Origin: an uncultured delta proteobacterium
GTDB lineage: Bacteria > Desulfobacterota > Syntrophobacteria > Syntrophobacterales > Syntrophobacteraceae
DNA: 64,000 nucleotides
Direction: 5' to 3'
Assembly: GCA_963808625.1 (NCBI GenBank)
Contig: CAWEHK010000035.1
Coordinates: 1-64,000, forward strand
Position numbers and translations under genes: made by a program
Shown here: positions 1 through 64,000 of the stretch, in pieces
Position numbering within the stretch: position 1 is the first letter of the stretch
Layout of the letters: each line of letters begins with the position of its first letter
The notes under the pieces: model-generated
What the model saw: only the letters and a program-made list of their open reading frames with translations
Told to the model about the DNA's origin: nothing
Database searches by the model: none

Positions 1-3000
1 GAGCGGCGAGGAAAACCACCGAAAACACCAGAAACATGCAGGCGACACTTGCCATGGAAGAGTAGTTGAAGGTCCGCTGGGAAAGGAGGGGTATTCCCAG
101 ATTTGCGCTGAGCTGGGCCAGGATGTAGCCAATGACGGTGGAGATGGCCGCCAGAGAAAGGGCCTCGACGATAAAGAGAAAGCCACATGAATGGGAGCGA
201 GACCCACCGAAGTGTAAGTGCCGATCTCCCGCTGCCTTTCATGAACGTGGCCGATCATGGTATTGAGGGTAATGAAAATGACGATCAGGATCGGCACAAT
301 CAAGTTTGCCACCCCTTGATACCGAACCGCTGTGCTGGCGCTGTGATACCATACCCCGTGCTCGCCGACGAACAGAGGGAAGGCCAGCCACGACGAAAGA
401 TCGCCGGCAATGCCCAACGGACTTTGCCCTTCTTCGGGAATGATCGCCAGGGCTCTAAGAGTGCCCCCGTAATCGATGCACTTCCGGAAGGGGAGAATGA
501 CGGTGGCTTCGAGCGCTGGCATAGCGGAAGCGCTCGTTTTTCGGGAGCACCTCTTCCCCCGATTGGATGGCCTCAATTTCCACCTCGGACAGTTCTTCAC
601 TCTGGCTGATTTCGAGATAAGCCGGGGTGATGGGGTTCTGGTCCAGATCTTTCAATGATTGGAGAAGGGCCTCATCAAAGTAGCCCACCACCTTGAACGG
701 TGAACCCAGGAGCTGAACCCGGGCATTCTGGTCCCGATCGGGGTCCAGACCCAGTTGCCTGGCCATGGCAAGGGAAATCAGGATGGCGTCTTCATCGTCA
801 GCCTGGAACCAGCGCCCGTGTTCACCATCTGAGAAAGTACGCGGGGGTCTTTTGCCCCAATCCCAAAATGCCTTCAACGGGAGCAACCCTCTGGCCTGCG
901 AAAACCCTGGCGATGGTTCGTTCCGAAGCACTGCGCGGGTCAATCCAGGCTCGGGGCCAGATGGCTGTGTCCCCGCCGAACCCTGCCTTCATCGTGGCCA
1001 GGGTCACCGGGGTTAGGGGCATGCGGTACTGGTGGCGCAACAACACCCCTTGATAGGCGGCATCATCCGCAATTCGCGTATCGGTGGTCCTGTGGAAGCT
1101 CTTCACATTGGTAAAGGACATGACCGTAAAGGTCAGAATGATCAACGTGATACAGGTAAGGCCCGTCCTGAGTTTCCGCCGGTTGAGGTTGGACACGCCG
1201 ATGGCGAATCCGGCCCCGAAGGCCTTCATTTTGCTGGCCTGGGGCGTCCCTGGCTGCGACCGGCCCTGCTCGCTGGCCATTTCTTCTTCAAACCTCATGA
1301 AGATGATCCAGGACACCAGCAGGGACAAGCCCACAATGAAGAAGGCGATGATGACCACCATCGGGCTGTAGGTGAGCTTGAACGCGGGGTGCAAAGCGCG
1401 GATGGTGACAATGGTCATCACCAGAATCAGGAGAAAAGCCACCAGTTGCTGATAGATATTGCGAAAGCAGAAGAGATATCGCTCCATGCAGTAGGCAAAG
1501 GGGATAAAAAGCGCAATGAAAAACATGACTCCGGTCAGGACGTCACGCTGGGTGCCTTCGATTTCACTGTAGATCGTAACGAGTCTTGACCATGCGGCAA
1601 TCACGCGGTGCCAGAATTGGCCATACTGGTTCCTGATCAGGTCCTCTTGGGATTCATCGATGGCCTGCACCGATGATTTGTAGAGCCCCTCGAGATACCA
1701 GTTCATGATGCCGTGCCGGAACAGGTTGCCCAGGCGTTCTCCGCCGAGATTTCTCAGGTCCTTCGCCGCCTGGTAAGGCGCGGCGAGAATGGTCGCGGGA
1801 TCGCCAACGAGGAAGCCTTTTCCTGTGGTGCTGTCTGGGGAATTGTTCAGGAGCAGCAATTCCTTGCGGAGAAGCGACTCTGCCATGAGGAGCTTAAACC
1901 GGGTGTTTTTCTCGAGGAATACGGAAACGGCCATGTTGTCGCGGCCATCGACGCGGCTGTACCAGTAGCGGAGGGGCGTTGCTTCCGTCGCCGCATCGAG
2001 CAGCGTCGCTTTGGTGAGGTAGCTCATGTTCTGGGGATTAAAGACGTTGATGACATCGGTCTGGAGGCAGTGGAACATGACCAGTGAGGTCGTGGCCAGA
2101 TCGCCTTTCACTTTGATCCGGTAGTTGACCTTGCGGGTTTGCACCTTATCCGCCGTCCAGGCCACCCTGCCGGTGTCGGGGTCCAGTCCGTAGGGTTCGA
2201 GAATGAGCTTTTCAAGAGAGACTCTTTTGTTTGCCAGACCCGGTACAAAGAAAGTGCCGTCCTGATACACCATCGTGCGGAACACGGCTGTCCCCCTGGA
2301 TGACCGAAATGATCGTTCCCGGGGCCGGCTGGTCGGGGAAGAGTTCCCCTGGCGAATGAACATGGCTTGCCCCTCGAGACTCGCCAGGCCGGCTATCCCG
2401 CCTTCGATGCCGAGGGGAAGGGAGGGATGGGAAAACAGCCGGGAGAGGAGGGGAGGGAGGAACCTCAGAGAGCGGTGATGTTGGCGCTGTCGATGCGGTC
2501 CAGGGTGTCATGAGGAGTGGACCAGAGCGAACGATCATCATCCAGGGTCAGCAGAGAAATCGCCGGAAGACCGGCGAGCAGCCCCACATCACAACAGAGG
2601 GGGCAGCCGGCGGGGACCCTGCCGGCCCCCACGTCACCGCTGACGCCGCCGGGCTCACCGAACATGTTCGGCAACTTCTCGTCACCGGCAACCTTGGCGG
2701 CAACCTGGTTCAGCATGGCGTTCAGCCGGCCGGCCCGCGCCATCCGCTTCACGCTTTGACGGAGGGGATAGGTCGCGCCCATTTCCGCCAAACCGAGATA
2801 AGGGGAATGGGAAGAGAGATGGAGGCTCAGGAAGAGAACGGAGTTGTGTTCATCCACCAGGTTCCTCAGCGCCTCACTGGTCTTGATCGCCTGATGCCGC
2901 AGCTTGATTTCCTTCTGCCTGGCTTTCAAGCTGGGTCGTGCGGATTTGAGGAGATCGAGGGCCATGGGCCGCTGTTCGGGGGTCAGTTCGCCCAGGCTCG

Positions 3001-4202
3001 TGATCCACGAAAGGTGTCGATAGGGTTTCGGGTCTTCCCGATCGCTTTGACGCCCCTCGTTAAGATGGGCTTGCTGATACTGGACCTCTCTGATGAGCGC
3101 ATCCGCTTTGTCCTTCGCTCTTTCGAGCAGGATCTGCAGCACCAGCTCCTGGTCTTTCGAGTCGTCCACGGCAAGGGGTCTTCCTTCTGCAGCAGATCGA
3201 GCTCCCGGCCAGCACGCTGTCGCTGGTCCTGCAGGCGCTTGGATTCTTTCCGCAGCAGTTTCTTCCGTGCGGTTACCGACCAGATGAACTGGCGCATGCC
3301 GGCGAAACCCTGACCATTGCCGGCAGTGGCCAGAAAGAGCACACTCCGCTCCGGGGGATCGCGAGCCAGTTGGCGCGCGACCGGAGGAGCATCGCGATGG
3401 AAGTGGCTTCATCGGCCCCGGGGGCCAGCCCCAGGACCTGGGCGGAAGCGTCATAAAAGGTTTCCAGAACGATCAGTTCGCCTTTGAGTTGCGGGTTCTT
3501 GCCCGGGAGAAAGCCGTAGCAATTCCTGACCATCTTGTGGTGCCATCCGGTCTTGGACTTGATGGTTACTGCCGGGACCTTCTTAACGGCAAGTTTCTTC
3601 AGCTTTTCTCCGGTTTCGGGGTGTTGCCCAAAACCGCGGAAAGGCAACCGGAGTGGGAATGTTCTTCTGCTGAAACTCACCCTTGATGGCATTACGGTCG
3701 CCGAGAAAGATCAGAGCGCTCGCTCCAAGCATGGCGGCGTTGGTCCAATTCTCCCACGAGGACATCTCCATGAGGACGATGCTGCCCTTAACGTTCCTTC
3801 CGTTGAAATGTTCGAAGTCTCCGTCTTCAGCATAGAGAAGAGGCCCCTCGAGTCCCATCTCGGGGGTCCTGGGAAGGTAGACGAGGTTGGGGCCCCAGGG
3901 GTAAAGGTCAAGCTTTTCACCATCCCCTTCCAGGGATGCCGAGGCCACTTCCGGGATCGGGAGGAGGAACTCCTGGGAACCGACGTCGTTAAGGCCGGCG
4001 TCGGAGAAGACTTTCAGAATGTAATCGGCAGCATCTTCCGCCCCCTGGCTGCCGGTCGAGCGGTCCTTGAGGCGGCTGAAGAATAGCAATGTCATTCATC
4101 ACCTGCTGAGCGACCCGCAAGCGGACCGGGTGAGCAAATAAAACCAGAGCAGAGGAGTGCCAGAAACACCGGCGCCATCAGACCTATGACTTCTGACCTC
4201 AA
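1..4202 (-). CDS. Large M28-peptidase-like / FtsX-type ABC permease fusion protein (several frameshifts; runs off the left edge)
   Basis: Joined ORFs 3583-4095, 3273-3692, 2465-3454, 822-2363, 455-943. Signal-like N-terminus after aggagga; 'DRSTGSQGAEDAADYI', 'FYDASAQVLGLAPGADEA', 'LHLSSH', multiple TM helices and 'NLNRRKLRTGLT' permease-type segment. Confidence 0.7.
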
Positions 4203-4223
4203 TCCTCCTGGGACTTCTGCTGG

Positions 4224-4323
4224 TCACTGACCACTGGCCACTGCTTCCCTCCTGGGGCTTCAGCTCGACCACTGACCACTGACCACTGACTACTGATTAC
4301 TGGCCACTGACCACTGACCACTG
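4224..4323. repeat. Heptamer tandem repeat (CACTGAC)n, intergenic
   Basis: ccactgaccactgaccactgactactgattactggccactgaccactgaccactg read directly. Confidence 0.9.
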
Positions 4324-4349
4324 CTCTCCCCGCTGCTCTCGACATGGCT

Positions 4350-5086
4350 CTACCCCACCTCGCCCACCGAAATCTTCAGATCCCGGCGCTCCTCGACGCG
4401 GTCGATCCGCCCGTCGCGAATCCAGACGATGCGGTCGGAGACGTTCAGCATCTTGATGTCGTGAGTTGCCGAAATGATCGTAACGCCCCGTTCGGTGGAG
4501 AGCTGTTTGAGCAGAGTGATGATTTCCTCGCCCGTGGTAAGGTCGAGGTTGCCGGTGGGTTCGTCGGCGAGAATGATGGCCGGGCTGTTGGCCAGGGCGC
4601 GGGCGATGGCAACGCGCTGCTGCTGCCCGCCGGAAAGCTCGGGGGGCTTGTGCTGATAGCGCTCGGCCGAGGCCCACCAGTCCGCAGCAGCTCCATGCCC
4701 TTTTCCAGGCATTCGTCGCGGTTCATGCCGGCGAAGATCATGGGCAGCGTGACGTTCTCGATGGCGGTCATGACCGGGATCAGGTTGAAGGTCTGGAAGA
4801 TGTAGCCGATCTTGCGGCAGCGCAGCCAGGCCAGCTCGTAGGCATCGAGCTGGGCGATGTCCACCTCGTCAATGAAGACGCGGCCCGTGGTGGGTTTGTC
4901 CAGCGCCCCGATCATGTTGAAAAGGGTGGATTTGCCGGAACCGGAGGGGCCCATGATCGAGAGGTATTCGCCGGCCTTGATGGCGAAGTTGATCCCTTTG
5001 AGGGCCTCGACCCGATTGTTTCCCATCCGAAAGACTTTCGTCACATCGGAAAGTCTGACCACATTATGGTTGCCCTGCGACTCCAT
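4350..5086 (-). CDS. ABC transporter ATP-binding protein (LolD/MacB-like), frameshift near 4675
   Basis: Walker [10 protein letters not shown] in ORF 4445-5086; [15 protein letters not shown] and [11 protein letters not shown] in ORF 4350-4712. Confidence 0.9.
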
Positions 5087-5101
5087 ACGGTCCCTTCTCT
5101 A

Positions 5102-5755
5102 TTATTCCGCGCGCAACGCTACTGCCGGTTCCATCCGCGCCGCCACCAGCGCCGGATACATCACGCCCAGGAGCGAAAGGAGCGCGGCAAGGAACAGGGC
5201 ATAGGCAACAGTGAGGAGCATCTGCAGCAGTGGCCAGAAGAGCAGGGCGGCCCATCCCAGTTTCAGGGTGAGGGAAAGAGTGGATACCAGAATGCCCATG
5301 ACACTGCCGACCAACCCGCCGAAGATCCCCTGGTAGATTCCCTCGAGGACAAAAATGCGCACCACAAAGCTGTTGAGAGCGCCCAGGCATTTGAAGGTGC
5401 CGATCTCCCGAAACCTTTCCGTAACGGCCATGAGCTGCGCATTGACAATGCCCACGACACAGACGATGAGCGACAGCATGGCCAGCCAGCGATCCTTGGG
5501 ACTGCTGCCGAAGTGGCCGTCGGTCATTTCGTAGCCACTGTTCAGGATGTCCTCTTGAAGCGCTGAATCGACATGCGGCCAGACGGAATTCAGAATCGCG
5601 TATCCCGACCAGATGTAGGCCACAAAAGCAATGGCCAGGGCGAGGCTGGCCATCGTGATGAGCGACCGGGACAGGCGGACCCTCATGGAATTGAAGGAAA
5701 TCCTCACGACCTGAGCAAAAGGCAAGACCACCTGTCTTTCAACTGATTGGGACAT
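5102..5755 (-). CDS. FtsX-like ABC permease (small)
   Basis: 'NAQLMAVTERFREIGTFKCLGA', 'YPALVAARMEPAVALR'. Confidence 0.85.
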   Translation of the reverse strand: MSQSVERQVVLPFAQVVRISFNSMRVRLSRSLITMASLALAIAFVAYIWSGYAILNSVWPHVDSALQEDILNSGYEMTDGHFGSSPKDRWLAMLSLIVCVVGIVNAQLMAVTERFREIGTFKCLGALNSFVVRIFVLEGIYQGIFGGLVGSVMGILVSTLSLTLKLGWAALLFWPLLQMLLTVAYALFLAALLSLLGVMYPALVAARMEPAVALRAE

Positions 5756-5983
5756 TTACCTTTACCCGTACCCGCGTTGCAGGTTTGAGTGCAATCAGGG
5801 CTCCCGGCCAGTACCGGCTGTGGCAATGGCACGGCACCCTCTGTTCGATAATAAAGACTTGCTTCGATGGCGTAGATCTGCTGTTCGAACGGGGATGCAG
5901 ATTAACATCTTAATGGCGGATGGAAGATTTTTCAACCAAAACGGCAGGGTTTTATGGCCGTTGCAAAACAAGTGGTCAGCAAT
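5223..5983. repeat. 761-bp imperfect direct repeat, copy 1 (5' part of permease gene plus upstream region)
   Basis: Aligns by eye with 16858-17618 from tgcagcagtggccag to aaacaagtggtcag(c/t)aat. Confidence 0.95.
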
Positions 5984-6263
5984 CTTCCAGCTTCACAGTC
6001 ATATAAAATCGATGGCTGTCTTTGTGCCAAATTATTTTCTGCGTGCAGACCAATTGGAGGAGGCGCCTGCTGGAATCACCAGACGAGCAATAACCCACGG
6101 ATTGTTTGACTTATCTGAAAAGCAGCCGGACGTTTTCAAGACCTACGCTGTGGACGAATGGGTCATGCGGAAGTTCAAGTTCGGAAACCATATCAATGAC
6201 CGTTACCGGTGGCATTCCCGTCTGTGATATAATGTCTTCACACCTGACCAAAGAGGAATTCGC

Positions 6264-6935
6264 ATGGTTTTTGTGCCCAATCTGACCATCCTTCCGCCGC
6301 CTCAACTCCGCTTGTGGCCGGAGCTTGATGCCACGCCCGAACATTTCACCCTCTACGGTGGGACGGCGCTGGCGTTGCGGCTCGGACACCGGAGCTCGGT
6401 CGATTTTGATTTCTTTTCCAACCGGTCTTTTGACCCGGACGAACTCGCGGAGGCGATCCCTTACCTCAAGGGGGCCGAGCGTGTGCAGGTTGCTCCCAAT
6501 ACCCTGAAATGTCGCGTGGAGCGTGGCGGACCGGTCTTGCTTTCGTTCTTCGGCGGCCTTGGGCTTGGACAGGCCGCGCCGCGTGAGCAAGTGCAGGGGC
6601 GCATCCTCTATGTGGCTTCGCTGCTTGATCTGGCCGGGACGAAGGTTGCAGTGGTGCAGAAACGGGCCGAGGCAAGGGACTATCTCGACATCGATGCGCT
6701 GATCCAGCACGGCATCGACTTACCGATGGCGCTTGCAGCGGGGCAGATCGTTTATGGACGCAGTTTCAATCCCATGATTACGTTGAAGGCTCTGACCTTT
6801 TTTGATGATCTGCCAACCTTGTCCGCCGAGGTCAGGCAACGGCTCATCGCCGCCGTTGAGGCTGTCGATCCGACCGGACTTCCCGTGCTCACGCCGTATG
6901 CCAGGCGCAAAGAGGAAAACGAACACGCACCATGA
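6264..6935 (+). CDS. Nucleotidyltransferase, AbiEii/AbiGii toxin family (type IV TA)
   Basis: 'LYGGTALALRLGHRSSVDFDFF', 'KVAVVQKRAEARDYLDI'. Confidence 0.85.
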   Translation: MVFVPNLTILPPPQLRLWPELDATPEHFTLYGGTALALRLGHRSSVDFDFFSNRSFDPDELAEAIPYLKGAERVQVAPNTLKCRVERGGPVLLSFFGGLGLGQAAPREQVQGRILYVASLLDLAGTKVAVVQKRAEARDYLDIDALIQHGIDLPMALAAGQIVYGRSFNPMITLKALTFFDDLPTLSAEVRQRLIAAVEAVDPTGLPVLTPYARRKEENEHAP

Positions 6936-7243
6936 AGCCTTTGCCCGCAACGCCCGAATTGCTGAACGTGGCCCGCCGCGTCGTCTGGTTCAAGGAGCCG
7001 GAGGAGGCGCTCGCCGATCCCGTGCATTTTCTCGCGCACGTCATGACCTACGGCACGATTGAAGATTTGAAGGCGCTTGCGGGCATAGTCGAGCAAGCGG
7101 AATTGTGCGAGGTCTTGGACCATGCCCCGCCCGGCATCTTTGATTCGCGCTCCTGGGCCTACTGGAATCTGAAGTGCGGACGGCAGCCCGCACCGCCCTT
7201 GCCGAACCGGACCGGACTTCAACGAGGAAGCCCAAGCCCTTAG
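6932..7243 (+). CDS. Small partner protein of the nucleotidyltransferase (putative antitoxin)
   Basis: ATGA overlap with toxin; 'ARRVVWF...FLAHVMTYGTIEDL...PGIFDSRSWAYW'. Confidence 0.6.
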   Translation: MKPLPATPELLNVARRVVWFKEPEEALADPVHFLAHVMTYGTIEDLKALAGIVEQAELCEVLDHAPPGIFDSRSWAYWNLKCGRQPAPPLPNRTGLQRGSPSP

Positions 7244-7610
7244 CTTCCCAGCTTCCTCCCCCTGCTGCCCTGCTGGGAACTTCACCAAATTCGGCGCTCC
7301 CCTTTCTCCCAAGGCAGTTTCACGTGGCGGCGGTGGAGAACCACGATTAAAGAGACATCTAAGGGTATGATCAAGATTGCGTCGGTGACGATGAACGGAC
7401 CCTGCAACTCTGGGCTGCTCAGAAGGTCCTGGTGCAGAAGGACTCAAGATCTTCGGTGCCATTGCGACGGAGGTAGCGTATGAAATGCGCTTTCCACTGT
7501 CAACTGCATCACGTGTAGCCTCACCGCTCCCCGCACATGACTTGGCCCGACCCTAATGGTTACAGGAGCTCACGTCCAGGGCCTGGGGCGTCTAAATCGG
7601 CCCTCAAACG

Positions 7611-9721
7611 TTGACCGGTTTTTGGCTTAGGTCGTCATGTGAGGCAGCCCCAGGTCCCGGAATATCGTGTTTTCACCGGCGTTTCATGAGTAACCTTGTT
7701 GAATTTGGCACTGTGGATGGGGGCCGCCAGTGTTTGGACAACATACTGGAAACTCAATTATTTTTGCATCTTTTGGCCGGTTTTTGGAGCCTGGAAATAG
7801 CGCGACATGAGTATGGGCTTGGTTGGTGTTCAACTGCTCGATTCGATTTGGATGAGCCAGCACCTCACGTCTCTGCTTTGTCAAAGAGATGAACTGATCG
7901 GTGAGCTCGCGTTGCTCAGCAACCGTGATCTTGAGCACGTGCTCGGCTTCCGTCCGGGTCGGAGTGCCACACAAGGCGGGCAGGCGAATCGCGATCCGAT
8001 CTGCATCCTTTATCTGCCCTACACCGAGTTGCTTTGCCAGCCCAAACAGTGATTCGATAGGATCTGAACTGATCGTTAAACCAACATCGTCGAGATTGAG
8101 CTCCCTGGCGATATCGAGTTGGCGATTGAGATAGGTGAGGAAACCGTGACGCACACGGACTGTGGGGATGCTTTGGATAATCGGCTTGCACTGTGCGATG
8201 GTAGAGTGGCTCAGGCCTTGGGTTTTGAGAATCTTCTGGCACTCGAGCAGGGCCACGGCATCATCGCGAAATTTTCTGATAAAGGATCTGCACAAGGGAA
8301 GCTTGTCAAGACATGCTCGTAGTTTCGATAGCATGGAGCGCTTTGCGGCGCCTCCTGGCTGCGATAGCTTGAGGAGTCGATCTGCCCAGATGATCAGGCG
8401 GTGTACATTCATAAACCGCGCTTTGGTGTGTACTTTGGGTGGGGACAGACATGCCAGAACAGTTTGTTTGAGCTTGCCGGATACGGAACCACAAGCCGAC
8501 AGGAAGGTCTCGAACAACGGATGGTCCTGGTACCAATGCTTGAGCAGATTGGCAATCAAGTGAGAAATGTCATCGATGCAAGGGCTTGCAAGCCCACGCT
8601 CATCCAATAACCGTATGGCTTTCTGCAGGTCGCAGCCACCGTCTTTGAGGTACGCGACGGGGCGGCCCGTTACGGCAATGATTTTCTCAAGAACGCTCGC
8701 GATGGTGTTGCCCGTCCAGGAATCGGCAACTGACACCATCATACATTGTACATCTTGAAAGCCGGGAGCGACTGTGGAGAATTGATGGTGATGAGCGTCG
8801 AGAGCCAAGACCGTCAGAATCTTGCCCGTGCCCAGAGCAATGGTGATGTCGATCATCCAGATCAACCCATTGCAAAACGGCGCACTGGGCAGTGGTCGGC
8901 CCTTCAACATCGAGGCCGCCTGGATGCGCACCAGCGAGAGTCTGGTCACCCAGTTGATAACCGTTTGGGGACAGGGTACTTTCGGAATGCCAAGGGCTGG
9001 AGCCAGTACGTGCAATACTCGGCAGACAGCCCGAAACCCGATGTGGGCCACCAAAAACAGTTGCAGTGCCAGCAAGACCAAGTCCACTTTGTGTTGAACG
9101 ACAAGTACCTGGCTCTGCGCCTCCAACCGGCGCAGGTCAGCTCGGGTCTCTTTGAGCTCTTTCTTGAAGCGATCCCGCTCCTTCTTGATCCGGGTCAATT
9201 CCTTGTGCAGATACCGATTCTTCTCACCTCGCTGCCCGGCCTTGAATTTCCACTGACTTCGGCTCTGCCTGAGCTTGGACCGTTGGCTCATTGCTCATTC
9301 TCCTGTCAAAGCAAACGATTAGCAATGATGCCTTCAATGAAGAGCCGGTTTCCTTTAAGTCATCCAAGCGACATGACCAATCTTGCTGCAATCCTGCCGT
9401 TCATGGGCATCTGCCTGTCAGAGACAGGTGCCCATGATATTTATAGCAAGATTGCACAAAAGTCCCGAGTTTTCGCACAATGTGGGTGTTCAGAGGAAAA
9501 CGCTCGAAAAGACCGGAAGAGCCCGGGTCAACAAGGCTTAACGGCGCAAAACGATACGTACCATGATCTAGATCAGAATGTCATGCATGGGGAAGGCGAA
9601 TGAAACCCCAGCTTGGGGGGACAACTATGAGGTCCAAAACCCGGGCAGCAAATTTGCCAGTCAGAGGCTGTTTTTGGACGCCCCGTAACGCCCTATGAGG
9701 CTAAAACCACCATATGGTCAA
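7611..9721 (-). mobile_element. Putative insertion sequence, family unassigned
   Basis: Contains the 535-aa DDE-like ORF; imperfect inverted ends ttgacc...tcat (7611) / atgagg...ggtcaa (9721); no clear target duplication. Confidence 0.5.
7684..9291 (-). CDS. Putative DDE transposase
   Basis: N-terminal coiled coil and HTH-like 'PCPQTVINWV'; acidic triad candidates WMID, KDGG, SSDPIESLFG. Confidence 0.65.
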   Translation of the reverse strand: MSQRSKLRQSRSQWKFKAGQRGEKNRYLHKELTRIKKERDRFKKELKETRADLRRLEAQSQVLVVQHKVDLVLLALQLFLVAHIGFRAVCRVLHVLAPALGIPKVPCPQTVINWVTRLSLVRIQAASMLKGRPLPSAPFCNGLIWMIDITIALGTGKILTVLALDAHHHQFSTVAPGFQDVQCMMVSVADSWTGNTIASVLEKIIAVTGRPVAYLKDGGCDLQKAIRLLDERGLASPCIDDISHLIANLLKHWYQDHPLFETFLSACGSVSGKLKQTVLACLSPPKVHTKARFMNVHRLIIWADRLLKLSQPGGAAKRSMLSKLRACLDKLPLCRSFIRKFRDDAVALLECQKILKTQGLSHSTIAQCKPIIQSIPTVRVRHGFLTYLNRQLDIARELNLDDVGLTISSDPIESLFGLAKQLGVGQIKDADRIAIRLPALCGTPTRTEAEHVLKITVAEQRELTDQFISLTKQRREVLAHPNRIEQLNTNQAHTHVALFPGSKNRPKDAKIIEFPVCCPNTGGPHPQCQIQQGYS

Positions 9722-9904
9722 TCGGCGCGGCAGCGCGTTTTCTCCCCCTGGGTTTGATGATACGCACATGTTCTTATAAGATGGAATACTCGCCCTGATG
9801 GCCGAGTGCTCTTATCTACTCGAGGCCCCGCACTGCGCTCAGATGTGTTCCCACAACCAGACAGCCGATCTTATCCTTGATAGACGTGACTTTATTATGG
9901 TCCC

Positions 9905-12900
9905 TTATCTCGGCACTTGCTGTTGCTCTTCCTGAACAGCCAGGCGGACAGCCTCTACCACTTCCTGCCAGGCTTTCTCTCGGTCCTTTCTGGTTGAGAT
10001 AGCCGTGCCGTCCTTAGGTACGAACTGCAACCTCATTAGCGGTGTGCTCTTCCAAACAACCGGCTCAACCAGGATCGGGATAATCCGGCCCTCGGCGTTT
10101 TCCGCCCGGCTTAAAAAGATTCTAATCTCCTCTAGCGCATATTCGGATGACAGGAACGAGGGGCTCACGAGGACAAGCGCGATCCTTGCCTCTTCCAAGG
10201 CTTCTTGGAGAGAACCACTCCAGGCTTCTCCGGATGCAGGCAAATCTTCGGCGGCGAGAAGACGGATCAGCTCCTGCTGGACGAGTGGTTCAAGAGATGC
10301 GCGGAGTTCCACCGCCGCTGGCTCGTCCTTGAGGGAGTAACTCAGAAAGACCGTCAGCGGCACAGCCAGCGGGCGCCAGAGCTCGCGGCCGCCTTTACCC
10401 ACCAGCCGGTTGACGATGGTCGTGACAATTTCGGTCCGCTCGAAGTAGGAAAAGTGGTTGATGTCCGGACCTGCGAAGAAAACGAAGCGGATGGGGTCGC
10501 GGCGGGAAGCGCCGCCGAACATCGCGTCAGTGCGGACCAAAAGGTCATTGTCCTGGTTCATGATGGGATCAAGCGCCATGGCCGTCAACCGGTCGGACAA
10601 GGAAACAGGCCGGAAGGCGCCGGCCACGATGGAGAGGTCGGCGTCCACTCTCACACCGGGCCGGTTCAGCATGCGAATCAGCGGTGAAGAAGGCGCCGAG
10701 GCCCGGAAGCCTGGAATCCTTTCAGGGTCGGAGCAAAGTTCCGCCAAACCGGGGGGGAATTTGTCGATCAAGCTGCCAATAAATCCCAATCCCCGGGAGA
10801 GCCTGCCGAACAGTTTGTGGGCGCGCTCTGGAAATTCCGTGCCGCGAACCGGACAGGCGACGCGGACAAAGCGATCGATACGGAACCGCTTTTCTTCGAG
10901 CACATTACCGAGTTGCTCCAGGGCCTTGCGTTCTTCGCCTGTAAAGAGAGAGAGGTCTGTTTCATCAATGGGGGGACCGGCGATACGTCCGCTCCGGCAG
11001 AGGAGTTCCCCGATGAGCCCGCCCTGAGAGAGACTGAGGATGTGGAGACGGGAGCCAACCGGTAGAGCCTCTGCGAGTGTCAGAGCATTAATGACCGGAG
11101 AAATAGAGAGCCCCCAATGCTCGAAAGCGAGGATTTTCGTCCCATAGCACACGACAATCTCCCGCCCCATGGGCTGCCCTAATCCCTGCCAGAGCGGCCC
11201 GAAGGTGTTATGGGTATTGCTGGCAGCGCCATGCAGAAGGAGGAGGATCGGGCTGTCATCGGCAGGCAGATGTTTGGGCACCGGCTCCAATTCCAGTTCT
11301 TCGGTCACGGACACGCGATAAAGCCCGGGTTCTGGCACCATCCTCCTCTCCACCTCGCGGAGGAGGAGCAGCGTCGGTTCGGCGGGGGGGACGACTCTTC
11401 GGCCTCCTGGAACCCGGGGGTGGTGGCGGCCGGAAACGGGAGAGTGAAGTCAGGATCACCGTGGACCTGGAAGGCAGCCCAAGCGGTGGATTGGGAGTAT
11501 ACCCGCCGGGTTTCCTGCCGCGCCAGAAGGCCGGCCTCGGCCAGGGTGCTTCCTGCGAGGAGGGCTGAGTAGAAGGCCAGCACGAAAAGGGATGCCGGCT
11601 CCGGCTCCACGGTCCAGCCGTTGACCAGAATTGCCTTCACCCCCACCTGCTCCAGGGCGCGACCCCACTCCGCGGCAAAGGCAGGGGTGAGGAGCGCGGG
11701 CTGGCGATTTCCCCCCTTATCCCCTGGAACAGCATGCAAGACAACTAGTTCCGGCAGTACCCTCATCTGACGTATTTCTTCAGGCGTGAGCAGCAGACCG
11801 TCGCCCAGGTCAATACCGGCGCGTCTTTCGCCTGCCGGCCATGCTGGGAAACCATTTGTCTCGAAAGTCTTGGAGAAAACCTTGGACTGAGAAGCTCCGC
11901 TGGAAGAATCCTCCTGCAGGCTTGCGGCTAGAGGTCCTGCCAAGTGCAGCACGCGGACCGGCTGACTGTAGAGCTTGTTCAAGCTGTCCTTAGGAGCACC
12001 TTCAAACCCATCAGCGTTTGGGAAACCCGCTCCAGCCATGAGTTGGAGCACCTGTTCCGCTTCCTGCCGTAGTGCTGCAATCCATGGACCAGGTGTGCTT
12101 CCGGCGAAGGTTAATACAAGGGTCTTCGCCGACATGCTCTGCATATTGGGGGACTCGTTAACCAGTATTTTGGGGGAGAAACGGTCCTTCTCCCACTGCC
12201 CGGAAACGGACCGTCGAACCAGTCTGCCGGTAAGTCCCAGGGCGCTGTCCTCGTCACTCGCAGATAGCCGGATCATCTCCCACGGGATCAAATCCGTCCC
12301 ACTGTCGAGCAAGAGCAGGAAGTCCGTGGAGTCTATCTGTTTTTTTCTTAGAAATGTCCACTCATCGAACGGCATCATTTCTGTCAAGGTGGCGCCCGTG
12401 GAGCTATCCAATTGACCAAGCTGCAAACGTTCCCTAAGAAAATTCATAAGCAGTCGAAATTGCTCAGGTGGGAGGCTAAACTCTTCTCGGAAAGTATCCG
12501 ACGTACCGTCATTAAGGGAAAAAACGGTATGCCCCCCGGCATCTGTGTTTGACTGGAAGGTAAACCAATTGGCCGGCGGCCCGGACCAAAAGCCGAATGG
12601 GGGCGCCTGGAACTCCTGACGCCAGGCGTTGCGGAGCCGCGCCGCGTAGATCCCCACGGCAACACGCTCCATCCTGCCCGCCACGACTGGCACCCGCGCC
12701 GTCCGCTCCATGCTGTTTTCGTTCCAGATGACCTCGACGAGCCGTGGGTCGGTGTCAGGGAGCGGCAGAACCTTCCGGGTGCGAGGGGTGAGGTTGCCCA
12801 GCTCCAACCAACCTCCGCTCCGCCTCACGCCGAGCCTTGCGACCGGCAGGTCTGCCAGCAGGACTGCAGGGTCGCTCTCCGCGGTGGCTGCGAGCTTTCC

Positions 12901-13471
12901 GCTCCCGGTCGTAGCTTGGGTGGCAACAAAGCGAAGGGCCTGGCCCGCCTCGGTGCCAAAGACGGCTGGCGGCAGGCGGCCCACGGCTTGGGACGCCCAA
13001 GCGAGGAGCCCGCGGCGGTCGCCTTCGGCAAGTGCCTTCACGGCTCGGGCTATTTCGAGATTGACTTCGTCGAGATTCCCCGAGACAATGTTCCAGGCAA
13101 CTCGCTCCTCAAGCGCAAGCGCAGGGGAGAGGTGCTGGTGTACCTCTTCCATGACGGCCCTTGCGAGCGTTATCCGCGCCTGCTCCTCCGGGGTTTTCCA
13201 ATGAGATGCAAGTTGCTCCCTTAAGTACCTCCTTCACCGCCGGGTCGAGCCCGATGCCGGCCGCGCTCCGGCTGCGCACCAGGCGGCTAAACCATAGTTC
13301 CGCCTCAATCCAGAGGCCTTCTCCAGGGAGCACAGCAAGGCGCATGGCGCGCAGCAGTTCCGGCTCGATGCGGACCGCTGGGGCGACAAACCGGGCAAGC
13401 GTAAGCGCAGCCGGGCATGTCCCCCCAAGTTCTGCTACCCTGGCCTCGGCCCATTTACGCAGTTCGTCCAC
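9905..13471 (-). CDS. Multidomain effector: helical adaptor + CHAT (caspase-like, apparently inactive) + alpha/beta-hydrolase + TIR; frameshifts near 13200 and 11340
   Basis: Joined ORFs 13109-13471 ('VRIEPELLRAMRL...EAELWFSRLV'), 11305-13152 ('IPWEMI','VLHLAG','GWTV','AWAAFQVHGDP'), 9905-11353 ('LLLHG','SLSQGG','NHFSYF','VFLSYS...SPSFLSSEYALEE'). Confidence 0.7.
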
Positions 13472-13474
13472 AGT

Positions 13475-14444
13475 TCAACCTCCTCTGCGCTTGAGCAGCC
13501 TCCGGATGGTTCCCGCAGTGGTGGGCCGATCCCATTCAACCAGGACAGGTCCTCCCCGGAGTTCCTCGGGCCAGCGATCGGCCGGATAGGGAACAAGAAC
13601 AATCAGCGCTGAGCCCTGTGTGGCAAGAAGTCCCGCAAGGTCGTTCCACTCCCCTGGTTGGCTGCGGTTCACGTGCAGGATGGGGCCGCCAATCCCCGCG
13701 TCGCTGCACCGCCACGACCGGTACGCCCATCTGCGGTGGCCGGTAGGCGCCAAGTATTGCCCCATTCAGGACTCCCCGGCTGGGGCAATTCACAAACCGC
13801 GCTTCCTGAACGTGGTCCGGCCCGATACATTCACGGAACAGCTCAAGCAATCGGATCTCGTCCATGATAAAAGGCTCCATGGCCGGCCCAATATCAAGGA
13901 GGAGCTGCACACCAAGAGCCAGGGACCAGCACGACTTCCGGGGGATGACGGTGGTTGGCATGCCGGAAGCCGCGGCCGAAACCAGCCGAGCCTCATCCAC
14001 CTCCCCGATGGGGAGCGGCGTTGCGGCGAGCGTAACGGCGAGCGCACGTGACCACTCCGGCCGGAAGACGGGTTGATAGGGTGGAGGGATCCGGCCCTGC
14101 CCATGCTGGTAAGGGGCAAGCGGCCGCACCGACTTCCATTCATTGGATGGCCCGGTGGACTCGGTTATCCCGATAAAGGGCAGTTCCTCTTCGGTCCCGT
14201 CAAGGTCATCTGGCGGCGATGGCTGTCGCGGTTGGGCAGATGGTCGGACATCAGCAACCGGCTCGCTTTCCTGAACCGCGCGGTCAGGCTTCGGCGGTTC
14301 AGGGGCTTCCACGGTTGGTGTTCGCGGCATCCATGCGAAACCGGTCATGCGGGCAAGCTTCGACTGTGTGGTCTCGTCGCCGGGCGCCAGGACATGAAAG
14401 GCGCGGAGTAAATCCCCAAGCCAGATGTCGGAATCGCGCTTCAT
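13475..14444 (-). CDS. vWA-like component of a MoxR-vWA system, frameshift near 13700
   Basis: 'GVQLLLDIGPAMEPF', 'VVAV..DAG', 'LVPYPADRWP'; ATGA-coupled to MoxR. Confidence 0.65.
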
Positions 14445-15511
14445 GTTCTTATGGCCTCATCTTTCAGGAGCGTGGCCTGCTCCACCACGTTCCAGGTGGT
14501 GCCACCGCCCACTCCGATGCCGAGCGTCATGCAGACCCGCACCGCGTCGAGGAACTCCGCGGTTCCGGGCAGTCGCCGCCGAGAACGGACACGCTCGGCG
14601 CGCAATTCCTCAAGTCGAGAGGGCTATGCTTTCTCGCCAAGTTTTCGTGGTCCGCCGTAAAGATCCGCCCCGGCGGCCGGTGGAAATGCAACCGGGCAAT
14701 CTCTACCAGCCGCTCTGCCTTCGGGTGCTCAAGCTTGTGCACGATGCAGCGTCGCAGGAAAGCGGGCGGAAGTTCTACGCTCCTCATTGGTGGTGATGAC
14801 AATCAGGAGCGTGCTCATGTTTCGGCCGTCTTTGCCAAGCCTTGTCTTCGCCGCTTCCCGGAGTCTGACCACCACGGCGCGTTCGCGGATGTCGGTAACC
14901 GGAAACTCCATTGAACCGAGCGGCACGAGGAGCGCATTGGGGACGTCGGGATCGGCTTTATCGAGTTCATCGATGAGCACCACCGCGCAGTCCGAGTCGC
15001 GGTTCTTGTTCACCTCTGAGTTTGGCTCTTCCGCGAGTGCCGGGCCGTCGTCCTTGCCGGGCTCCCAACCGCGACGCCGGGCCGACTCCCGGTCAAAAAC
15101 CCACCACAGCACGCCGGGTTCGATGTAATCATAATCGGAAAGAGGCACGGTGGGGTGTTGGGCACCACGGGCCTGGGCATCGGCGAGCCGGCGCACCAAG
15201 TCGAATTTCCAGAGCAGATCCTGGGCGCTCGTCCGCGAGGTGACTACGCTTTCGTAATACCGGTAGCCTAGATTGCGCGCCACGAAGGCGGCAAGCGACG
15301 ATTTGCCGCAGCCGGGATCGCCACGGAGCAGAAGCGGGCGGCCGGTGGCAAGCGCGAGCTCCACTGCAAGCTGCAGGTGGGAGTCGTAATGATAAATTCG
15401 ACCGTCCCGGCGATCAGGGGCATCCAGGGTGTTCCCGGCATCTTCGGACAATGTCTCGTTCGCAAGCGGATCGATAAGCGGTGTATACACTAGCGTGACG
15501 TCGATGGACAT
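14441..15511 (-). CDS. MoxR-family AAA+ ATPase, frameshifts near 14770 and 14580
   Basis: 'RPLLLRGDPGCGKS', 'VVLIDELDKADPDVPNALL', 'ITTNEER', 'LPPAFLRRC'. Confidence 0.9.
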
Positions 15512-15538
15512 GTTCTGGATCCTCCAAATTGGTATGCG

Positions 15539-16837
15539 TCAGCCCGCGAGATTGCGGAGCAGAATCTTGTTGATCAGGGCCTGATCTTCGTCTTCTCTAC
15601 GGATTTCGGGGAGAAGGCGGATGATTGATGAGGGGTCAGGGGCATTTTCGAAGTGCGGCCCAGCAAGCTGCAGGCAGGTGATGGTCTGAAGCTCCTCGGA
15701 GTCGGCGAGAAGTATCTTGAACTCGGGAGTGAGGGGCACTTGCTCCCCCATCACCACAAAGAGGGGATACGCTTCTACAAGGCCACGAATTATTTCCGGC
15801 GCTGTTGTGCCGGATACGCCCAAAGTGGTCGCGATGTGCTGGTGGATGCGTTCAAAGGCTTCCACCTCCTGCCCTTCACCCAAGGGCTCGTTGAAACTGA
15901 GGCACCGCGTGTTCCACCAGGAAGGACAGCAAAAGGCGCGCTGAAGATAATCGCGCGCCGTATCGAATTGGTTGGTGTTCAGCGCAAAAGATCGGGAAGC
16001 CGCTGCCTGGGTCGGGTGACTGGCCACGATCCCCGAGGCAGCTTCGGCATGCACCCAGATGGGTAGCACGAGTTCGACAACGGCGGCGAATGCTCCCTTG
16101 TCAGTAAAGCCTGGCTTGAGATTCACGAGGGCCTCGCGGGCTGCCTGTAGACTTGTGAACAGCAGGTGGTGGGCGACCATGATCGGCCGATCCGGGAAAT
16201 GCGCCCAGTCCTCATCGAGGATGCCAAGCGGGTTGCAGGCCCGTTTCAAGATAGTTTCATCGATACCTTTGAGCCGCACCGCGACATCCTCAACCCATCG
16301 CTGGATCTCGTTGTCGTCAGCAGTCAGAGCAAGCCCCGCAAACCCCTCCGCCACCTGCCCGGCGAGAAGTTCTGCGTTGGCCTCGTTCAGCTCTGACGCT
16401 GCATTGAGCCGTGCTGCCTGAATCTCGTCGAGCTGTAAAGGAGCAAAGCCCCGCTCTGGGAGCTTCTTGAAGATATCGCCAATGATGACCGGCACAAGCA
16501 CGAAGCTGTCTCTGAGCCACTTGCGCCACGTGCAGATAGTCGCCTCCTGAAGCACCCATTTAGATTCGATCGAGTCTTCGCTGAGGAGTATAACTGCACC
16601 ATCGCAGACACCGAGCCAGTGAAGAAGCTTCGTTCGCCAGCGGTCGCCGGGGTCGAGCAGTTCGCGGTCTAAGAGCACCTCGAAACGATCTCTCAATTTT
16701 TCTTCAAGCCTATCACGCACCAGCTTTACAAATTTCAGACGCCGACGCCGTTCATCCGTTTCCACTGCAAAGGGGACTCCGCCGGAAATCTCGATGTCCT
16801 TACAGCTGTGGCTAATGAAAATCTTGGGTTTATTCAT
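15539..16837 (-). CDS. TIR-domain protein with uncharacterised C-terminal region (putative sensor/adaptor)
   Basis: 'KIFISHS', 'LDPGDRWR', 'LSEDSIESKWVLQE'; start placed at MNKPK (16837). Confidence 0.8.
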   Translation of the reverse strand: MNKPKIFISHSCKDIEISGGVPFAVETDERRRRLKFVKLVRDRLEEKLRDRFEVLLDRELLDPGDRWRTKLLHWLGVCDGAVILLSEDSIESKWVLQEATICTWRKWLRDSFVLVPVIIGDIFKKLPERGFAPLQLDEIQAARLNAASELNEANAELLAGQVAEGFAGLALTADDNEIQRWVEDVAVRLKGIDETILKRACNPLGILDEDWAHFPDRPIMVAHHLLFTSLQAAREALVNLKPGFTDKGAFAAVVELVLPIWVHAEAASGIVASHPTQAAASRSFALNTNQFDTARDYLQRAFCCPSWWNTRCLSFNEPLGEGQEVEAFERIHQHIATTLGVSGTTAPEIIRGLVEAYPLFVVMGEQVPLTPEFKILLADSEELQTITCLQLAGPHFENAPDPSSIIRLLPEIRREDEDQALINKILLRNLAG

Positions 16838-16850
16838 GATTCTCACGTTG

Positions 16851-17390
16851 TTAAGAATGCAGCAGTGGCCAGGAGAACAGGGCACTCCAGCCCAGCTTCA
16901 GGGTGAGGGAAAGAGTGGATACCAGAATGCCCATGACACTGCCGACCAAGCCTCCGAAGATCCCCTGATAGACCCCCCCAGGGCAAAAATGCGCGCCACA
17001 AAGCTGTTGAGAGCGCCCAGGCATTTGAAGGTGCCGATCTCCCGAAACCTTTCCGCAACGGCCATGAGCTGCGCATTGACAATGCCCACGACACAGACGA
17101 TGAGCGACAGCATGGCCAGCCAGCGATCCTTGGGACTGCTGCCGAAGTGGCCGTCGGTCATTTCGTAGCCGCTGTTCAGGATGTCCTCTTGAACCGCTGA
17201 ATCGACATGCGGCCAGACGGCATTCAAGAATGGCGTATCCCGACCAGATGTAGGCTACAAAAGCAATGGCAAGGGCCAGGCTGGCCATCGTGATGAGCGA
17301 CCGGGACAGGCGGACCCTCATGGAATTGAAGGAAATCCTCACGACCTGAGCAAAAGGCAAGACCACCTGTCTTTCAACTGATTGGGACAT
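16851..17390 (-). pseudogene. 3'-truncated second copy of the small FtsX-like permease
   Basis: Same N-terminus MSQSVERQVVLPF as 5102-5755; homology stops at 16858. Confidence 0.85.
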
Positions 17391-17618
17391 TTACCTTTAC
17401 CCGTACCCGCGTTGCAGGTTTGCGTGCAATCAGGGCTCCCGGCCAGCACCGGCTGTGGCAAAGGCACGGCACCCTCTGTTCGCTGAGAAAGACTTGCTTC
17501 GATGGCGTAGATCTGCTGTTCGAAAGGGGATGCAGATTAACATCTTAATGGCGGATGGAAGATTTTTCAACCAAAACGGCAGGGCTTTGTCGCCGCCGCG
17601 AAACAAGTGGTCAGTAAT
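16858..17618. repeat. 761-bp imperfect direct repeat, copy 2
   Basis: Matches 5223-5983. Confidence 0.95.
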
Positions 17619-17686
17619 GAAATCTGTCCATATAATAAGTGCCATGGGCGAGCGTAATGTGAAGGTGAGCACGAAAGGAGCAGGAG

Positions 17687-18829
17687 ATGAACAAGCGGTT
17701 TTCCAGGAATTTGGTTTGGGGAGTCGCGCTGATGAGCGTTGCTCTGCTGTCTTGGGTGAGTCTTGGGCTGGGCGCGTCAACACCAAAGATCTGGTTTACC
17801 AAGGTTTCGTCTTATGGCGATGCGAACGGCTACGCCTGGGGCAGGGTTTCGGGTGTTCCTTTTAGTGACTGCAAGGTGTTGGCGTATCTTGAGGTCGAAA
17901 AAGTCTGGTGGACCAAACCAAGCTTCGTAGCTCCGGCAACAAAAATTTCCCCGGATGGTACGTGGAAGGTGGACATAACCACCGGAGGGAGCGACAAGTG
18001 CGCTTCGAAGGTGTGGGTTTTTCTCGTCCCCAAAACAACCGACGCAACCAAGTACCAGTGCGCTCCGTGCTGCGGTGATATCACGATCCTTGAAGCCGTT
18101 GCCAGTGCCGTTTATGACCGCAGTCCGACACCGAGAACCCTTTCGTTCTCCAACTACCAATGGCATTTGAGGCGAAGCAGCTGCCTCGAGGGACCCGGAC
18201 AAAACTATTTCTCCGACACCGCCAGCCGCGTGTGGATCGACCAGGCTGGGCTTCATCTAACGATCACCAAAGGGGCTAATGGTCGTTGGTACAGCACGGA
18301 GGTAGCGTTGAGTGAGTCGCTCGGATACGGTGTTTACCGGATGGTAACGAACAGCCGGGTTGACACGCTCAACCGGAATGTTGTCGCCGGTCTCTTTACT
18401 TACGATCACAAGGCTTGTGACGATCAGCGTCGAGAGCTGGATTTCGAGTTCACGCGCTGGGGTAATGTCAGAGAATATACCAATGCCCAGTATGTCGTCC
18501 AGCCTTGTGGCGCCTGCCCTGGCTGTGGCGGCAATTGCGAGCGCTTCCGGGTTGATCTGACGAATGCAAACAAGTATCTCACCCATTATCTCACTTGGTC
18601 GCCGACCAAGGCGGAATTCAAGACCTACCGAGGCAAATTCGGAGATGCTCCGCCTTCGGATAGTTATCTGGTCCATCGCTGGATGTATGACGTTCCCGAT
18701 ATGCCCGTTCCCGGTGAAGAGAAATTCATGTTCAATCTTTGGCTGAACGGGGGCAATCCACCCAGCAACGGAAAGAACGCCAAGTTGGTGATCTCCGATT
18801 TCTCCTGGCAGCCGCTAAAGGCCGAATAA
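17687..18829 (+). CDS. Secreted GH16-like (ConA fold) glycoside hydrolase
   Basis: Signal peptide; 'LGYGVY', 'VVAGLFTY', catalytic-type ExDxE 'RELDFEFTRWG', 'NLWL'. Confidence 0.7.
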   Translation: MNKRFSRNLVWGVALMSVALLSWVSLGLGASTPKIWFTKVSSYGDANGYAWGRVSGVPFSDCKVLAYLEVEKVWWTKPSFVAPATKISPDGTWKVDITTGGSDKCASKVWVFLVPKTTDATKYQCAPCCGDITILEAVASAVYDRSPTPRTLSFSNYQWHLRRSSCLEGPGQNYFSDTASRVWIDQAGLHLTITKGANGRWYSTEVALSESLGYGVYRMVTNSRVDTLNRNVVAGLFTYDHKACDDQRRELDFEFTRWGNVREYTNAQYVVQPCGACPGCGGNCERFRVDLTNANKYLTHYLTWSPTKAEFKTYRGKFGDAPPSDSYLVHRWMYDVPDMPVPGEEKFMFNLWLNGGNPPSNGKNAKLVISDFSWQPLKAE

Positions 18830-18880
18830 GACGGCTAATATAGGGTAAAGAAGACAGCTGACACCCAAACGGGTTTTTCG

Positions 18881-20083
18881 TCAGGCATAGACATGCTCTC
18901 GCGTCATGGGCAGGGTGTTATTCAAGCCGTTGGAAAAGAGCATCTGGTAGAGGCGGCTGGTGCCGTATTTGAAACCTGTTGAGGAGGCGTTGAGATAGAG
19001 CCGCCACATGCGGATGAATGGTTCATCAAACCGTTCCGTCATGGGTGCGGCATTCCTTTCAAAATTCTCGATCCAGCCGTCCGCGGTGCGGGCGTAGTGC
19101 ATCCGCAGGTTCTCGACATCGAGAACGGAAAGCTTCGTCTTTCCCATGTGCTCGAGTATCTCCATGAGGTTCGGAAGGTAGCCGCCCGGGAAGATGTAAC
19201 GTTTGATCCAGGGGTCGGTGCGAGCATCGCTCTCCCTGCCGATGGTGTGGAGCAAGCCCAGTCCTCCCCGCTTCAATAGCTTTGAGACCTGGCGCATAAA
19301 AACCGGGATAAAGCGTTTCCCCACATGCTCGAACATGCCGATGGAAACAACCTTATCGAAGCTCCCCCTGAGCTCGCGATAATCCGCGAGAATTACTTGA
19401 ACCTTGTCCTGGAGCTTGAGGTCTCTGATCTTGCGGTTGGCATACTCATACTGGTTTTGAGAGAGCGTATTGCCGAGCCCTTTCACTCCATGTTTTGTGG
19501 CTGCGTAGATGAGCATGCCACCCCAGCCGCAGCCGATATCGAGAAGGGTTTCACCGGGGCGCAGCTCGAGCTTTCGGGCGATGAGCTCGTATTTATGCAA
19601 CTGGGCCTGTTCCAGCGTGTCGTTGAGATGCTTAAAGTAGGCGCAGGAATAGGTCATGGTGGGGTCAAGAAACAGCGCATAGAAGTCATTGCCGCGGTCA
19701 TAATGATGGGAGGCGTTTTTCAGGGCTTGTCGTTGCGTGTTGGGAGTCTTGAGGGCGAGACCCCACAACGCCATTCTGAGAGGGAAGGGGAGCGTGTAGT
19801 AATCAAAGCTTATGGCAAACCCGAGACGCATCAACTCCTGGAGGTCGCCGTCGACTTCCAGGCTCCCTGCCATGTAGGCTTCACCAAACCCCAAAAAGCC
19901 TTTGCTCAGCAAGTCCTTTGCGCTCTGCTCCGTTTTCAGACGCAGGATCACCCTGGGCCGTCCTCCATAGCTCAAGGTTTCCCCGTTCCATAGCTCGAAG
20001 GTGAACTCCGCCTGGGGATCGGCCAAATGCATCGAATTGCCCAGCTTCCTCATGGCTTCTAAGACAATGGAGGTCCCTTTCAT
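18881..20083 (-). CDS. cfa: Cyclopropane-fatty-acyl-phospholipid synthase family methyltransferase
   Basis: 'HHYDRGNDFY','MTYSCAYF','LDIGCGWGG','SIGMFEHVG','YIFPGG'. Confidence 0.9.
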   Translation of the reverse strand: MKGTSIVLEAMRKLGNSMHLADPQAEFTFELWNGETLSYGGRPRVILRLKTEQSAKDLLSKGFLGFGEAYMAGSLEVDGDLQELMRLGFAISFDYYTLPFPLRMALWGLALKTPNTQRQALKNASHHYDRGNDFYALFLDPTMTYSCAYFKHLNDTLEQAQLHKYELIARKLELRPGETLLDIGCGWGGMLIYAATKHGVKGLGNTLSQNQYEYANRKIRDLKLQDKVQVILADYRELRGSFDKVVSIGMFEHVGKRFIPVFMRQVSKLLKRGGLGLLHTIGRESDARTDPWIKRYIFPGGYLPNLMEILEHMGKTKLSVLDVENLRMHYARTADGWIENFERNAAPMTERFDEPFIRMWRLYLNASSTGFKYGTSRLYQMLFSNGLNNTLPMTREHVYA

Positions 20084-20376
20084 GTCCTCCCCCCTTTCAA
20101 TGCTGTTGAATTAAGGGCTTGAGGAATTGAGGAATTTTTACGCTGCGAGGCAAAGATTGCTTTGGTTTCGCAAATTTAATCCCTGAATCCCTAAAGTTCT
20201 GAATTGTTAATTCAACAGCGCTGCCCCGCTTTGGCAGGTTGGTGAAGAAGCCCTTGGCCTCCGCAAGTCCCTGCATAATGCTCGCAGGATCCCGGAAGTC
20301 CTGGGCGGAATAGGGTTAGCCGCTGATCGGAAAATCTTAGTACTGCGCCGAGCAAACGGATGTCCAATCTACCCAT

Positions 20377-20446
20377 CGTTATGCCCGCAAAGGTATGAAT
20401 CCAGGCTTCTCCTCTGGATTCCCGCCAGAAGCATGCGGGAATGACG
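20377..20446. repeat. REP-like palindrome (GTCATTCCCGC...GCGGGAATGAC family)
   Basis: ctggattcccgccagaagcatgcgggaatgacg, shared with copies near 30.1k, 39.0k and 50.3k. Confidence 0.75.
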
Positions 20447-20525
20447 ATTGGGATAATTGAGACCATAATCTAGATGAAGACGGCCAGTGTTCTGTAATTG
20501 GTTACACACTCAACATTTACGTCTT

Positions 20526-21659
20526 TTAACATTCGGAACCAAACAGACCTTCAATAAAATAAACAGTCCTGGCTGCACCCGCCAGGTCAAGGTTCAATTC
20601 ATGAGACGACTCCCATGGTTCTTTCAAAGCCTCGTCGATTGCTTCGGAGAGATTCTCGGTGCTCAGAGAACGCAGGATCTTGACCAATCCCAAGTTTTCG
20701 AGCTTCGTTGCCCGGAGAGTCTGTTCGCGGTTTTGTGGAAACGGGTAGACGATCGCTTTGACGCCGGTATTGAGAATGTCCATGCAGGTGTTGTACCCGG
20801 CCATGCTGATGGAAAGTTCGGCGGCCATGAGTTCAGCCAGAAAGTCCGGGGAGAAGGGATGGAGGGTGGTGCGGGAATCTTTGGCGGCGAGGTCCTCCAG
20901 AAAGTCCCGGTCAGCCGGTTCCATGAACGGCCCGAGAAAGACCTTGAGCAGCAGGTTCGGGTCCGGCAGGGATGGCACCGCCAGGATTGCCGCGGCCAGC
21001 AGGTCCACGCCTACCTTGCCGCCGCCGCTGCTGGCCACGATGATCTTCTTCTCGCGATCTTTCTCGACCGTCGGCAGAGGTCTGGTCACAAACCCGGTGT
21101 AGTGAATCGGAACGCGAATTTTATCCACCTGCGTGAAAGTCTCTTCCAGGGCAATGAGCCTGGGGTCGGAATGAACCAGGAGCAGGTCATAATACGTGTT
21201 GAGAAGATCCAGGACCCATTTTTCATAGGCGGCCTGATTGGCCTTCTCCACGAGAATATCCCTCAGGCTGCAGACCACCCTGGTCGGCATCCGGTTCTCG
21301 CGGATCCTTCGCAGGACCGGCATCAGTTCAAAACGGAACTGCCTGCGCCCAAAGGGGAACAGTTCCGTCAAAAAGACTTGCGGGGAAAAATCCAGGAACG
21401 CCCCCATCAGGAGTTCCGCTCGCGCGGCCTTGATTTCTTCGAGGCTGCCCTCGCGCACTTCCATCGCCTTGAATTCGGCATCCATCATGAGGGGCGGCAG
21501 CAAGAATCTCCTCACGTGAGCCGGAGGAGCGAATCCGGGAAGAGGATCGCCGCCTTCCACAAACAGGACTTCGTGGCCGTGCAGGGCCCGGGCAATTGCC
21601 ATGCTCCGGAAGAAATGGCCGATGCCCAGGATGTGTTGGCTGTAGAGCATGATCTTCAT
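20526..21659 (-). CDS. Predicted GT-B glycosyltransferase (GT28 C-terminal-like)
   Basis: 'YSQHILGIGHFFR','ELFPFGR','SSGGGKVG','ISMAGYNT','EQTLRA'. Confidence 0.8.
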   Translation of the reverse strand: MKIMLYSQHILGIGHFFRSMAIARALHGHEVLFVEGGDPLPGFAPPAHVRRFLLPPLMMDAEFKAMEVREGSLEEIKAARAELLMGAFLDFSPQVFLTELFPFGRRQFRFELMPVLRRIRENRMPTRVVCSLRDILVEKANQAAYEKWVLDLLNTYYDLLLVHSDPRLIALEETFTQVDKIRVPIHYTGFVTRPLPTVEKDREKKIIVASSGGGKVGVDLLAAAILAVPSLPDPNLLLKVFLGPFMEPADRDFLEDLAAKDSRTTLHPFSPDFLAELMAAELSISMAGYNTCMDILNTGVKAIVYPFPQNREQTLRATKLENLGLVKILRSLSTENLSEAIDEALKEPWESSHELNLDLAGAARTVYFIEGLFGSEC

Positions 21660-22879
21660 GAGCGGATAATGTCCATGGGTTGAATGGTGGTTGCCCTTTG
21701 CGAGGGGTAGATCCCGGCCAGGACGCCGACGGTAACCGATGCCGCGAACGCGAGGCCCAGACCTGCCAGAGAAATACTGAAGGGAAGCTGGGAGAGGCTG
21801 AATACCAGAATGCTTACGGCCAGGCCCAGGACGACCCCCGCCAGTCCTCCCAGGAACGAGATGAAAGAGGATTCCAACAAGAACTGCAGGATAATGTCCC
21901 GTTTCCGGGAGCCGACCGCCCGTCTTATCCCAATCTCGACGCGACGCTCATTGACGATGAGGATCATGATGGAGAGGATGCCGATGGCCCCGATGACGAA
22001 CGAAACCGTTGCGGAGATTCTCCCGAGGACCGTGATCAGAGCGGTCGCCTGGCTCTTCAAGGCCGTAATGTCTTTCAAGTCAATCACGGTGAAATCATCT
22101 TTTTGTCCCGGTTGGATCCTGTGCCGGACGCGCAGGATCTCTTCGATCTCTTTTTTGGCTTGCCCCAGCACTTCACTGTCCGTGGCCTGGACAAAGATGT
22201 TATTGATGAAGTCCTTGTTCACAAATCGCCTTAGAAACGTGTTGATCGGGACGAAGACCTGGTTGTCCTGGTCCACGTTCGAAACATCGACGCCCTTCTC
22301 CTCCATGACCCCAATTACCTGACAGGGCACTCGCCACACCAGAATGGTCTTGCCGAGAGGGCCCTCGCTGCCAAAAAGCTTCTCCGCAACTTTTTTTCCG
22401 ATGACGGCAACGCGCGCAAGTTCCTTATTGTCCTCCTCACTGATAAAAGCGCCTTCCTTTGGGTAGAAGTTCCTCACCTGCGGGTAGTTGGGCGCGGCGC
22501 CGGTGACCAGGATCGAGGAAAGGACGACGCTCCCGTAGCGGACGGGAAAGTTCTTGAACGACGCCGGGGAAACCGCAGCGACCAGAGGGGAGCCCTCGGC
22601 GATGGCCCGGGCATCGTCGAGGTTGAGTTTGGCCGCTTCGGTAAATAACCTGGTCTGCGGACCGAAGCGCAGTACCGTGCCGCTCCGAACCACGAGGAGG
22701 TCCTTCCCGAGCTTATCAAGCTCTATTTGCCCTCGTCTGGCAAGGGAGTCGGCGAGGTTGGAAACGAGAATGAGCGAAAAGGTCCCGAGGAAGACCCCCA
22801 GCACGGCAAGCGAGGTCCTCAGCTTGAAGCTGGTGAGTGAGCGCAGGGCGATGCTGAGATTGAGAACGATCCGTCTCAT
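21656..22879 (-). CDS. MacB-like ABC permease
   Basis: MacB periplasmic core; 'VNERRVEIGIRRAVG'; start placed at MRRIVLN. Confidence 0.9.
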   Translation of the reverse strand: MRRIVLNLSIALRSLTSFKLRTSLAVLGVFLGTFSLILVSNLADSLARRGQIELDKLGKDLLVVRSGTVLRFGPQTRLFTEAAKLNLDDARAIAEGSPLVAAVSPASFKNFPVRYGSVVLSSILVTGAAPNYPQVRNFYPKEGAFISEEDNKELARVAVIGKKVAEKLFGSEGPLGKTILVWRVPCQVIGVMEEKGVDVSNVDQDNQVFVPINTFLRRFVNKDFINNIFVQATDSEVLGQAKKEIEEILRVRHRIQPGQKDDFTVIDLKDITALKSQATALITVLGRISATVSFVIGAIGILSIMILIVNERRVEIGIRRAVGSRKRDIILQFLLESSFISFLGGLAGVVLGLAVSILVFSLSQLPFSISLAGLGLAFAASVTVGVLAGIYPSQRATTIQPMDIIRS

Positions 22880-24090
22880 CCCCTGATGGCCTCGATGGGT
22901 TTGAGGTTTGCGGCGTGGGAGGCCGGCTGCAGGCCGAAGCCGATCCCTACCAGCCACGAAAGCAGCAGGCCGACCGCAAATGCCTTCCAGGAAAAGTAAA
23001 TGGGAAACTGGGCGATCATGGTGAGGAACTCCGAAGCGACCACCCCTACCAGAAAGCCGACGAGTCCTCCAAGCGTGGTGATGATCACCGCTTCACCCAG
23101 GAACTGCAGGCGGATGTCCCGCTTTTTTGCACCCACCGATCTTCTAATGCCGATTTCGGTAGTCCGCTCCTTTACTGACAGCAGGAAAAGATTGGCGAGC
23201 ACAAACCCCGCGACAATCAGCGAAATCACCCCGACGATGCCGATGAAAACGACCAGGGAACCGGTCAGCGCCACCAGGAAACCGATGATTTCCTTGGGGG
23301 AGATGACCCTGAAATCATCCGGTTCGCCGGACGCTATCCGGTGCCGCTCACGCAGCAGCAATTTGACTTCATTCGCGTAATAATCCAGGTTCTGTTGATC
23401 GGTGAAGCGGACCCGGAACACCGGGACGTATTTCCGCTCATTCTGGATCTTCGTCATCACCGAGGTCAGGGGCATGACAATGCGGTCATCGAGGTTGGCT
23501 CCCATCGGGGTCGTCCCGCGCGCCGAGAGCACCCCCACGATCTGGACGGGGATGTTGCGAACAAAGATGTATTTCCCCACCGGGCTTTCATCCCCGAACA
23601 GCTCATCAGCCAGGTATTGTCCGATCAGCGCCACGTTGCGCAAGCCCTTGACATCCTCTTCCGTGAGGTCGGAACCCTGCACCACGGGCCATGTCCATGC
23701 CCTGCTGTAATCGTCGGTCGCCCCCACCAGCAGGGTTTGCACCTTCTTGTCCCGGTACGCGACCGTTGCTTCCCCGATCGTGGTCATCGGGACCACCACG
23801 TAGGCGCTGGAAAAGGCCTCCTTCACGGCTTGAACGTCGTCGAGCGTAAGGGTCTTCTGCCTTTGTCCCACGGCCCTTGCTTCATCGCTCCCGCCGAGCA
23901 CCAGGAGCGAGTCCGGTCCAAACATCTCGACGATATCGTAAGCCTTCTTGTAGGCGCCTTCGGTCGCGGCGACGATGACGGTAATCGAGGCGATCCCCAG
24001 GGCGACACTGATGAGGCAGAAGAAAGTCCTCAGCTTGAAAGCCGTCACGGCGCGCACCGACTGCGACAGGATTCTTAGCAGGCGCTCCAT
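22876..24090 (-). CDS. MacB-like ABC permease
   Basis: 'SVKERTTEIGIRRSVGA','QFLGEA'. Confidence 0.9.
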   Translation of the reverse strand: MERLLRILSQSVRAVTAFKLRTFFCLISVALGIASITVIVAATEGAYKKAYDIVEMFGPDSLLVLGGSDEARAVGQRQKTLTLDDVQAVKEAFSSAYVVVPMTTIGEATVAYRDKKVQTLLVGATDDYSRAWTWPVVQGSDLTEEDVKGLRNVALIGQYLADELFGDESPVGKYIFVRNIPVQIVGVLSARGTTPMGANLDDRIVMPLTSVMTKIQNERKYVPVFRVRFTDQQNLDYYANEVKLLLRERHRIASGEPDDFRVISPKEIIGFLVALTGSLVVFIGIVGVISLIVAGFVLANLFLLSVKERTTEIGIRRSVGAKKRDIRLQFLGEAVIITTLGGLVGFLVGVVASEFLTMIAQFPIYFSWKAFAVGLLLSWLVGIGFGLQPASHAANLKPIEAIRG

Positions 24091-24093
24091 CAG

Positions 24094-24768
24094 TCAGGCA
24101 TCGACAATCAGGCCATCCCTCAAATGGATGGTCCTTTTGGCGTACGCCGCAGTGGCCGGGTCGTGGGTGATGACAATGACGGTTTTCCCTCTTTCGTTCA
24201 TCCTCGAAAGGAGCCCCAGGATTTCACCGGCAGTCTTGCTGTCGAGCTGCCCGGTAGGTTCATCCGCGAGGATCATCTCGGGATTGTTGATCAGCGCCCT
24301 GGCAATGGCGACACGCTGTTGCTGACCGCCGGAAAGTTGATTGGGTTTGAATTTTGCCCGGTCCTTCAGGCCCACCAGATCGAGGATTTCCATGGCCTTT
24401 TTCGCGGGACTGCCTTCTTTTTGTTTCTCCACGTAGAGGGTCGGTAGCAGAACATTTTCAAGTACGGTGGCGTAGGGCATCAGGTAAAAATTCTGGAAGA
24501 CAAAGCCGATGTGTTCGTTTCTCAAGACCGAAAGCTCATCGTCGGTAAGGTGCGTCACCACATTATCGGCCAGGATGTATTCCCCTGATGTCGGCACATC
24601 GAGGCAGCCGAGGATGTTCATGAGGGTAGTCTTCCCTGAACCCGACGGTCCCATGATGGCGGTGAACTCGCCGTGGTCGATCCGAAGGTCGATGCCCTTC
24701 AGGACTTCAACGTCCTGTTCACCGATGGTGTAAGTCTTTTTCACCTGCTCCAATACGCAGAGGGGCAT
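24094..24768 (-). CDS. ABC transporter ATP-binding protein (MacB-type)
   Basis: [32 protein letters not shown]. Confidence 0.95.
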   Translation of the reverse strand: MPLCVLEQVKKTYTIGEQDVEVLKGIDLRIDHGEFTAIMGPSGSGKTTLMNILGCLDVPTSGEYILADNVVTHLTDDELSVLRNEHIGFVFQNFYLMPYATVLENVLLPTLYVEKQKEGSPAKKAMEILDLVGLKDRAKFKPNQLSGGQQQRVAIARALINNPEMILADEPTGQLDSKTAGEILGLLSRMNERGKTVIVITHDPATAAYAKRTIHLRDGLIVDA

Positions 24769-25072
24769 ACCGTTGTTTTCCCCGTCACGATCATCTGGGG
24801 TTAGCCATCAAACCCTTTTTCAAACCACGGAACACACGGAATACACGGAAAAATGAAAGATATTATTCCGTATGTTTCGTGTGTTTCAAGGTCACCGTCC
24901 TCTCTGCTGAATGTTTACGTTGCGCTCCGAGGTGCAGGGAGCATACCGTCAGCTTCCCGATCATAATCATCTGGGGTTTGCCATCAAACTTTTTTTCAAA
25001 CCACGGAACACACGGAATACACGGAAAAGAGAAGGAGATTGTTCCGTGTATTCCGTGTGTTCCGTGGTTAAG
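24740..25072. repeat. ~176-bp imperfect tandem duplication containing a long hairpin
   Basis: gcataccgt...atcatctggggtt.gccatcaaac...caaaccacggaacacacggaatacacggaaaa occurs from 24765 and from 24941. Confidence 0.85.
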
Positions 25073-25080
25073 AAAATATT

Positions 25081-26283
25081 TTACCTCCAGACCAATCTCA
25101 AGACTTGGTGGTCATCGGCAAGAATGATTTTGGTGGCCAGCTCATCTCCCTCGTTGGCGCCCGAGAGGATCTCGGTCTTGTCTTCCCCTCTCAGACCGGT
25201 CTTCAGCTCAAGCTTATCGACCTTGTTGGGACCGATCACTTTGTATGCGATCTGTTTCCCTTCCTCGAACTTAATCGCCGCATTGGGGGCCGTCAGAATG
25301 TTCGTCTTCTCTTCGAAGACGACCTTCGCGTGCGTCGTCATCTCGGGCTTCAGGAATGCGGCATCTTCTTTTGGGATACTCACAATGGCAAGATAATAGA
25401 CAATGTTGTCCTTGATCTGCGGCTGAGGGTAAAGCTTGTCGATGGTCCCATGGAAAGTCCTGTCAGGGAAGGTGTCGACATAGAATTCAACCCGCTGGCC
25501 GATTTTGGTCTTGCCGATATTGGTTTCATCGACGTAGATCTGCATTTCCAGGAGGGTCGGGTCGAGGATGGTGACGAGATTGGCCACCTGCAGTCCGGCC
25601 ACGATGGTTTCTCCCTGCTGGAGCGTGACGTCCGAGACCACGCCGTCAATGGGGGCCTGGATTTTCGTGAACGAGAGCACCACCTCCAATTCTCTGATTT
25701 GCGCGGCAATCTCTTCAATCCTGGCCTTGGTGATTGCTTCCTGGGTGAGGTATTCATCCTGAAGTCTCCTCAGGTTGGCTTCCGTTGCCTTGAATACGCT
25801 TTCCGCTTTGTCCACGGCATCGAGGGTGGTGTATTCGGATTTGAGGAGCTCCCGTTCCCTCGCATAGTCGGTCCTGGCGTAATGATGATTGGCCTGGGCC
25901 TCCTTGATCCTTTGGGGATAGGTCAAGGCGATCTGTTTCAGCGTATTCTTTTCCGCCAGGAGGGAAGCCGTCAGGCGCTGGATTTTTTCTTTCGTGTCCC
26001 GGTCATCAATCAGGGCAATGAGGTCGCCTTTCCTGACCTTATCGCCGATCTTCACATTCATCTGGACGATGGTCCCCGTGGCGCGCGACCCGATTTTAAC
26101 GACCGCCCCCACCTGTGGCTTGATGATGCCGGTTTCGACCAGCACTCCCCGGATATCGCCCCGTTCGACCTTGGCGCTTTCGAGGACCTTTACCTCTGAT
26201 TTTGGGAAGAATTTCCGGTAGGCAAAAAACCCGCCCGCGGCAAGGAGAAGAATGATAAGAACGATGGTAGATAGTTTTTTCAT
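25081..26283 (-). CDS. MacA-like periplasmic adaptor (membrane fusion protein)
   Basis: N-terminal TM; 'VKIGDKVRKGDLIA','IQAPIDGVV','VDETNIG'. Confidence 0.9.
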   Translation of the reverse strand: MKKLSTIVLIILLLAAGGFFAYRKFFPKSEVKVLESAKVERGDIRGVLVETGIIKPQVGAVVKIGSRATGTIVQMNVKIGDKVRKGDLIALIDDRDTKEKIQRLTASLLAEKNTLKQIALTYPQRIKEAQANHHYARTDYARERELLKSEYTTLDAVDKAESVFKATEANLRRLQDEYLTQEAITKARIEEIAAQIRELEVVLSFTKIQAPIDGVVSDVTLQQGETIVAGLQVANLVTILDPTLLEMQIYVDETNIGKTKIGQRVEFYVDTFPDRTFHGTIDKLYPQPQIKDNIVYYLAIVSIPKEDAAFLKPEMTTHAKVVFEEKTNILTAPNAAIKFEEGKQIAYKVIGPNKVDKLELKTGLRGEDKTEILSGANEGDELATKIILADDHQVLRLVWR

Positions 26284-26349
26284 TATCTTTAAAAGCCTTC
26301 CACGAAGTCACACGAAGGGTTACGAAGACACACGAACAAAAGAAAGAGG

Positions 26350-26530
26350 TCCGACATTCAGAATCCCAATCCGACATCTGACATCGAGAAAATCGCGTTC
26401 CCACAAGTCACACGAAGACGGACGAAGGCACACGAATCCGATAAATAATTCCGCCATCTGAAATCCACCATCCACCATCCCCAATCCGCAATCCCAAATC
26501 CGCAATCCGACATCCGACATCCGACATCCG
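26350..26530. repeat. Degenerate heptamer repeats (AATCCGC/CATCCGA)
   Basis: aatccgcaatcccaaatccgcaatccgacatccgacatccgacatccg. Confidence 0.8.
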
Positions 26531-27805
26531 TTACGGCGCCAGTGTTTCGAGTTTCTCGATGCCGGCGGTGCGTTCAAGCAGGGCCTTCGAGAGCTGGACG
26601 TCCAACTGGGAGAGCGTCAATTGTTCCTGCGCCCGCGCCAGGGAGCTTTCCGCTACCACCAGGGAGAGGATGTCACCTTTGCCGACCTTGTATTCTCCGA
26701 AAGCCTGCGCATAGTTCTGGTCGGCAGCCCGCAGTTGCTCCTGAGCGACTGCCGTATTTTTCATCGCCGTTACCAAGTCATCATAAGCCTTGCTGACATC
26801 CACCAGGACCAGTCTTGTAGTTTCCTTGAGGTTCTCTTCGGAAACCCTGGTATCCGTCTTGGCAGCCTTTCTTTTGTAAAACTTGCCCAGCTCGAGAATA
26901 TTCCACGTCGCAAAAAGGCCGACAGAGCTGTCATTGTAGTCGTAGGTCCCGAGCAGTCCTCCCTGCACCCTCGAATAGGAGCCGTTGGCAGAGATGGTCG
27001 GGTAAAAGGGGCTGGTTTGAAGCGTGACGTTGCTTTGAGCGATCTTCACGCTGATTTCCGCCTGCTTGATCTCGGGTCTTGCCATGGCTGCCTGGGAGAG
27101 CAGCGTTCGGTTGGGCAGCCTGAGGTCAAGGTCCAAGGGCCCCTGTAGGTCATACGCAGTGTCCAATGCTCTGCCCAGGAGGGAATTGAGCTCGGCGATC
27201 CACTTGGAGAGGTCGCCCTCCGCCTGCACGATGTTGTATTTCGCCTGTTCCAGCCTGACGGAAGCCTGCAGGACGTCCGAAAGCTTGGCCACCCCGAGCT
27301 TGTGCCTTCCTTGCGCTACGGCGAAGACCTTTTCAGCATCCTTGAGCTGGATTTGACGCTGCTCAACGATTATTTTCCTCGCCATCACGGTGAAGAACGC
27401 GCCCTTAACGTTGAACTCCAGGTCCAGCAGGGTCTTTGCCACCCCTTGGCCGCTGAAGGCCAGGTTCGACTTGGCAATGTCCTTGCTGGCCTTGCTTCGT
27501 CCGCCATCGAACAGCGTGTACGAGAGCGTGACGTCATAAGTGCTCTGATTAAAATCATCGGGCGACGTGTAGAATCTCTGGTTGGTGGTGGCAGCATCGA
27601 GGCTCGGGAAATAGGGGGAAAGAGAGGCCTTGTAGAGATCACCCGAAGACTGCACTTGAAACTGCGAAGCCTTGAGCGTCGGCAGGTATTGCTTGGCCAT
27701 GGCAAGGGCATCGTCAAGGCTCAGGGCATAACTTCGGCACGGCAGGGCGACCCAAAGGGCGAACAACATCAGCGGCAAACGCCCCTGGTTCCCAAAGAAA
27801 TACAT
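26531..27805 (-). CDS. TolC-family outer membrane efflux protein
   Basis: Signal peptide, 'LSLDDAL', two OEP-like halves; sits upstream of macA/macB-like genes. Confidence 0.9.
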   Translation of the reverse strand: MYFFGNQGRLPLMLFALWVALPCRSYALSLDDALAMAKQYLPTLKASQFQVQSSGDLYKASLSPYFPSLDAATTNQRFYTSPDDFNQSTYDVTLSYTLFDGGRSKASKDIAKSNLAFSGQGVAKTLLDLEFNVKGAFFTVMARKIIVEQRQIQLKDAEKVFAVAQGRHKLGVAKLSDVLQASVRLEQAKYNIVQAEGDLSKWIAELNSLLGRALDTAYDLQGPLDLDLRLPNRTLLSQAAMARPEIKQAEISVKIAQSNVTLQTSPFYPTISANGSYSRVQGGLLGTYDYNDSSVGLFATWNILELGKFYKRKAAKTDTRVSEENLKETTRLVLVDVSKAYDDLVTAMKNTAVAQEQLRAADQNYAQAFGEYKVGKGDILSLVVAESSLARAQEQLTLSQLDVQLSKALLERTAGIEKLETLAP

Positions 27806-27890
27806 CGCATGCAGATTCTTCCCCTACAAATATGAAATCAGGTCACGTAGCATCTTTTACTCTCCTCACTCCCTCATCACTCATCACTCC

Positions 27891-29060
27891 CTACCCCAGC
27901 CTCAAACTGGTAACAATGTTCATGCGCGCGGCCCTGAGCGCCGGGAGAATGCCTCCAGCCAGGCCCATTACCACCGAAAAGGTCAGGGCGTCGAGGATTA
28001 TGGACTGCGTTAAGGCAAAGCGAAAGGACAAATCGGAAAAAGTCTGCCAGTTCATGGTGGAAATGGTGAGCTGATCCATGAATGAAGCCGCAAACAGGCC
28101 GAGCAAGCCACCGATGAAGCCCAAAAAGAGCGATTCCATCAGGAAGGCGCTGAGGATGGTCCGCCGCTTGAATCCCAGGGCGCGCAGGGTCCCGATTTCC
28201 GCAACCCGGGAGGAAACCGCAGCGTACATGGTGACCATGGAGCCGATGACTGCGCCGAGGCCGAAAATAAGCGTCAAGGTAATGCCGAGGATCCGAATGA
28301 AGTTGGCCATAAGGCGCGATTGAGCCGCATAGTATTCGGTTTCCCTCCAGGCTTCGACCGTCAGCCGCGGGTCCTTCATCACCCGCTCGCGCAGGGATGA
28401 GAAGGCGGTCGCGTCGGCCAGGCGGCCGATGACCGAGGAGTAGACCTGGCGGCGAAAGGAATTCATGACCAGGTTTGCATCTCCCCAGATTTCCGATTCG
28501 AAGCCATTTCCGCCGGAGTCCATGATGCCCACGATGGTCCACGTGCGCATCCCAAAATTGATGGCTTCTCCCAGCCCTCCAGTGGCAAAGCGGCGGGCGA
28601 TGCTTTTCCCGATGACTACCTCCGCCGCGCCGGAATGGAAACGACGCCCCGCACTGATCTTCAGTTGGGGCCTCAGAGCGAAGGAATTTTCCGGGTCGGC
28701 GCCGCGCACCGTGATGTTGGCGGCGCTGCGGTCGCTGCGCCGGCTGAGTGAGATCAAGACCACCACTTCACGCGCAGCAAATCTATGCCCTTCAGGAGTG
28801 GCGCCGATTTCCGGCTGGTTCTCCAGGACCGCTGCTTCCTCCCGGTCGATGATGCTTTGCACCTCCGTTTCCGAGGACCGGCGGATAAACACCACATTGT
28901 CCTGGTTGCCGGTGCTCACGAGGGTCCTTTCCAGGCCCATCGCCAGCATGAGCACCGCCGTAAAGACGAAGACCACCAGGCCCATGCCTCCGGCCGTGAG
29001 CAGCGTGGTCAGCCGTCGCACCCAGAGGTTGCGGTAACTGTATCGGGCGAGGATGAACAT
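27891..29060 (-). CDS. ABC transporter permease (FtsX/MacB family)
   Basis: 'RNLWVRRLTTLLT','SRVAEIGTLRALGF','GGILPALRAAR'. Confidence 0.9.
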   Translation of the reverse strand: MFILARYSYRNLWVRRLTTLLTAGGMGLVVFVFTAVLMLAMGLERTLVSTGNQDNVVFIRRSSETEVQSIIDREEAAVLENQPEIGATPEGHRFAAREVVVLISLSRRSDRSAANITVRGADPENSFALRPQLKISAGRRFHSGAAEVVIGKSIARRFATGGLGEAINFGMRTWTIVGIMDSGGNGFESEIWGDANLVMNSFRRQVYSSVIGRLADATAFSSLRERVMKDPRLTVEAWRETEYYAAQSRLMANFIRILGITLTLIFGLGAVIGSMVTMYAAVSSRVAEIGTLRALGFKRRTILSAFLMESLFLGFIGGLLGLFAASFMDQLTISTMNWQTFSDLSFRFALTQSIILDALTFSVVMGLAGGILPALRAARMNIVTSLRLG

Positions 29061-29233
29061 GCCGCCTTCTCAGTGCGTGCGCGAGTTTAAGAAACTGTCC
29101 AAAAACAACTTGCACTCATCTTAGCCATTTTGAACCATGAAGCCATTTTGAACCACAGAGGACACGAAGAGAACGAAGAGCATGAAGAAATCACTTCGTG
29201 CTCTTCGTGTCCTTCATGGTAAAAGGTGGTCCT

Positions 29234-29788
29234 CTATTTTCGGACGCCCTCTAAAATGTGAGCCAGAGTCTGACGATCTTCCTCGGAAAATATGCGGGGA
29301 GTCATCGCCGCCCCGGCGGGCTTCGCTTCGAAGCGTTCGAGCAAAGAAGTCAGGAGGGTTGCTGCTTCCGGTCGCTTATCTTTCCGTGACCGACTCGGTC
29401 CCGGTCGCTGTTTCAGGGGGGCAGTCTGCTCGAGCGCCAGTGCTTGCAGGTCCTGGCAGACATTGCGAAAAGCCGCGGCCTGCTCACCTTTGCCCGCCAT
29501 TTCAGCAAGCTCTGCCAGAAGCCCGAAGGCGAGCGCATTCTTCTGGATTTCCCCCGCTGCCTCCATCAGGATCTTCTCGGCCTCACCGCATTCAGCGAGT
29601 TCTTTCAGGGCCCATCCGAGCAGGACGCGACCGCGAAGGTCCCGGGGATAAAATGTCAGGCCCTCCCGGCACACCCGCACCGCTCCGCCCATAATCCTTG
29701 ATCGCAGAGTTGCTCCGCCCATGAGGCAAAAGCCTCCGAGCCAGGATCAAACTCGTGCATATTGGTCGTTCTGTTCGGCATTATCCAT
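29234..29788 (-). CDS. TPR-like helical protein (5' frameshifts)
   Basis: ORF 29234-29722 'VCREGLTFYPRDLRGRVLLGWAL'; upstream 'DPGSEAF' in another frame. Confidence 0.55.
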
Positions 29789-30052
29789 GAGGTCCCCTCT
29801 ATTTGCCCGTTGCCTGAAGCCGGCTGCAACCACGGCGTGAATGTAAGGAAAGTGCCCTACGGAGGTCAAGAAAGAAAAGCGGATAAAAAATCACAAACCA
29901 GGCCGGGCCCCTCCTACAGGGGCGTCCAGAAATAGATTGCCTCATGTTACCACGAAGAGCACGAAGCACACGAAGTGATTTCTTCGAGCTCTTCGTGTCC
30001 TTCGTGGTTCGAAAAAGGGCTCAAATGAGTACAATTTCTTTTTGGACAGTCT

Positions 30053-30216
30053 CTAAGTGCAGCACAGCAGAATAAAGTGCCCATTACCACCCGGTCGTCA
30101 TTCCCGCATGCTCTCAGCGGGAATCCAGGGAATTTGCACAGCCTGGATTCCCGCCAGAAACACGCGGGAATGACGAGTGGCATTCGGACACCTAATTTAT
30201 GCGGTGCTGTACTAAG
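30053..30216. mobile_element. MITE-like element, copy A (~160 bp)
   Basis: Flanked by CTAAG on both sides; terminal IR gcagcacagcagaataaa / tttatgcggtgctgtac; internal REP palindrome; nearly identical to 50285-50447. Confidence 0.8.
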
Positions 30217-30982
30217 TACTGGGCGCCTGGGCTTTTAGTGAGTCGGCCAGGAAAATTCGCAGTTGCGTAGCCAGGTTATGGGCCTGCCGCAGGGGCTCGG
30301 GGATGCGGAATCGGCCCAGACAGCGATGAATCAGGTCCTTCGAGCTTTCGAGATCGCTCAGATGGCCGGGCGAGATGTAGATGGGTTTGACGCCGTCGCG
30401 GGAGCGAAACACCCAGCCGACCACCTCGTCCCGAAGATGCAGAGGCGTTGCACTACCCCGACGAAACTCAAGCTCACCGTGCTTGCCGCAAAGGAGTTTC
30501 TTCGCGCAGCCCACGGTGGGGGTATCGAGGCAAAGCCCAAGATGCGAGGCGAGCCCGAACCTTCGCGGATGGGCGATTCCCTGACCGTCGCACAGCAGCA
30601 CCTCGGGTGGCTGCCGAAGCTTGCGGTGAGCTGCCAGCAGTGAGGGCACTTCCCGAAATGAGAGGAGACCGGGTACATAAGGGAAGGTAATGGGGGCGAC
30701 CACGTGGGAGCGCTCGATGAGACCGAGATCGGGCCACTCAAAGGTCACCATTACCGCAACCAGCTGATTCGATGCGGCAAGGTAGGCAATATCCGCCGCG
30801 CCCAGGACCCGGAAGGTTCTGGGGAGCGATTGTAGCCTCACGTGCGCGGCGAGTTCCCGCTGCCGATCTCTGGCTTCCGCGGGTTGGACTTCCCAAGGAT
30901 TCGAAGCCCTGTCGTCGCTGGCTTCGGATGATAGCACAGCACCGTCTTGCTCTCTCTGCCGCTGCCCTGTGTTATCGCCCAT
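30212..30982 (-). CDS. nfi: Endonuclease V
   Basis: 'FPYVPGLLSFRE','CDGQGIAHPRRFGLASHLG','PIYISPGH','RIPEPLRQAH'. Confidence 0.95.
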   Translation of the reverse strand: MGDNTGQRQREQDGAVLSSEASDDRASNPWEVQPAEARDRQRELAAHVRLQSLPRTFRVLGAADIAYLAASNQLVAVMVTFEWPDLGLIERSHVVAPITFPYVPGLLSFREVPSLLAAHRKLRQPPEVLLCDGQGIAHPRRFGLASHLGLCLDTPTVGCAKKLLCGKHGELEFRRGSATPLHLRDEVVGWVFRSRDGVKPIYISPGHLSDLESSKDLIHRCLGRFRIPEPLRQAHNLATQLRIFLADSLKAQAPST

Positions 30983-31304
30983 CTTGCCTTATGCTATGCC
31001 ATTCCTGAATCAGCGGCTTATTGGCAGGAAACATGCCTAGAACAGCTTCAAACTGTTGCCGTGGTATTGATTGTCTCATCCCTTTTCGGGAATTGGATGT
31101 CAGCGCGCACGAAGGAACACGAGTCTTCGCGACGATTTTCTTGGCCCAGTTTCTTCCTGCCCCGCCGAGGCTTTATCCAAATATACTTAACATGGCGATG
31201 ATCGTTCCTGCGACTACGCTTTTCTTGAACAATGGATTGAAACGACCCCGATAAAGCATGAAGTCGTCTCAATCCTTGTTCGTTGGCGTGGCCCCCAATT
31301 TTGC

Positions 31305-31736
31305 TCACTTAAACTTAAACCCCCACCGCCTTAACGAGTGGTCGCGGCGACACGCTTCCAATGGGCGCGCGTAGGCACTCACAATCTCTATCACCTCAAG
31401 AGCCTCACGGTTAACCCGCACCCGCAGGCAGGCGCACCCATACCCGTAGTTTACGTTCGTCTTCACCCACTGCCTCGGCTCGAAGTCTGGCCAGTCACCG
31501 TCGGCTTGAGACCCTCCCTGCACCCCGATCACCCACTCGCCGTCGCGGTCGTAAAGCCAGGCGTTGGCAGGTGTCGGATTGCTGAACCATCCGCAACGCA
31601 ACTCGAATTGAGCGGCCGCAGAGTCAGACATCACAGGCCGCGAGCTGACGAAAGCTACGGTGCCTAGCAGCAGGTAAATAGCAACCATCCATCGGGACCA
31701 TACAGGATTCATATTCATCTTCGTCGGCCTCTCCAC
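31305..31736 (-). CDS. Secreted DUF4087-like protein
   Basis: Signal peptide; 'RCGWFSNPTPANAWLYDRDGEW','YGYGCAC'. Confidence 0.7.
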   Translation of the reverse strand: MERPTKMNMNPVWSRWMVAIYLLLGTVAFVSSRPVMSDSAAAQFELRCGWFSNPTPANAWLYDRDGEWVIGVQGGSQADGDWPDFEPRQWVKTNVNYGYGCACLRVRVNREALEVIEIVSAYARPLEACRRDHSLRRWGFKFK

Positions 31737-31887
31737 AGAGTCAGAAGCAAGCGCCTAAGGCCACGTGCCTATCTTCCCGACCACACTTGCAGTGTCATGG
31801 TGTTTGCACAATGATGTCCCGAGCGAACCAATGGTAGCGCTACCGCAAACTCGCAAGCACTCGGCTCTCACTAGTAAGCCGCTACAC

Positions 31888-32655
31888 CTACCATTCGCCC
31901 GCTTGCAGCGCTGTCTGGAACTTGATCGCCTCATCCGCGATCTTTGCAGCCTTGTCGGTACCGTTGATGATCCGCCGCGCTTCTTTGAACTGGGCCTGGC
32001 TGGCCGCGCCGGTAGTCGGCAGATGCCGGGCCAGCGTGTAGCGCTGGCCAGCTCTATCGGCGCAGAACCAGCCCTCCTGCATTCCCTTCACCATAATCTT
32101 GGCGGCAATGTCGGGGGCCATGGCAAGATCGAGGTTGTCGTTCAGGCGTCCGTCAAGCCCCAGTTCGCGATCTGCCCTCTCGTAGTTGGCCTTCCAGGTG
32201 AGCTGAACATAGCCGCGGCCGTAGAAAGGATAATAGCGCAGGTTCGCGCGCCGCCAGCCCTCGCTAAGCCAGTACGCCTCGCGCACCGGCTGCATCGTGC
32301 AGTTGGTCTCGTGGCAGGCGGTCGCCAGCGCGTAGGCGGTGAAAGCGAGGGGCCAGCCCGCCTCCTTGGCCGCGGCGAGCACCGCCTGCAGGCCCGTCAC
32401 CTGATCGGGCTTGAGCGTGCTCCCGAGGACGTTGCACTCGCGCACCGAATCGAAGAAGGCCTTTGGGTTGTCGAGCTCCACGGTGCCAGCCCCTGCGGGC
32501 GCCGCGGGCACCGGTTCGGTCACGGTCGGCGGTGCCGCCACCTCATCCTGCTCTACGCCGAGCTGGTCGAGAAGCGCGTCAATCGCCTTCACTTCTGCGG
32601 TGGTGAAGCCCTTGCCGCGCTGAGCGCGGATGGTGTCGAAAATCGGCTTGCGCAT
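31888..32655 (-). CDS. GH19/lysozyme-superfamily hydrolase (phage endolysin-like)
   Basis: 'AYALATACHET..MQPVRE','YGRGYVQLTWKANY','ARRIING'. Confidence 0.8.
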   Translation of the reverse strand: MRKPIFDTIRAQRGKGFTTAEVKAIDALLDQLGVEQDEVAAPPTVTEPVPAAPAGAGTVELDNPKAFFDSVRECNVLGSTLKPDQVTGLQAVLAAAKEAGWPLAFTAYALATACHETNCTMQPVREAYWLSEGWRRANLRYYPFYGRGYVQLTWKANYERADRELGLDGRLNDNLDLAMAPDIAAKIMVKGMQEGWFCADRAGQRYTLARHLPTTGAASQAQFKEARRIINGTDKAAKIADEAIKFQTALQAGEW

Positions 32656-32835
32656 CTTCTTCTCCTTATCCCAAGCTAAAAAGAATCAGGTAAAAGAAAA
32701 CCAAGGTTCCCCCCAAAGTTTAGACAAAAAATCGACCAAACTAAACTTCTTTCACCTCCCCTCAACAGCCATCATCAACCGACCATGATATGATTCTTTT
32801 ACCCACCCGGAGGATCGGGCTCTGTTGGAGAAGCA

Positions 32836-32916
32836 ACCTGAGCGCCCAGCTTCACCTGTCGGCGGAAGGGGGCGATGCCCGCTACAGCCGGTCAGGTGCA
32901 TCCGAATATTCAAGCA
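32836..32916 (-). other. Degenerate attC-like integron recombination site
   Basis: Minus strand: cttgaatattcggatgcacctgaccggct...gccgacaggtgaagctgggcgctcagg; imperfect palindrome, but R-box cores AAC/GTT are mutated. Confidence 0.4.
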
Positions 32917-33024
32917 AGAGAGCGTTTGCAGCTGCTTGTAGAAACATAACCTTGCTCCAATTTCATCAGGCTTGAGGACAAGTGCCTAGTACTACAACGA
33001 TACTTTGGTGAAGGTCCAAGCTGT

Positions 33025-33091
33025 GTGGGGCAGGTTTTCCGGCCTGCCATGCTGAACTGCCAGAAGGCGGGCTAGAAAGCCTGCCCCACAG
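33025..33091. repeat. REP doublet (GTGGGGCAGGCTTTCCAGCCTGC family)
   Basis: gtggggcaggttttccggcctgcc...gctagaaagcctgccccac; relatives at 41628 and 46752. Confidence 0.75.
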
Positions 33092-33127
33092 AATGAAGGA
33101 CCGTCTGCAGAAACCTCGTTGTCAGTA

Positions 33128-35427
33128 CTAACTACACCGCGAAAACCCGCACGAGCGGCACACGATGCATCCGCCTTCGTGTTCTACGGCGCCGCCGCAG
33201 TCGGGGCAGGCGCCCATCAGGCTTTGAACGGGGGTGATGTTGGCCTGCGCGTGATGGTTGAGGACGGTGGCGATGGCGTCCGAGCACGAGACGATCTGTT
33301 CGCCGTTCTGCCACATGGGCGAGGGGCAGCGGATGCCCATGAGCTGCTTGATGATGGCCTCGATTTTGACGCCGGAACGCAGCGCCAGGGAAATCAGGCG
33401 CCCGGTGGCTTCGATCTGCGAGTAGGCGCAGCCGCCGGCCTTTCCCATCGAGGCAAAGACTTCACAAAAACCGTGCTCATCCCAGTTGACGGTCACGTAA
33501 AGCTTTCCGCAGCCGGTGTTGATTCGTTCCGTAATGCCGCTGGTCATATCCGGACGGGGGCGTGGTTCCACCTGCGGGTACTGAGGCTTGCGCTGGATAT
33601 TCAGCACCTGGGCGTCGCGGCTGCCGTCCCGGTAGATCGTCAAGCCCTTGCAGCCCAGGTCATAGGCCATGAGGTAGGCGTTGCGCACATCCTCGGGAGT
33701 CGCGCTGAACGGGAAGTTGATGGTCTTGCTTACGGCATTGTCGGTGTACTTCTGAAAAGCCGCCTGGATGCGGATATGCCATTCCGGGCTGACATCATGG
33801 GATACCACGAAAGTCCGGCGCACCTTCTCCGGGATTTCGCGGAAATCCTGGATGGTCCCTTTCTCGGCAATCCGTTTCATGAGCGTCTTCGGAATGGAAG
33901 CCCTCCGCCTTGGCCACTTCCTGGAATAAGGGATGGACCTCGAGCAGTTCCTGGTTATCCAATACCTTACGGACGTAGCTGATGGCAAAGAGCGGCTCGA
34001 TCCCGCTGGAACAGCCCGCGATGATGCTGATGGTCCCCGTCGGGGCGATGGTGGTGGTGGTAGCGTTCCGCATGATAGGGTGTATCGGGACGATCGTAAA
34101 GCGAGCCCTGATAGTTGGGAAAGTTGCCTCGCGCCTTGCCCAGATAAGCGGAGGCCGCCTTGGATTCCTCCTGGATAAAGGCCATAACGGTTTCCGCCGT
34201 CTGCACCGCTTCCTCGGAATCGTAAGGGATCCCGAGGGCGATCAGCAGATCGGCGAAGCCCATAACGCCGAGCCCGATCTTGCGGTTTGCCCGGGTCAGT
34301 TCCTCGATCTTCGGGAGCGGGTATTTGTTGACCTCGATGACATTATCGAGGAAATGGACGCCGTCCCACACGACTTCCTTCAAATGGTCGTAATCGAGGT
34401 TGCCGGCTTTGACCATGTGGGCGAGATTGATCGAGCCGAGATTGCAGGATTCATAAGGCAGCAGAGGCTGTTCGCCGCAGGGGTTGGTGCTCTCGATCTG
34501 CCCCACGGCCGGAGTGGGATTGAAGCGGTTCATCACATCCAGGAAAATGAGCCCAGGCTCGCCGTTTTTCCACGCGCACTGCACAATCTGATCGAAAACG
34601 CTTCGCGCGGGCAGGCTCTTGAAGCGCTCCCCCGTGCGCGGATTGATCAAATCGTATTCGGTATCTTCCTTGACCGCATTCATGAAGGCATCGGTGGCGG
34701 CCACGGAGATATTGAAATTGGTCATGCGGTCATTGTCGGTCTTGCAGGTGATGAATCTTTCGATATCCGGATGATCCACCTTGAGGATACCCATGTTGGC
34801 GCCGCGGCGGGTGCCGCCCTGCTTCACGGTTTCCGTAGCGACATCGAAGACCGTCATGAAGGACACCGGACCGCTGGCCACGCCCTGGGTGGTCAGGACC
34901 TGGTCGTTTTCCGGCCTGATCCGGGAGAAGGAAAAACCCGTGCCGCCCCCGCTCTTGTGGATCATCGCCGCGTGCTTGATGGCATCGAAAATGCTGTCGA
35001 TGGAATCCTCGACGGGCAGCACAAAACACGCCGAAAGCTGGCCCAGGGGGCGCCCCGCATTCATCAGGGTCGGCGAGTTGGGAACGAAGTCGAGGGAGGC
35101 CATCAGCCGATGGAATTTTCGCGCCGTTTCCTCGACCTTTGCTGGTCCTTCATAGGCAGCGTCGCCTTCGGCAATGGCCCGCGCCACCCGCCAGAACAGC
35201 TCTTCCGGGGTCTCGATGAGCTCGTTGTTCTCGTCCTTCCTGAGATAGCGCTTCTTGAGCACCACCAGCGCGTTGTCCGACAAGCCCAGCGGCGGTCCTT
35301 TTTGTCCTCGCGTCTTGCGTTTCCCTTCGGATGTCATAACTCGCTCTTGTTGTGGCAGGACTTGGGTGTCACCCATGTATTCATATTCCGTCATCTTAAA
35401 TTTTATCCTTTTTCGAGACCAATACAA
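33128..35427 (-). CDS. nrdJ: Class II (B12-dependent) ribonucleotide reductase with C-terminal TSCPD/Zn-ribbon region; frameshifts near 34080 and 33900; true start probably ~35337-35394
   Basis: '[10 protein letters not shown]','QLSACFV','RRGANMG','TNPCGEQPL','CNLGSINL','TIAPTGTIS','DNAVSKTIN','CPDCG'. Confidence 0.92.
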
Positions 35428-35731
35428 TTGTCCGATGAGTGAAAAGTGCCGGCGGTCATCGAAGATATCCCAATCGCTTCTGGCTGCCGATTCCGAGGCT
35501 TCAGCCGGTCCTCATGACCATCCTCAAAATTGTCCTCATCATAGGGAAAAAGAAACCGGTGTCAAAAGATAAAATGTCTTGGAAAAATGAGGTCTTTCAA
35601 CCAAGTGACAAGATATTAAAACCAAAATAACCGACTTCAGAGAGATGCCTGACGGACTTCCTTGGCCTATCGATGGCGCCGCTTTAAGTTTATACTCGGC
35701 GCGGAAGATGGCATTTGAGCAGGTTCGGAAT

Positions 35732-35795
35732 CGTCATACCGGCGAAAGCCGGTATCCAGGCAATCCTTCTGGATTCCGGTTTTCACCCGAATGAC
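35732..35795. repeat. REP-like palindrome (reverse-complement copy at 43885-43949)
   Basis: cgtcataccggcgaaagccggtatccagg...ctggattccggttttcacccgaatgac. Confidence 0.75.
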
Positions 35796-35866
35796 ACTGT
35801 CAGCGAATATGGTTTCTTAATTCTGCCGTGCTGTGCGAAACTGACAGGGAGTGAAAACGATCCGGG

Positions 35867-38357
35867 ATGAAACCATTTACGATCATGACTATCGTCCTTA
35901 CGGTGTGGCTGATCGCCTGCCCCTGTGCGGGGCAGGAGAAGGCGGACACGCAAACTACAGTCCCGCAATTGCTCCCCAAGGTGTTCACCAAAGACGAAAG
36001 CGCCGCCCCGGGCAAAGACGCCAAGACCCCAACTTCCAGCGCTTCCTGGGCTTGCGGAAGTTGTCCCCCGTGCGGCCGATTTGGGGCAGAAGGCGATCAA
36101 GGCCGAAGAAGCCATTGCCGCGACCAGAGACATTTCAGCCTTGGAGCGGCGGATCGGCGACACGGAAAGCCACGTCACACAGCTAACCAAAAAGATCGCC
36201 GGCCTGGGTGATCCTGCAAACTGGAATATTTACCGGCTGCTCGACGCCCAGCACATGATTGACGGCGAAAAAAACAAGCTTGGTGCCCTTGTTGATGCCA
36301 TCTCGTTAAGGCTTTCGGAGCTCGAAACCATCCGCATGGCCTGGGAGGAAGAAGCCACCTTTTGGAAGAAGTGGGAAGAATCCCTCAGTGAGGTACAAAC
36401 CGAGATTCCTCCCGGGACCTTTAAGAAGGCGACGGAAACAGCCCACGCCGTCCTCCAGTCGGTTGCCAACGCCTCCGGCCCCCTCCTGGCTCTCCAGCAA
36501 AAGCTCACGAAACAGCTCGACGAAGCTCGCCAACTGAGCACTCCGATCGAATCGGCGTTGAAAAAATTGCGCAGTGAGAGATTCGAAAAGAATGCTCCCT
36601 CTTTCGTTACCAGGGAGTTCTTTGAGCAGTTCGACAGGAGGCTTTGGGACGCGGTGAAGGGCGGCATAATCGACGGTTGGAAGTTGGATAGCGAATACCT
36701 TCCTCTCTTCACCTGGATGATCTCTCTGCAAGTCCTTTGCACCATAATCCTCGTTTACCTTATTCGGAGACGTCGGCATTTACCCGAGAAAACCGGGGAA
36801 TGGCACTTCGTCAGGAAACATCCCTGGGCTTTTGCGATTTTTGTAACCCAGGCGGTGACCGCGCTCTTCTACCAGGTGCCGGCCCCCTCCTGGTTGTTCC
36901 TGACCTTTGCCCTGGTGATCTTGTCAGCCTCGTTTCTGATTTCCGACCTGCTTCCTCATCCGCGGATACGCCGGGTGGTTGTTCGTCCTGGCAGGGGTTC
37001 AGATTATCTCGGCGGTGTTGAAGCTGATTTCGCTTCCGGTGCCCCTCTTCAGTGTTTATCTGGCGCTGATTCTGGTGGTGATAATCTGGTTCTTCCTCAA
37101 CCAGGCCAGGCGTCAGGTAGCCGAGCGGGAAGGCAGGATGGACCTGCTTGCTGCGGGATTGCGCGGGGGAGCGCTGGTCGGATCTGCCGCCCTGTTTGCC
37201 CTGCTGGCCGGCTATACGCAACCTGGCAGACTATCTGATGCGTTCTTCCATCGGGACCATTTTCCTGATCATCGTTGCAGGCTTGCTTTTCCACCTCGGA
37301 AATGGATGTGTCGAAGTTCTGTTGAGCCAACCGGCTGTTGCCCGCCTGGGGTTTATTATCCGGTTCGGAGCGGCCCTCGAATCCCGCCTGAAGAATTTGC
37401 TTAAAGCCATCCTCTGGATCGGGGTTTTTTTGGCCCTGTTTCAACTGTGGGGCGTCTACACGTCTTTCGGTCAGGCGTGGGAAAAGATCATCGATTTCAA
37501 GTTTGCCCTTGGTGAGCTGAATCTCAGCCTTGGCCGGATTCTGCTGGCGGCGCTATTCTTCTATCTCATCGTTTCCGGTTCCTGGTTTATCCGCGCCTTT
37601 CTGGACGGCGAGGTGTTTCCGCGCCAGCAACTCGATCGCGGCGCCCGGGATGCGATCAAGAAGTTGATCCACTACTCTCTCCTGTTTTTTGGGATCATGG
37701 TTGCGATTGGCGTCATCGGCCTCAACCTGACCAGTTTCGCTTTTCTGACCGGCGCCATCGGTCATTGGCGTGGGTTTTGGCATGCAGAATATCGTGAATA
37801 ACTTTGTCAGCGGTCTGATGCTGCTTTTTGAACGGCCATTCAAGATCGGCGATATGGTCGTCGTGGACAATGAGACCGGCACGGTGAGAAAGATTGGGCT
37901 GCGCTCGACCATCATCGAAACCTTCGACCGCTCGGAATTGATTGTCCCCAATTCCCAGTTTATTTCCGGAAAAGTGACAAACTGGACCCGCACCAGCCAT
38001 ATTGCCAGGATTAGAATTCCGGTTGGGGTCGCCTATGGCAGTGATGTCGAGCTGGTTTTGCGGCTGCTCAGGGAAGCTGGTGAAACCGACCCGCGGGTTC
38101 TGTCCAACCCTGCGCCCAATCCCCTCTTTCTTCGCTTCGGGGACAGCTCCCTGGATCTCGAACTGCACGTCTGGATTGCCGATGTGGGAGATCTGCTGGC
38201 CGTCAGGAGCCATCTCTGTCAGGAAATCGCCCGCCGCTTTCAGGAAGCCGGCATCGAAATTCCCTGTCCTCAGCGCGACCTGCATTTGCGCTCCATTGAT
38301 GAAGGCGTGCTCGAACGGGCGCTCGGGTTGCGGAAGAAAGATGTGCCCGCGGAGTAA
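35867..38357 (+). CDS. MscS-family mechanosensitive channel with long periplasmic N-terminus (several frameshifts)
   Basis: 'GFGMQNIVNNFVSGLMLLFERPFKIGD','IGLRST','IVPNS','VGVAYGSD'. Confidence 0.85.
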
Positions 38358-38505
38358 GGGAGAGAGTTTCAGCGTCTTTATAACTGTGGAAGATATAACA
38401 TGGTGGCATTCAAAGCCTTTCAAAAAGGATGGTTGAGTGCTAATATAGAAAAACAAAATACGAAGCGCCAACCGGCATTCTAACTTTAGGGCAAAGGAAG
38501 AGCTC

Positions 38506-38898
38506 ATGGACGCAAAATCGAAGAATGTGGCAAAGAAATGGGTGGAACAGGCGATCGCCTTCTACAAGGTTTCCGGCAAGCGGATCGCGCTTGCTGCTTT
38601 TACGGATGTTTCCGGCATGTTTGTTAAGGATGCGATGTACATTTATGTATTGAGTCCCAATGGCACCATGCTTGCGCACGGAGTGAACGAGAAGTTTGTG
38701 GGAGAGGAGTTCATTGACCTCAAGGATATCGACGGCAAGCCTTTCATCAAAGAGATCGTCGACACCGCCAACACGAAAGACAGCGGGTGGGTGGAATACA
38801 AATGGTACAATCCTGCAACGAGAGAGTGGCGCCCCAAAATCACGTATTTTGAGAAGGTTGATAATTTGATCATTTGCAGTGGGGTCTACGGCGGATAA
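38506..38898 (+). CDS. Stand-alone single Cache domain protein
   Basis: 'YIYVL','LKDIDGKPFIKE','GWVEYKWYNP','CSGVY'. Confidence 0.8.
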   Translation: MDAKSKNVAKKWVEQAIAFYKVSGKRIALAAFTDVSGMFVKDAMYIYVLSPNGTMLAHGVNEKFVGEEFIDLKDIDGKPFIKEIVDTANTKDSGWVEYKWYNPATREWRPKITYFEKVDNLIICSGVYGG

Positions 38899-38971
38899 GT
38901 CTAAGGTCGGAGGCATCGTTCTCGCGAGGAAGAAATTGGCTTGAACAGCGCGTCCAAAAAGGGCTTCCGGT

Positions 38972-39051
38972 CGTCACCCCCGCATGCTTCTGGCGGGGGT
39001 CCAGGGAACAAGCAGTGCCTGGATTCCCGCCAGGAGCATGCGGGAATGACG
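38972..39051. repeat. REP-like palindrome (GTCATTCCCGC family)
   Basis: cgtcacccccgcatgcttctggcgggggtccagg...cctggattcccgccaggagcatgcgggaatgacg. Confidence 0.8.
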
Positions 39052-39188
39052 ATTTTGGGCTCTTGATGGACGGGCAATCATATGACGATTTGGGCCCCAT
39101 GCGACACGGCAACACATCACAAAGCCACTTTTTGAAAGTCTTTAGGCACCCCCCAAGGGGATTGATTCAAGGAGAAGGAGAAGAGTGC

Positions 39189-39344
39189 ATGAACATATAC
39201 AAAACCGATATCAGACCTTCCAAGTTTGATCCGAAAGTACTGATCGCGAGATGTCCAAAATGTCAAAATGTTCTGGTCATGAATGAAGAGCATGTGATTT
39301 GTAACAAGTGCGGGGAAGAGCTGTTTGTTGTCGATGAAGATTGA
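39189..39344 (+). CDS. Small zinc-ribbon protein (51 aa)
   Basis: GA-rich RBS; CPKC...CNKC. Confidence 0.55.
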   Translation: MNIYKTDIRPSKFDPKVLIARCPKCQNVLVMNEEHVICNKCGEELFVVDED

Positions 39345-39450
39345 AGGCGTGAACATAAAGGGCGGGTTGGAAAACCCGCCCTCCGTTTATGGCTTTGGCG
39401 TTGATCAAGATTGAAGACGGGAACATAGAGAAGTTTTTGTAAGGCAAACG

Positions 39451-40122
<672 letters not shown>

Positions 40123-40125
40123 TCC

Positions 40126-41730
40126 TTGCGCCTGCGCTCGATCCGCGCACGCCTCACCTTCTGGTACACCAGCCTCCTGACGGTCACCCTGCTGCTGCTG
40201 GGAGGATCGGCATACGGGCTTCTGTCCTACAGCCTCTCCCATGAGGTCGATGCCGCCTTGAACGGCGTTGCCACGACGCTGGCCGAGCGGTCTCATGGCG
40301 ACCCCGTCAGCATCCCTCCGGCCGAAATTGAGGAGATGTTCCGGCGGTTTTTCGGTTTTTCTCCGTGGGACCGCTATTATCAAATGTTCGATCCGTTCGG
40401 TGACCGCGATCCGCGAGAACCCAAATCCCCCCAGCAACGCCCGCCCCTCAGCAAGGAGGCCCTCAATAACGCCTCGCAGGGAATTCCTACCTTCGAGACC
40501 GTGGACGGCCTTGGAGTTTATCCCGTGAGGCTCCTGACCATGCCGGTGATGGACGGCCGCCGCGTGATCAACCTGCTTCAGGTGGGGATGTCGCTGCAGA
40601 GTGTCTCCGAGACGCGCGTGCGCTTCCTCTTGATCATGGGGGGGTTGCTCCCCGTTGGTCTACTGCTTGCCGGGGTCGGCGGGTGGCTCCTGGCTCGCCG
40701 CGCCCTGGAACCGGTTGCCCGGATGACCGAAGCGGCCCAGCGGATCAGTGCCGAACATCTTGAAGAGCGGGTCGAGGAAACCGGGGCGGGCGATGAACTG
40801 GACCAGCTCGCGAAAACCTTGAATCAGATGCTCAGCCGGTTGGATGCCGCTTTCAGCCAGATCCGCCAGTTCAGCGCCAGCGCTTCCCATGAACTCCAGA
40901 CGCCCCTCACGGTCCTCAAAGGGGAACTCGAGGTTGCGCTCCGCTCGCCGCGTTCGCCGCAGGAATACCGGGCCGCGTTGGCGAGTTCCCTCGAGGAGGT
41001 CGATCGCATCGCTCAGTTGGTCGAGGGGCTCCTGCTCCTGTCCCGAGCCGAGGCCGGCGTGTTGAGAATGGACCAACAGCCCGTGGACCTGGCCCAGCTT
41101 CTGGAAGAGGTGCAATCGCGCCTGAAAGTCCTCGCTCACAGCCGTTCGGTCGCACTCTGTCTCGGACCCCTGGAACCGATCGCCATCGTGGGTGACCGCG
41201 AGCGTCTCAGGCGGCTCCTGCTGAACCTCACCGACAATGCGATCAAGTACAGCGCGCCGGGCGGCTCGGTTGCGCTCTCCCTGCACGGTGATGACAAATG
41301 GGCATCCGTTCTGGTTGCCGATACCGGGATCGGCATCTCGGGCGAAGAACAGGAGAAGATTTTTCAGCCTTTCTATCGGACCGAGGAAGCCCGGTCCCAG
41401 GCTGAGAATGGCACGGGGCTCGGCCTCTGCATCGCGCGCTCGATTGCCGTCGCCCATGGCGGCGCCATCGAGGTCGAGAGCACTCCCGGAGAGGGCAGCA
41501 CCTTCCGCGTGCTGCTTCCCGTCCCCGTTGAGCAGTCAATGAATCCCGCCGACAGCCCCGAACTGCCACGAAGTTCCCAAGGAAAATACGTAATACCGAG
41601 GTCGCTTTCATTCGACAACCTTCGCATGTGGGGCGGACTTTCCAGTCCGCCGACAGGCTGGAAAGCCTGTCCCACAGAATGTTTCTCGATCATTGCCGAT
41701 GGTTCGCAACGGAGTATTAGAGATTTCTAA
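40126..41730 (+). CDS. HAMP sensor histidine kinase (heavy-metal type)
   Basis: Two TMs, 'ASHELQTPL','NLTDNAIKY','GTGLGL'; tail runs into a REP. Confidence 0.92.
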   Translation: MRLRSIRARLTFWYTSLLTVTLLLLGGSAYGLLSYSLSHEVDAALNGVATTLAERSHGDPVSIPPAEIEEMFRRFFGFSPWDRYYQMFDPFGDRDPREPKSPQQRPPLSKEALNNASQGIPTFETVDGLGVYPVRLLTMPVMDGRRVINLLQVGMSLQSVSETRVRFLLIMGGLLPVGLLLAGVGGWLLARRALEPVARMTEAAQRISAEHLEERVEETGAGDELDQLAKTLNQMLSRLDAAFSQIRQFSASASHELQTPLTVLKGELEVALRSPRSPQEYRAALASSLEEVDRIAQLVEGLLLLSRAEAGVLRMDQQPVDLAQLLEEVQSRLKVLAHSRSVALCLGPLEPIAIVGDRERLRRLLLNLTDNAIKYSAPGGSVALSLHGDDKWASVLVADTGIGISGEEQEKIFQPFYRTEEARSQAENGTGLGLCIARSIAVAHGGAIEVESTPGEGSTFRVLLPVPVEQSMNPADSPELPRSSQGKYVIPRSLSFDNLRMWGGLSSPPTGWKACPTECFSIIADGSQRSIRDF

Positions 41731-42007
41731 TCCCCTTTTTAATCTTCTCTTAACGTTCCCCCTCTCGCCTTTTGAGGCAAGCAGCCGGCAGGTGCTTCGA
41801 CCCGGCGGAAGCGGAGCGGAGCGTCTCGAAAAAGAAGGAGGAACAAAGATGCCAAGGGAATTTGGACACTGGTGCATTTGGGCGGAAATCGTTAGCCAGT
41901 TCCGGTGGGCACGGTGAAGCGGTGCCCACTTTAAAGTGTTCCCGGTTCCGTAGGGTGGCAGATTTTTTTGTCCACCGGAAACATGCACGAACTTATTCAC
42001 GTGTGTA

Positions 42008-42898
42008 CTAAAAGTCATAATCGAGCGTCACCGCGACGCGGTTGCGCAGTTCTTTTCTCACCGCAAGGTTCCATTTCTTTGCCGCATTGGCCGACCCATA
42101 GATATTTCCCAGGTAAAAGGGCAGGCCAATGCCGCCGACGATGCCCGCTACGGCATAGTTCTCATGGTACACCGCGGTTACCGTACCGGCGATTGCCAGG
42201 GCATTGATGAGAAAGGCAGTAATGCCGTCCCCGTAATGTTCGGCGTAAATGTACCCGCTGCCGGGCAGGACTGCGGACATGATGCCGGCCAGCGCTTCCG
42301 ACTTTCGGGGAAGCTGCTGGTAGTGATCGAGCAGCCCAATGGCTTCTTTTGCCTTTTTCGAACCGGGATAATCGGGGTAGGTTTCACCAAGTTTTTCGAG
42401 TCCCTGCCGGCTGGCACTCACCTTTTCCTGGTCCAGCGCCAGCATCGCGTTGGCAACCAGGGCCAGCGGCGCATACTCAGAGTCCGGGTAGGAAGCGGCG
42501 AGCGTCCCCAGGGCGGTCCCCGCATCCTGGTATTGCTTCAGTTTCCAGTAAGCGAGTCCCTCATAATACTGCGCCTGCGGGGCATAGCGGCTCTCCGGAT
42601 ATTTTTCCCTCAGGGCTGCAAGGGTCCGGGTGGATGGCTCATATTCTTCACCGCGATAATAGGCCGTGCCCATTCTGAAGAGGACGTAATCCCCCTGGTC
42701 GGATTCCGGAAAGATGATCAGGAACTTCTTGTATTCGGTGATTGCCCGATAGGTCTCCCCTTCCTCCAGGAAGGCATCGGCGATCTTCAACTGCATGGCT
42801 TCCGTCACCATGACCCCCGTTTCCGCAGCGTCGGACCGGTTCATGAGGGGTATAAAGGTAAAAAACAGGAGCAGCAGCAGTCTCAGTGAAGGTCTCAT
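42008..42898 (-). CDS. TPR protein (BamD/YfiO-like) with C-terminal membrane segment
   Basis: Signal peptide MRPSLRLL; repeated 'YPESRYAPQA' TPR motifs; 'SAVLPGSGYIY'. Confidence 0.7.
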   Translation of the reverse strand: MRPSLRLLLLLFFTFIPLMNRSDAAETGVMVTEAMQLKIADAFLEEGETYRAITEYKKFLIIFPESDQGDYVLFRMGTAYYRGEEYEPSTRTLAALREKYPESRYAPQAQYYEGLAYWKLKQYQDAGTALGTLAASYPDSEYAPLALVANAMLALDQEKVSASRQGLEKLGETYPDYPGSKKAKEAIGLLDHYQQLPRKSEALAGIMSAVLPGSGYIYAEHYGDGITAFLINALAIAGTVTAVYHENYAVAGIVGGIGLPFYLGNIYGSANAAKKWNLAVRKELRNRVAVTLDYDF

Positions 42899-43314
42899 GG
42901 CTCGGACAGGAGGTTTCGTGAAAGAGGATCGAAGAGTCTCCCGTTGGGAAGGAGGGTATAGTCGGGTCCGGGTTTCTTCCAAATATGACAGCGCATCAAG
43001 CGATCTCCCGTCATCATCAGGCCCACTATCGGACCCTGCTCCTGGATGGCCGCATAGCCGTATCGCGAACAGGTGGGGCGGAAGCCGCAGCGTTCTCCCC
43101 CGACGGGAGAGATCCACTTCTGATAGAACTTGATTGCCTGAAGGAAGGCAATCCTGACGCACGAGGTCTCGTCTTGCAGCGCCGGCGCCGGCTGCTGCAA
43201 CCTTGCAGGGGGCCCTTTCATCTCCACTTCGGAAGCCCGGACACACATGGCGGGGCCCAGCGTGCACCACGCTGCAAAAACGCATAAAGCAAAGCGGATG
43301 GTCTTTTTCCGCAT
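42895..43314 (-). CDS. YidD-like (membrane protein insertion efficiency factor) protein with N-terminal signal
   Basis: 'FYQKWISP..GERCGFRPTCSRY...DRLMRCH'. Confidence 0.75.
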   Translation of the reverse strand: MRKKTIRFALCVFAAWCTLGPAMCVRASEVEMKGPPARLQQPAPALQDETSCVRIAFLQAIKFYQKWISPVGGERCGFRPTCSRYGYAAIQEQGPIVGLMMTGDRLMRCHIWKKPGPDYTLLPNGRLFDPLSRNLLSEP

Positions 43315-43467
43315 CCCTAACCCCGAAGTACACGAAACACCCGGAAGACCAGAATTGATTTCTTCATGTTTTCCGCGTCTTCCGTGTGTTCCGTGGTTTG
43401 AAAAAGGCCCAGCAGGAGCGCATGTTCATGTTGTCTCTGGAGAGCTCCGCGATCTGCCGCTTCCGGA

Positions 43468-43698
43468 TTACTTCCCTTCGGTCCTCTGTTTGATGATCTT
43501 TTCCTTGGATTCGTTGTATTCTTTTTCCGAGATGATGCCCTGGTCGTAGGCGTCCTTGAGAGCTTTCAGCTCATCCCCCAGGGTGGTCGTGGTCGTGGTG
43601 CTCTCGTTTTTGACCGTCGAGCCGCCGCCGCAGCAGCCTCCAAGGCTGACCGTGAGGATGATCATCATCCCAAGCAAACAGGCTTTTAGAACTTTCAT
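43468..43698 (-). CDS. SHOCT-domain lipoprotein
   Basis: Lipobox-like LGGC; 'LGDELKALKDAYDQGIISEKEY'. Confidence 0.75.
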   Translation of the reverse strand: MKVLKACLLGMMIILTVSLGGCCGGGSTVKNESTTTTTTLGDELKALKDAYDQGIISEKEYNESKEKIIKQRTEGK

Positions 43699-44177
43699 CG
43701 GTTACTCCTCCTGTTAATTTCGTGGCGAACAGTCTATACAGGTAAGGGCCGCTGTTGGCAACGCCAAAGGTGGGTGGGTGTCTTTTCCCGGGTTTTCAGA
43801 CAGCTTCTTGGTCCAGCGCCACAGAATAAAGTGTCCATAAACCCGGCGCGTAACCGGTGAAAACCTGAATCCATGAACCATGTGCGTCATTCCGGTGGAA
43901 ACCGGAATCCAGGAAAACTGCTTGGATACCGGCTTTCGCCGGTATGACGATCTGAATCCGGTCACTATCCAGTTTAGGTTTGAATGCTTCGTTTCGTAGG
44001 AGCGGCATCCTGCCGCGATTGGCTCACCGTCGCGGCAGGATGCCGCTACAGAGAAACAGAGATTCATCAGCATGGAAAGATCTCAACCTTAACAAGTATA
44101 ATTAGAGTTGGGCCTGGAACCGGTCATTGACTGAGATAGGACCTAGTTGAGATGGACCTGTGTATTGGGACCTGTAC

Positions 44178-45262
44178 TCAGGAGTACAAGCCGGAGATCG
44201 GCCCTAAATTCTTGCGCCTGCGGATGGCTTCGAGCACACCGACGGTGCCGGTCATCATGTTGTCACCCCAGGGGGCACCCATCACCAGGGGCAGGCGCGA
44301 CTTTTGCGCCATGTCCCCGTTTCGGGCCGGTCGCCAGGATCAGCTCTACCGAAGCCAACCCCAGCGCCCTGCGCAGATACGCCCCGTGCCCCCCTTCTTC
44401 AAGAATCCGGCGATGTTCGAGCTTGCCCTCGGCCAGTTCCTCGACCAGGGCGTCCAACCGCTCGCAGGTGATGTCCCGTGTGTGGTACTCGAAAAAGCCC
44501 GCGAGCTCCCCCTTCTCGAGCGCCGCACCAACGGTGTGCGAAGTGGCGACATCCAGGACGATAATCCGTTCCTTGAGGCTCGCCTGAGAATCCATCGAGG
44601 CCCCGAGAATAGCCGCCATGCCGCTGTCCATGACGAAGACTTCGCGGGTGGGGAGCCTTTCCGCGCTCTCGAAAAGCGACCTCAGCCGATTGAAAGTCTT
44701 TGGGAGATCGTCTTTGCCATACAACAGCGCATGAGGATAAGGGTTGTCATCGAGCCGCTCTTTAAGAAAGGAATGACGGTAATCGAGGTGCGATACGCCC
44801 GGCGGCGGCATGCCATGATCCTGCACACAGACGCCGACGATGTCGAATTCGAACGGGACGCCCAGGGCTTCTACGATTTGCTGCAGCCGGTCTCTTTCCA
44901 GGTCGCCGATAACCAGGTTATGGTAGGTGCAATCTGCCCGCAAGGACCTCGGCTTCTTCGTCATCGACAACCACGATCCCCCATGAGCGCACGGTTTCCG
45001 GATTATGGTGAAGGGTGAACGCCGCGGCGCGGGACATGATTACTTCTGCTTTCAAGGCCCGCGCTTTGAGGACCTGGGTGAGGGGCCCTCCCCCCATCTC
45101 GCACCCTGTCACCAGGAGTTTCCCCGGGAGGGTTTCCGCCTTCTCCGCAAGCCCGAGGACCGGGGACCTGGCAACGGCCTTGTAATGCTGCGGCGATTCG
45201 TCGTCGAAATACAGGATATCCATGGTGCCGGCGCCTATGTCCACGATCAAAAATCGGCTCAT
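44178..45262 (-). CDS. DUF1786-family protein (frameshifts)
   Basis: 'LIVDIGAGTMDIL','GCEMGGGP','VQDHG','VMDSGMAA','FFEYHT','GGHGA','GDMMMTGTVG'. Confidence 0.75.
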
Positions 45263-45632
45263 TTGGTCTAACCTTTCTCATTTCGTTTTCAAGAAGGCTG
45301 CCATCTTCTTTCTCACCCCCCCGCAGAGACGCAGGGGGCCGCCGAGGTCCATATAACAAAGGTATCTCTGCGCACTCTGTGGTGGCTACTTATAAAACGA
45401 GATATGTCAGGACAAAGTATAAGCTCATTTATCGTCCTGCTCAAAATCTTTACTGCTTAAAATGTTTGATTGACCGTAGCGAGCGCCACGTTTATATTAG
45501 CAAACGAAAAGTTTCCTTCGGAGTTTCTTTCGGTGCCGCTTATCATTAAGTTTGTTGAGCGGGTAAGCCCACGGAGGATGTTCACCAGCCTTTGTGGGTT
45601 ATTTTTTTCTGTGCAGATCAAGGAGCAAAGGA

Positions 45633-46697
45633 ATGTCAGAAAGTCGAGGATGGTTGTTTTTAGTTTGGTTGCCCTCTTGGTCCTGGTTGCGTTCGGGTCC
45701 TCGGTGGGCTTTGGGGCAGCGAGAAAGATTCCAAGAAGGGGAGCGTCTCAACTTCCGGCAAAAAGGATGCCACAAAGGAGAAATCGGCAGTGGCGGGGAC
45801 CGCGAGCAAGGACAAGGTAGCCATGGTAAATGGGACCGTCATCACCCGTTCGGAATACGATAAGGAACTGGGTCGCTTCGAACGGCAAATGGCCATGAGC
45901 GGGAAGGCCCCGAAACCGACAGACGTGTCGGAAATGAAAGGACGCGTTCTCGACGGTCTGATCGATCGCGAATTGCTCAAGCAGGATAGCAAGAAGCTCG
46001 GCATTGCCGTGGATGATAACGAAGTCAACCAGCAGTTGGCAGCGCTGAAACAGAAGTTTGGAAATCGAGAAGGAGTATACCGATACGCTGGCCAAGATGA
46101 ATCTCACCGAGGCCGAATTGAAGGCGCAATTGCGGCAGGACCTGGCTCATCAAGAAGTTGATCGATCGGCAAATAGGCTCCAAAGTGACGGTTACCCCGG
46201 AGGAAATGAAGGCCTTTTATGACGGTCACCCCGAGTTTTTTAAGGCGCCGGAGAGGGTTCGGGCCAGTCATATCCTGATCAAGGTCGATGCGGCCGGCAG
46301 TGATGCCGATAAGGCAAAGGCCAAGGAGCGGATCACGGCCATTCAGCAGCGGCTCAAAAAGGGAGAGGACTTTGCCGCCGTTGCGAAGGAAACCTCGGAA
46401 TGCCCCAGCGGCGCCAACGGTGGAGACCTGGACTATTTCCAGCGGGGCCAGATGGTTGGACCGTTTGAAGATGCGGCATTCAAGCTGCCGCCCGGAACCG
46501 TGAGTGACATTGTCGAAACTCAGTTCGGTTACCATTTGATCAAGGTCACCGACAAGAAGGACGCCTCCACCGTCGCCTACGACGAGATCAAGGGCAAAAT
46601 CGAAGATTACCTGAAACAGCAGAAGGTCAACGAGCAATTGGGCCAGTATGTCGCTCAGTTGAAGAAGGGCGCCAAGATCGAAACATTTTTGAATTAA
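45633..46697 (+). CDS. PpiC/PrsA/SurA-type peptidyl-prolyl isomerase (frameshifts)
   Basis: 'VAMVNGTVIT','VRASHILIK','GGDLDYF','ETQFGYHLIK'. Confidence 0.88.
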
Positions 46698-46751
46698 GAG
46701 ACCGGCAAGACCTGGCCGGGGCCTAATTCAGGCCCTGTCGATTCAGTTTTT

Positions 46752-46882
46752 TGTGGGGCAGGCTTTCCAGCCTGCCAATCCCATTCTGTGGTGCGGCTTT
46801 TCCCCTGCCCTTTCGGTTTAGTGGTGTTGGCTCTCCAGCCTGCCAATTCGGTCATGGCAGAACGGAAAGCCTGCCCCACAAA
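46752..46882. repeat. REP cluster (GTGGGGCAGGCTTTCCAGCCTGC family)
   Basis: tgtggggcaggctttccagcctgcc...ggaaagcctgccccaca. Confidence 0.8.
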
Positions 46883-47058
46883 ACCGCTCTGCAACCAACT
46901 TCTTATTCTTCTGCAGCCGCCAATCCGGAAGTCGTGCTGGACGCCCGGCCTTTTTCTGATTGCAATCCTTGGTCAGACGGGATAAACCTTTTCCCTGCCG
47001 CTAATCACGTGAAATCCCGAGGTCTTTGCAGGAAAACAACCTAACCGGATGGTTCAGG

Positions 47059-48631
47059 ATGGAAAGGTTTCCCTTCACCGAAGCAGATCGGCAGCAAATG
47101 CACGCGCTCGAGATCAGCGAGGATCAGGTGCGGGCGCAGCTCGCAGTGTTTCGAAAAACCCCGGCATGCATTCGTCTGCAACGTCCCTGCACCCTGGGTG
47201 AGGGCGTGCATCAAATCGCGAAGGCCGACCTCGAAAGCTATCTCGAATGCCACGCCAGGGCCGCGCAGGAGGGGCGCTTCCGCAAGTTTGTGCCGGCCTC
47301 CGGAGCGGCCACTCGCATGTTCCAGTCCCTCCTGCAGATCTACCACCTTCCCCAATACCTCGAGCCCAAAGAGCTTCACCGAAAAGCGAAGTATGGCGTC
47401 GCCGTGGCGTGCGATTTCCTGAAATTCGTGGAGGGCATTCGCCAGTTCCCATTTTGTCAAGATCTCGAGACCGCCCTTGCCAGAGACGGCCTGGACCTCA
47501 GCGACCTGATCCATTCCCACCAGTATCGGACTATTCTGGACTATCTCCTGACCGACCTCGGGCTCAATTATGGCGGCCTCCCCAAAGGCCTGTTGAAGTT
47601 TCACTGCTATCCGAACGGATGCCGCACCGCCTTCGAGGAACACCTCGAAGAAGCGGTGTCCTTACGTTGCGTGCGCAAAGGGGATTTGCCGGATTCATTT
47701 CACGGTCTCTCCCGAACATGAAGAGGGCTTCAGGCGGCTCTTTGAAGAGGTTAGACTTCGCAATGAAAAGCGGCATGGGGGCGCCTTTGAGGTCAGCTTC
47801 TCCCACCAGCACCCGTCCACCAACACCATTGCCGTGGACATGCGCAACCGCCCCTTCCGGGATCGTTTCGGGCGCCTCGTCTTCCGGCCCGGGGGGCATG
47901 GGGCGCTCCTCGAAAATATCAGCGACCTCCAGGGCGACCTCGTTTACATGAAGAACGTTGACAACGTGAGTCAGGGTCGGTTCATGGATGCGATCGGCTT
48001 CTGGAAGCGAGTTCTCGGGGGATGTCTGGTGGCGATCGAAGGTGCGGTGCACGAGCATCTGCGCCGTCTGAAAGCCGGCGTAACGCCGGGTGCGGTCACC
48101 GAGGCCGAGGCCCTGGCGGCGGAAAAACTGCTCGTGCGTTTTCCCAAATCCTATGCCGAATGGCCTCTCGATGACCGGCATGCCTATCTGGAGAAGAAAC
48201 TGGACCGGCCGATTCGCGTCTGCGGCGTCGTCAGGAATGTGGGCGAACCGGGTGGCGCCCCGTTTTGGGTGGAGGACCGTAACGGAGAGCTCTCCCTGCA
48301 GATCGTCGAAAAGGCCCAGGTCGATTTCAACTCCCCGGAACAGCAGGAGATCTGGAACTCATCCACGCATTTCAATCCGGTTGACCTTGTCTGTTCCGTC
48401 AGGAATTATGAGGGCAGGCCCTTTGACCTGGCACACTACGTCGACCACGATGCCGTCTTCATTTCCAGGAAGTCCATGGGAGGGAGAAGCCTCAAGGCCC
48501 TCGAACTTCCCGGTCTGTGGAACGGTGCCATGGCCGAATGGCTCACGGTGGTCGTGGAGGTCCCACGGATTACTTTCAATCCGGTCAAAACCGTTTTCGA
48601 TCTCCTCAAACCCGAACACCAGCCGGAGTAG
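47059..48631 (+). CDS. DUF4301-family protein (frameshifts)
   Basis: 'KFVPASGAATRMF','LPKGLLKFH','FRPGGHGALLEN','GEPGGAPFW','THFNPVDLVC','ELPGLWNGAM'. Confidence 0.85.
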
Positions 48632-48639
48632 CGGAAGGG

Positions 48640-48880
48640 AAGACAGGAGACAGAAGACGGAAGACAGGAGTCAGGAGTCAGGAGTCGGGTAGAAGTAGCA
48701 GACAGCGTAGACAGGGTAGATAAGACAGGATCGATCAGGGGAGACAGGAGTCAGAAGTCAGGAGTCGGAAGCGGGACGGTTGATGGTTGATGGGTGAGTG
48801 GTTGATGGGTTGATGGGGTTGATGGTTGATGGGTTGATGGTTGATAGTTGATGGTTGATGGTTGATGGTTGATGGGTGAT
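48640..48880. repeat. Heptamer tandem repeats (GACAGGA/GTCAGGA, then GGTTGAT)
   Basis: ggttgatggttgatgggtgagtggttgatgggttgat... read directly. Confidence 0.9.
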
Positions 48881-49020
48881 TTTGTTCTGGCGTATGTTGA
48901 TGTTTCTCTTTATAAGGGCTCTCTTTACAGAAACGACACACCTTCGGGCAATCGAGGAGTGGTCAGAAGAATCGTTGCCGGGTTTCCGACAGGGTATTTC
49001 GACGAACATAAGGGAACGAC

Positions 49021-49947
49021 ATGATGCGTGCACAGAACTGGATGGTTGATCTACGGACTCGCAATCTGGCAAGTGTCTACCGGGTCAGGAAGACACTTGT
49101 GTTCACCTCATCGCGCTTCCAGGAAATCCTCATTGTCGAAACCGTAGGTTATGGCAAAGCCCTTTTTCTTGACGGGGTCCCTCAGTCTGCAGAGGCTGAT
49201 GAGTATATCTATCATGAGGCATTTGTTCACCCGGCCATGTTCATTCATGCTGCGCCGAAGAAGGTGTTTGTTGCCGGGGGCGGCCCCGGGGCGATGCTGC
49301 GGGAGATCCTCAAGCATGAAGCCGTCGTGAAAGCAGTTATGGTGGATATCGATGAGGAGATGATCAGCGCGGCCAGGAAATATCTACCGGGCTGGCATCA
49401 GGGGGCCTTCGAAAACCCTCGGGTGACCTTGAAACACGAGGATGCCAGGGCCTTCCTGGCTGATTCCGGGGAAACCTACGATGTCATCTTCATGGACTGT
49501 ACCGACCCCGTCAAGGACAGTCATGCCGCGTTGCTCTTCACCCGCGAGTTCTTCGAACTGGCCCGGTCGCGGCTCGATGCCGGGGGCATTTTCGCCATCC
49601 AGGCGGAACAGACCAGCCCTGGCGAACTGACCGCCCACCTGTCGTTGGTCAAGACCCTCAGGGAAAGCTTCAGGTCGGTCGTTCCCTACCAGGTTTGGGT
49701 CCCCTTTTTCGGGGCGCCGTGGGGATTTGTCATCGCCAGTGACGAACCGCTGGAGCCGCTCCTCAGCCCGGAGTCCCTGGCGCCGCGCTTTCAGGAGAAA
49801 GGAGACCTCGGCTTAAGGTTCTATGACATGGAGTCCCACCGGCACATGTTTGCCCTCCCCAAATACCTCCGCGATGCCATTGCAGACCCGAATCTGGGCG
49901 CGGTCATTCACGATCACAAGCATCTGGTGATCGGGGGCGACGCATGA
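49021..49947 (+). CDS. speE: Polyamine aminopropyltransferase (spermidine synthase)
   Basis: 'SRFQEI','LDGVPQS','YHEAFVHPAM','GGGPGA','VDIDE','DCTDP'. Confidence 0.9.
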   Translation: MMRAQNWMVDLRTRNLASVYRVRKTLVFTSSRFQEILIVETVGYGKALFLDGVPQSAEADEYIYHEAFVHPAMFIHAAPKKVFVAGGGPGAMLREILKHEAVVKAVMVDIDEEMISAARKYLPGWHQGAFENPRVTLKHEDARAFLADSGETYDVIFMDCTDPVKDSHAALLFTREFFELARSRLDAGGIFAIQAEQTSPGELTAHLSLVKTLRESFRSVVPYQVWVPFFGAPWGFVIASDEPLEPLLSPESLAPRFQEKGDLGLRFYDMESHRHMFALPKYLRDAIADPNLGAVIHDHKHLVIGGDA

Positions 49948-50284
49948 CCTTCTCTTTTGGTAGACCTCGCCCAAGACCTCCTCTTATCTGCCCGGGCTAC
50001 GAGAAGACACTCCACCCCGGCCCCATTCTCCAAGTCTCTCGTTCTCAAGCACGTATTCATACCCTGTCATCCCATCTAAAAAGAGCGCGTCGAAGTTCAC
50101 TGCGTGAAGAGCATCATCGCCTCTTTCGCTCGATGTCCTCATTCTGACTTGGGTTAACGGGAGGCGGGTTTTCCAACCGCCAGGCGACATCGGTTCTAGC
50201 GGCAATGTCTTCATCCTGAGCAGAGACCACACAATCCTGATCCTGCCCGGAAAGCAAGTGGGGGATTACCCCATATGCATCAGG

Positions 50285-50447
50285 CTAAGTACAGCACAGC
50301 AGAATAAAGTGTCCATTACCACCCGGTCGTCATTCCCGCATGCTCTTAGCGGGAATCCAGGGAATTTGCACAGCCTGAATTCCCGCCAGAAACACGCGGG
50401 AATGACGAGTGGCATTCGGACACCCATTTATGCGGGGGCGTACTAAG
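50285..50447. mobile_element. MITE-like element, copy B
   Basis: Nearly identical to 30053-30216, again bounded by CTAAG. Confidence 0.8.
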
Positions 50448-50501
50448 GGGTTTACCCGAGGTGGATTTATGCCTGCGACCGCTTGCCAGTCGGATGATGA
50501 A

Positions 50502-50723
50502 TGCCCTGAAAGGGCTTCATAAAAAATAGCCCAGGGTCAGCAAGAGCGCCACCCTGGGGAGGGGAAACCCAATTTCCTTTTCTTTACCCTGAAAGGGTTA
50601 GATAAATCGTTGTACCGCTATGTTTTATGTAACCCATTCAGGGTAGATAGTCGTGTTGTACCTGGCTCCCCAGGGTGGCGCTATCGCTGACCCTGGGCTA
50701 ATTTATCGAGCCCCTTCAGGGCA
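50502..50723. repeat. ~220-bp nested palindrome (REPIN-like)
   Basis: tgccctgaaagggc..tagcccagggtcagc..gcgccaccctgggga / tccccagggtggcgc..gctgaccctgggcta..gccccttcagggca. Confidence 0.85.
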
Positions 50724-50763
50724 GTAAAGTTAGCTTGATGCAATTGGGGATTGCCCCCCACCG

Positions 50764-52200
50764 GTGAAGCGAAGTCCGCCGCGCTCTCCCACGAGCATGC
50801 TCCGGTCCCTTCTCCTCATGACCCATCTCAAAATTCCCAGCATCACCACGTGGGTCAAACAAACGCGCACCGTTCCGCTCTTTGCCGTTCTCGCCGGCTT
50901 TGAACGGGATGACACGCCGGGGATCGGGACCTATTACGATTTCTTCGGGCGCCTCGTTGATGGTCCCTATCAGAAACCCTGTCCCCATCGGGTCAGGGAA
51001 TCTCAGGTCCTCAAGGGACGGCATCAGAGAAACCTCGGAGCGGAGAAAAAGGCCCATCTGGAAAAGCACGACCCCTCGTGCCCCCAGTCGGAAAAGCTTG
51101 CCAATGAACTCCTGGCCGATGCTGACAAGCCGCGACCGCAGGGCCTGCCAAAGTTCCTCGAAGACCTCCTCATCAAGATCGCGATCGTCCCAACCATCCA
51201 GGACGGCCTCGTTGACAATCCACATGAACTCATCGTTTCCGGCGATGGCTCCATCCTCGTCACGGCCGCCTCACCCCGCGGCAAACCCACCTGCGCCTGC
51301 CGCACCCACCAGTGCGACCATGAACGGAGCTACACCTCGCCCACCGCCAAATGGTGCTACGATCACTACCGCGACACTTACTTTTTTGGCGATCGCTATT
51401 ATCACCTGGTGCTCCATCAGAATGGCCACGACCTGCCCCTGCTCACGCTCTTGCCAGGTGGCAACGAGAGCGATTTCACCCTCTCCCTCAAGGCCTTCGA
51501 CCGTTTTCTCAAGGCCGCCCGGGAACACGGCCTCGATCTGAACATTGCCATCTTCTGCGGCGACGGCCACCATGACTCCCACGCCCACTACCGCTATTTC
51601 CTCAAAAAGGACGTCAGTCCCGTGATTCCCCTCGGCGAGAACAGCAAAAAAACCTATCCCCATTTGCTCGATGAACAGGGCGTAAAACTTGACAGCGACG
51701 GCGTACCCCTTTGCCCGCAAGGAATGCGCATGCGCCACCATCAGTATCAGGAAAGCCGCCACACTCATGTCTATGGCTGCCCGGCAAAACGCAATACCCA
51801 TCGCGACGGCAAATCAGTCTATGTCATGCACCTCGAGGATTGCCCGCAACAGAAGGACTGTGCACCCGAAAGCGTTCTCGCCCCTCTGGTCTACATCAAA
51901 TCCGATACCGACCCGCGACTCTATCCCCCCATTCCTCGCGACAGTGAGCGCTTTAAAGAGCTCTACAAAGAGCGCAGCGCCACCGAGCGCTGCAACGCCC
52001 TCAATGACACCTGCAAACTGGATCGATCATGCCGAAACGCCAGCTATGGACTGATTCGCCTGACTCTGGCGAACATCGTCGAACATGCCGTGGTCCGCAA
52101 CCTGGAAGCCGTGAAACGGTCCTCCAGGAAGAAGCTCCTGGCCCAGACCCTGAGCATGATCGGCATCATTTACCGCGAGGAATTCTTCAACAGCGGATAA
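50764..52200 (+). CDS. DDE transposase (IS4/IS1182-like), possibly 5'-truncated
   Basis: 'SGDGS','CGDGHHD','PLCPQG','YKERSATERCN'. Confidence 0.7.
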   Translation: MKRSPPRSPTSMLRSLLLMTHLKIPSITTWVKQTRTVPLFAVLAGFERDDTPGIGTYYDFFGRLVDGPYQKPCPHRVRESQVLKGRHQRNLGAEKKAHLEKHDPSCPQSEKLANELLADADKPRPQGLPKFLEDLLIKIAIVPTIQDGLVDNPHELIVSGDGSILVTAASPRGKPTCACRTHQCDHERSYTSPTAKWCYDHYRDTYFFGDRYYHLVLHQNGHDLPLLTLLPGGNESDFTLSLKAFDRFLKAAREHGLDLNIAIFCGDGHHDSHAHYRYFLKKDVSPVIPLGENSKKTYPHLLDEQGVKLDSDGVPLCPQGMRMRHHQYQESRHTHVYGCPAKRNTHRDGKSVYVMHLEDCPQQKDCAPESVLAPLVYIKSDTDPRLYPPIPRDSERFKELYKERSATERCNALNDTCKLDRSCRNASYGLIRLTLANIVEHAVVRNLEAVKRSSRKKLLAQTLSMIGIIYREEFFNSG

Positions 52201-52480
52201 CGATAGGAGTCAAAATGTAGGATTGCTGCTGCCAAACTGAATCAAAATAACCTTCGCCCGGCCGAAAGCCCCTTTCGGACCGAACACCCGAGCTGTTCCC
52301 CTTGTTTCCGGAATGCCCCGCAACTCGACCCAGGATCACCCGTTTTGACCGACCTCCGACCGTCTATCCCCACCCAATGCCCCCCCAAACCACCGCAAAA
52401 CACCCCCGCCACACCAACACGAACCGCCTTCAACAACCAATGGGCTCTCGGATTTCAATTCCGAGAGTTCTCGAAGAAGG

Positions 52481-55228
52481 ATGAACGTTTTGAAGCCAGA
52501 TCTGCAAGTGACAATCAAGACATTGCTGGGTAAGGGTCTGAGTCAACGGGAGATCGAACGAAAGACGGGGATCGATCGAAAGACCATCCGGAGGTATGAT
52601 CAGTCAACCAGTTTGATGGGGTTGCAAGAAAGTGAGCATTCAAAATCCCCCACTGAGCAAGATGTGGCCACCGGGTCGGGAAAGCCATCGGTGGACAATC
52701 CCCCATCCTGGCCACCGGCTCAGAAACCAGACTTCCCCAAGCATGTTCGTTCCGCCTGTGAAACGCATCGGGAGTGGATCCAGGAGCAGGTGAAGCTGGG
52801 CCGTAATGCCATGGCCATCTACCAGGATCTGGTGGAACTGTTCGGTTTCAATCACCGCTACAACAGCGTGAAGCGGTTTGTGCGGGGGCTCAAAAGACAA
52901 GACCCTCAGCAGTATGACCGGCTGGAATTCTTGATGGGAGAAGAAGCCCAGGTGGATTATGGGCTGGGCGCACCGACTCTTCATAGCAGTGGGAAGTATC
53001 GGCGCCCCCGTCTGTTCATCATGACGTTGAAGTATTCAGGGCGTGCCTTTCGTAAAGTTGTATGGCGATCGAGCAAGGAAACGTGGGCCAAGCTGCATGA
53101 GGAAGCCTTCCGCTATCTTACGGGGTGCCCCCAATATGTCACCCTGGACAATCTCAAGGAAGGCGTGATCAAGCCGGACATCTATGAACCGGACCTCAAT
53201 CCTCTCTATGCCGCCATGTTGGAGCACTACAAGGTGGTGGCGGACCCGGCGAGGGTCAGCGACTCGGACCGCAAGGGAACGGTGGAAAATGCTGTGAAAC
53301 ACACGCAGAACACCGCCCTGAAAGGACGCAAATTCGGCAGCATCGAGGCCCAGAATGAATGGTTGTTGCACTGGGAAAGTCGCTGGGCATCGCTGCGGAT
53401 CCATGGCCGGGCCAAACGCCAGGTAGAGGAAATGTTTCAGGAAGAGAAACCCTATCTGACGGAACTGCCCCTGAGGCCGTTTCGCTATTTTCAGCAGGAG
53501 ACCCGGACGGTCTACGATGACGGGACGATCCAGGTGGGCAACTCCTACTATGCGGCGAGTCCCGCTCCGTTAGGCAGTGAGGTGATGGTGCGGATCTTCG
53601 ATGAAGAAATCGAGATTCTCGATCCTCGCCGGATGGAGGTCATTCGTCGACATCCAAAGAGTATGCGGGCGGGTTCCTTGATGATGGAACCCGGGGACCG
53701 GATCTTCAATCCGTCTCGGGAAACGGACCGACTCTTGGCCCAGGCCGAAGCCATCGGCCCGCACACCTTCGGCTTGTGCGAGCAATGGTTTAACGAAGAA
53801 GGGCGCAGCGGCCAACGCCGGATGTATGGCCTGGTTAATCTGGTTCGGCATTACCCGGCCGACACCGTGGAGAAAGCGGCAGAACTGGCCAGACACAATG
53901 GACTGAGAAGCTCCAAAGCCTTGCGGCGGATGGTGGAGAGCATGGCCGCGGAAGCCGGGGAAAGGAAGGTCGAACCATCCGAAGGGCTCACGCAAGACCA
54001 TCCCTTGATTCGCTCGGGTGAAGACTACGCCGCCTTCTGGGATCAGCATGCCGCCCAAGCGGCGCCTGAGGCCGGAGCCGTCCCAAAGGAGAGCATTCCC
54101 TCCAGATCGCCCATCATCTGCCGGGAGCAACTGCCCCAAATCTGGCGGCAAGCAAGTTGGCTGAAGGTGATCGAGGTCTTTCAACTGAGTGTAGACCACA
54201 AGCGCCGCCGCCGAGACGATGAAATCTGGCTCAAATCACCGTTTACGCTTGAGGAGCAGGCCTCAATGCACGTCAGTTTATCGGCAAACATCTACAAGGA
54301 TTTCAGCAGCGGCAAAGGCGGCGGGATCATGCAATTCTGCCGGGAGATGCTGCGCCGGCAGGGTCGGGAAATGACCATGTTCGAAGCAGCGCAATGGATG
54401 GTAGCCGAAGGAATCTCCACGGCGAAGCCCGAAACCTTCCGTGCACACGGCGAGCGGCCGCAGCCAGAGGCAACAGGCCATCCCCTGGTCTCCAATCACA
54501 TCAATCGCGCCATCGAAGTCGATCTGCGCCGTTATCTGCGCCCGGATCATCCCGAATGGCGTCGTCGGGGCATATCCGCTGGCACCTGCCGCTACCTGGG
54601 CTGTGGGTATTTGCCAAAGCTTGCCAGGGGAAGTGCGGCCTCTCCCCTCAACTCCAGGTTAGTGTTCCAGATTCGCGGCCTGAGAGAAAACGGCCATGAT
54701 CTTCAGGCGATTATCCTGAGTCATAGCGGACGGGCACTCTCCCGTGAACAAGAAGACGCGGATGGAAAATACTGGAGCTATCCGTTCCGGAAAGGTTGGG
54801 AAATCTACAATCAGGATCAGCTTCTGTTAGATGCGGAAGCTCGCCGTCAAGCAAACACTTTTGGCCTGGTTCTGGTGGAGGGGTTTTTTGATGTGGCCAA
54901 GCTGGTGGAAGCAGGTTGCCGGAACGCCGGCGCCTTGATGGGCACACACCTCTCCGGGGAACAGATCGAGCGGTTGGCGTGGCTTCGTTCCCGCATCCGG
55001 TTCCCTCGGATCGTGTTGTTTCTGGACCGGGACCAGGCTGGGCGCAACGGAGCCCGGCAGATACGCGAGCGACTTCGGGGTCACCACTTCGAGGTGAACG
55101 TGTTTGACTGGGATCGGAACATCTCCTGGAATGGTAAACACCTTGAGCCGATCCCGGACGCTATCCAAGACCCGGCCGACATGCCGGTGGAACAACTTCA
55201 GCAGTTGCGCAGGGAAGGCATCATTTAA
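52481..55228 (+). CDS. istA: IS21-family transposase IstA fused to a DnaG-type primase (TOPRIM) domain
   Basis: HTH 'SQREIERKTGIDRKTIRRY'; DDE 'QVDYG','LDNLKEG','KGTVENAV'; then 'SPF..EEQASMHV..YKDFSSGKGG','RLVFQI','VEGFFD','ALMGT','LFLDRDQAG','DPAD'. Confidence 0.88.
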   Translation: MNVLKPDLQVTIKTLLGKGLSQREIERKTGIDRKTIRRYDQSTSLMGLQESEHSKSPTEQDVATGSGKPSVDNPPSWPPAQKPDFPKHVRSACETHREWIQEQVKLGRNAMAIYQDLVELFGFNHRYNSVKRFVRGLKRQDPQQYDRLEFLMGEEAQVDYGLGAPTLHSSGKYRRPRLFIMTLKYSGRAFRKVVWRSSKETWAKLHEEAFRYLTGCPQYVTLDNLKEGVIKPDIYEPDLNPLYAAMLEHYKVVADPARVSDSDRKGTVENAVKHTQNTALKGRKFGSIEAQNEWLLHWESRWASLRIHGRAKRQVEEMFQEEKPYLTELPLRPFRYFQQETRTVYDDGTIQVGNSYYAASPAPLGSEVMVRIFDEEIEILDPRRMEVIRRHPKSMRAGSLMMEPGDRIFNPSRETDRLLAQAEAIGPHTFGLCEQWFNEEGRSGQRRMYGLVNLVRHYPADTVEKAAELARHNGLRSSKALRRMVESMAAEAGERKVEPSEGLTQDHPLIRSGEDYAAFWDQHAAQAAPEAGAVPKESIPSRSPIICREQLPQIWRQASWLKVIEVFQLSVDHKRRRRDDEIWLKSPFTLEEQASMHVSLSANIYKDFSSGKGGGIMQFCREMLRRQGREMTMFEAAQWMVAEGISTAKPETFRAHGERPQPEATGHPLVSNHINRAIEVDLRRYLRPDHPEWRRRGISAGTCRYLGCGYLPKLARGSAASPLNSRLVFQIRGLRENGHDLQAIILSHSGRALSREQEDADGKYWSYPFRKGWEIYNQDQLLLDAEARRQANTFGLVLVEGFFDVAKLVEAGCRNAGALMGTHLSGEQIERLAWLRSRIRFPRIVLFLDRDQAGRNGARQIRERLRGHHFEVNVFDWDRNISWNGKHLEPIPDAIQDPADMPVEQLQQLRREGII

Positions 55229-55272
55229 AAAAAGTAATCACCGGATGAAAAAGAAAACAAGGAGCCAAACCG

Positions 55273-56073
55273 ATGGACATGCCGAACGCAGAAATCCAAA
55301 GACATCTTGGGGCGCTTCGCCTCCATGGTATGAAAGCCACCCTGGAGCCCCGACTCATTCAGGCCAATCAGGGCGCTTCCTTTATAGAGATGTTTGCCTG
55401 CCTGGTGCAAGATGAGCTCGATTGGCGGAGCTCAAGGCTTACTGAAACCCGCTTCAAGGCCTCCGGTCTCACAGAGCGACCCACTCTGACGGAATTCGAT
55501 TGGGGCTTCAATCCGAAACTGCCCAAGAAGGAAATCTATGAACTGGTCAGCGGCAAGTTCATTCGAGACGGCGATGACGCCCTGCTGATCGGGGCGCCGG
55601 GAACGGGCAAATCCCATATCGCCAAAACGGTGGCCCACTCCGCCATCCAGACCGGCTATAAAGTCGTGTATCGGGAAGCTCACACCTTCTTCGAAGACCT
55701 CTTCGAAGCCACTCAGCTCAAACGGAGAAAAAAGATGACCAAGCTCTTCTCCGAAGCAGATCTCTTGGTCATCGACGACTTGTTCCTGCGAAAGAAAGTC
55801 AACGATCACGCTACCGACGATTTGCTCGATATTATTCTGAATCGCTATTCCTCCAGGAAAAGTTCGATGATAACCTCAAATCGACCCCTGGAGGACTGGG
55901 GAAAACTCCTTTACGACAATGCCGCCTCCTCGGTCATCCTGTACCGCCTCCTTCACCGGGGCCATCTGCTCAAGTTCGAAGGCAAAAGTTATCGCCTCAA
56001 GGAGGCATCGATCCGGTTGACGGAAAACAAACGAAAATCTCTGGATGAAAAAGGAATAAGCTTGGATCTCTGA
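55273..56073 (+). CDS. istB: IS21-family AAA+ helper ATPase IstB
   Basis: 'FDWGFNP','GAPGTGKSH','LLVIDD','ITSNRP','GKSYRL'. Confidence 0.93.
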   Translation: MDMPNAEIQRHLGALRLHGMKATLEPRLIQANQGASFIEMFACLVQDELDWRSSRLTETRFKASGLTERPTLTEFDWGFNPKLPKKEIYELVSGKFIRDGDDALLIGAPGTGKSHIAKTVAHSAIQTGYKVVYREAHTFFEDLFEATQLKRRKKMTKLFSEADLLVIDDLFLRKKVNDHATDDLLDIILNRYSSRKSSMITSNRPLEDWGKLLYDNAASSVILYRLLHRGHLLKFEGKSYRLKEASIRLTENKRKSLDEKGISLDL

Positions 56074-56132
56074 GCAGATTAACGGTAGGTTATTTCTCTA
56101 CTGTCGCCGAAGCACTTCGACCCGACTACAGG

Positions 56133-56185
56133 GTGGGGGATTTTGACCCGGCCACAAGTGGGGGATTTTCAAGTGGCCATCCGGG
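56133..56185. mobile_element. Right end of the IS21-like element with tandem putative transposase-binding motifs
   Basis: gtgggggattttga cccggccacaa gtgggggattttca agtggccatccggg; the integrase frame breaks here. Confidence 0.75.
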
Positions 56186-56758
56186 CTTCTGGTTGTCCAA
56201 TCTGGGCATCTTGACCGAAGCGACTGGGTTTTCACCCAGATAGATCTTCCAGAGTTTTGCTAGATTATATAGACGATTCATGAGGACGATCTGATGCTTT
56301 ATAGTGGCCTCAGTGAAAGGCCTACCGTGAATATTCTTACCCTCCTTCAGCTCTGTTTTCATTCTTTCGATATCGGGACCAGTAATTGAGTCCAGGCGCA
56401 TTTTCCCGAATCGGGGTTCAAGGTGAGCCCTGTAGTTGTATTCATCACACTTCCAAGTCTTTTTATTGTGTTTAGCCCAAATTAGGTACTGTTCCAACAG
56501 ATCATTGAGCTTCGGGCTTAGATTTACCCTATGGTGGGAGATGTCGTACTCAGCCCTGACAAGGTCACCCTTTATTGCAGCTTCAGTCTCTCTGGCAATG
56601 GTGAGATTATCGACCATCCGGTTTACGCGCTTGCCCTTTACGCTGACACATACCCTGTATTTTTTCTCCCTCCCAAAAATCATGCCACAGAACGGGCATA
56701 TCTTGGAATCAATCGCGACCGAGGACCTGCACTTTGTACAATAAATTTGGATAGCCAC
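56186..56758 (-). pseudogene. N-terminal half of a tyrosine integrase (Zn ribbon + SAM-like core-binding domain) cut by the IS21 element
   Basis: 'CTKC..CPFC','YLIWAKHNKKTW','HLEPRFG..RLDSIT','ATIKHQI..MNRLYNLA..W...NPV'; no catalytic R-H-R-Y part. Confidence 0.8.
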
Positions 56759-56939
56759 GACTCACCCCTGTTCATCCGCAAGATAAAGTTCAAATCTGAG
56801 TTTTACGCGCACATTACGCGCACGGATGCAGCAAAACTAAGCTCAAATTATCGCAGAAAGTAGAACGACTTTAATAGGTAACATTATGACTTGTCAACAA
56901 TAATATGATATAGTGTTAAAAGAGAAAAAGGATATTCGG

Positions 56940-56988
56940 TTGAATGGCATTCAAGAGGTCGTCGGTTCGATCCCGTCCATTTCCACCA
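56940..56988 (+). tRNA. 3' fragment of tRNA-Ala(GGC); probable att core, not a full gene
   Basis: Anticodon arm ttgaa-tggca-ttcaa, T-loop ggttcgatccc, 3' tccacca; D-arm and 5' acceptor strand absent. Confidence 0.8.
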
Positions 56989-56993
56989 GGAAA

Positions 56994-57030
56994 AATAAAG
57001 GCTTAGGAAGGTTGCTCCTAAGCCTTTATT
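56994..57030. terminator. Hairpin, probable bidirectional terminator
   Basis: aataaaggcttagga-aggttgc-tcctaagcctttatt. Confidence 0.7.
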
Positions 57031-57578
57031 GCTGTGGATGACTTTTGGGATGACTTTTTGATCCGAGGTGGTGTTTTGACACCTAAATAGTTCTGTTCGC
57101 AGGTACGATCCTTCACAACTTCTATGGGGAAACCGTTAGACCGTACGGTAGCATAGACATCGATTCCACATGCCTCCATTGAAGGTTTTGCATCCTCAGC
57201 ATGGATGCACTCTCTCATGGTGCATTCTTTACAAAGCCGACAAGGCCCTGCACCGAGTGCCAAAGCTTTGTAGAAGCCACTGAGAAAGATTTCTCTTTCC
57301 AGCTTAGCGACAATCTTGCTTGGTTTCACTTTCCCATTACAGTGAACAAGGAGAGCCCGTTTGTACCCGTCCAGGACTTCTCTCATCATTTGAGGCGTAG
57401 GGGTGTTCGGTGGGCAACAAAGACTTGTGTTATACCCGCCACAGCCGAATTGACATTTGAGACGAACCCAAGGAGCGGTAACCACGGTCTGAGGGCTAAT
57501 AACCTTTGCCCCTGTGGCCCCGAAAGCCTTTGCTTTGGCAAGAAACTCATCAATATCTGCCAATCTTTCATCTTCCAC
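57018..57578 (-). CDS. DUF2284 metal-binding protein
   Basis: 'WVRLKCQFGC','CCPP','GPCRLCKEC','PSMEACGIDVYAT'. Confidence 0.85.
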   Translation of the reverse strand: MEDERLADIDEFLAKAKAFGATGAKVISPQTVVTAPWVRLKCQFGCGGYNTSLCCPPNTPTPQMMREVLDGYKRALLVHCNGKVKPSKIVAKLEREIFLSGFYKALALGAGPCRLCKECTMRECIHAEDAKPSMEACGIDVYATVRSNGFPIEVVKDRTCEQNYLGVKTPPRIKKSSQKSSTAIKA

Positions 57579-57735
57579 TGTCTATCCTCCTACCGAAACC
57601 CCAAACCGATTTGTCTTCTCTGTCAATGAACTCGACCAGTTGATGGTGGCGACTTTGTGGGCTGGCAACGATAATGGCTCATCGGTGTCGGGTTTGGTCA
57701 GCGTTGCCATTGCAGGCAGTCTTATTCAATGGTTT

Positions 57736-57933
57736 TCAGTCTGCTCCAGTGCTCTGACAGTGGGGGCAATCGATTTTTCCATCACCCTCGCACTGTCTGC
57801 ACGGCCGGGGTAATGGCAAAGTCTGCCATTCGCCGAGTGTTCCTGGTGGAAGATGGACAGTGCCAACACCCCGGCACTCATCGCATTTAATGGTTCCTGA
57901 ACCTTGACAAGATGGACAGTCTGTTGTCTTCAT
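57736..57933 (-). CDS. Small DnaJ-type Cys-rich zinc-finger protein
   Basis: Four CxxCxGxG-like repeats. Confidence 0.6.
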   Translation of the reverse strand: MKTTDCPSCQGSGTIKCDECRGVGTVHLPPGTLGEWQTLPLPRPCRQCEGDGKIDCPHCQSTGAD

Positions 57934-58001
57934 TGATGGTTCCCTGGATGGGTGTGATCGTGCAGCCACTCAGCAAGGCTCACATCCGTCATTCAGTGGC
58001 G

Positions 58002-58322
58002 CTACTTCTGTCGGCCTGGGACCGGCGGTTTATCTTCTTCTCGATTGACCTTCTGCCTCAATATCGTTGAGCACTTGAATGTGACCACTTTGCGCGGATC
58101 AAGCGTCATTGGCTCTCCACTTTGAGGGTTTCGTCCACGGCGTTGATGCTTCTCTCTGATGGAGAATTTGCCAAAGCCGCTGATGAGCACATCATCACCC
58201 TCTGTCAGAGATTGCTTGATTCGTTCGAAGAGCGTCTCGATGATCTGGGCCGATTCACCCTTCGTGAACAGATTCTGCGCGAATAGATTTTCTACAATAT
58301 GAGCTTTGGTCAGCGTTGCCAC
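58002..58322 (-). CDS. ihfA: Integration host factor alpha-like protein
   Basis: 'TLTKAHI','VLISGFGKF','RRGRNPQSGE','RKVVTFK'. Confidence 0.85.
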   Translation of the reverse strand: MATLTKAHIVENLFAQNLFTKGESAQIIETLFERIKQSLTEGDDVLISGFGKFSIREKHQRRGRNPQSGEPMTLDPRKVVTFKCSTILRQKVNREEDKPPVPGRQK

Positions 58323-58379
58323 GTTATCCCTTTCAATTCCGTTTGACCGTCTGGAACCAAGCCAGGATCATTTTGCGCG

Positions 58380-58955
58380 TCATCTCATAAAAATCCCAAT
58401 GAATTTGAGGTAGCTGCAATCATCTCTCGGATCATGGTGAGTCCTGACAGAATCCAGTACCCGGTAGAGGCACTTCAATCTTGTGATCAGAGTCTCAGTC
58501 TCTGCAAATGATTCGCGAAATGCAAGAATGTCATTGATGCCGTCAACAATGCCCTGAACGTTGGGTGGCAATTCGGTGAGAAACCTTGAGGGTAGGTCCA
58601 ATTGCGCCTTGCCCATTTCCAGCAGGTACACGAGTGCCGTCTCCACGTGCCTGTCGGTGATGTTCCCCCGCTCCCTATAGTTCTTACTGATCACAAACTC
58701 AATGTTCTGCAATACGTCGGCATAGGGGTCTTCGTTGCCGATGATGGATTTCATTTCCCGCTCAAAATCCGATAGCTTCTCTGCTTCCTGGCGGTCGGTA
58801 AAATACTCCTTGGACTTACCCAAGTAAAAGCAGTCTGGAGGGCAAACTATCTCTTTCTGCCTTTTCGTTCCGCAACACTGAGGGCAAATGGCAGCTCCCA
58901 ATGAAGGGCAGTTTCGTTTTCCTTTCCTTGCAGCACAAGATCCGCATTTTGCCAT
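58380..58955 (-). CDS. Hypothetical protein with Cys-rich N-terminus
   Basis: 'CGSC..RKGKRNCP...ICPQCCG...CPPDCFYL'. Confidence 0.65.
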   Translation of the reverse strand: MAKCGSCAARKGKRNCPSLGAAICPQCCGTKRQKEIVCPPDCFYLGKSKEYFTDRQEAEKLSDFEREMKSIIGNEDPYADVLQNIEFVISKNYRERGNITDRHVETALVYLLEMGKAQLDLPSRFLTELPPNVQGIVDGINDILAFRESFAETETLITRLKCLYRVLDSVRTHHDPRDDCSYLKFIGIFMR

Positions 58956-59033
58956 CGGCTAACCCCTCTTTGAGTCTCGAATGCCTATAGTCTCCGGTTG
59001 ATCGGTGAAGGGATTGGGAGAATCCATCTCATG

Positions 59034-59967
59034 TTACCCAAACCGTTCTCTCAAGATATCCATGAACTCAGGCTCCAGAGCATCGATGACCTGGATAACG
59101 CTTTCTGGATCAGCCATGTATCCTTTCTCATTAAGGAACCTGTAGAAGAATTTCAATGTTGGCGGAAAGGTGACATACTCGTGCGGCTCCGCGATCAACT
59201 TTCGCAAGAGGTAATCAAAAAGGAACTCCTCGAAGTAGGCTGGTGGAACGGAACGCAGGATGACCGGATCGTCGTGACTGTAAAGGTAGATGAAATTCAG
59301 GAACAACTCCAAATTGGATGCAAAGGCCCCGCTCTGTTCTGTTGCCCCCTTCTCGTGAAGCCATTTTTCAAAGCGATCCGCCACATCTTTTTCCATCGAG
59401 AAGTAGAAACTCTCCCATTCGTCATATTCCGCACCGTCAATAATGTACTTATCCATCCTCTTTATCTTCTCGATGGCGGCTTGGTCATGCTCATCAGATG
59501 GTATCGGTGCTGATAAAAAGCTGATGTTGCCGTAATGAAAAGGGGCGATGAGGTGAGAGACATCTTTCCTCATAAACATGACTAAGGGATTCTGAGATCG
59601 GACATCTTTTGGAAATAGAAACTGTTTTCTCTCGATCATCCTTTGAAATAGCTCCTTTGCCTCGTCATCGTTCATCTTGAAAAGAGCCTGCATGCTATTC
59701 AGGATGTCGCCTTTCCTTTCCTCCAGGTTGTCAAAAGCCCTACCCTGCAACGTGGCCTCAAAATTCCAGATGGCGTTGACAATCCCGAAAACCTCATTCA
59801 GTGCTTGATGGCTGTCTCCCGCATCTTTCATGAGAGGTTTTGCAAATTCCATCAGGGCTTGAGTGATAGAGACAGCACGGAATCCGTGTGGTGCTTCCAT
59901 ATGTTTTTCATTCCTTTGACTTAGCACGTTTTCTCTCCCTCGCTTTCTTGTCTTTCTTCTTAGCCAT
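59034..59967 (-). CDS. Hypothetical protein (probable 5' frameshift)
   Basis: 297-aa ORF; upstream MAKKKDKK start with RBS in another frame. Confidence 0.6.
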
Positions 59968-60376
59968 AGAGTCTCCCCACCCTTGGACGATAAATGAATT
60001 GTTTCAGCGCAAAAAGGATGTCAGGATACCGGAACTGAGGGTGGAACATCAAGAAGAGATCCGAAATGATTGTCGCAGAGAGGCATTAACGAGCACATTG
60101 GTATTCTGTCTATGGAATCTCGATGATCCGATAGGAAAAGGGGCCGTCGCTCCAATCAGTGGAGATTGACCATGAACTTTGAAAGAGCTACCGTTTTCAA
60201 GCTCCTGGAGCAAACCATTGGTATCCGAATCAAGATCATTTCCAACGATTACCACGAAATCCCCGGGTACGGAGACCACATCAACACCCACCAACCGATC
60301 GTTTTTCAAGTCAAGGAAGAGGAGCCCGATGATTGGGCTTTCGGGGTTCTGTTCTGCCTTTCATTGATGTCATTTA

Positions 60377-60945
60377 CTGAAGTTTCGCACACCATCTGGG
60401 AGCTTTAGGTGATGGCAAGTAGCTGACATATCGTCATTTTTGGCGGTAAGGCAGCCCCAAATGCAGTAGTGTTGATTTTGCTAAGTCATCACAACTACAC
60501 AAAAAAAGGAGCTGCCATGAAGAAGAATATCGTATTTTCTCTCTCCCTTCAAAAGGAAATCGAGAAACGCCAGCTCAATATGGAATCAGAGGTGAACAAA
60601 TCCATGAGTGAGCTGGGGATAAGGACCTTACTGCATCAGTCCGGCATCCAAAAGGAGAAGGGTTACTCAACCGTTACTCTGCTCTTTGCTCTGATCGTTC
60701 TGCCCGTGATCAGGCAATCCCTTTCAGCGCTATGGTCTGGGCAGTTTTTTGAGAACCTCATCCAAGCTCACAAGGACACTTACTACCGGTTTTTGAATTA
60801 CCCGTGCTTCAATCCTTCTTGTCCAAATGATCCAGAGGTGCTGGCAAAATGGGATCAGTGCCCGCTTTGCCCTCTTTGATTCCTGGTTTGCCTCAGACAA
60901 GGTCATCTCCAAGATCCTTGACTTTGGTTATGGCGTCATCTGTCG
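60377..60945 (+). pseudogene. Internally deleted IS4-superfamily transposase remnant with candidate left end
   Basis: End-like ctgaagtttcgcac; 'KDTYYRFLN' jumps to 'ALFDSWFAS' within ~100 bp; ends at a REP. Confidence 0.65.
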
Positions 60946-61319
60946 GCCGACGCGAAAGCCGCAATCCAGGTTTTCCGTGGGGTTCTGGACCCCGGCTTCC
61001 GCCGGGGTGACGATATGAGCCAGTTATGAGATAGTTACTAAGGCCACTTGGGCGATGGTAATGGTATTACTGCCTTTCATGGGAGCCATCTGCTGGCTCC
61101 TTTTTGGCCGCACGAAGGCATGGGGCACGGTGGCCGGTACACAATGTGTTTAATGTTCCGGGCACTTGGTTCGCTCTGCTGTGGCCCGGTTTCGCCCTCA
61201 CTTGGAAGCCCTATGCTTCGCCATTCTTTGCAATTCCTATAGGCCGAACGATATGTGGACGCCACTATGGGATTTTCATTCCGAGCCTCAGAGAGAAAGA
61301 GTGGGTATCCTTTATGTCC

Positions 61320-62777
61320 TCACTCCTGCCGATCGCAAGCCCTTCCTTTTAGTTGGAAAAACAGTCTGAGCCCTTTGCGCACCTTCTCCGAGAAGAGCTT
61401 GGGGGCAAGGTATTTGCCCGCGATTCGTTTGTTGATTTCCGCAAGCGTTGGATAGGGGTGCACGGCAGCGGCCAGGGTGGCGAGTTTTACCCTGCCGTTC
61501 AGGACTGCCACCCATTCGGCAAGAAGGTCTCCGGCGTGTGCTCCCAGAATCTGGATGCCGATCGGATTTTCGTGCTCATCCAGGAGCATTTTGATTTTGC
61601 CGGTCGGATCGCCGTCCGCCAGGCTGCGGTCGTTGTTCTGGAACTCTTCGGCCCATACGGAGTAACGTATTCCCGCCAGCCTGGCCTGTTTTTCATTCAT
61701 GCCGATGCTGCCTAGAGCGGGGTCTGTGTAGGTGCACCACGGCAAATAGGAATAGTCGGCCCGGCGCGGGAGGTGGAAAACGGCGTTGCTGAGCACAATT
61801 CCCCCTTCGTAGCCGGCGGCATGGGTGAATTGATAACCGCCGTTGACATCCCCGATCGCATAGATGTGTTTCTGACTGGTGCGCAAACGGGAGTCTACCT
61901 TAACCCCCATCCGGTCGCATGCCACGCCGATGCTTTCGAGTCCAAGGCCGGCGGTATTGGGTGATCTTCCCAGGGCCATCAGGATGGTTTCCGCCTCAAG
62001 CGTGAGAGCTCTACCTTCGTTATCGATAATCGAGACGGCGCGGCAGTGGCCATGGTCTTGAACGGCTTCGATTCTGGCCCCCAGATAGAACTTTACCCCT
62101 TCAGCGTGCAAACGTTCCCTCACCAGATCGGCCATATCCCGGTCCTCTTTCACGAGAATCTGCGGGGCCAGGTCGATCACGTGGATCTCCGACCCGAGAC
62201 GACAAAAGCTCTGGGCCATTTCACAGCCGATGGGCCCGGCCCCCAGGATGATCATCGATTGCGGCAGGCGATCGAGGTAGAAGATTTCCCGGTTGGTCAC
62301 GAAGGGCGTGAAATCGAGACCTTTTATCGGGGGGATGGCCGGGGATGATCCGGTCGCAAGCACCCAGCGTCTCGCCGCGTAGATCGTACCGTTGAGGCGC
62401 ACCGCGTGGTCATCAATAAAGGTCGGGGAGCCGAATAGCACCCTCGCTCCGAGTCGACAGAACCGCTCCTCGGAGTCGTGCTGCTGGATGACGGCAATGA
62501 CCCCGCGGATGCGCTTGACAATTTGCTGAAAATCCACCGGTGCCGTGGTTGCAGGCGGAAGCCCGAAGCGCTCGGCGTGTTTGATGAGATGATAAAGATG
62601 AGCCGACCGGATAAGCGTCTTGCTGGGAACGCACCCGTAGTGCAGGCAATCTCCGCCAAGGTCTTTTTCTTTTTCGATGAGCAGAGTTTTCGCCCCCAGT
62701 TGGGCGGCCCCGGCGGCAACCGTCAAGCCCCCGGCGCCACCCCCGATGATCCCGAGATCGAACTCGTACGCAGCCAT
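61320..62777 (-). CDS. Class I flavoprotein disulfide reductase (Lpd/MerA-like)
   Basis: 'IGGGAGG','GGDCLHYGCVPSK','GAGPIGCE','HPYPTLAE'. Confidence 0.9.
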   Translation of the reverse strand: MAAYEFDLGIIGGGAGGLTVAAGAAQLGAKTLLIEKEKDLGGDCLHYGCVPSKTLIRSAHLYHLIKHAERFGLPPATTAPVDFQQIVKRIRGVIAVIQQHDSEERFCRLGARVLFGSPTFIDDHAVRLNGTIYAARRWVLATGSSPAIPPIKGLDFTPFVTNREIFYLDRLPQSMIILGAGPIGCEMAQSFCRLGSEIHVIDLAPQILVKEDRDMADLVRERLHAEGVKFYLGARIEAVQDHGHCRAVSIIDNEGRALTLEAETILMALGRSPNTAGLGLESIGVACDRMGVKVDSRLRTSQKHIYAIGDVNGGYQFTHAAGYEGGIVLSNAVFHLPRRADYSYLPWCTYTDPALGSIGMNEKQARLAGIRYSVWAEEFQNNDRSLADGDPTGKIKMLLDEHENPIGIQILGAHAGDLLAEWVAVLNGRVKLATLAAAVHPYPTLAEINKRIAGKYLAPKLFSEKVRKGLRLFFQLKGRACDRQE

Positions 62778-63036
62778 CGTTGCTCCTTTCTTTTGTTTTG
62801 GTGATGATCTCCGGTTGCGCTTACTGGCTAAAATCAGCTAATAATTCATCCCCGTAAAGGTTCGAATGTTTCATTCTCGCGCAAGCGCCGCAGAGGACGC
62901 AGAGACGCCTGCCAGAGGCCTTTCTCCGCGATCTCCGTGCCTCCGCGCGAAATTGAGAGTGAAAGTTCTCAAGCCAAACCAGTATAGCTGGAAAATGGCA
63001 GGCAGAGCTCAGAAGTCGGATTCAAAAAGAAAAGCG

Positions 63037-63495
63037 ATGCGACTGATGGAAATACAAAGTGACCTCAAGAAAGCGTACGAAGCCAGCGTAACCACCTCCT
63101 GGGCCATGATTGTGATCCTGGTGCTTTGCCCAATCGTGGTCGAGATCGTCAGGATGTTCAACGCGCCCTTCACGGGATTTGCCCCTCAGGCTGCAACGCG
63201 AATCAAAGACTTCGTCTACGGACTGGCAATCCTTTTGCCCCTCTGCATAAGGACGATACGAAAAGCAATACTGAAGCGGAGCCGTTTTTCAGACGGGGAG
63301 AATTTGACCGGCAAACTGCGAACGGCCTCAACCATCACGGTCTTGATTGCCGAAATGCCGGCGATTTTGGGGTTGGTGCTGTTTCTCATGGGTGGTTTCT
63401 ACCGCGAATTCTATATTGCTCTCGCCTATTCCGTGCTGGTGTTGGTCGCCTATTTTCCCCGCTACCGCCATTGGGAGAAGCCCTTTGCATTCTAG
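63037..63495 (+). CDS. Hypothetical four-TM membrane protein
   Basis: Hydrophobic helices; 'AEMPAILGLVLF..G','YFPR'. Confidence 0.6.
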   Translation: MRLMEIQSDLKKAYEASVTTSWAMIVILVLCPIVVEIVRMFNAPFTGFAPQAATRIKDFVYGLAILLPLCIRTIRKAILKRSRFSDGENLTGKLRTASTITVLIAEMPAILGLVLFLMGGFYREFYIALAYSVLVLVAYFPRYRHWEKPFAF

Positions 63496-63813
63496 CTTCT
63501 CGGCGATCGGCAAAGAAGGAAAATTTCGTCCCGGGGGATGGTGCAAGGTGTGGACCCTCAACGGTTTCTGCAAAAGTCCCCAGCAGAGTGCCATTCAAAA
63601 AGAAATGAATTTGCTTTACGCCTGGGATACTATGCTGTACGAGTCGCGTCTGAGTCACGCATGATCCGTGCGTAGAAGATGGCGGCAGAAGGAAGAGGGG
63701 TGCGGGTGAGGATAAATCGTTCGTGCCGGGTCCAATCTCCTCGGTTTTATGTGCACCAGTGGTTTGACCGTGTTTTGGGCGAGCGGGTAAGTTCGGGGAT
63801 ATGGGGGGAGTCG

Positions 63814-63996
63814 ATGAGCGAGAGGAATTATCGAAACGTGATCGGGTTAGCGTTGGCAGCATTGGTTTTATTCTGCTCCGGCTGTGCCAACACGGAATCC
63901 TTCAGGGGCTTCGCCGTGGGCCCACCGAGTGACTTCTATTGCACTGTGGATAACCGGTCACCATTCCCGCCCTATTGTCATCCCGATCACTGGTAA
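63814..63996 (+). CDS. Small putative lipoprotein
   Basis: RBS ggag; lipobox-like 'CSGC' after a hydrophobic stretch. Confidence 0.5.
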   Translation: MSERNYRNVIGLALAALVLFCSGCANTESFRGFAVGPPSDFYCTVDNRSPFPPYCHPDHW

Positions 63997-64000
63997 GGCA

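Follow-up and report, generated by a model that had tools for sequence, protein, structure and literature searches.

The operon class closest to the locus described here was catalogued by comparative genomics in 2021 under the name TERNS3 (Kaur, Iyer, Burroughs and Aravind, eLife 2021;10:e70394). In the definition given there, the vWA protein has a gene of its own, a second separate gene encodes vWA-L joined to an effector, and TIR is the commonest fusion. The TERNS3 domain itself is described in that paper as a novel alpha+beta domain, kept apart from iSTAND2 and treated as distinct. Figure 2-source data 1 of eLife 10:e70394 tabulates an operon identical to the present one with vWA-L+CASPASE+a/b_hydrolase+TIR; the same string of domains follows vWA-L, word for word, in the entry for Azoarcus sp. 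HKLI-1, so that the effector is not unusual, as a sequence-only reading of the present DNA had called it. A literature search on TERNS3 returned the 2021 paper as its only relevant match and no experiment on any TERNS3 system, and no tested TIR/MoxR/vWA system of the present kind was found. With the mechanism proposed below and an artefactual origin of its frameshifts included, the locus is very probably best explained as a MoxR-vWA ternary conflict system of the TERNS3 type, genuine but an unremarkable addition to its class.

The window analysed is a 64,000-nt stretch from an uncultured delta proteobacterium (GCA_963808625.1, CAWEHK010000035.1:1-64000). The operon has the following features:

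9905 to 16837, minus strand: whole operon, four consecutive genes (g1 to g4), from ORF calling
15539 to 16837, minus strand: g1, third component TIR + TERNS3-N + TERNS3; 432 aa, intact frame, from the ORF and homologues
16388 to 16837, minus strand: TIR domain of g1, residues 1 to about 150; FxSHS, W94 and E98 invariant
16022 to 16384, minus strand: all-helical middle of g1, TERNS3-N, residues about 152 to 272
15542 to 16000, minus strand: C-terminal alpha/beta domain of g1, TERNS3, residues about 280 to 432
14441 to 15511, minus strand: g2, MoxR-type AAA+ ATPase; 356 codons across two compensating frameshifts; AAA_5, E 1.5e-11
13475 to 14444, minus strand: g3, N-terminal helix, Pro-rich linker and short CoxE-type vWA-like domain; one frameshift at 13704/13705
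9905 to 13471, minus strand: g4, effector protein; 3567 nt, about 1,188 codons across two compensating frameshifts
12470 to 13471, minus strand: N-terminal conserved module of g4, assigned to vWA-L; about 335 aa in two helical parts and a small beta-rich part; E56 and W60 invariant
11455 to 12333, minus strand: CHAT (caspase-like) domain of g4; Pfam CHAT, E 1e-12, profile positions 23 to 289 of 289
10364 to 11245, minus strand: alpha/beta-hydrolase region (DUF7379) of g4; Pfam DUF7379, E 2.7e-14, residues 37 to 119 of the last ORF piece
10019 to 10351, minus strand: C-terminal TIR domain of g4, Glu kept in EYALEE; Pfam TIR_2, E 1e-14

The tight coupling of these four minus-strand genes, pointed out in the sequence-only reading, agrees with the ORFs and with their short gaps and overlap. 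A 27-nt gap containing a GGAGGA sequence separates g1 from g2, g2 and g3 meet in an ATGA overlap, and 3 nt lie between g3 and g4. A GTG at 16885 was rejected as the start of g1 in favor of the ATG at 16837; the best homologues begin to match at residue 17 of the 448-aa ORF. Upstream is an FtsX-like permease gene, whose stop lies 13 nt before the start of g1. MacB/FtsX transporter genes are abundant in the window, and an AbiEii toxin-like gene is found 3 kb from the operon.

The homologues of g1 (n = 27) range from 317 to 483 aa, most of them from 412 to 452 aa. When the g1 family was aligned with EXI90101.1 by hhalign, the match had a Prob of 99.8% (E 4.2e-29, 345 columns; columns 2-393 against 1-358), and a separate HMM of the g1 C-terminal part matches the same ORF with an iE of 3e-13. 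EXI90101.1, identified by exact look-up as the 420-aa ORF of locus L017, is entered as TIR+TERNS3-N+TERNS3, followed by MoxR, in Figure 2-source data 1 (Kaur et al. 2021, eLife 10:e70394). By sequence comparison, g1 belongs to this family, and its TIR is a direct N-terminal fusion to TERNS3. The idea that its C-terminus defines a new subtype must be abandoned, since the hhalign match identifies it as the TERNS3-N+TERNS3 module named in 2021.

The helical TERNS3-N of g1 bears a weak likeness to a Death/CARD-like bundle. In the structure model, TERNS3 has a five-strand core resembling those of AAA+/ORC-STAND proteins, with neither Walker A nor Walker B. TERNS3 thus models as a P-loop-less AAA+/ORC-STAND-like core, a structural lead that is new but modest. 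In the TIR domain, all 23 family members have E98 (the Glu of KWVLQE). The retention of Glu by both TIRs (KWVLQE and EYALEE), as originally noted, is borne out by a single shared alignment column, which we take to be that of the catalytic Glu of TIR NADases.

Directly 3' of the third component lies the MoxR-type AAA+ gene, g2. Midasin is the best solved match of its family profile (E 1.6e-16), and the Walker A, Walker B and LPPAFLRRC motifs are conserved in the family alignment. Over 360 aa, g2 is 58% identical to its intact orthologue in locus L004 (tblastn); a search of the window's own genome with g2 meets one TGA and one TAG within the match. At the sequence level, g2 belongs with the MoxR/midasin-type AAA+ ATPases, and its ATPase motifs are intact.

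The separate vWA gene expected after MoxR is represented by g3, recognized from its D...TDLG pattern and a transitive link to VWA_CoxE. The g3 of the window has no Pfam match of its own, and VWA_CoxE matches are sub-threshold in 6 of the 43 family members scanned; the g3 HMM finds cyanobacterial proteins that pass VWA_CoxE (iE 2e-10 to 2e-12). D184 is invariant in the family alignment, and D248 of the TDLG motif is kept in at least 90% of rows, while the MIDAS motif is degenerate (DIGPAM, no DxSxS). Profile positions 1-247 match up to 13704 and positions 247-322 from 13705. The family is large, with 3053 representative clusters at E<=1e-3, falling to 1402 at E<=1e-30. These comparisons show g3 to be a divergent CoxE-type vWA protein.

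A separate neighboring gene for vWA-L and C-terminal effectors is likewise present. The intact orthologue of g4 in L004, a protein of 1162 aa, is spread in the window over frames -1, -2 and -1. The N-terminal module of g4 forms a direct fusion with the vWA domain in L016, L019, L101, L112-L114 and L135; from this fusion pattern and the published class description, we assign the module to vWA-L. The effectors behind it vary widely, including TIR, TIR+LysM, patatin, LCAT-like lipase, CHAT, NB-ARC, a VipA-VipB sheath fusion, DUF4062+TPR, FGE-sulfatase/FGS, DyP peroxidase and metallo-beta-lactamase. In the present CHAT-like domain the catalytic Cys is apparently missing (VVLHAVPG versus LSACDS of the bona fide CHAT in L079, in an uncertain alignment), and the domain may be a non-catalytic scaffold. 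The SLSQGG motif, read from the translation of the DUF7379 region, would correspond to a nucleophile elbow. The C-terminal TIR matches the ThsB-like TIR model of PADLOC (E 7.5e-19); save for this generic TIR, g1, g3 and g4 match no system listed among the PADLOC models.

The relation between vWA and vWA-L was further illustrated by complex prediction. The pair gave an ipSAE of 0.76, whereas the best of three controls gave 0.00; three runs share at least 97% of contacts, and the partner pLDDT is at least 81. The ipSAE mark is met by 116 of 157 solved complexes versus 2 of 215 mismatched pairs, rates that hold only roughly here because our own alignments were used, and a pass was to be expected for this pair because both proteins are halves of a gene fused elsewhere. 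The predicted interface comprises vWA residues 188, 190-194, 248, 251-254, 285-287 and 304-307 and vWA-L residues 37-70, including E56 and W60. The E56/W60 motif of vWA-L is thus predicted to dock on the MIDAS-like face of vWA, again a new but modest lead.

The operon carries five frameshifts in 6.9 kb: two in g2 (at about 14795 and 14633), one in g3 and two in g4 (at about 13217-13227 and, beside a C7 run, at about 11404-11440). Intact reading frames are therefore lacking in this copy, which has no bearing on family membership. If the frameshifts are real, the locus would be a decaying pseudogene cluster and the system dead in this organism, a possibility we consider unlikely. It would fit the density of frame breaks, two to three times that of a rough count made over the other parts of the window, so that some could be real. 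It would also fit a sporadic system that looks acquired and dispensable: its GC content is 0.59-0.63 against 0.52-0.57 in the flanks, and a g1 query in 40 relatives did not find the system, giving a single weak TIR-only match in one of them. Against decay, housekeeping and essential genes of the window are affected likewise, and no less strongly. Ribonucleotide reductase, encoded by one uninterrupted ORF (756-802 aa) in each of five relatives, is broken twice and spread over three frames here, as is the gene next to it, and the ABC_tran and DUF4301 genes are also split. The g2 and g4 pairs are exactly compensating, and the conserved ELPPAFLRRC... stretch of g2 is preserved in the shifted frame between its two breaks. 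Indels aside, the operon has no in-frame stops or deletions and is 40-58% identical to the intact L004 orthologues. The source genome was assembled to 84.6% completeness and consists of 54 contigs. Because ribonucleotide reductase and other genes of the window are frameshifted too, assembly indels are the most likely cause of all five: the frameshifts are present in the assembly, as first reported, but they probably do not mark a decayed locus.

Rather than a separate class, the locus could also represent a diverged form of the VMAP or Pfam-iSTAND ternary systems described by Kaur et al. (2020). The gene order (third component, MoxR, vWA) and the variable-effector logic are common to all of them. 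Against MoxRs, the g2 profile scores 1e-51 to 1e-54 in true iSTAND systems, compared with 1e-37 to 1e-44 in VMAP systems, the g3 profile matches iSTAND-system vWA proteins at about 1e-10, and a P-loop-less AAA+/STAND-like core, as modeled for TERNS3, is what iSTAND means. Conversely, the third components do not match. In the profile comparison that the sequence-only reading had suggested, VMAP-C (PF20028) and iSTAND (PF19995) each hit 0 of 23 g1 family members at E<=5; the iSTAND model gives 3.6e-8 to 1.5e-29 on cyanobacterial controls, and VMAP-C has no match in the genome of the window. The g1 family aligned by hhalign with seven true VMAPs at a Prob of 0.1% and with iSTAND proteins at 0.2% (4 sequences) and 0.55% (23 sequences), and the HMM of the g1 C-terminal part has no match on VMAP loci. 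In the MoxR tree, the 27 rows of the g2 family are separated by a 100/100 branch from 9 rows of Pfam-iSTAND-type and VMAP-type MoxRs. VMAP-type MoxRs carry N-terminal WxhapG and PsWRxa motifs (Kaur et al. 2020); by eye, these are not seen in the g2 family alignment, which has PDRRDGxVY and no conserved Trp at that place. As eLife 10:e70394 itself sets TERNS3 apart, we regard membership of either group as very unlikely.

The neighborhood is conserved, as a search proposed at the outset has now found. The order g1, g2 occurs in 15 genome loci, 12 of them with g3 and 11 with the g4 N-module, from Pseudomonadota, Actinomycetota, Acidobacteriota, Chloroflexota and Myxococcota. In close metagenome loci, g1 lies just upstream of g2 in 21 of 29, and the remaining 8 have at most 973 nt of upstream sequence. 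Although MoxR-vWA pairs are known assembly chaperones and the permease and transporter genes noted above would suit such a role, the operon can hardly be a housekeeping pair (CoxD/CoxE-like or RavA/ViaA-like) that matures some complex of metabolism or of the membrane, for which the neighboring ABC/FtsX transporter would be a candidate: only g1-g4 recur in related loci, and the transporter neighbor is not among the conserved genes; conflict systems are typically marked by features seen here, namely two TIRs, an effector end that is hypervariable and a patchy distribution across taxa; and the AbiEii toxin-like gene is near. The original view, in which an NTP-dependent ternary system of conflict centered on MoxR-vWA combines two TIR domains with an effector that varies, is supported.

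For this TERNS3-type system, which is probably anti-phage, we propose the following mechanism, in which defence, NADase activity and the sequence of steps are inferred. At rest, vWA would hold the effector protein, the MIDAS-like face gripping E56/W60 of vWA-L. The TERNS3 protein, modeled as a P-loop-less AAA+/STAND-like module, would sense the invader. In its discussion of sensing, the 2021 paper proposes nucleic-acid recognition only for iSTAND and iSTAND2 (eLife 10:e70394); we extend it to TERNS3 because of the AAA+/STAND-like fold modeled here. Sensing may lead TERNS3 to oligomerize and switch on the N-terminal TIR, which would either make an NAD+-derived signal or nucleate a TIR-TIR assembly with the effector TIR. 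Past a threshold, the MoxR ring would consume ATP to remodel the effector bound by vWA or to let it go. The TIR of the freed effector could deplete NAD+ and its hydrolase could cleave lipid or protein substrates, causing cell death or arrest ahead of the spread of the invader.

Among described systems, Apaf-1/CED-4 and the plant TNL receptors, in which a TIR or CARD precedes a STAND nucleotide-binding domain, resemble g1 in its modeled fold order of TIR, helical bundle and AAA+/STAND-like core; in Foldseek, Apaf-1 CARD+NBD is the best whole-region match and RPP1 the best for full-length g1. Thoeris and other TIR anti-phage systems have in common with the locus TIR domains with a conserved Glu, and the g4 TIR is ThsB-like at the level of the domain, not of the system. 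In contrast to Thoeris, g1-g4 include no ThsA-type partner, and the present TIRs sit within a MoxR-vWA switch.

The iSTAND/iSTAND2 systems are closer. Their third component joins an N-terminal TIR or adaptor to an inactive NTPase-like part, to which TERNS3 as modeled may correspond, and their MoxR and vWA are detectably homologous; a minority of iSTAND systems has the same four-gene layout, as in the cyanobacterial loci with the order iSTAND, MoxR, VWA_CoxE and FGS protein. However, no sequence-level link joins TERNS3 to iSTAND, and the MoxRs fall in a separate, fully supported clade. VMAP systems share the gene order, a tripartite third component (N-terminal signaling part, helical middle, alpha/beta C-domain) and hypervariable effectors, including FGS, but differ in having VMAP-C, the MoxR N-terminal motifs and, usually, vWA and effector in one polypeptide of 1350-1750 aa.

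With the TERNS3 systems, as the published source data present them, the locus shares a TIR+TERNS3-N+TERNS3 third component of about 410-470 aa, MoxR, a separate vWA and a separate vWA-L+effector gene. The present copy comes from an error-prone uncultured assembly with five frame breaks, and its CHAT Cys is seemingly absent. Where that paper labels TERNS3 a novel alpha+beta domain, it is modeled here as a degenerate AAA+/ORC-STAND-like core; there is no difference in kind.

The four-gene operon on the minus strand of the window is real and probably functional, and it belongs to a known kind of system that was defined by computation. Downstream of the first gene lie seven minus-strand ORF pieces, which resolve into three further genes when compared with the intact orthologous operon of a Chromatiaceae MAG (L004). 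There, g1 to g4 encode proteins of 445, 380, 322 and 1162 aa, each in one frame. The start of g1 was chosen from 27 homologues of 317–483 aa, mostly 412–452 aa.

15539–16837, minus: g1, third component (TIR, TERNS3-N, TERNS3); single intact ORF (15539–16885) with its real start at ATG 16837, 432 aa
14441–15511, minus: g2, MoxR AAA+ protein; tblastn with the L004 protein, 58% identity; compensating pair of frameshifts at ~14795 and ~14633
13475–14444, minus: g3, CoxE-type vWA protein; tblastn with the L004 protein, 41–42% identity; single frameshift at 13704/13705
9905–13471, minus: g4, vWA-L, CHAT, DUF7379 hydrolase and TIR; tblastn with the L004 protein, 34–54% identity; compensating pair of frameshifts at ~13220 and ~11410, with a C7 run next to the second

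The coupling of these genes is tight: 27 nt, including a GGAGGA, separate g1 from g2, g2 and g3 share an ATGA overlap, and 3 nt lie between g3 and g4. Domain calls returned TIR_2 for g1, AAA_5 with a weak bpMoxR match for g2, and CHAT, DUF7379 and TIR_2 for g4, whose TIR is also matched by the PADLOC ThsB-like model (E 7.5e-19). No domain was called in g3, in the N-terminal ~270 aa of g4 or in the C-terminal ~290 aa of g1. Taken together, the ORF lists, the spacing, the tblastn alignments with L004 and the domain calls confirm the four-gene arrangement described in the sequence-only reading.

That reading also suggested that the C-terminus of g1 might define a new subtype. This region instead corresponds to the TERNS3-N and TERNS3 domains catalogued in 2021 (PMC8195603). 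In the part of that paper concerned with TERNS3 systems, the 5′ third component carries an alpha+beta domain described as novel, most commonly joined directly to a TIR; MoxR comes next, then vWA and vWA-L+effector, each encoded by a gene of its own. Its Figure 2-source data 1 lists EXI90101.1 as "TIR+TERNS3-N+TERNS3*-> MoxR->", and an exact look-up showed that one of our related loci (L017) encodes precisely this protein. The g1 family aligns with EXI90101.1 at Prob 99.8% and E 4.2e-29 over 345 columns, well past the TIR (hhalign), and an independent HMM matches the EXI90101.1 ORF with an iE of 3e-13. Among the entries of the same source data are a CASPASE+a/b_hydrolase+TIR effector for Azoarcus sp. 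HKLI-1 and CASPASE+a/b_hydrolase effectors in three Streptomyces. From these sequence matches and listed effector strings, both the subtype of the operon and its effector string are therefore already catalogued.

Assignment of g1 to Pfam iSTAND or VMAP, classes described by Kaur et al. 2020, was rejected. The Pfam iSTAND model (PF19995) matched 0 of 23 family members, with hhalign values of 0.2% and 0.55%, and was rejected at the sequence level; cyanobacterial control systems match this model at 3.6e-8 to 1.5e-29. VMAP fared no better (PF20028, 0 of 23; hhalign 0.1% against seven true VMAP controls). In a MoxR tree that was midpoint-rooted only and drew a long-branch warning, a 100/100 branch parts the g2 family (27 rows) from the MoxRs of Pfam-iSTAND and VMAP type (9 rows). 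PADLOC, which had been proposed as a further check, did not place g1, g3 or g4 in any of its systems. The models used do not cover this class.

The frameshifts mentioned in the sequence-only reading are present in the assembly; five were located by tblastn with L004 and by the g3 profile match. They are, however, not peculiar to the operon. Elsewhere in the window, Pfam matches reveal that ABC_tran, DUF4301 and ribonucleotide reductase are each split across overlapping frames. The reductase is one ORF of 756–802 aa in five same-genus relatives, and the window copy is spread over frames -2, -3 and -1.

33131–35472, minus: ribonucleotide reductase with TSCPD domain; three frames, single ORF in relatives
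35846–37158, plus: gene adjoining the reductase; three frames, single ORF in relatives

The breakage of these two genes indicates that the assembly carries indel errors. Because other genes of the window are split alike, and the assembly is incomplete (84.6%, 54 contigs), the frameshifts of the operon quite probably arose as assembly indels as well. Their density, five in 6.9 kb, is somewhat higher than a rough count for the rest of the window.

The operon is single-copy in its own genome and has a higher GC content than its flanks. With g1 as the query, the system was not found among 40 relatives. The surroundings contain the following features:

16851–17795, minus: frameshifted FtsX-like permease gene, ending 13 nt before the g1 start
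6228–6932, plus: gene with an AbiEii-type nucleotidyltransferase toxin domain (Pfam E 1.2e-16); distance to the operon 3 kb
5715–6224: ORF just upstream of the AbiEii gene, candidate antitoxin, no Pfam match
52349–56761: mobile-element cluster with a 915-aa Mu-transposase C-terminal + Toprim protein, an IstB-like ATPase (E 1e-47) and a phage-type integrase fragment
30054–30217 and 50285–50447, and also 32985–33132, 38941–39065 and 41870–42017: intergenic repeat families
35730–35795 and 43886–43951: inverted intergenic repeat pair

The proximity of the permease gene makes its co-transcription with the operon possible; this neighbor does not recur in related loci. The intergenic repeats (~65–165 bp, 84–95% identical, dozens of copies over many contigs of the genome, weaker copies in same-genus relatives) look like MITE/REP-type elements.

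The neighborhood itself is conserved. A g1-family scan of species-representative genomes gave 53 loci. In 15 genome loci, from Pseudomonadota, Actinomycetota, Acidobacteriota, Chloroflexota and Myxococcota, g2 comes after g1; 12 loci have g3 and 11 the conserved N-terminal module of g4 (vWA-L), and where g3 or this module is missing, the contig ends before them. A g2-seeded metagenome scan yielded 80 loci, and g1 lies directly upstream in 21 of the 29 closest (L077–L105), the remaining eight having at most 973 nt of upstream sequence. The gene order on which the sequence-only reading depended is thus maintained. In seven loci (L016, L019, L101, L112–L114 and L135), g3 and g4 form a single polypeptide.

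The C-terminal part behind the vWA-L module differs between loci. The variants include TIR, TIR+LysM, patatin, LCAT-like lipase, CHAT, NB-ARC, a fused T6SS VipA-VipB sheath, DUF4062+TPR, FGE-sulfatase/FGS, DyP peroxidase and metallo-beta-lactamase. The sheath pair occupies the effector position in a metagenomic locus (L087:3163–5859; VipA E 2.5e-36, VipB E 1.9e-116) and is a striking capture of a cellular module by the system. For vWA-L itself, a word-based protein search returned six proteins only, and the ESM Atlas unnamed clusters only (scores 0.84–0.90). Within the g3 family, three proteins (P0155, P0051, P0079) have an inserted TIR that comes after the N-terminal helix and ahead of the vWA domain, and P0134 (1901 aa) runs on into AAA_16 and a WD40 propeller. 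A sister subfamily in the same MoxR clade (L110, L112–L114, L135, L148) has vWA, vWA-L and FGE-sulfatase/FGS fused. Its upstream third components begin with trypsin, DUF4062 or HTH in place of a TIR; their C-terminal parts gave no match to the TERNS3 HMM or Pfam iSTAND.

The alignment of the g2 family retains Walker A, Walker B, sensor-1 and the LPPAFLRRC arginine motif, and the closest solved relative is midasin (E 1.6e-16). In g3, an N-terminal helix and a proline-rich linker precede a short domain, in which D184 is invariant and a TDLG motif occurs. Of 43 family members scanned, 6 give a sub-threshold VWA_CoxE match, and the g3 profile matches cyanobacterial proteins that themselves pass VWA_CoxE; the MIDAS serines are not kept. 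Against solved structures, the g3 profile had no match at E≤10, the g1 profile matched TIRs only and nothing for the remainder of the protein, and the g4 TIR, searched as a single sequence, had none at E≤0.01. The predicted g1 model is confident (pLDDT 88.3; 91.8 for the C-part, folded separately because the TIR dominated whole-protein fold searches). The Glu is conserved in both TIRs. The CHAT-like domain of g4 apparently lacks the catalytic Cys, as far as the uncertain alignment indicates, and may be a scaffold.

The vWA domain and the start of vWA-L are predicted to bind each other, with an ipSAE of 0.76 (best of three controls, 0.00), at least 97% agreement in contacts between runs and a partner pLDDT of at least 81. 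Among solved complexes, 116 of 157 pass the mark applied, against 2 of 215 mismatched pairs; these counts are only rough because our own alignments were used. This outcome is to be expected, since the two are halves of one gene fused elsewhere. On the vWA side, the predicted interface comprises the loops after D184 (188, 190–194) and around D248 (248, 251–254), together with 285–287 and 304–307. On the vWA-L side it comprises residues 37–70, including the invariant E56 and W60, both present in g4 of the window. The effector may be kept latent by E56/W60 of vWA-L docking on the separate vWA protein.

The course from sensing to cell death may largely follow the general model of the 2021 authors. 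TERNS3 would sense the invader and oligomerize, and the TIR it carries would then signal or seed TIR–TIR assembly with the effector TIR. MoxR would use ATP to remodel or free the latched effector, whose TIR and hydrolase would kill or arrest the cell. We tentatively propose a joint structural model, to which we give somewhat less than an even chance: TERNS3 would be a third P-loop-less AAA+/ORC-STAND lineage following a Death-like bundle, and E56/W60 would plug the MIDAS-like face of vWA until freed by MoxR. If so, every MoxR-vWA ternary class could be unified as "inactive-STAND sensor + MIDAS-latched effector" machines. The two parts of this model are concrete, testable hypotheses, and either could guide the first biochemistry of MoxR-vWA switches.

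The operon adds no new class, being another copy of a system type catalogued since 2021. The class is large: an exhaustive profile search of the g3 family recovered 3053 representative clusters at E≤1e-3, of which 1402 pass E≤1e-30, hence at least 1402 distinct 50%-identity vWA-component clusters. In the library searched, the name TERNS3 occurs in one relevant paper only, PMC8195603, and no experimental work on the class was found. A 2026 preprint describes an experimental study of the beta-propeller MoxR-vWA "Esr" pathways of Actinomycetota, a class different from TERNS3. The AAA+/ORC-STAND-like model of TERNS3 and the Glu/Trp latch, both hypothetical, would go modestly past this literature. 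Under the former, g1 would show the order TIR, adaptor, NBD, as in Apaf-1 and TNL-type immune receptors; under the latter, E56/W60 would plug the MIDAS-like face much as ligand carboxylates do in the MIDAS domains of integrin and midasin.

Follow-up and report, generated by a model that had tools for sequence, protein, structure and literature searches.

Canonical insertion sequences (ISs) of the IS21/IS5376 type encode the transposase IstA, with HTH, DDE and beta-barrel domains, and directly downstream the AAA+ helper IstB; they carry repeated motifs in their ends and generate short target duplications. Across the IS21 family, target duplications measure 4-8 bp, and the canonical ends read TG...CA. 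A copy-out/paste-in pathway has been proposed for IS21 in the available text of two reports (PMC11208146; bioRxiv 10.1101/2023.06.07.543989), the second of which lists IS21 among the circle-forming copy-out-paste-in families. According to the available text of PMC11208146, IstB is a regulator of IstA that remodels target DNA, and the C-terminal extension of IstA is flexible and has no role assigned to it. How DNA synthesis starts in replicative (copy-out) IS transposition is poorly understood, and this step is usually credited to unspecified host functions.

Bacterial DnaG primase is recruited by a helicase. Sog and TraC exemplify conjugative primases that act as separate proteins of plasmids and integrative/conjugative elements (ICEs), and casposons, Polintons and pipolins are mobile elements with their own replication enzyme. 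T7 gp4 and Twinkle each join a DnaG-like primase covalently to a helicase, which delivers it to the template. The PrimPol-helicase IEE stimulates excision of copy-out-paste-in insertion sequences, as far as the available text describes it (10.1101/2023.06.07.543989), and thereby gives a primase-type enzyme a functional link with replication in circle-forming IS families.

The locus analysed here lies in the window, a stretch of 64,000 nucleotides from an uncultured delta proteobacterium (GCA_963808625.1, contig CAWEHK010000035.1). Its coding capacity is not limited to IstA and IstB as in canonical IS21, and IstA has about 385 extra residues, which form a DnaG-type primase module within the istA frame. 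The following features were assigned.

50764..52472, plus strand: unrelated element in place of the IS21 left end, comprising a weak DUF772/DDE_Tnp_1 transposase ORF (50764-52200) and a terminal segment.
52473..56185, plus strand: left-truncated IS21-family 'IstA-primase' element (istA-primase, istB, right end), 97% identical over just these positions to a second copy in the same genome (G000:C36:105021-108706).
52481..55228, plus strand: istA-primase fusion gene, a single open frame, 88-100% of which is covered by relatives 800-956 aa long.
52517..53470, plus strand: IstA N-terminal HTH region and DDE core (residues 13-330; D159, D223, E269), 240.8 bits against the NCBIfam IS21 transposase model NF033546 (cut-off 160).
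53465..53671, plus strand: IstA beta-barrel (residues 329-397), Pfam Mu-transpos_C_2 at 29.7 bits (cut-off 27), AF2 strands at 338-392.
53717..54070, plus strand: IstA C-terminal helical region with the tail LTQDHPLIR (residues ~413-530), AF2 helices at 413-495 and 513-524.
54071..54118, plus strand: variable Ala/Pro/Ser-rich linker (residues ~531-546), pLDDT <50 at 524-543.
54119..54409, plus strand: DnaG zinc-ribbon-like domain without zinc ligands (residues ~547-643), from the Aquifex DnaG alignment and the Foldseek match to 1d0q.
54410..54544, plus strand: disordered interdomain segment (residues ~644-688), pLDDT <50 at 651-673, conservation 0.38.
54545..55225, plus strand: DnaG RNA-polymerase domain including TOPRIM (residues ~689-915), AF2 pLDDT 92.7, Foldseek matches to DnaG.
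55273..56073, plus strand: istB, AAA+ helper ATPase of 266 aa, PF01695 E 9e-48, 163.3 bits (cut-off 24.1).
56133..56185, plus strand: right terminal inverted repeat; it holds the GGCCAC...AAAATCCCCCAC motif twice in direct orientation and is an inverted match to the C36 copy's left end.
56126..56758, minus strand: truncated tyrosine-integrase gene, N-terminal SAM-like domain only (Pfam Phage_int_SAM_3 at 84-133).

The fusion gene is one uninterrupted frame with an ATG start, encoding 915 aa plus a stop in the order complete IstA (residues 1-530), a disordered linker of about 20 aa and a two-domain DnaG-type primase. The initial annotation, made from the letters of the window, had read an IstA-primase fusion here; the fusion is real, the primase motifs it quoted were all found in frame (RRRGIS at 694, RLVFQI at 726, SGRAL at 748, EGxxD at 799 and DxD at 848), and the HMM and AlphaFold analyses it had suggested recovered both IS21 transposase and DnaG-type primase domains. 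The IstA part aligned to the IS5376 IstA structures 8q4d/8b4h (E 2e-15), and is longer, at about 530 aa, than IS5376 IstA, for which the available text of PMC10122671 gives about 400 aa. The unfused relatives L065 (62% identical) and L078 (55%) stop a few residues beyond the shared LTQDHxLIR tail, indicating that the fusion point is the natural C-terminus of IstA. Within the primase part, Pfam Toprim_4 matched residues 796-874 (E 7.6e-11), and Zn_ribbon_DnaG reached 21.2 bits at residues 562-625, under its 24.9 cut-off. Column conservation in the linker was 0.50 (residues 526-550, 142-protein alignment), and the window and C36 copies differ there by a 9-aa in-frame indel.

Nothing was found in favour of an assembly or sequencing error, or of a recent frameshift that would have joined two genes in just this genome, although the window belongs to a draft assembly with 54 contigs; we give this explanation practically no weight and reject it. 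The C36 copy kept one frame (906 aa), and a full-length single frame was present in 40 of 76 related genome loci (39 scored by script and L031 by hand), which belong to assemblies other than this one, among them those of an isolate and of closed chromosomes. Furthermore, contigs of two further runs, both of RNA libraries, bridged the junction in frame, the sole change being an in-frame 27-nt deletion, and carried the shorter linker form; the split of istA from the primase that the initial annotation had considered was not found in them. The best 120 clusters listed were all 800-956 aa long with 72-95% identity, and istB lay downstream of the fusion in all 39 loci scored. In all 142 full-length proteins, the DDE residues D159, D223 and E269, the TOPRIM acidic residues E800, D804, D849, D851 and D897, and the basic residues R696, R726, R751 and K771 were invariant, confirming the intact EGxxD and DxD of the initial annotation; D900, the sixth TOPRIM acidic residue, was kept in 140. 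Against nine relatives, the dN/dS of IstA was 0.09-0.14, that of the ribbon domain 0.07-0.18 and that of the polymerase domain 0.09-0.26, values indicating that the primase part is under purifying selection. With these ratios and the fusion in 40 of 76 loci, the primase is no one-off passenger, another outcome that had been considered, and the search for further copies and genomes that the annotation advised turned up the C36 copy and many genomes. The fused form occurred in just 2 of 401 genomes sampled from the same phylum, the window genome included, and thus is not needed by IS21 elements generally. Like the initial annotation, which knew of no such fusion, our full-text literature search found no description of one, and the IstA-primase design is widespread and apparently undescribed; a second, predicted activity would be hidden in thousands of database entries labelled only 'IS21 family transposase'.

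In Foldseek searches, the polymerase domain matched its DnaG counterparts with E values from 1e-8 to 1e-15, the top matches all being DnaG primases (2au3 at E 1.6e-15), and T7 gp4 and Twinkle matched at E 1e-4 to 2e-6; every match at E <1e-3 among the best 28 of 35 was a primase or primase-helicase. The family profile aligned with Aquifex DnaG 2au3 over 317 positions (E 6e-37). As in bacterial DnaG, a ribbon domain precedes an RNA-polymerase/TOPRIM domain, the fold is that common to 2au3, 5guj, 4e2k and 1dd9, and the acidic residues of EGxxD, DxD and DPxD are conserved together with the basic residues. In contrast to DnaG, the fusion lacks the zinc ligands and a C-terminal DnaB-helicase-binding domain, the protein ending at residue 915 just past the last polymerase-domain helix (903-911), and its TIGR01391 score of 84.6 is far under the DnaG equivalog cut-off of 283.6; the Pfam DnaG N-terminal core model PF08275 had no match on it. 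The ribbon domain aligned to the zinc-binding domain of Aquifex DnaG and matched 1d0q with a target-normalised TM-score of 0.71. None of the four zinc ligands is present, their positions reading S586, T589, D607 and S610 (S in 142, T in 135, D in 142 and S in 141 of the 142 proteins), and these replacements rule out canonical zinc binding by the domain. The segment had been annotated as Zn-binding-domain-like, which is right for the ribbon fold and wrong for the ligands. Template-directed initiation by DnaG and T7 gp4 depends on the zinc domain, and the loss of the ligands could therefore leave the primase activity altered or absent.

Standalone relatives of the primase are 350-410 aa long and 31-43% identical across the whole module; among the relatives turned up, none that is both close and characterised was found. 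The primase is nearest to those of about 380 aa on plasmids and ICEs (P0137 and P0151 among them, named 'toprim domain-containing protein' in the database), which have likewise lost the zinc ligands (at most one Cys kept) and lack a helicase-binding domain, revealing a zinc-less branch of DnaG-like primases. Unlike the fused form, they are separate genes adjoining relaxase, coupling-protein, Rep3, ParA/ParB or integrase genes. Relaxase genes adjoined the standalone primase in three of five metagenome loci (two also with Rep3, one also with TraG/VirD4), integrase and ParB genes in the fourth and only integrases in the fifth. The fused sequences form one clade of their own (SH-aLRT 98, quick tree), and the similarities point to an ancestry of the module among the small standalone primases that plasmids and ICEs encode. 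A distant IS21-like element, L128, has a separate DnaG-like gene within its 49-nt inverted repeats, and this gene retains EGxxD and DxD. Among other relatives, fragment P0130 joins IstA straight to the polymerase domain, the ribbon domain being missing, the 410-aa protein P0128 reads DxG where DxD is expected, and the name that JGI assigns automatically to relatives is 'ribonuclease M5'.

Complete copies of the subfamily are 3.7-4.35 kb long, contain the fused gene and istB only, and have evidently transposed recently. The isolate NaphS2 has six copies, 99.7-99.9% identical and with target duplications of 6-8 bp, and one closed MAG chromosome has three that are 100% identical. Duplications of 5-8 bp surrounded 8 of 9 insertions counted in NaphS2 (6/6) and OY759599 (2/3, the third having an imperfect duplication), the two CAXXLN copies being left out of the count; the flanks of the C36 copy showed no clean target duplication. 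The GGCCAC...AAAATCCCCCAC motifs were found at both ends of relatives and of the C36 copy, and the terminal bases, unlike those of canonical IS21, read CCC(T/G)G..., with no plain TG...CA end.

This design suggests self-primed copying of the element, and we judge the chances about even that IstA delivers the primase to prime DNA synthesis in the proposed copy-out step of IS21; both the primase activity of the fusion protein and the step at which it would act are predicted from sequence. In this scenario, IS21 would move by replicative copy-out/paste-in, one transposon end being cleaved and then joined to the other, and the donor 3'-OH would then prime synthesis through the element. The displaced strand would require its own primer, and host DnaG normally reaches the DNA only via the DnaB helicase. 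By carrying the primase directly to the transposition complex, IstA would allow the second strand of a circular or tandem intermediate to be primed in cis. The loader role that the initial annotation had offered for IstB finds no support here; the element encodes no helicase, and the available text of PMC11208146 describes IstB as a regulator of IstA. The tether resembles that of T7 gp4 and Twinkle, but the partner is a DDE transposase, which would make fusion to a transposase instead of helicase binding a new recruitment route for a DnaG-type primase. In contrast to self-synthesising transposons, which encode a DNA polymerase, the element has two genes and no polymerase and would still rely on host polymerases. 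Whereas IEE, in the available text, is an archaeo-eukaryotic-type PrimPol that is encoded elsewhere, acts in trans and promotes IS loss, the primase here is of the DnaG type and part of the transposase. A wider proposition, that IS21-type transposons repeatedly recruited DnaG-like primases (fused here, separate in L128) and that this is the first DDE transposase known with its own priming activity, is put forward tentatively, its chances falling a little short of even. A transposase-primase fusion in an active, widespread IS family would offer a concrete, mutable handle on the start of copy-out synthesis and, if the reading is true, a defined protein for dissecting the least understood step of the transposition pathway.

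The module may instead be kept for DNA binding or targeting and not for primer synthesis, for example by sensing single-stranded or forked DNA and steering insertion or assembly, with the active site as a nucleotide- or metal-dependent switch. Such a role would suit the family-wide loss of zinc ligands and the DxG of P0128, but we regard it as unlikely, given the near-complete invariance of the TOPRIM acidic and polymerase-domain basic residues, primase dN/dS as low as that of IstA, and the EGxxD and DxD of the separate L128 gene. The presence of the entire two-domain DnaG layout, not just TOPRIM, argues against a nuclease function in which the TOPRIM domain, like TnsA for Tn7, would cleave the transposon ends on the second (5') strand and make the pathway cut-and-paste. 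TOPRIM nucleases do exist, RNase M5 and RecR are among the weak structural matches and the JGI name points the same way; nevertheless, the Foldseek matches, the profile match to Aquifex DnaG and the Rep and relaxase genes that adjoin the relatives, as they would plasmid primases, leave this function highly improbable.

The kinship with plasmid and ICE genes, and the fact that insertion sequences do acquire passengers, would agree with a primase that is a plasmid replication or transfer function carried by the IS, of use to recipient plasmids or hosts and irrelevant to transposition. A passenger would not need in-frame fusion, whereas both the best 120 clusters and 40 of the 76 loci retain the single frame; moreover, the 3.7-kb, two-gene element has no other cargo, and a second IS21 lineage independently has a primase gene, so that we consider carriage of this kind improbable. 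Priming by the IstA-borne module in the copy-out step is the reading that we prefer.

The complete copy of the element in this genome is the one on contig C36. Homology between the two copies starts at 52473, 8 nt ahead of the ATG, and the C36 copy reaches about 140 nt further left; the left ~150 bp, with the left inverted repeat, promoter region and regulatory hairpin, are missing from the window copy. The window copy is therefore not the complete candidate self-priming transposon of the initial annotation and, because its left end is lost, is probably immobile by itself. The primase does lie inside the element as annotated, with istB and the repeat-bearing right end (to ~56185) downstream. 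The istB gene follows istA-primase after 44 nt on the same strand, its product has readable Walker A and Walker B motifs, and it scored 193.9 bits against NF038214, just short of the 200 cut-off. The right end matched the inverted left end of the C36 copy at 84-85% over 53-56 nt. On the left, window positions 51686-52472 are 98% identical to C21:27702-28488, with homology ending at 52472, and 52300-52472 is part of a different repeat and not of the IS21 element; the DUF772/DDE_Tnp_1 matches of the ORF at 50764-52200 were just under the Pfam cut-off. On the right, Pfam matched no catalytic domain in the tyrosine-integrase ORF, and the 3' end of this gene runs into the IS right end, the two overlapping at 56126-56185.

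In the window, the IS21 transposase gene istA and the DnaG-type primase sequence form one frame of 915 aa from an ATG, which bears out the uninterrupted open reading frame of the initial annotation, and every sequence motif named there was found in the protein. The NCBIfam IS21 transposase model matched residues 13-330 (240.8 bits, cut-off 160), and Pfam placed a Mu-type beta-barrel at residues 329-397 and TOPRIM at residues 796-874 (E 7.6e-11), with a sub-threshold match to the DnaG zinc-ribbon at residues 562-625. The fusion is genuine, and it marks the element as a new, conserved variant of the IS21 family. Full-text literature searches found no description of a fusion of a primase to IstA or to another DDE transposase.

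Genes of the element in the window
52481-55228, + strand: istA-primase, the fused gene
55273-56073: istB, downstream of istA-primase, a standard IstB (PF01695, E 9e-48)

Of 8000 candidates scored in a database search with the fused protein, 2219 reached E ≤ 1e-3. The top 120 listed were all 800-956 aa long, with 72-95% identity, 88-100% query coverage and Pfam labels for rve, TOPRIM and often the DnaG-ribbon; NCBI names the fused relatives 'IS21 family transposase' only. A locus scan of one genome per species with a single protein query (P0001) yielded 76 loci, of which 40 contained the full-length gene in a single frame (39 classed by script and L031 by manual inspection), and istB lay downstream of the full-length fused gene in all 39 scored loci. 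In nine further loci, one frame crossed the junction but was truncated, mostly by the contig end, the exceptions including L040 and L081, which terminate within their contigs; in five (L025, L043, L059, L074, and L083) both parts were present in a broken frame; and 14 were short contigs ending inside the IstA part. Three loci were unfused, with istB directly following an IstA of about 545 aa (L065 and L078) or a partial IstA match (L096). The other five were the primase part alone at a contig start (L075), two truncated loci (L090 and L098), a distant match of 28% identity (L099), and a chance match (L100). The fused form occurred in two of 401 sampled genomes of the phylum, the present one included, and the standalone primase form in one of 401. 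By record title, full-length copies on long contigs belong to Acidobacteriota and Desulfobacterota-type genomes; labels from other phyla are based on short contigs of uncertain binning.

The initial annotation had made its reading depend on the fusion recurring elsewhere and on reads crossing the junction intact. Besides the 40 loci, the C36 copy, a complete second copy of the element in the same genome, carries the fused gene as one frame of 906 aa with a 9-codon linker deletion relative to the window copy. The junction was bridged in frame by contigs X15 (53907-54862) and X16 (54014-54577), assembled from two runs of one study filed as metatranscriptomes, in which DNA carry-over is possible and which are uninformative on expression level; both differ from the window in length solely by this deletion of 27 nt, which keeps the frame. 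Among the DNA-run pieces listed, none exceeded 437 nt and none spans 54040-54140; coverage gaps and depths carry no evidential weight here.

In a sequence search, the only solved relatives of the C-terminal module were DnaG primases (5vaz at 1e-7; 2au3; 4e2k), and a 60-row family profile aligned with the zinc-binding and polymerase domains of Aquifex DnaG over 317 positions (E 6e-37). The AF2 model of residues 540-915 (pLDDT 92.7) retrieved 2au3 as the top Foldseek match (E 1.6e-15), followed by the polymerase domains of DnaG from five further bacteria and then by the primases of T4, T7, and Twinkle; for the ribbon domain, the match was 1d0q with a TM-score of 0.71 normalised to the target. 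The assignment to a DnaG-type primase with a segment like a Zn-binding domain thus holds for the ribbon fold and the TOPRIM/polymerase domain but not for the zinc ligands, which are replaced. Unlike in DnaG, the ligand positions are occupied by S586, T589, D607, and S610, and non-ligands stand there in 135-142 of 142 relatives. The module also differs from DnaG in having no helicase-binding domain, and its family scores far under the DnaG cut-offs. The full-length AF2 model (mean pLDDT 69.6, pTM 0.35), in which the DDE core was poorly modelled, was used for linker disorder and secondary structure only and not for domain docking. Because the linker (residues 524-543) was disordered in this model and the pTM was 0.35, the primase is, within the limits of the model, tethered rather than docked. 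In P0130, a 424-aa fragment, the IstA tail and linker run directly into the polymerase domain without a ribbon-like domain.

In the unfused L065 (62% identity) and L078 (55%), IstA ends a few residues past the LTQDHxLIR...F(F/W) tail common with the fused IstA; judged from these sequences, the primase has therefore been appended at the natural C-terminus of IstA. Among 1.84 billion representatives, 1979 proteins matched the primase part at E ≤ 1e-3, of which 81 reached E ≤ 1e-30. These relatives include many standalone proteins of 350-410 aa with 31-43% identity over the whole module; they are unnamed or labelled 'toprim domain-containing protein' and have likewise lost the zinc ligands, keeping at most one Cys. 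In a quick maximum-likelihood tree, the 12 fused sequences grouped with P0125 in one clade (SH-aLRT 98) that excluded the 38 standalone rows, which is consistent with a single capture of the primase; P0125, on a 1.9-kb contig, is probably a fragment. A metagenome contig scan with alignment A3 as the query found five loci with relatives at 46-54%.

Neighbours of the primase relatives on metagenome contigs
L102: TraG/VirD4, relaxase, NikA/MobC, ParA, Rep3
L103: relaxase, Rep3, T4SS pilin
L105: relaxase
L104: integrase, ParB
L110: integrases

Searching the plasmid and phage collections by tblastn with the primase part gave 12 and 11 records, respectively, all of them ordinary DnaG or phage primases with 24-35% identity, and close standalone relatives were absent from both collections. 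A standalone 339-aa primase-family gene lies in another genome, G279, within a repeat of at least 9 kb present in three diverged copies (79-95%) on contig C2, at 670 kb, 1000 kb, and 1267 kb (L022-L024). The repeat also holds an HTH gene, an ORF weakly similar to T4SS pilins, and large ORFs that match no family, with IS3 transposases nearby; this gene content was insufficient by itself to identify the type of primase-bearing element.

Comparison of the window and C36 copies gave dN/dS values of 0.21 (IstA) and 0.25 (primase part). Twelve loci were also compared with the window, of which L054, L057, and L066 were synonymous-saturated in most segments; across the other nine, dN/dS was 0.09-0.14 for IstA residues 90-520, 0.07-0.18 for the ribbon domain, and 0.09-0.26 for the polymerase domain. 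The primase part (0.07-0.26 overall) is thus under purifying selection, and the one-off passenger envisaged initially is not what was found. Conservation was assessed in 142 full-length proteins (P0001, 116 of the 120 best clusters, P0124, and 24 loci, four clusters <880 aa being left out), some rows of which may be duplicates. The DDE triad was invariant, as were the TOPRIM residues E800, D804, D849, D851, and D897 and the basic residues R696, R726, R751, and K771, with D900 kept in 140 of 142; conservation was lowest in the IstA-primase linker (residues 526-550, 0.50) and the interdomain segment (residues 651-675, 0.38). It is plausible that IstA delivers the primase to prime DNA synthesis during transposition; the main rival is a non-catalytic role of the module.

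For self-priming, we propose the following scenario. In the copy-out pathway proposed for IS21, the donor 3'-OH would prime one strand, and the other strand would require a primer. Lacking a helicase-binding domain, a DnaG-type enzyme could not reach the host replisome, and being fused to IstA would give it a route. Priming by the plasmid/ICE relatives, on single-stranded or newly initiated DNA, is presumably helicase-independent as well. IS21 stands among the circle-forming families in the list of one preprint (10.1101/2023.06.07.543989), and passages of one structural account describe the C-terminal extension of IstA as invisible in the transposition complex and without a defined role (PMC11208146). 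The initial suggestion that IstB acts as a loader is unsupported; the relevant passages describe IstB as an activator of IstA that remodels target DNA (PMC11208146; PMC10122671). A distant IS21-like element on a metagenome contig (L128:12-5585), bounded by 49-nt inverted repeats, encodes an IstA of 491 aa (24% identity), an IstB of 314 aa, a 188-aa ORF, and a ParB-HTH-like ORF, and inside its inverted repeats lies a DnaG-like gene of its own, 324 aa long and separate from istA, in which EGxxD, DxD, and plausible zinc ligands are present. The presence of a separate primase gene in so distant an element adds weight to the self-priming reading and points to a functional, not accidental, link between IS21 and primases.

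In the isolate NaphS2, six copies of the element share 99.7-99.9% identity over 3.72 kb, and every copy sits between 6-8 bp duplications particular to it. The chromosome of one closed MAG carries three 100% identical 4.35-kb copies, with clean 5-bp duplications at two and an imperfect one at the third. The element reaches 4.35 kb in one Desulfatiglandales lineage through tandem duplication of a 244-nt segment that separates the fused gene from istB (L057:5743-6224, also L058 and L060).

In the present genome (54 contigs, 84.6% complete), the C36 copy matches window 52473-56185 with 97% identity and reaches about 140 nt further left, where it carries two copies of a GGCCAC...AAAATCCCCCAC motif.

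Features at the ends of the window copy and the C36 copy (locus L002)
56133-56185: right end of the window copy, where the C36 left-end GGCCAC...AAAATCCCCCAC motifs recur inverted
56126-56758, - strand: truncated tyrosine-integrase gene, N-terminal domain only, abutting the IS right end
L002:~1451-1467 and window ~56100-56113 (inverted): box GGCGACAG(A/G)ACG, nearly invariant in 12 relatives
L002:1472-1502: hairpin of the C36 copy, absent from the window copy

Homology of the window to the C36 copy ceases 8 nt upstream of the ATG; the sequence up to 52472 is the end of a different repeat, which bears a weak DUF772/DDE_Tnp_1 ORF and is also present on contig C21. Because the left-end homology stops before the ATG and no trace of the IS21 left end was found elsewhere within the window, the window copy is a one-ended and probably immobile remnant in which both genes are intact. 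Its right end adjoins the truncated integrase gene, and the IS appears to have landed inside the integrase gene of a lower-GC island. Downstream of the element (the 56000-60500 region), G+C drops from ~0.58 to 0.45-0.50. The two copies form a mosaic, with 65 of 89 mismatches within 53723-54972 (~5%) and four in ~1200 nt from 54973 to the right end, istB being without synonymous change; this pattern suggests that diverged copies have recombined or undergone gene conversion. The GGCGACAG(A/G)ACG box is a third conserved box, located at both ends further inward than the two terminal repeats. The hairpin, with an 11-bp stem directly 5' of the istA-primase Shine-Dalgarno sequence, is conserved in eight relatives (8-row alignment), with three pairs showing compensatory changes and a consensus of -12 kcal/mol; it may serve to terminate read-through or to control translation. 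Just upstream of the element lie short interspersed repeats of two families: a ~148-bp unit (50300-50447), of which the genome has at least 14 further copies (89-99% identity), and a ~300-bp unit (50443-50749) found in more than 20 places (76-94%), which matches itself on the opposite strand and is thus palindromic and MITE-like.
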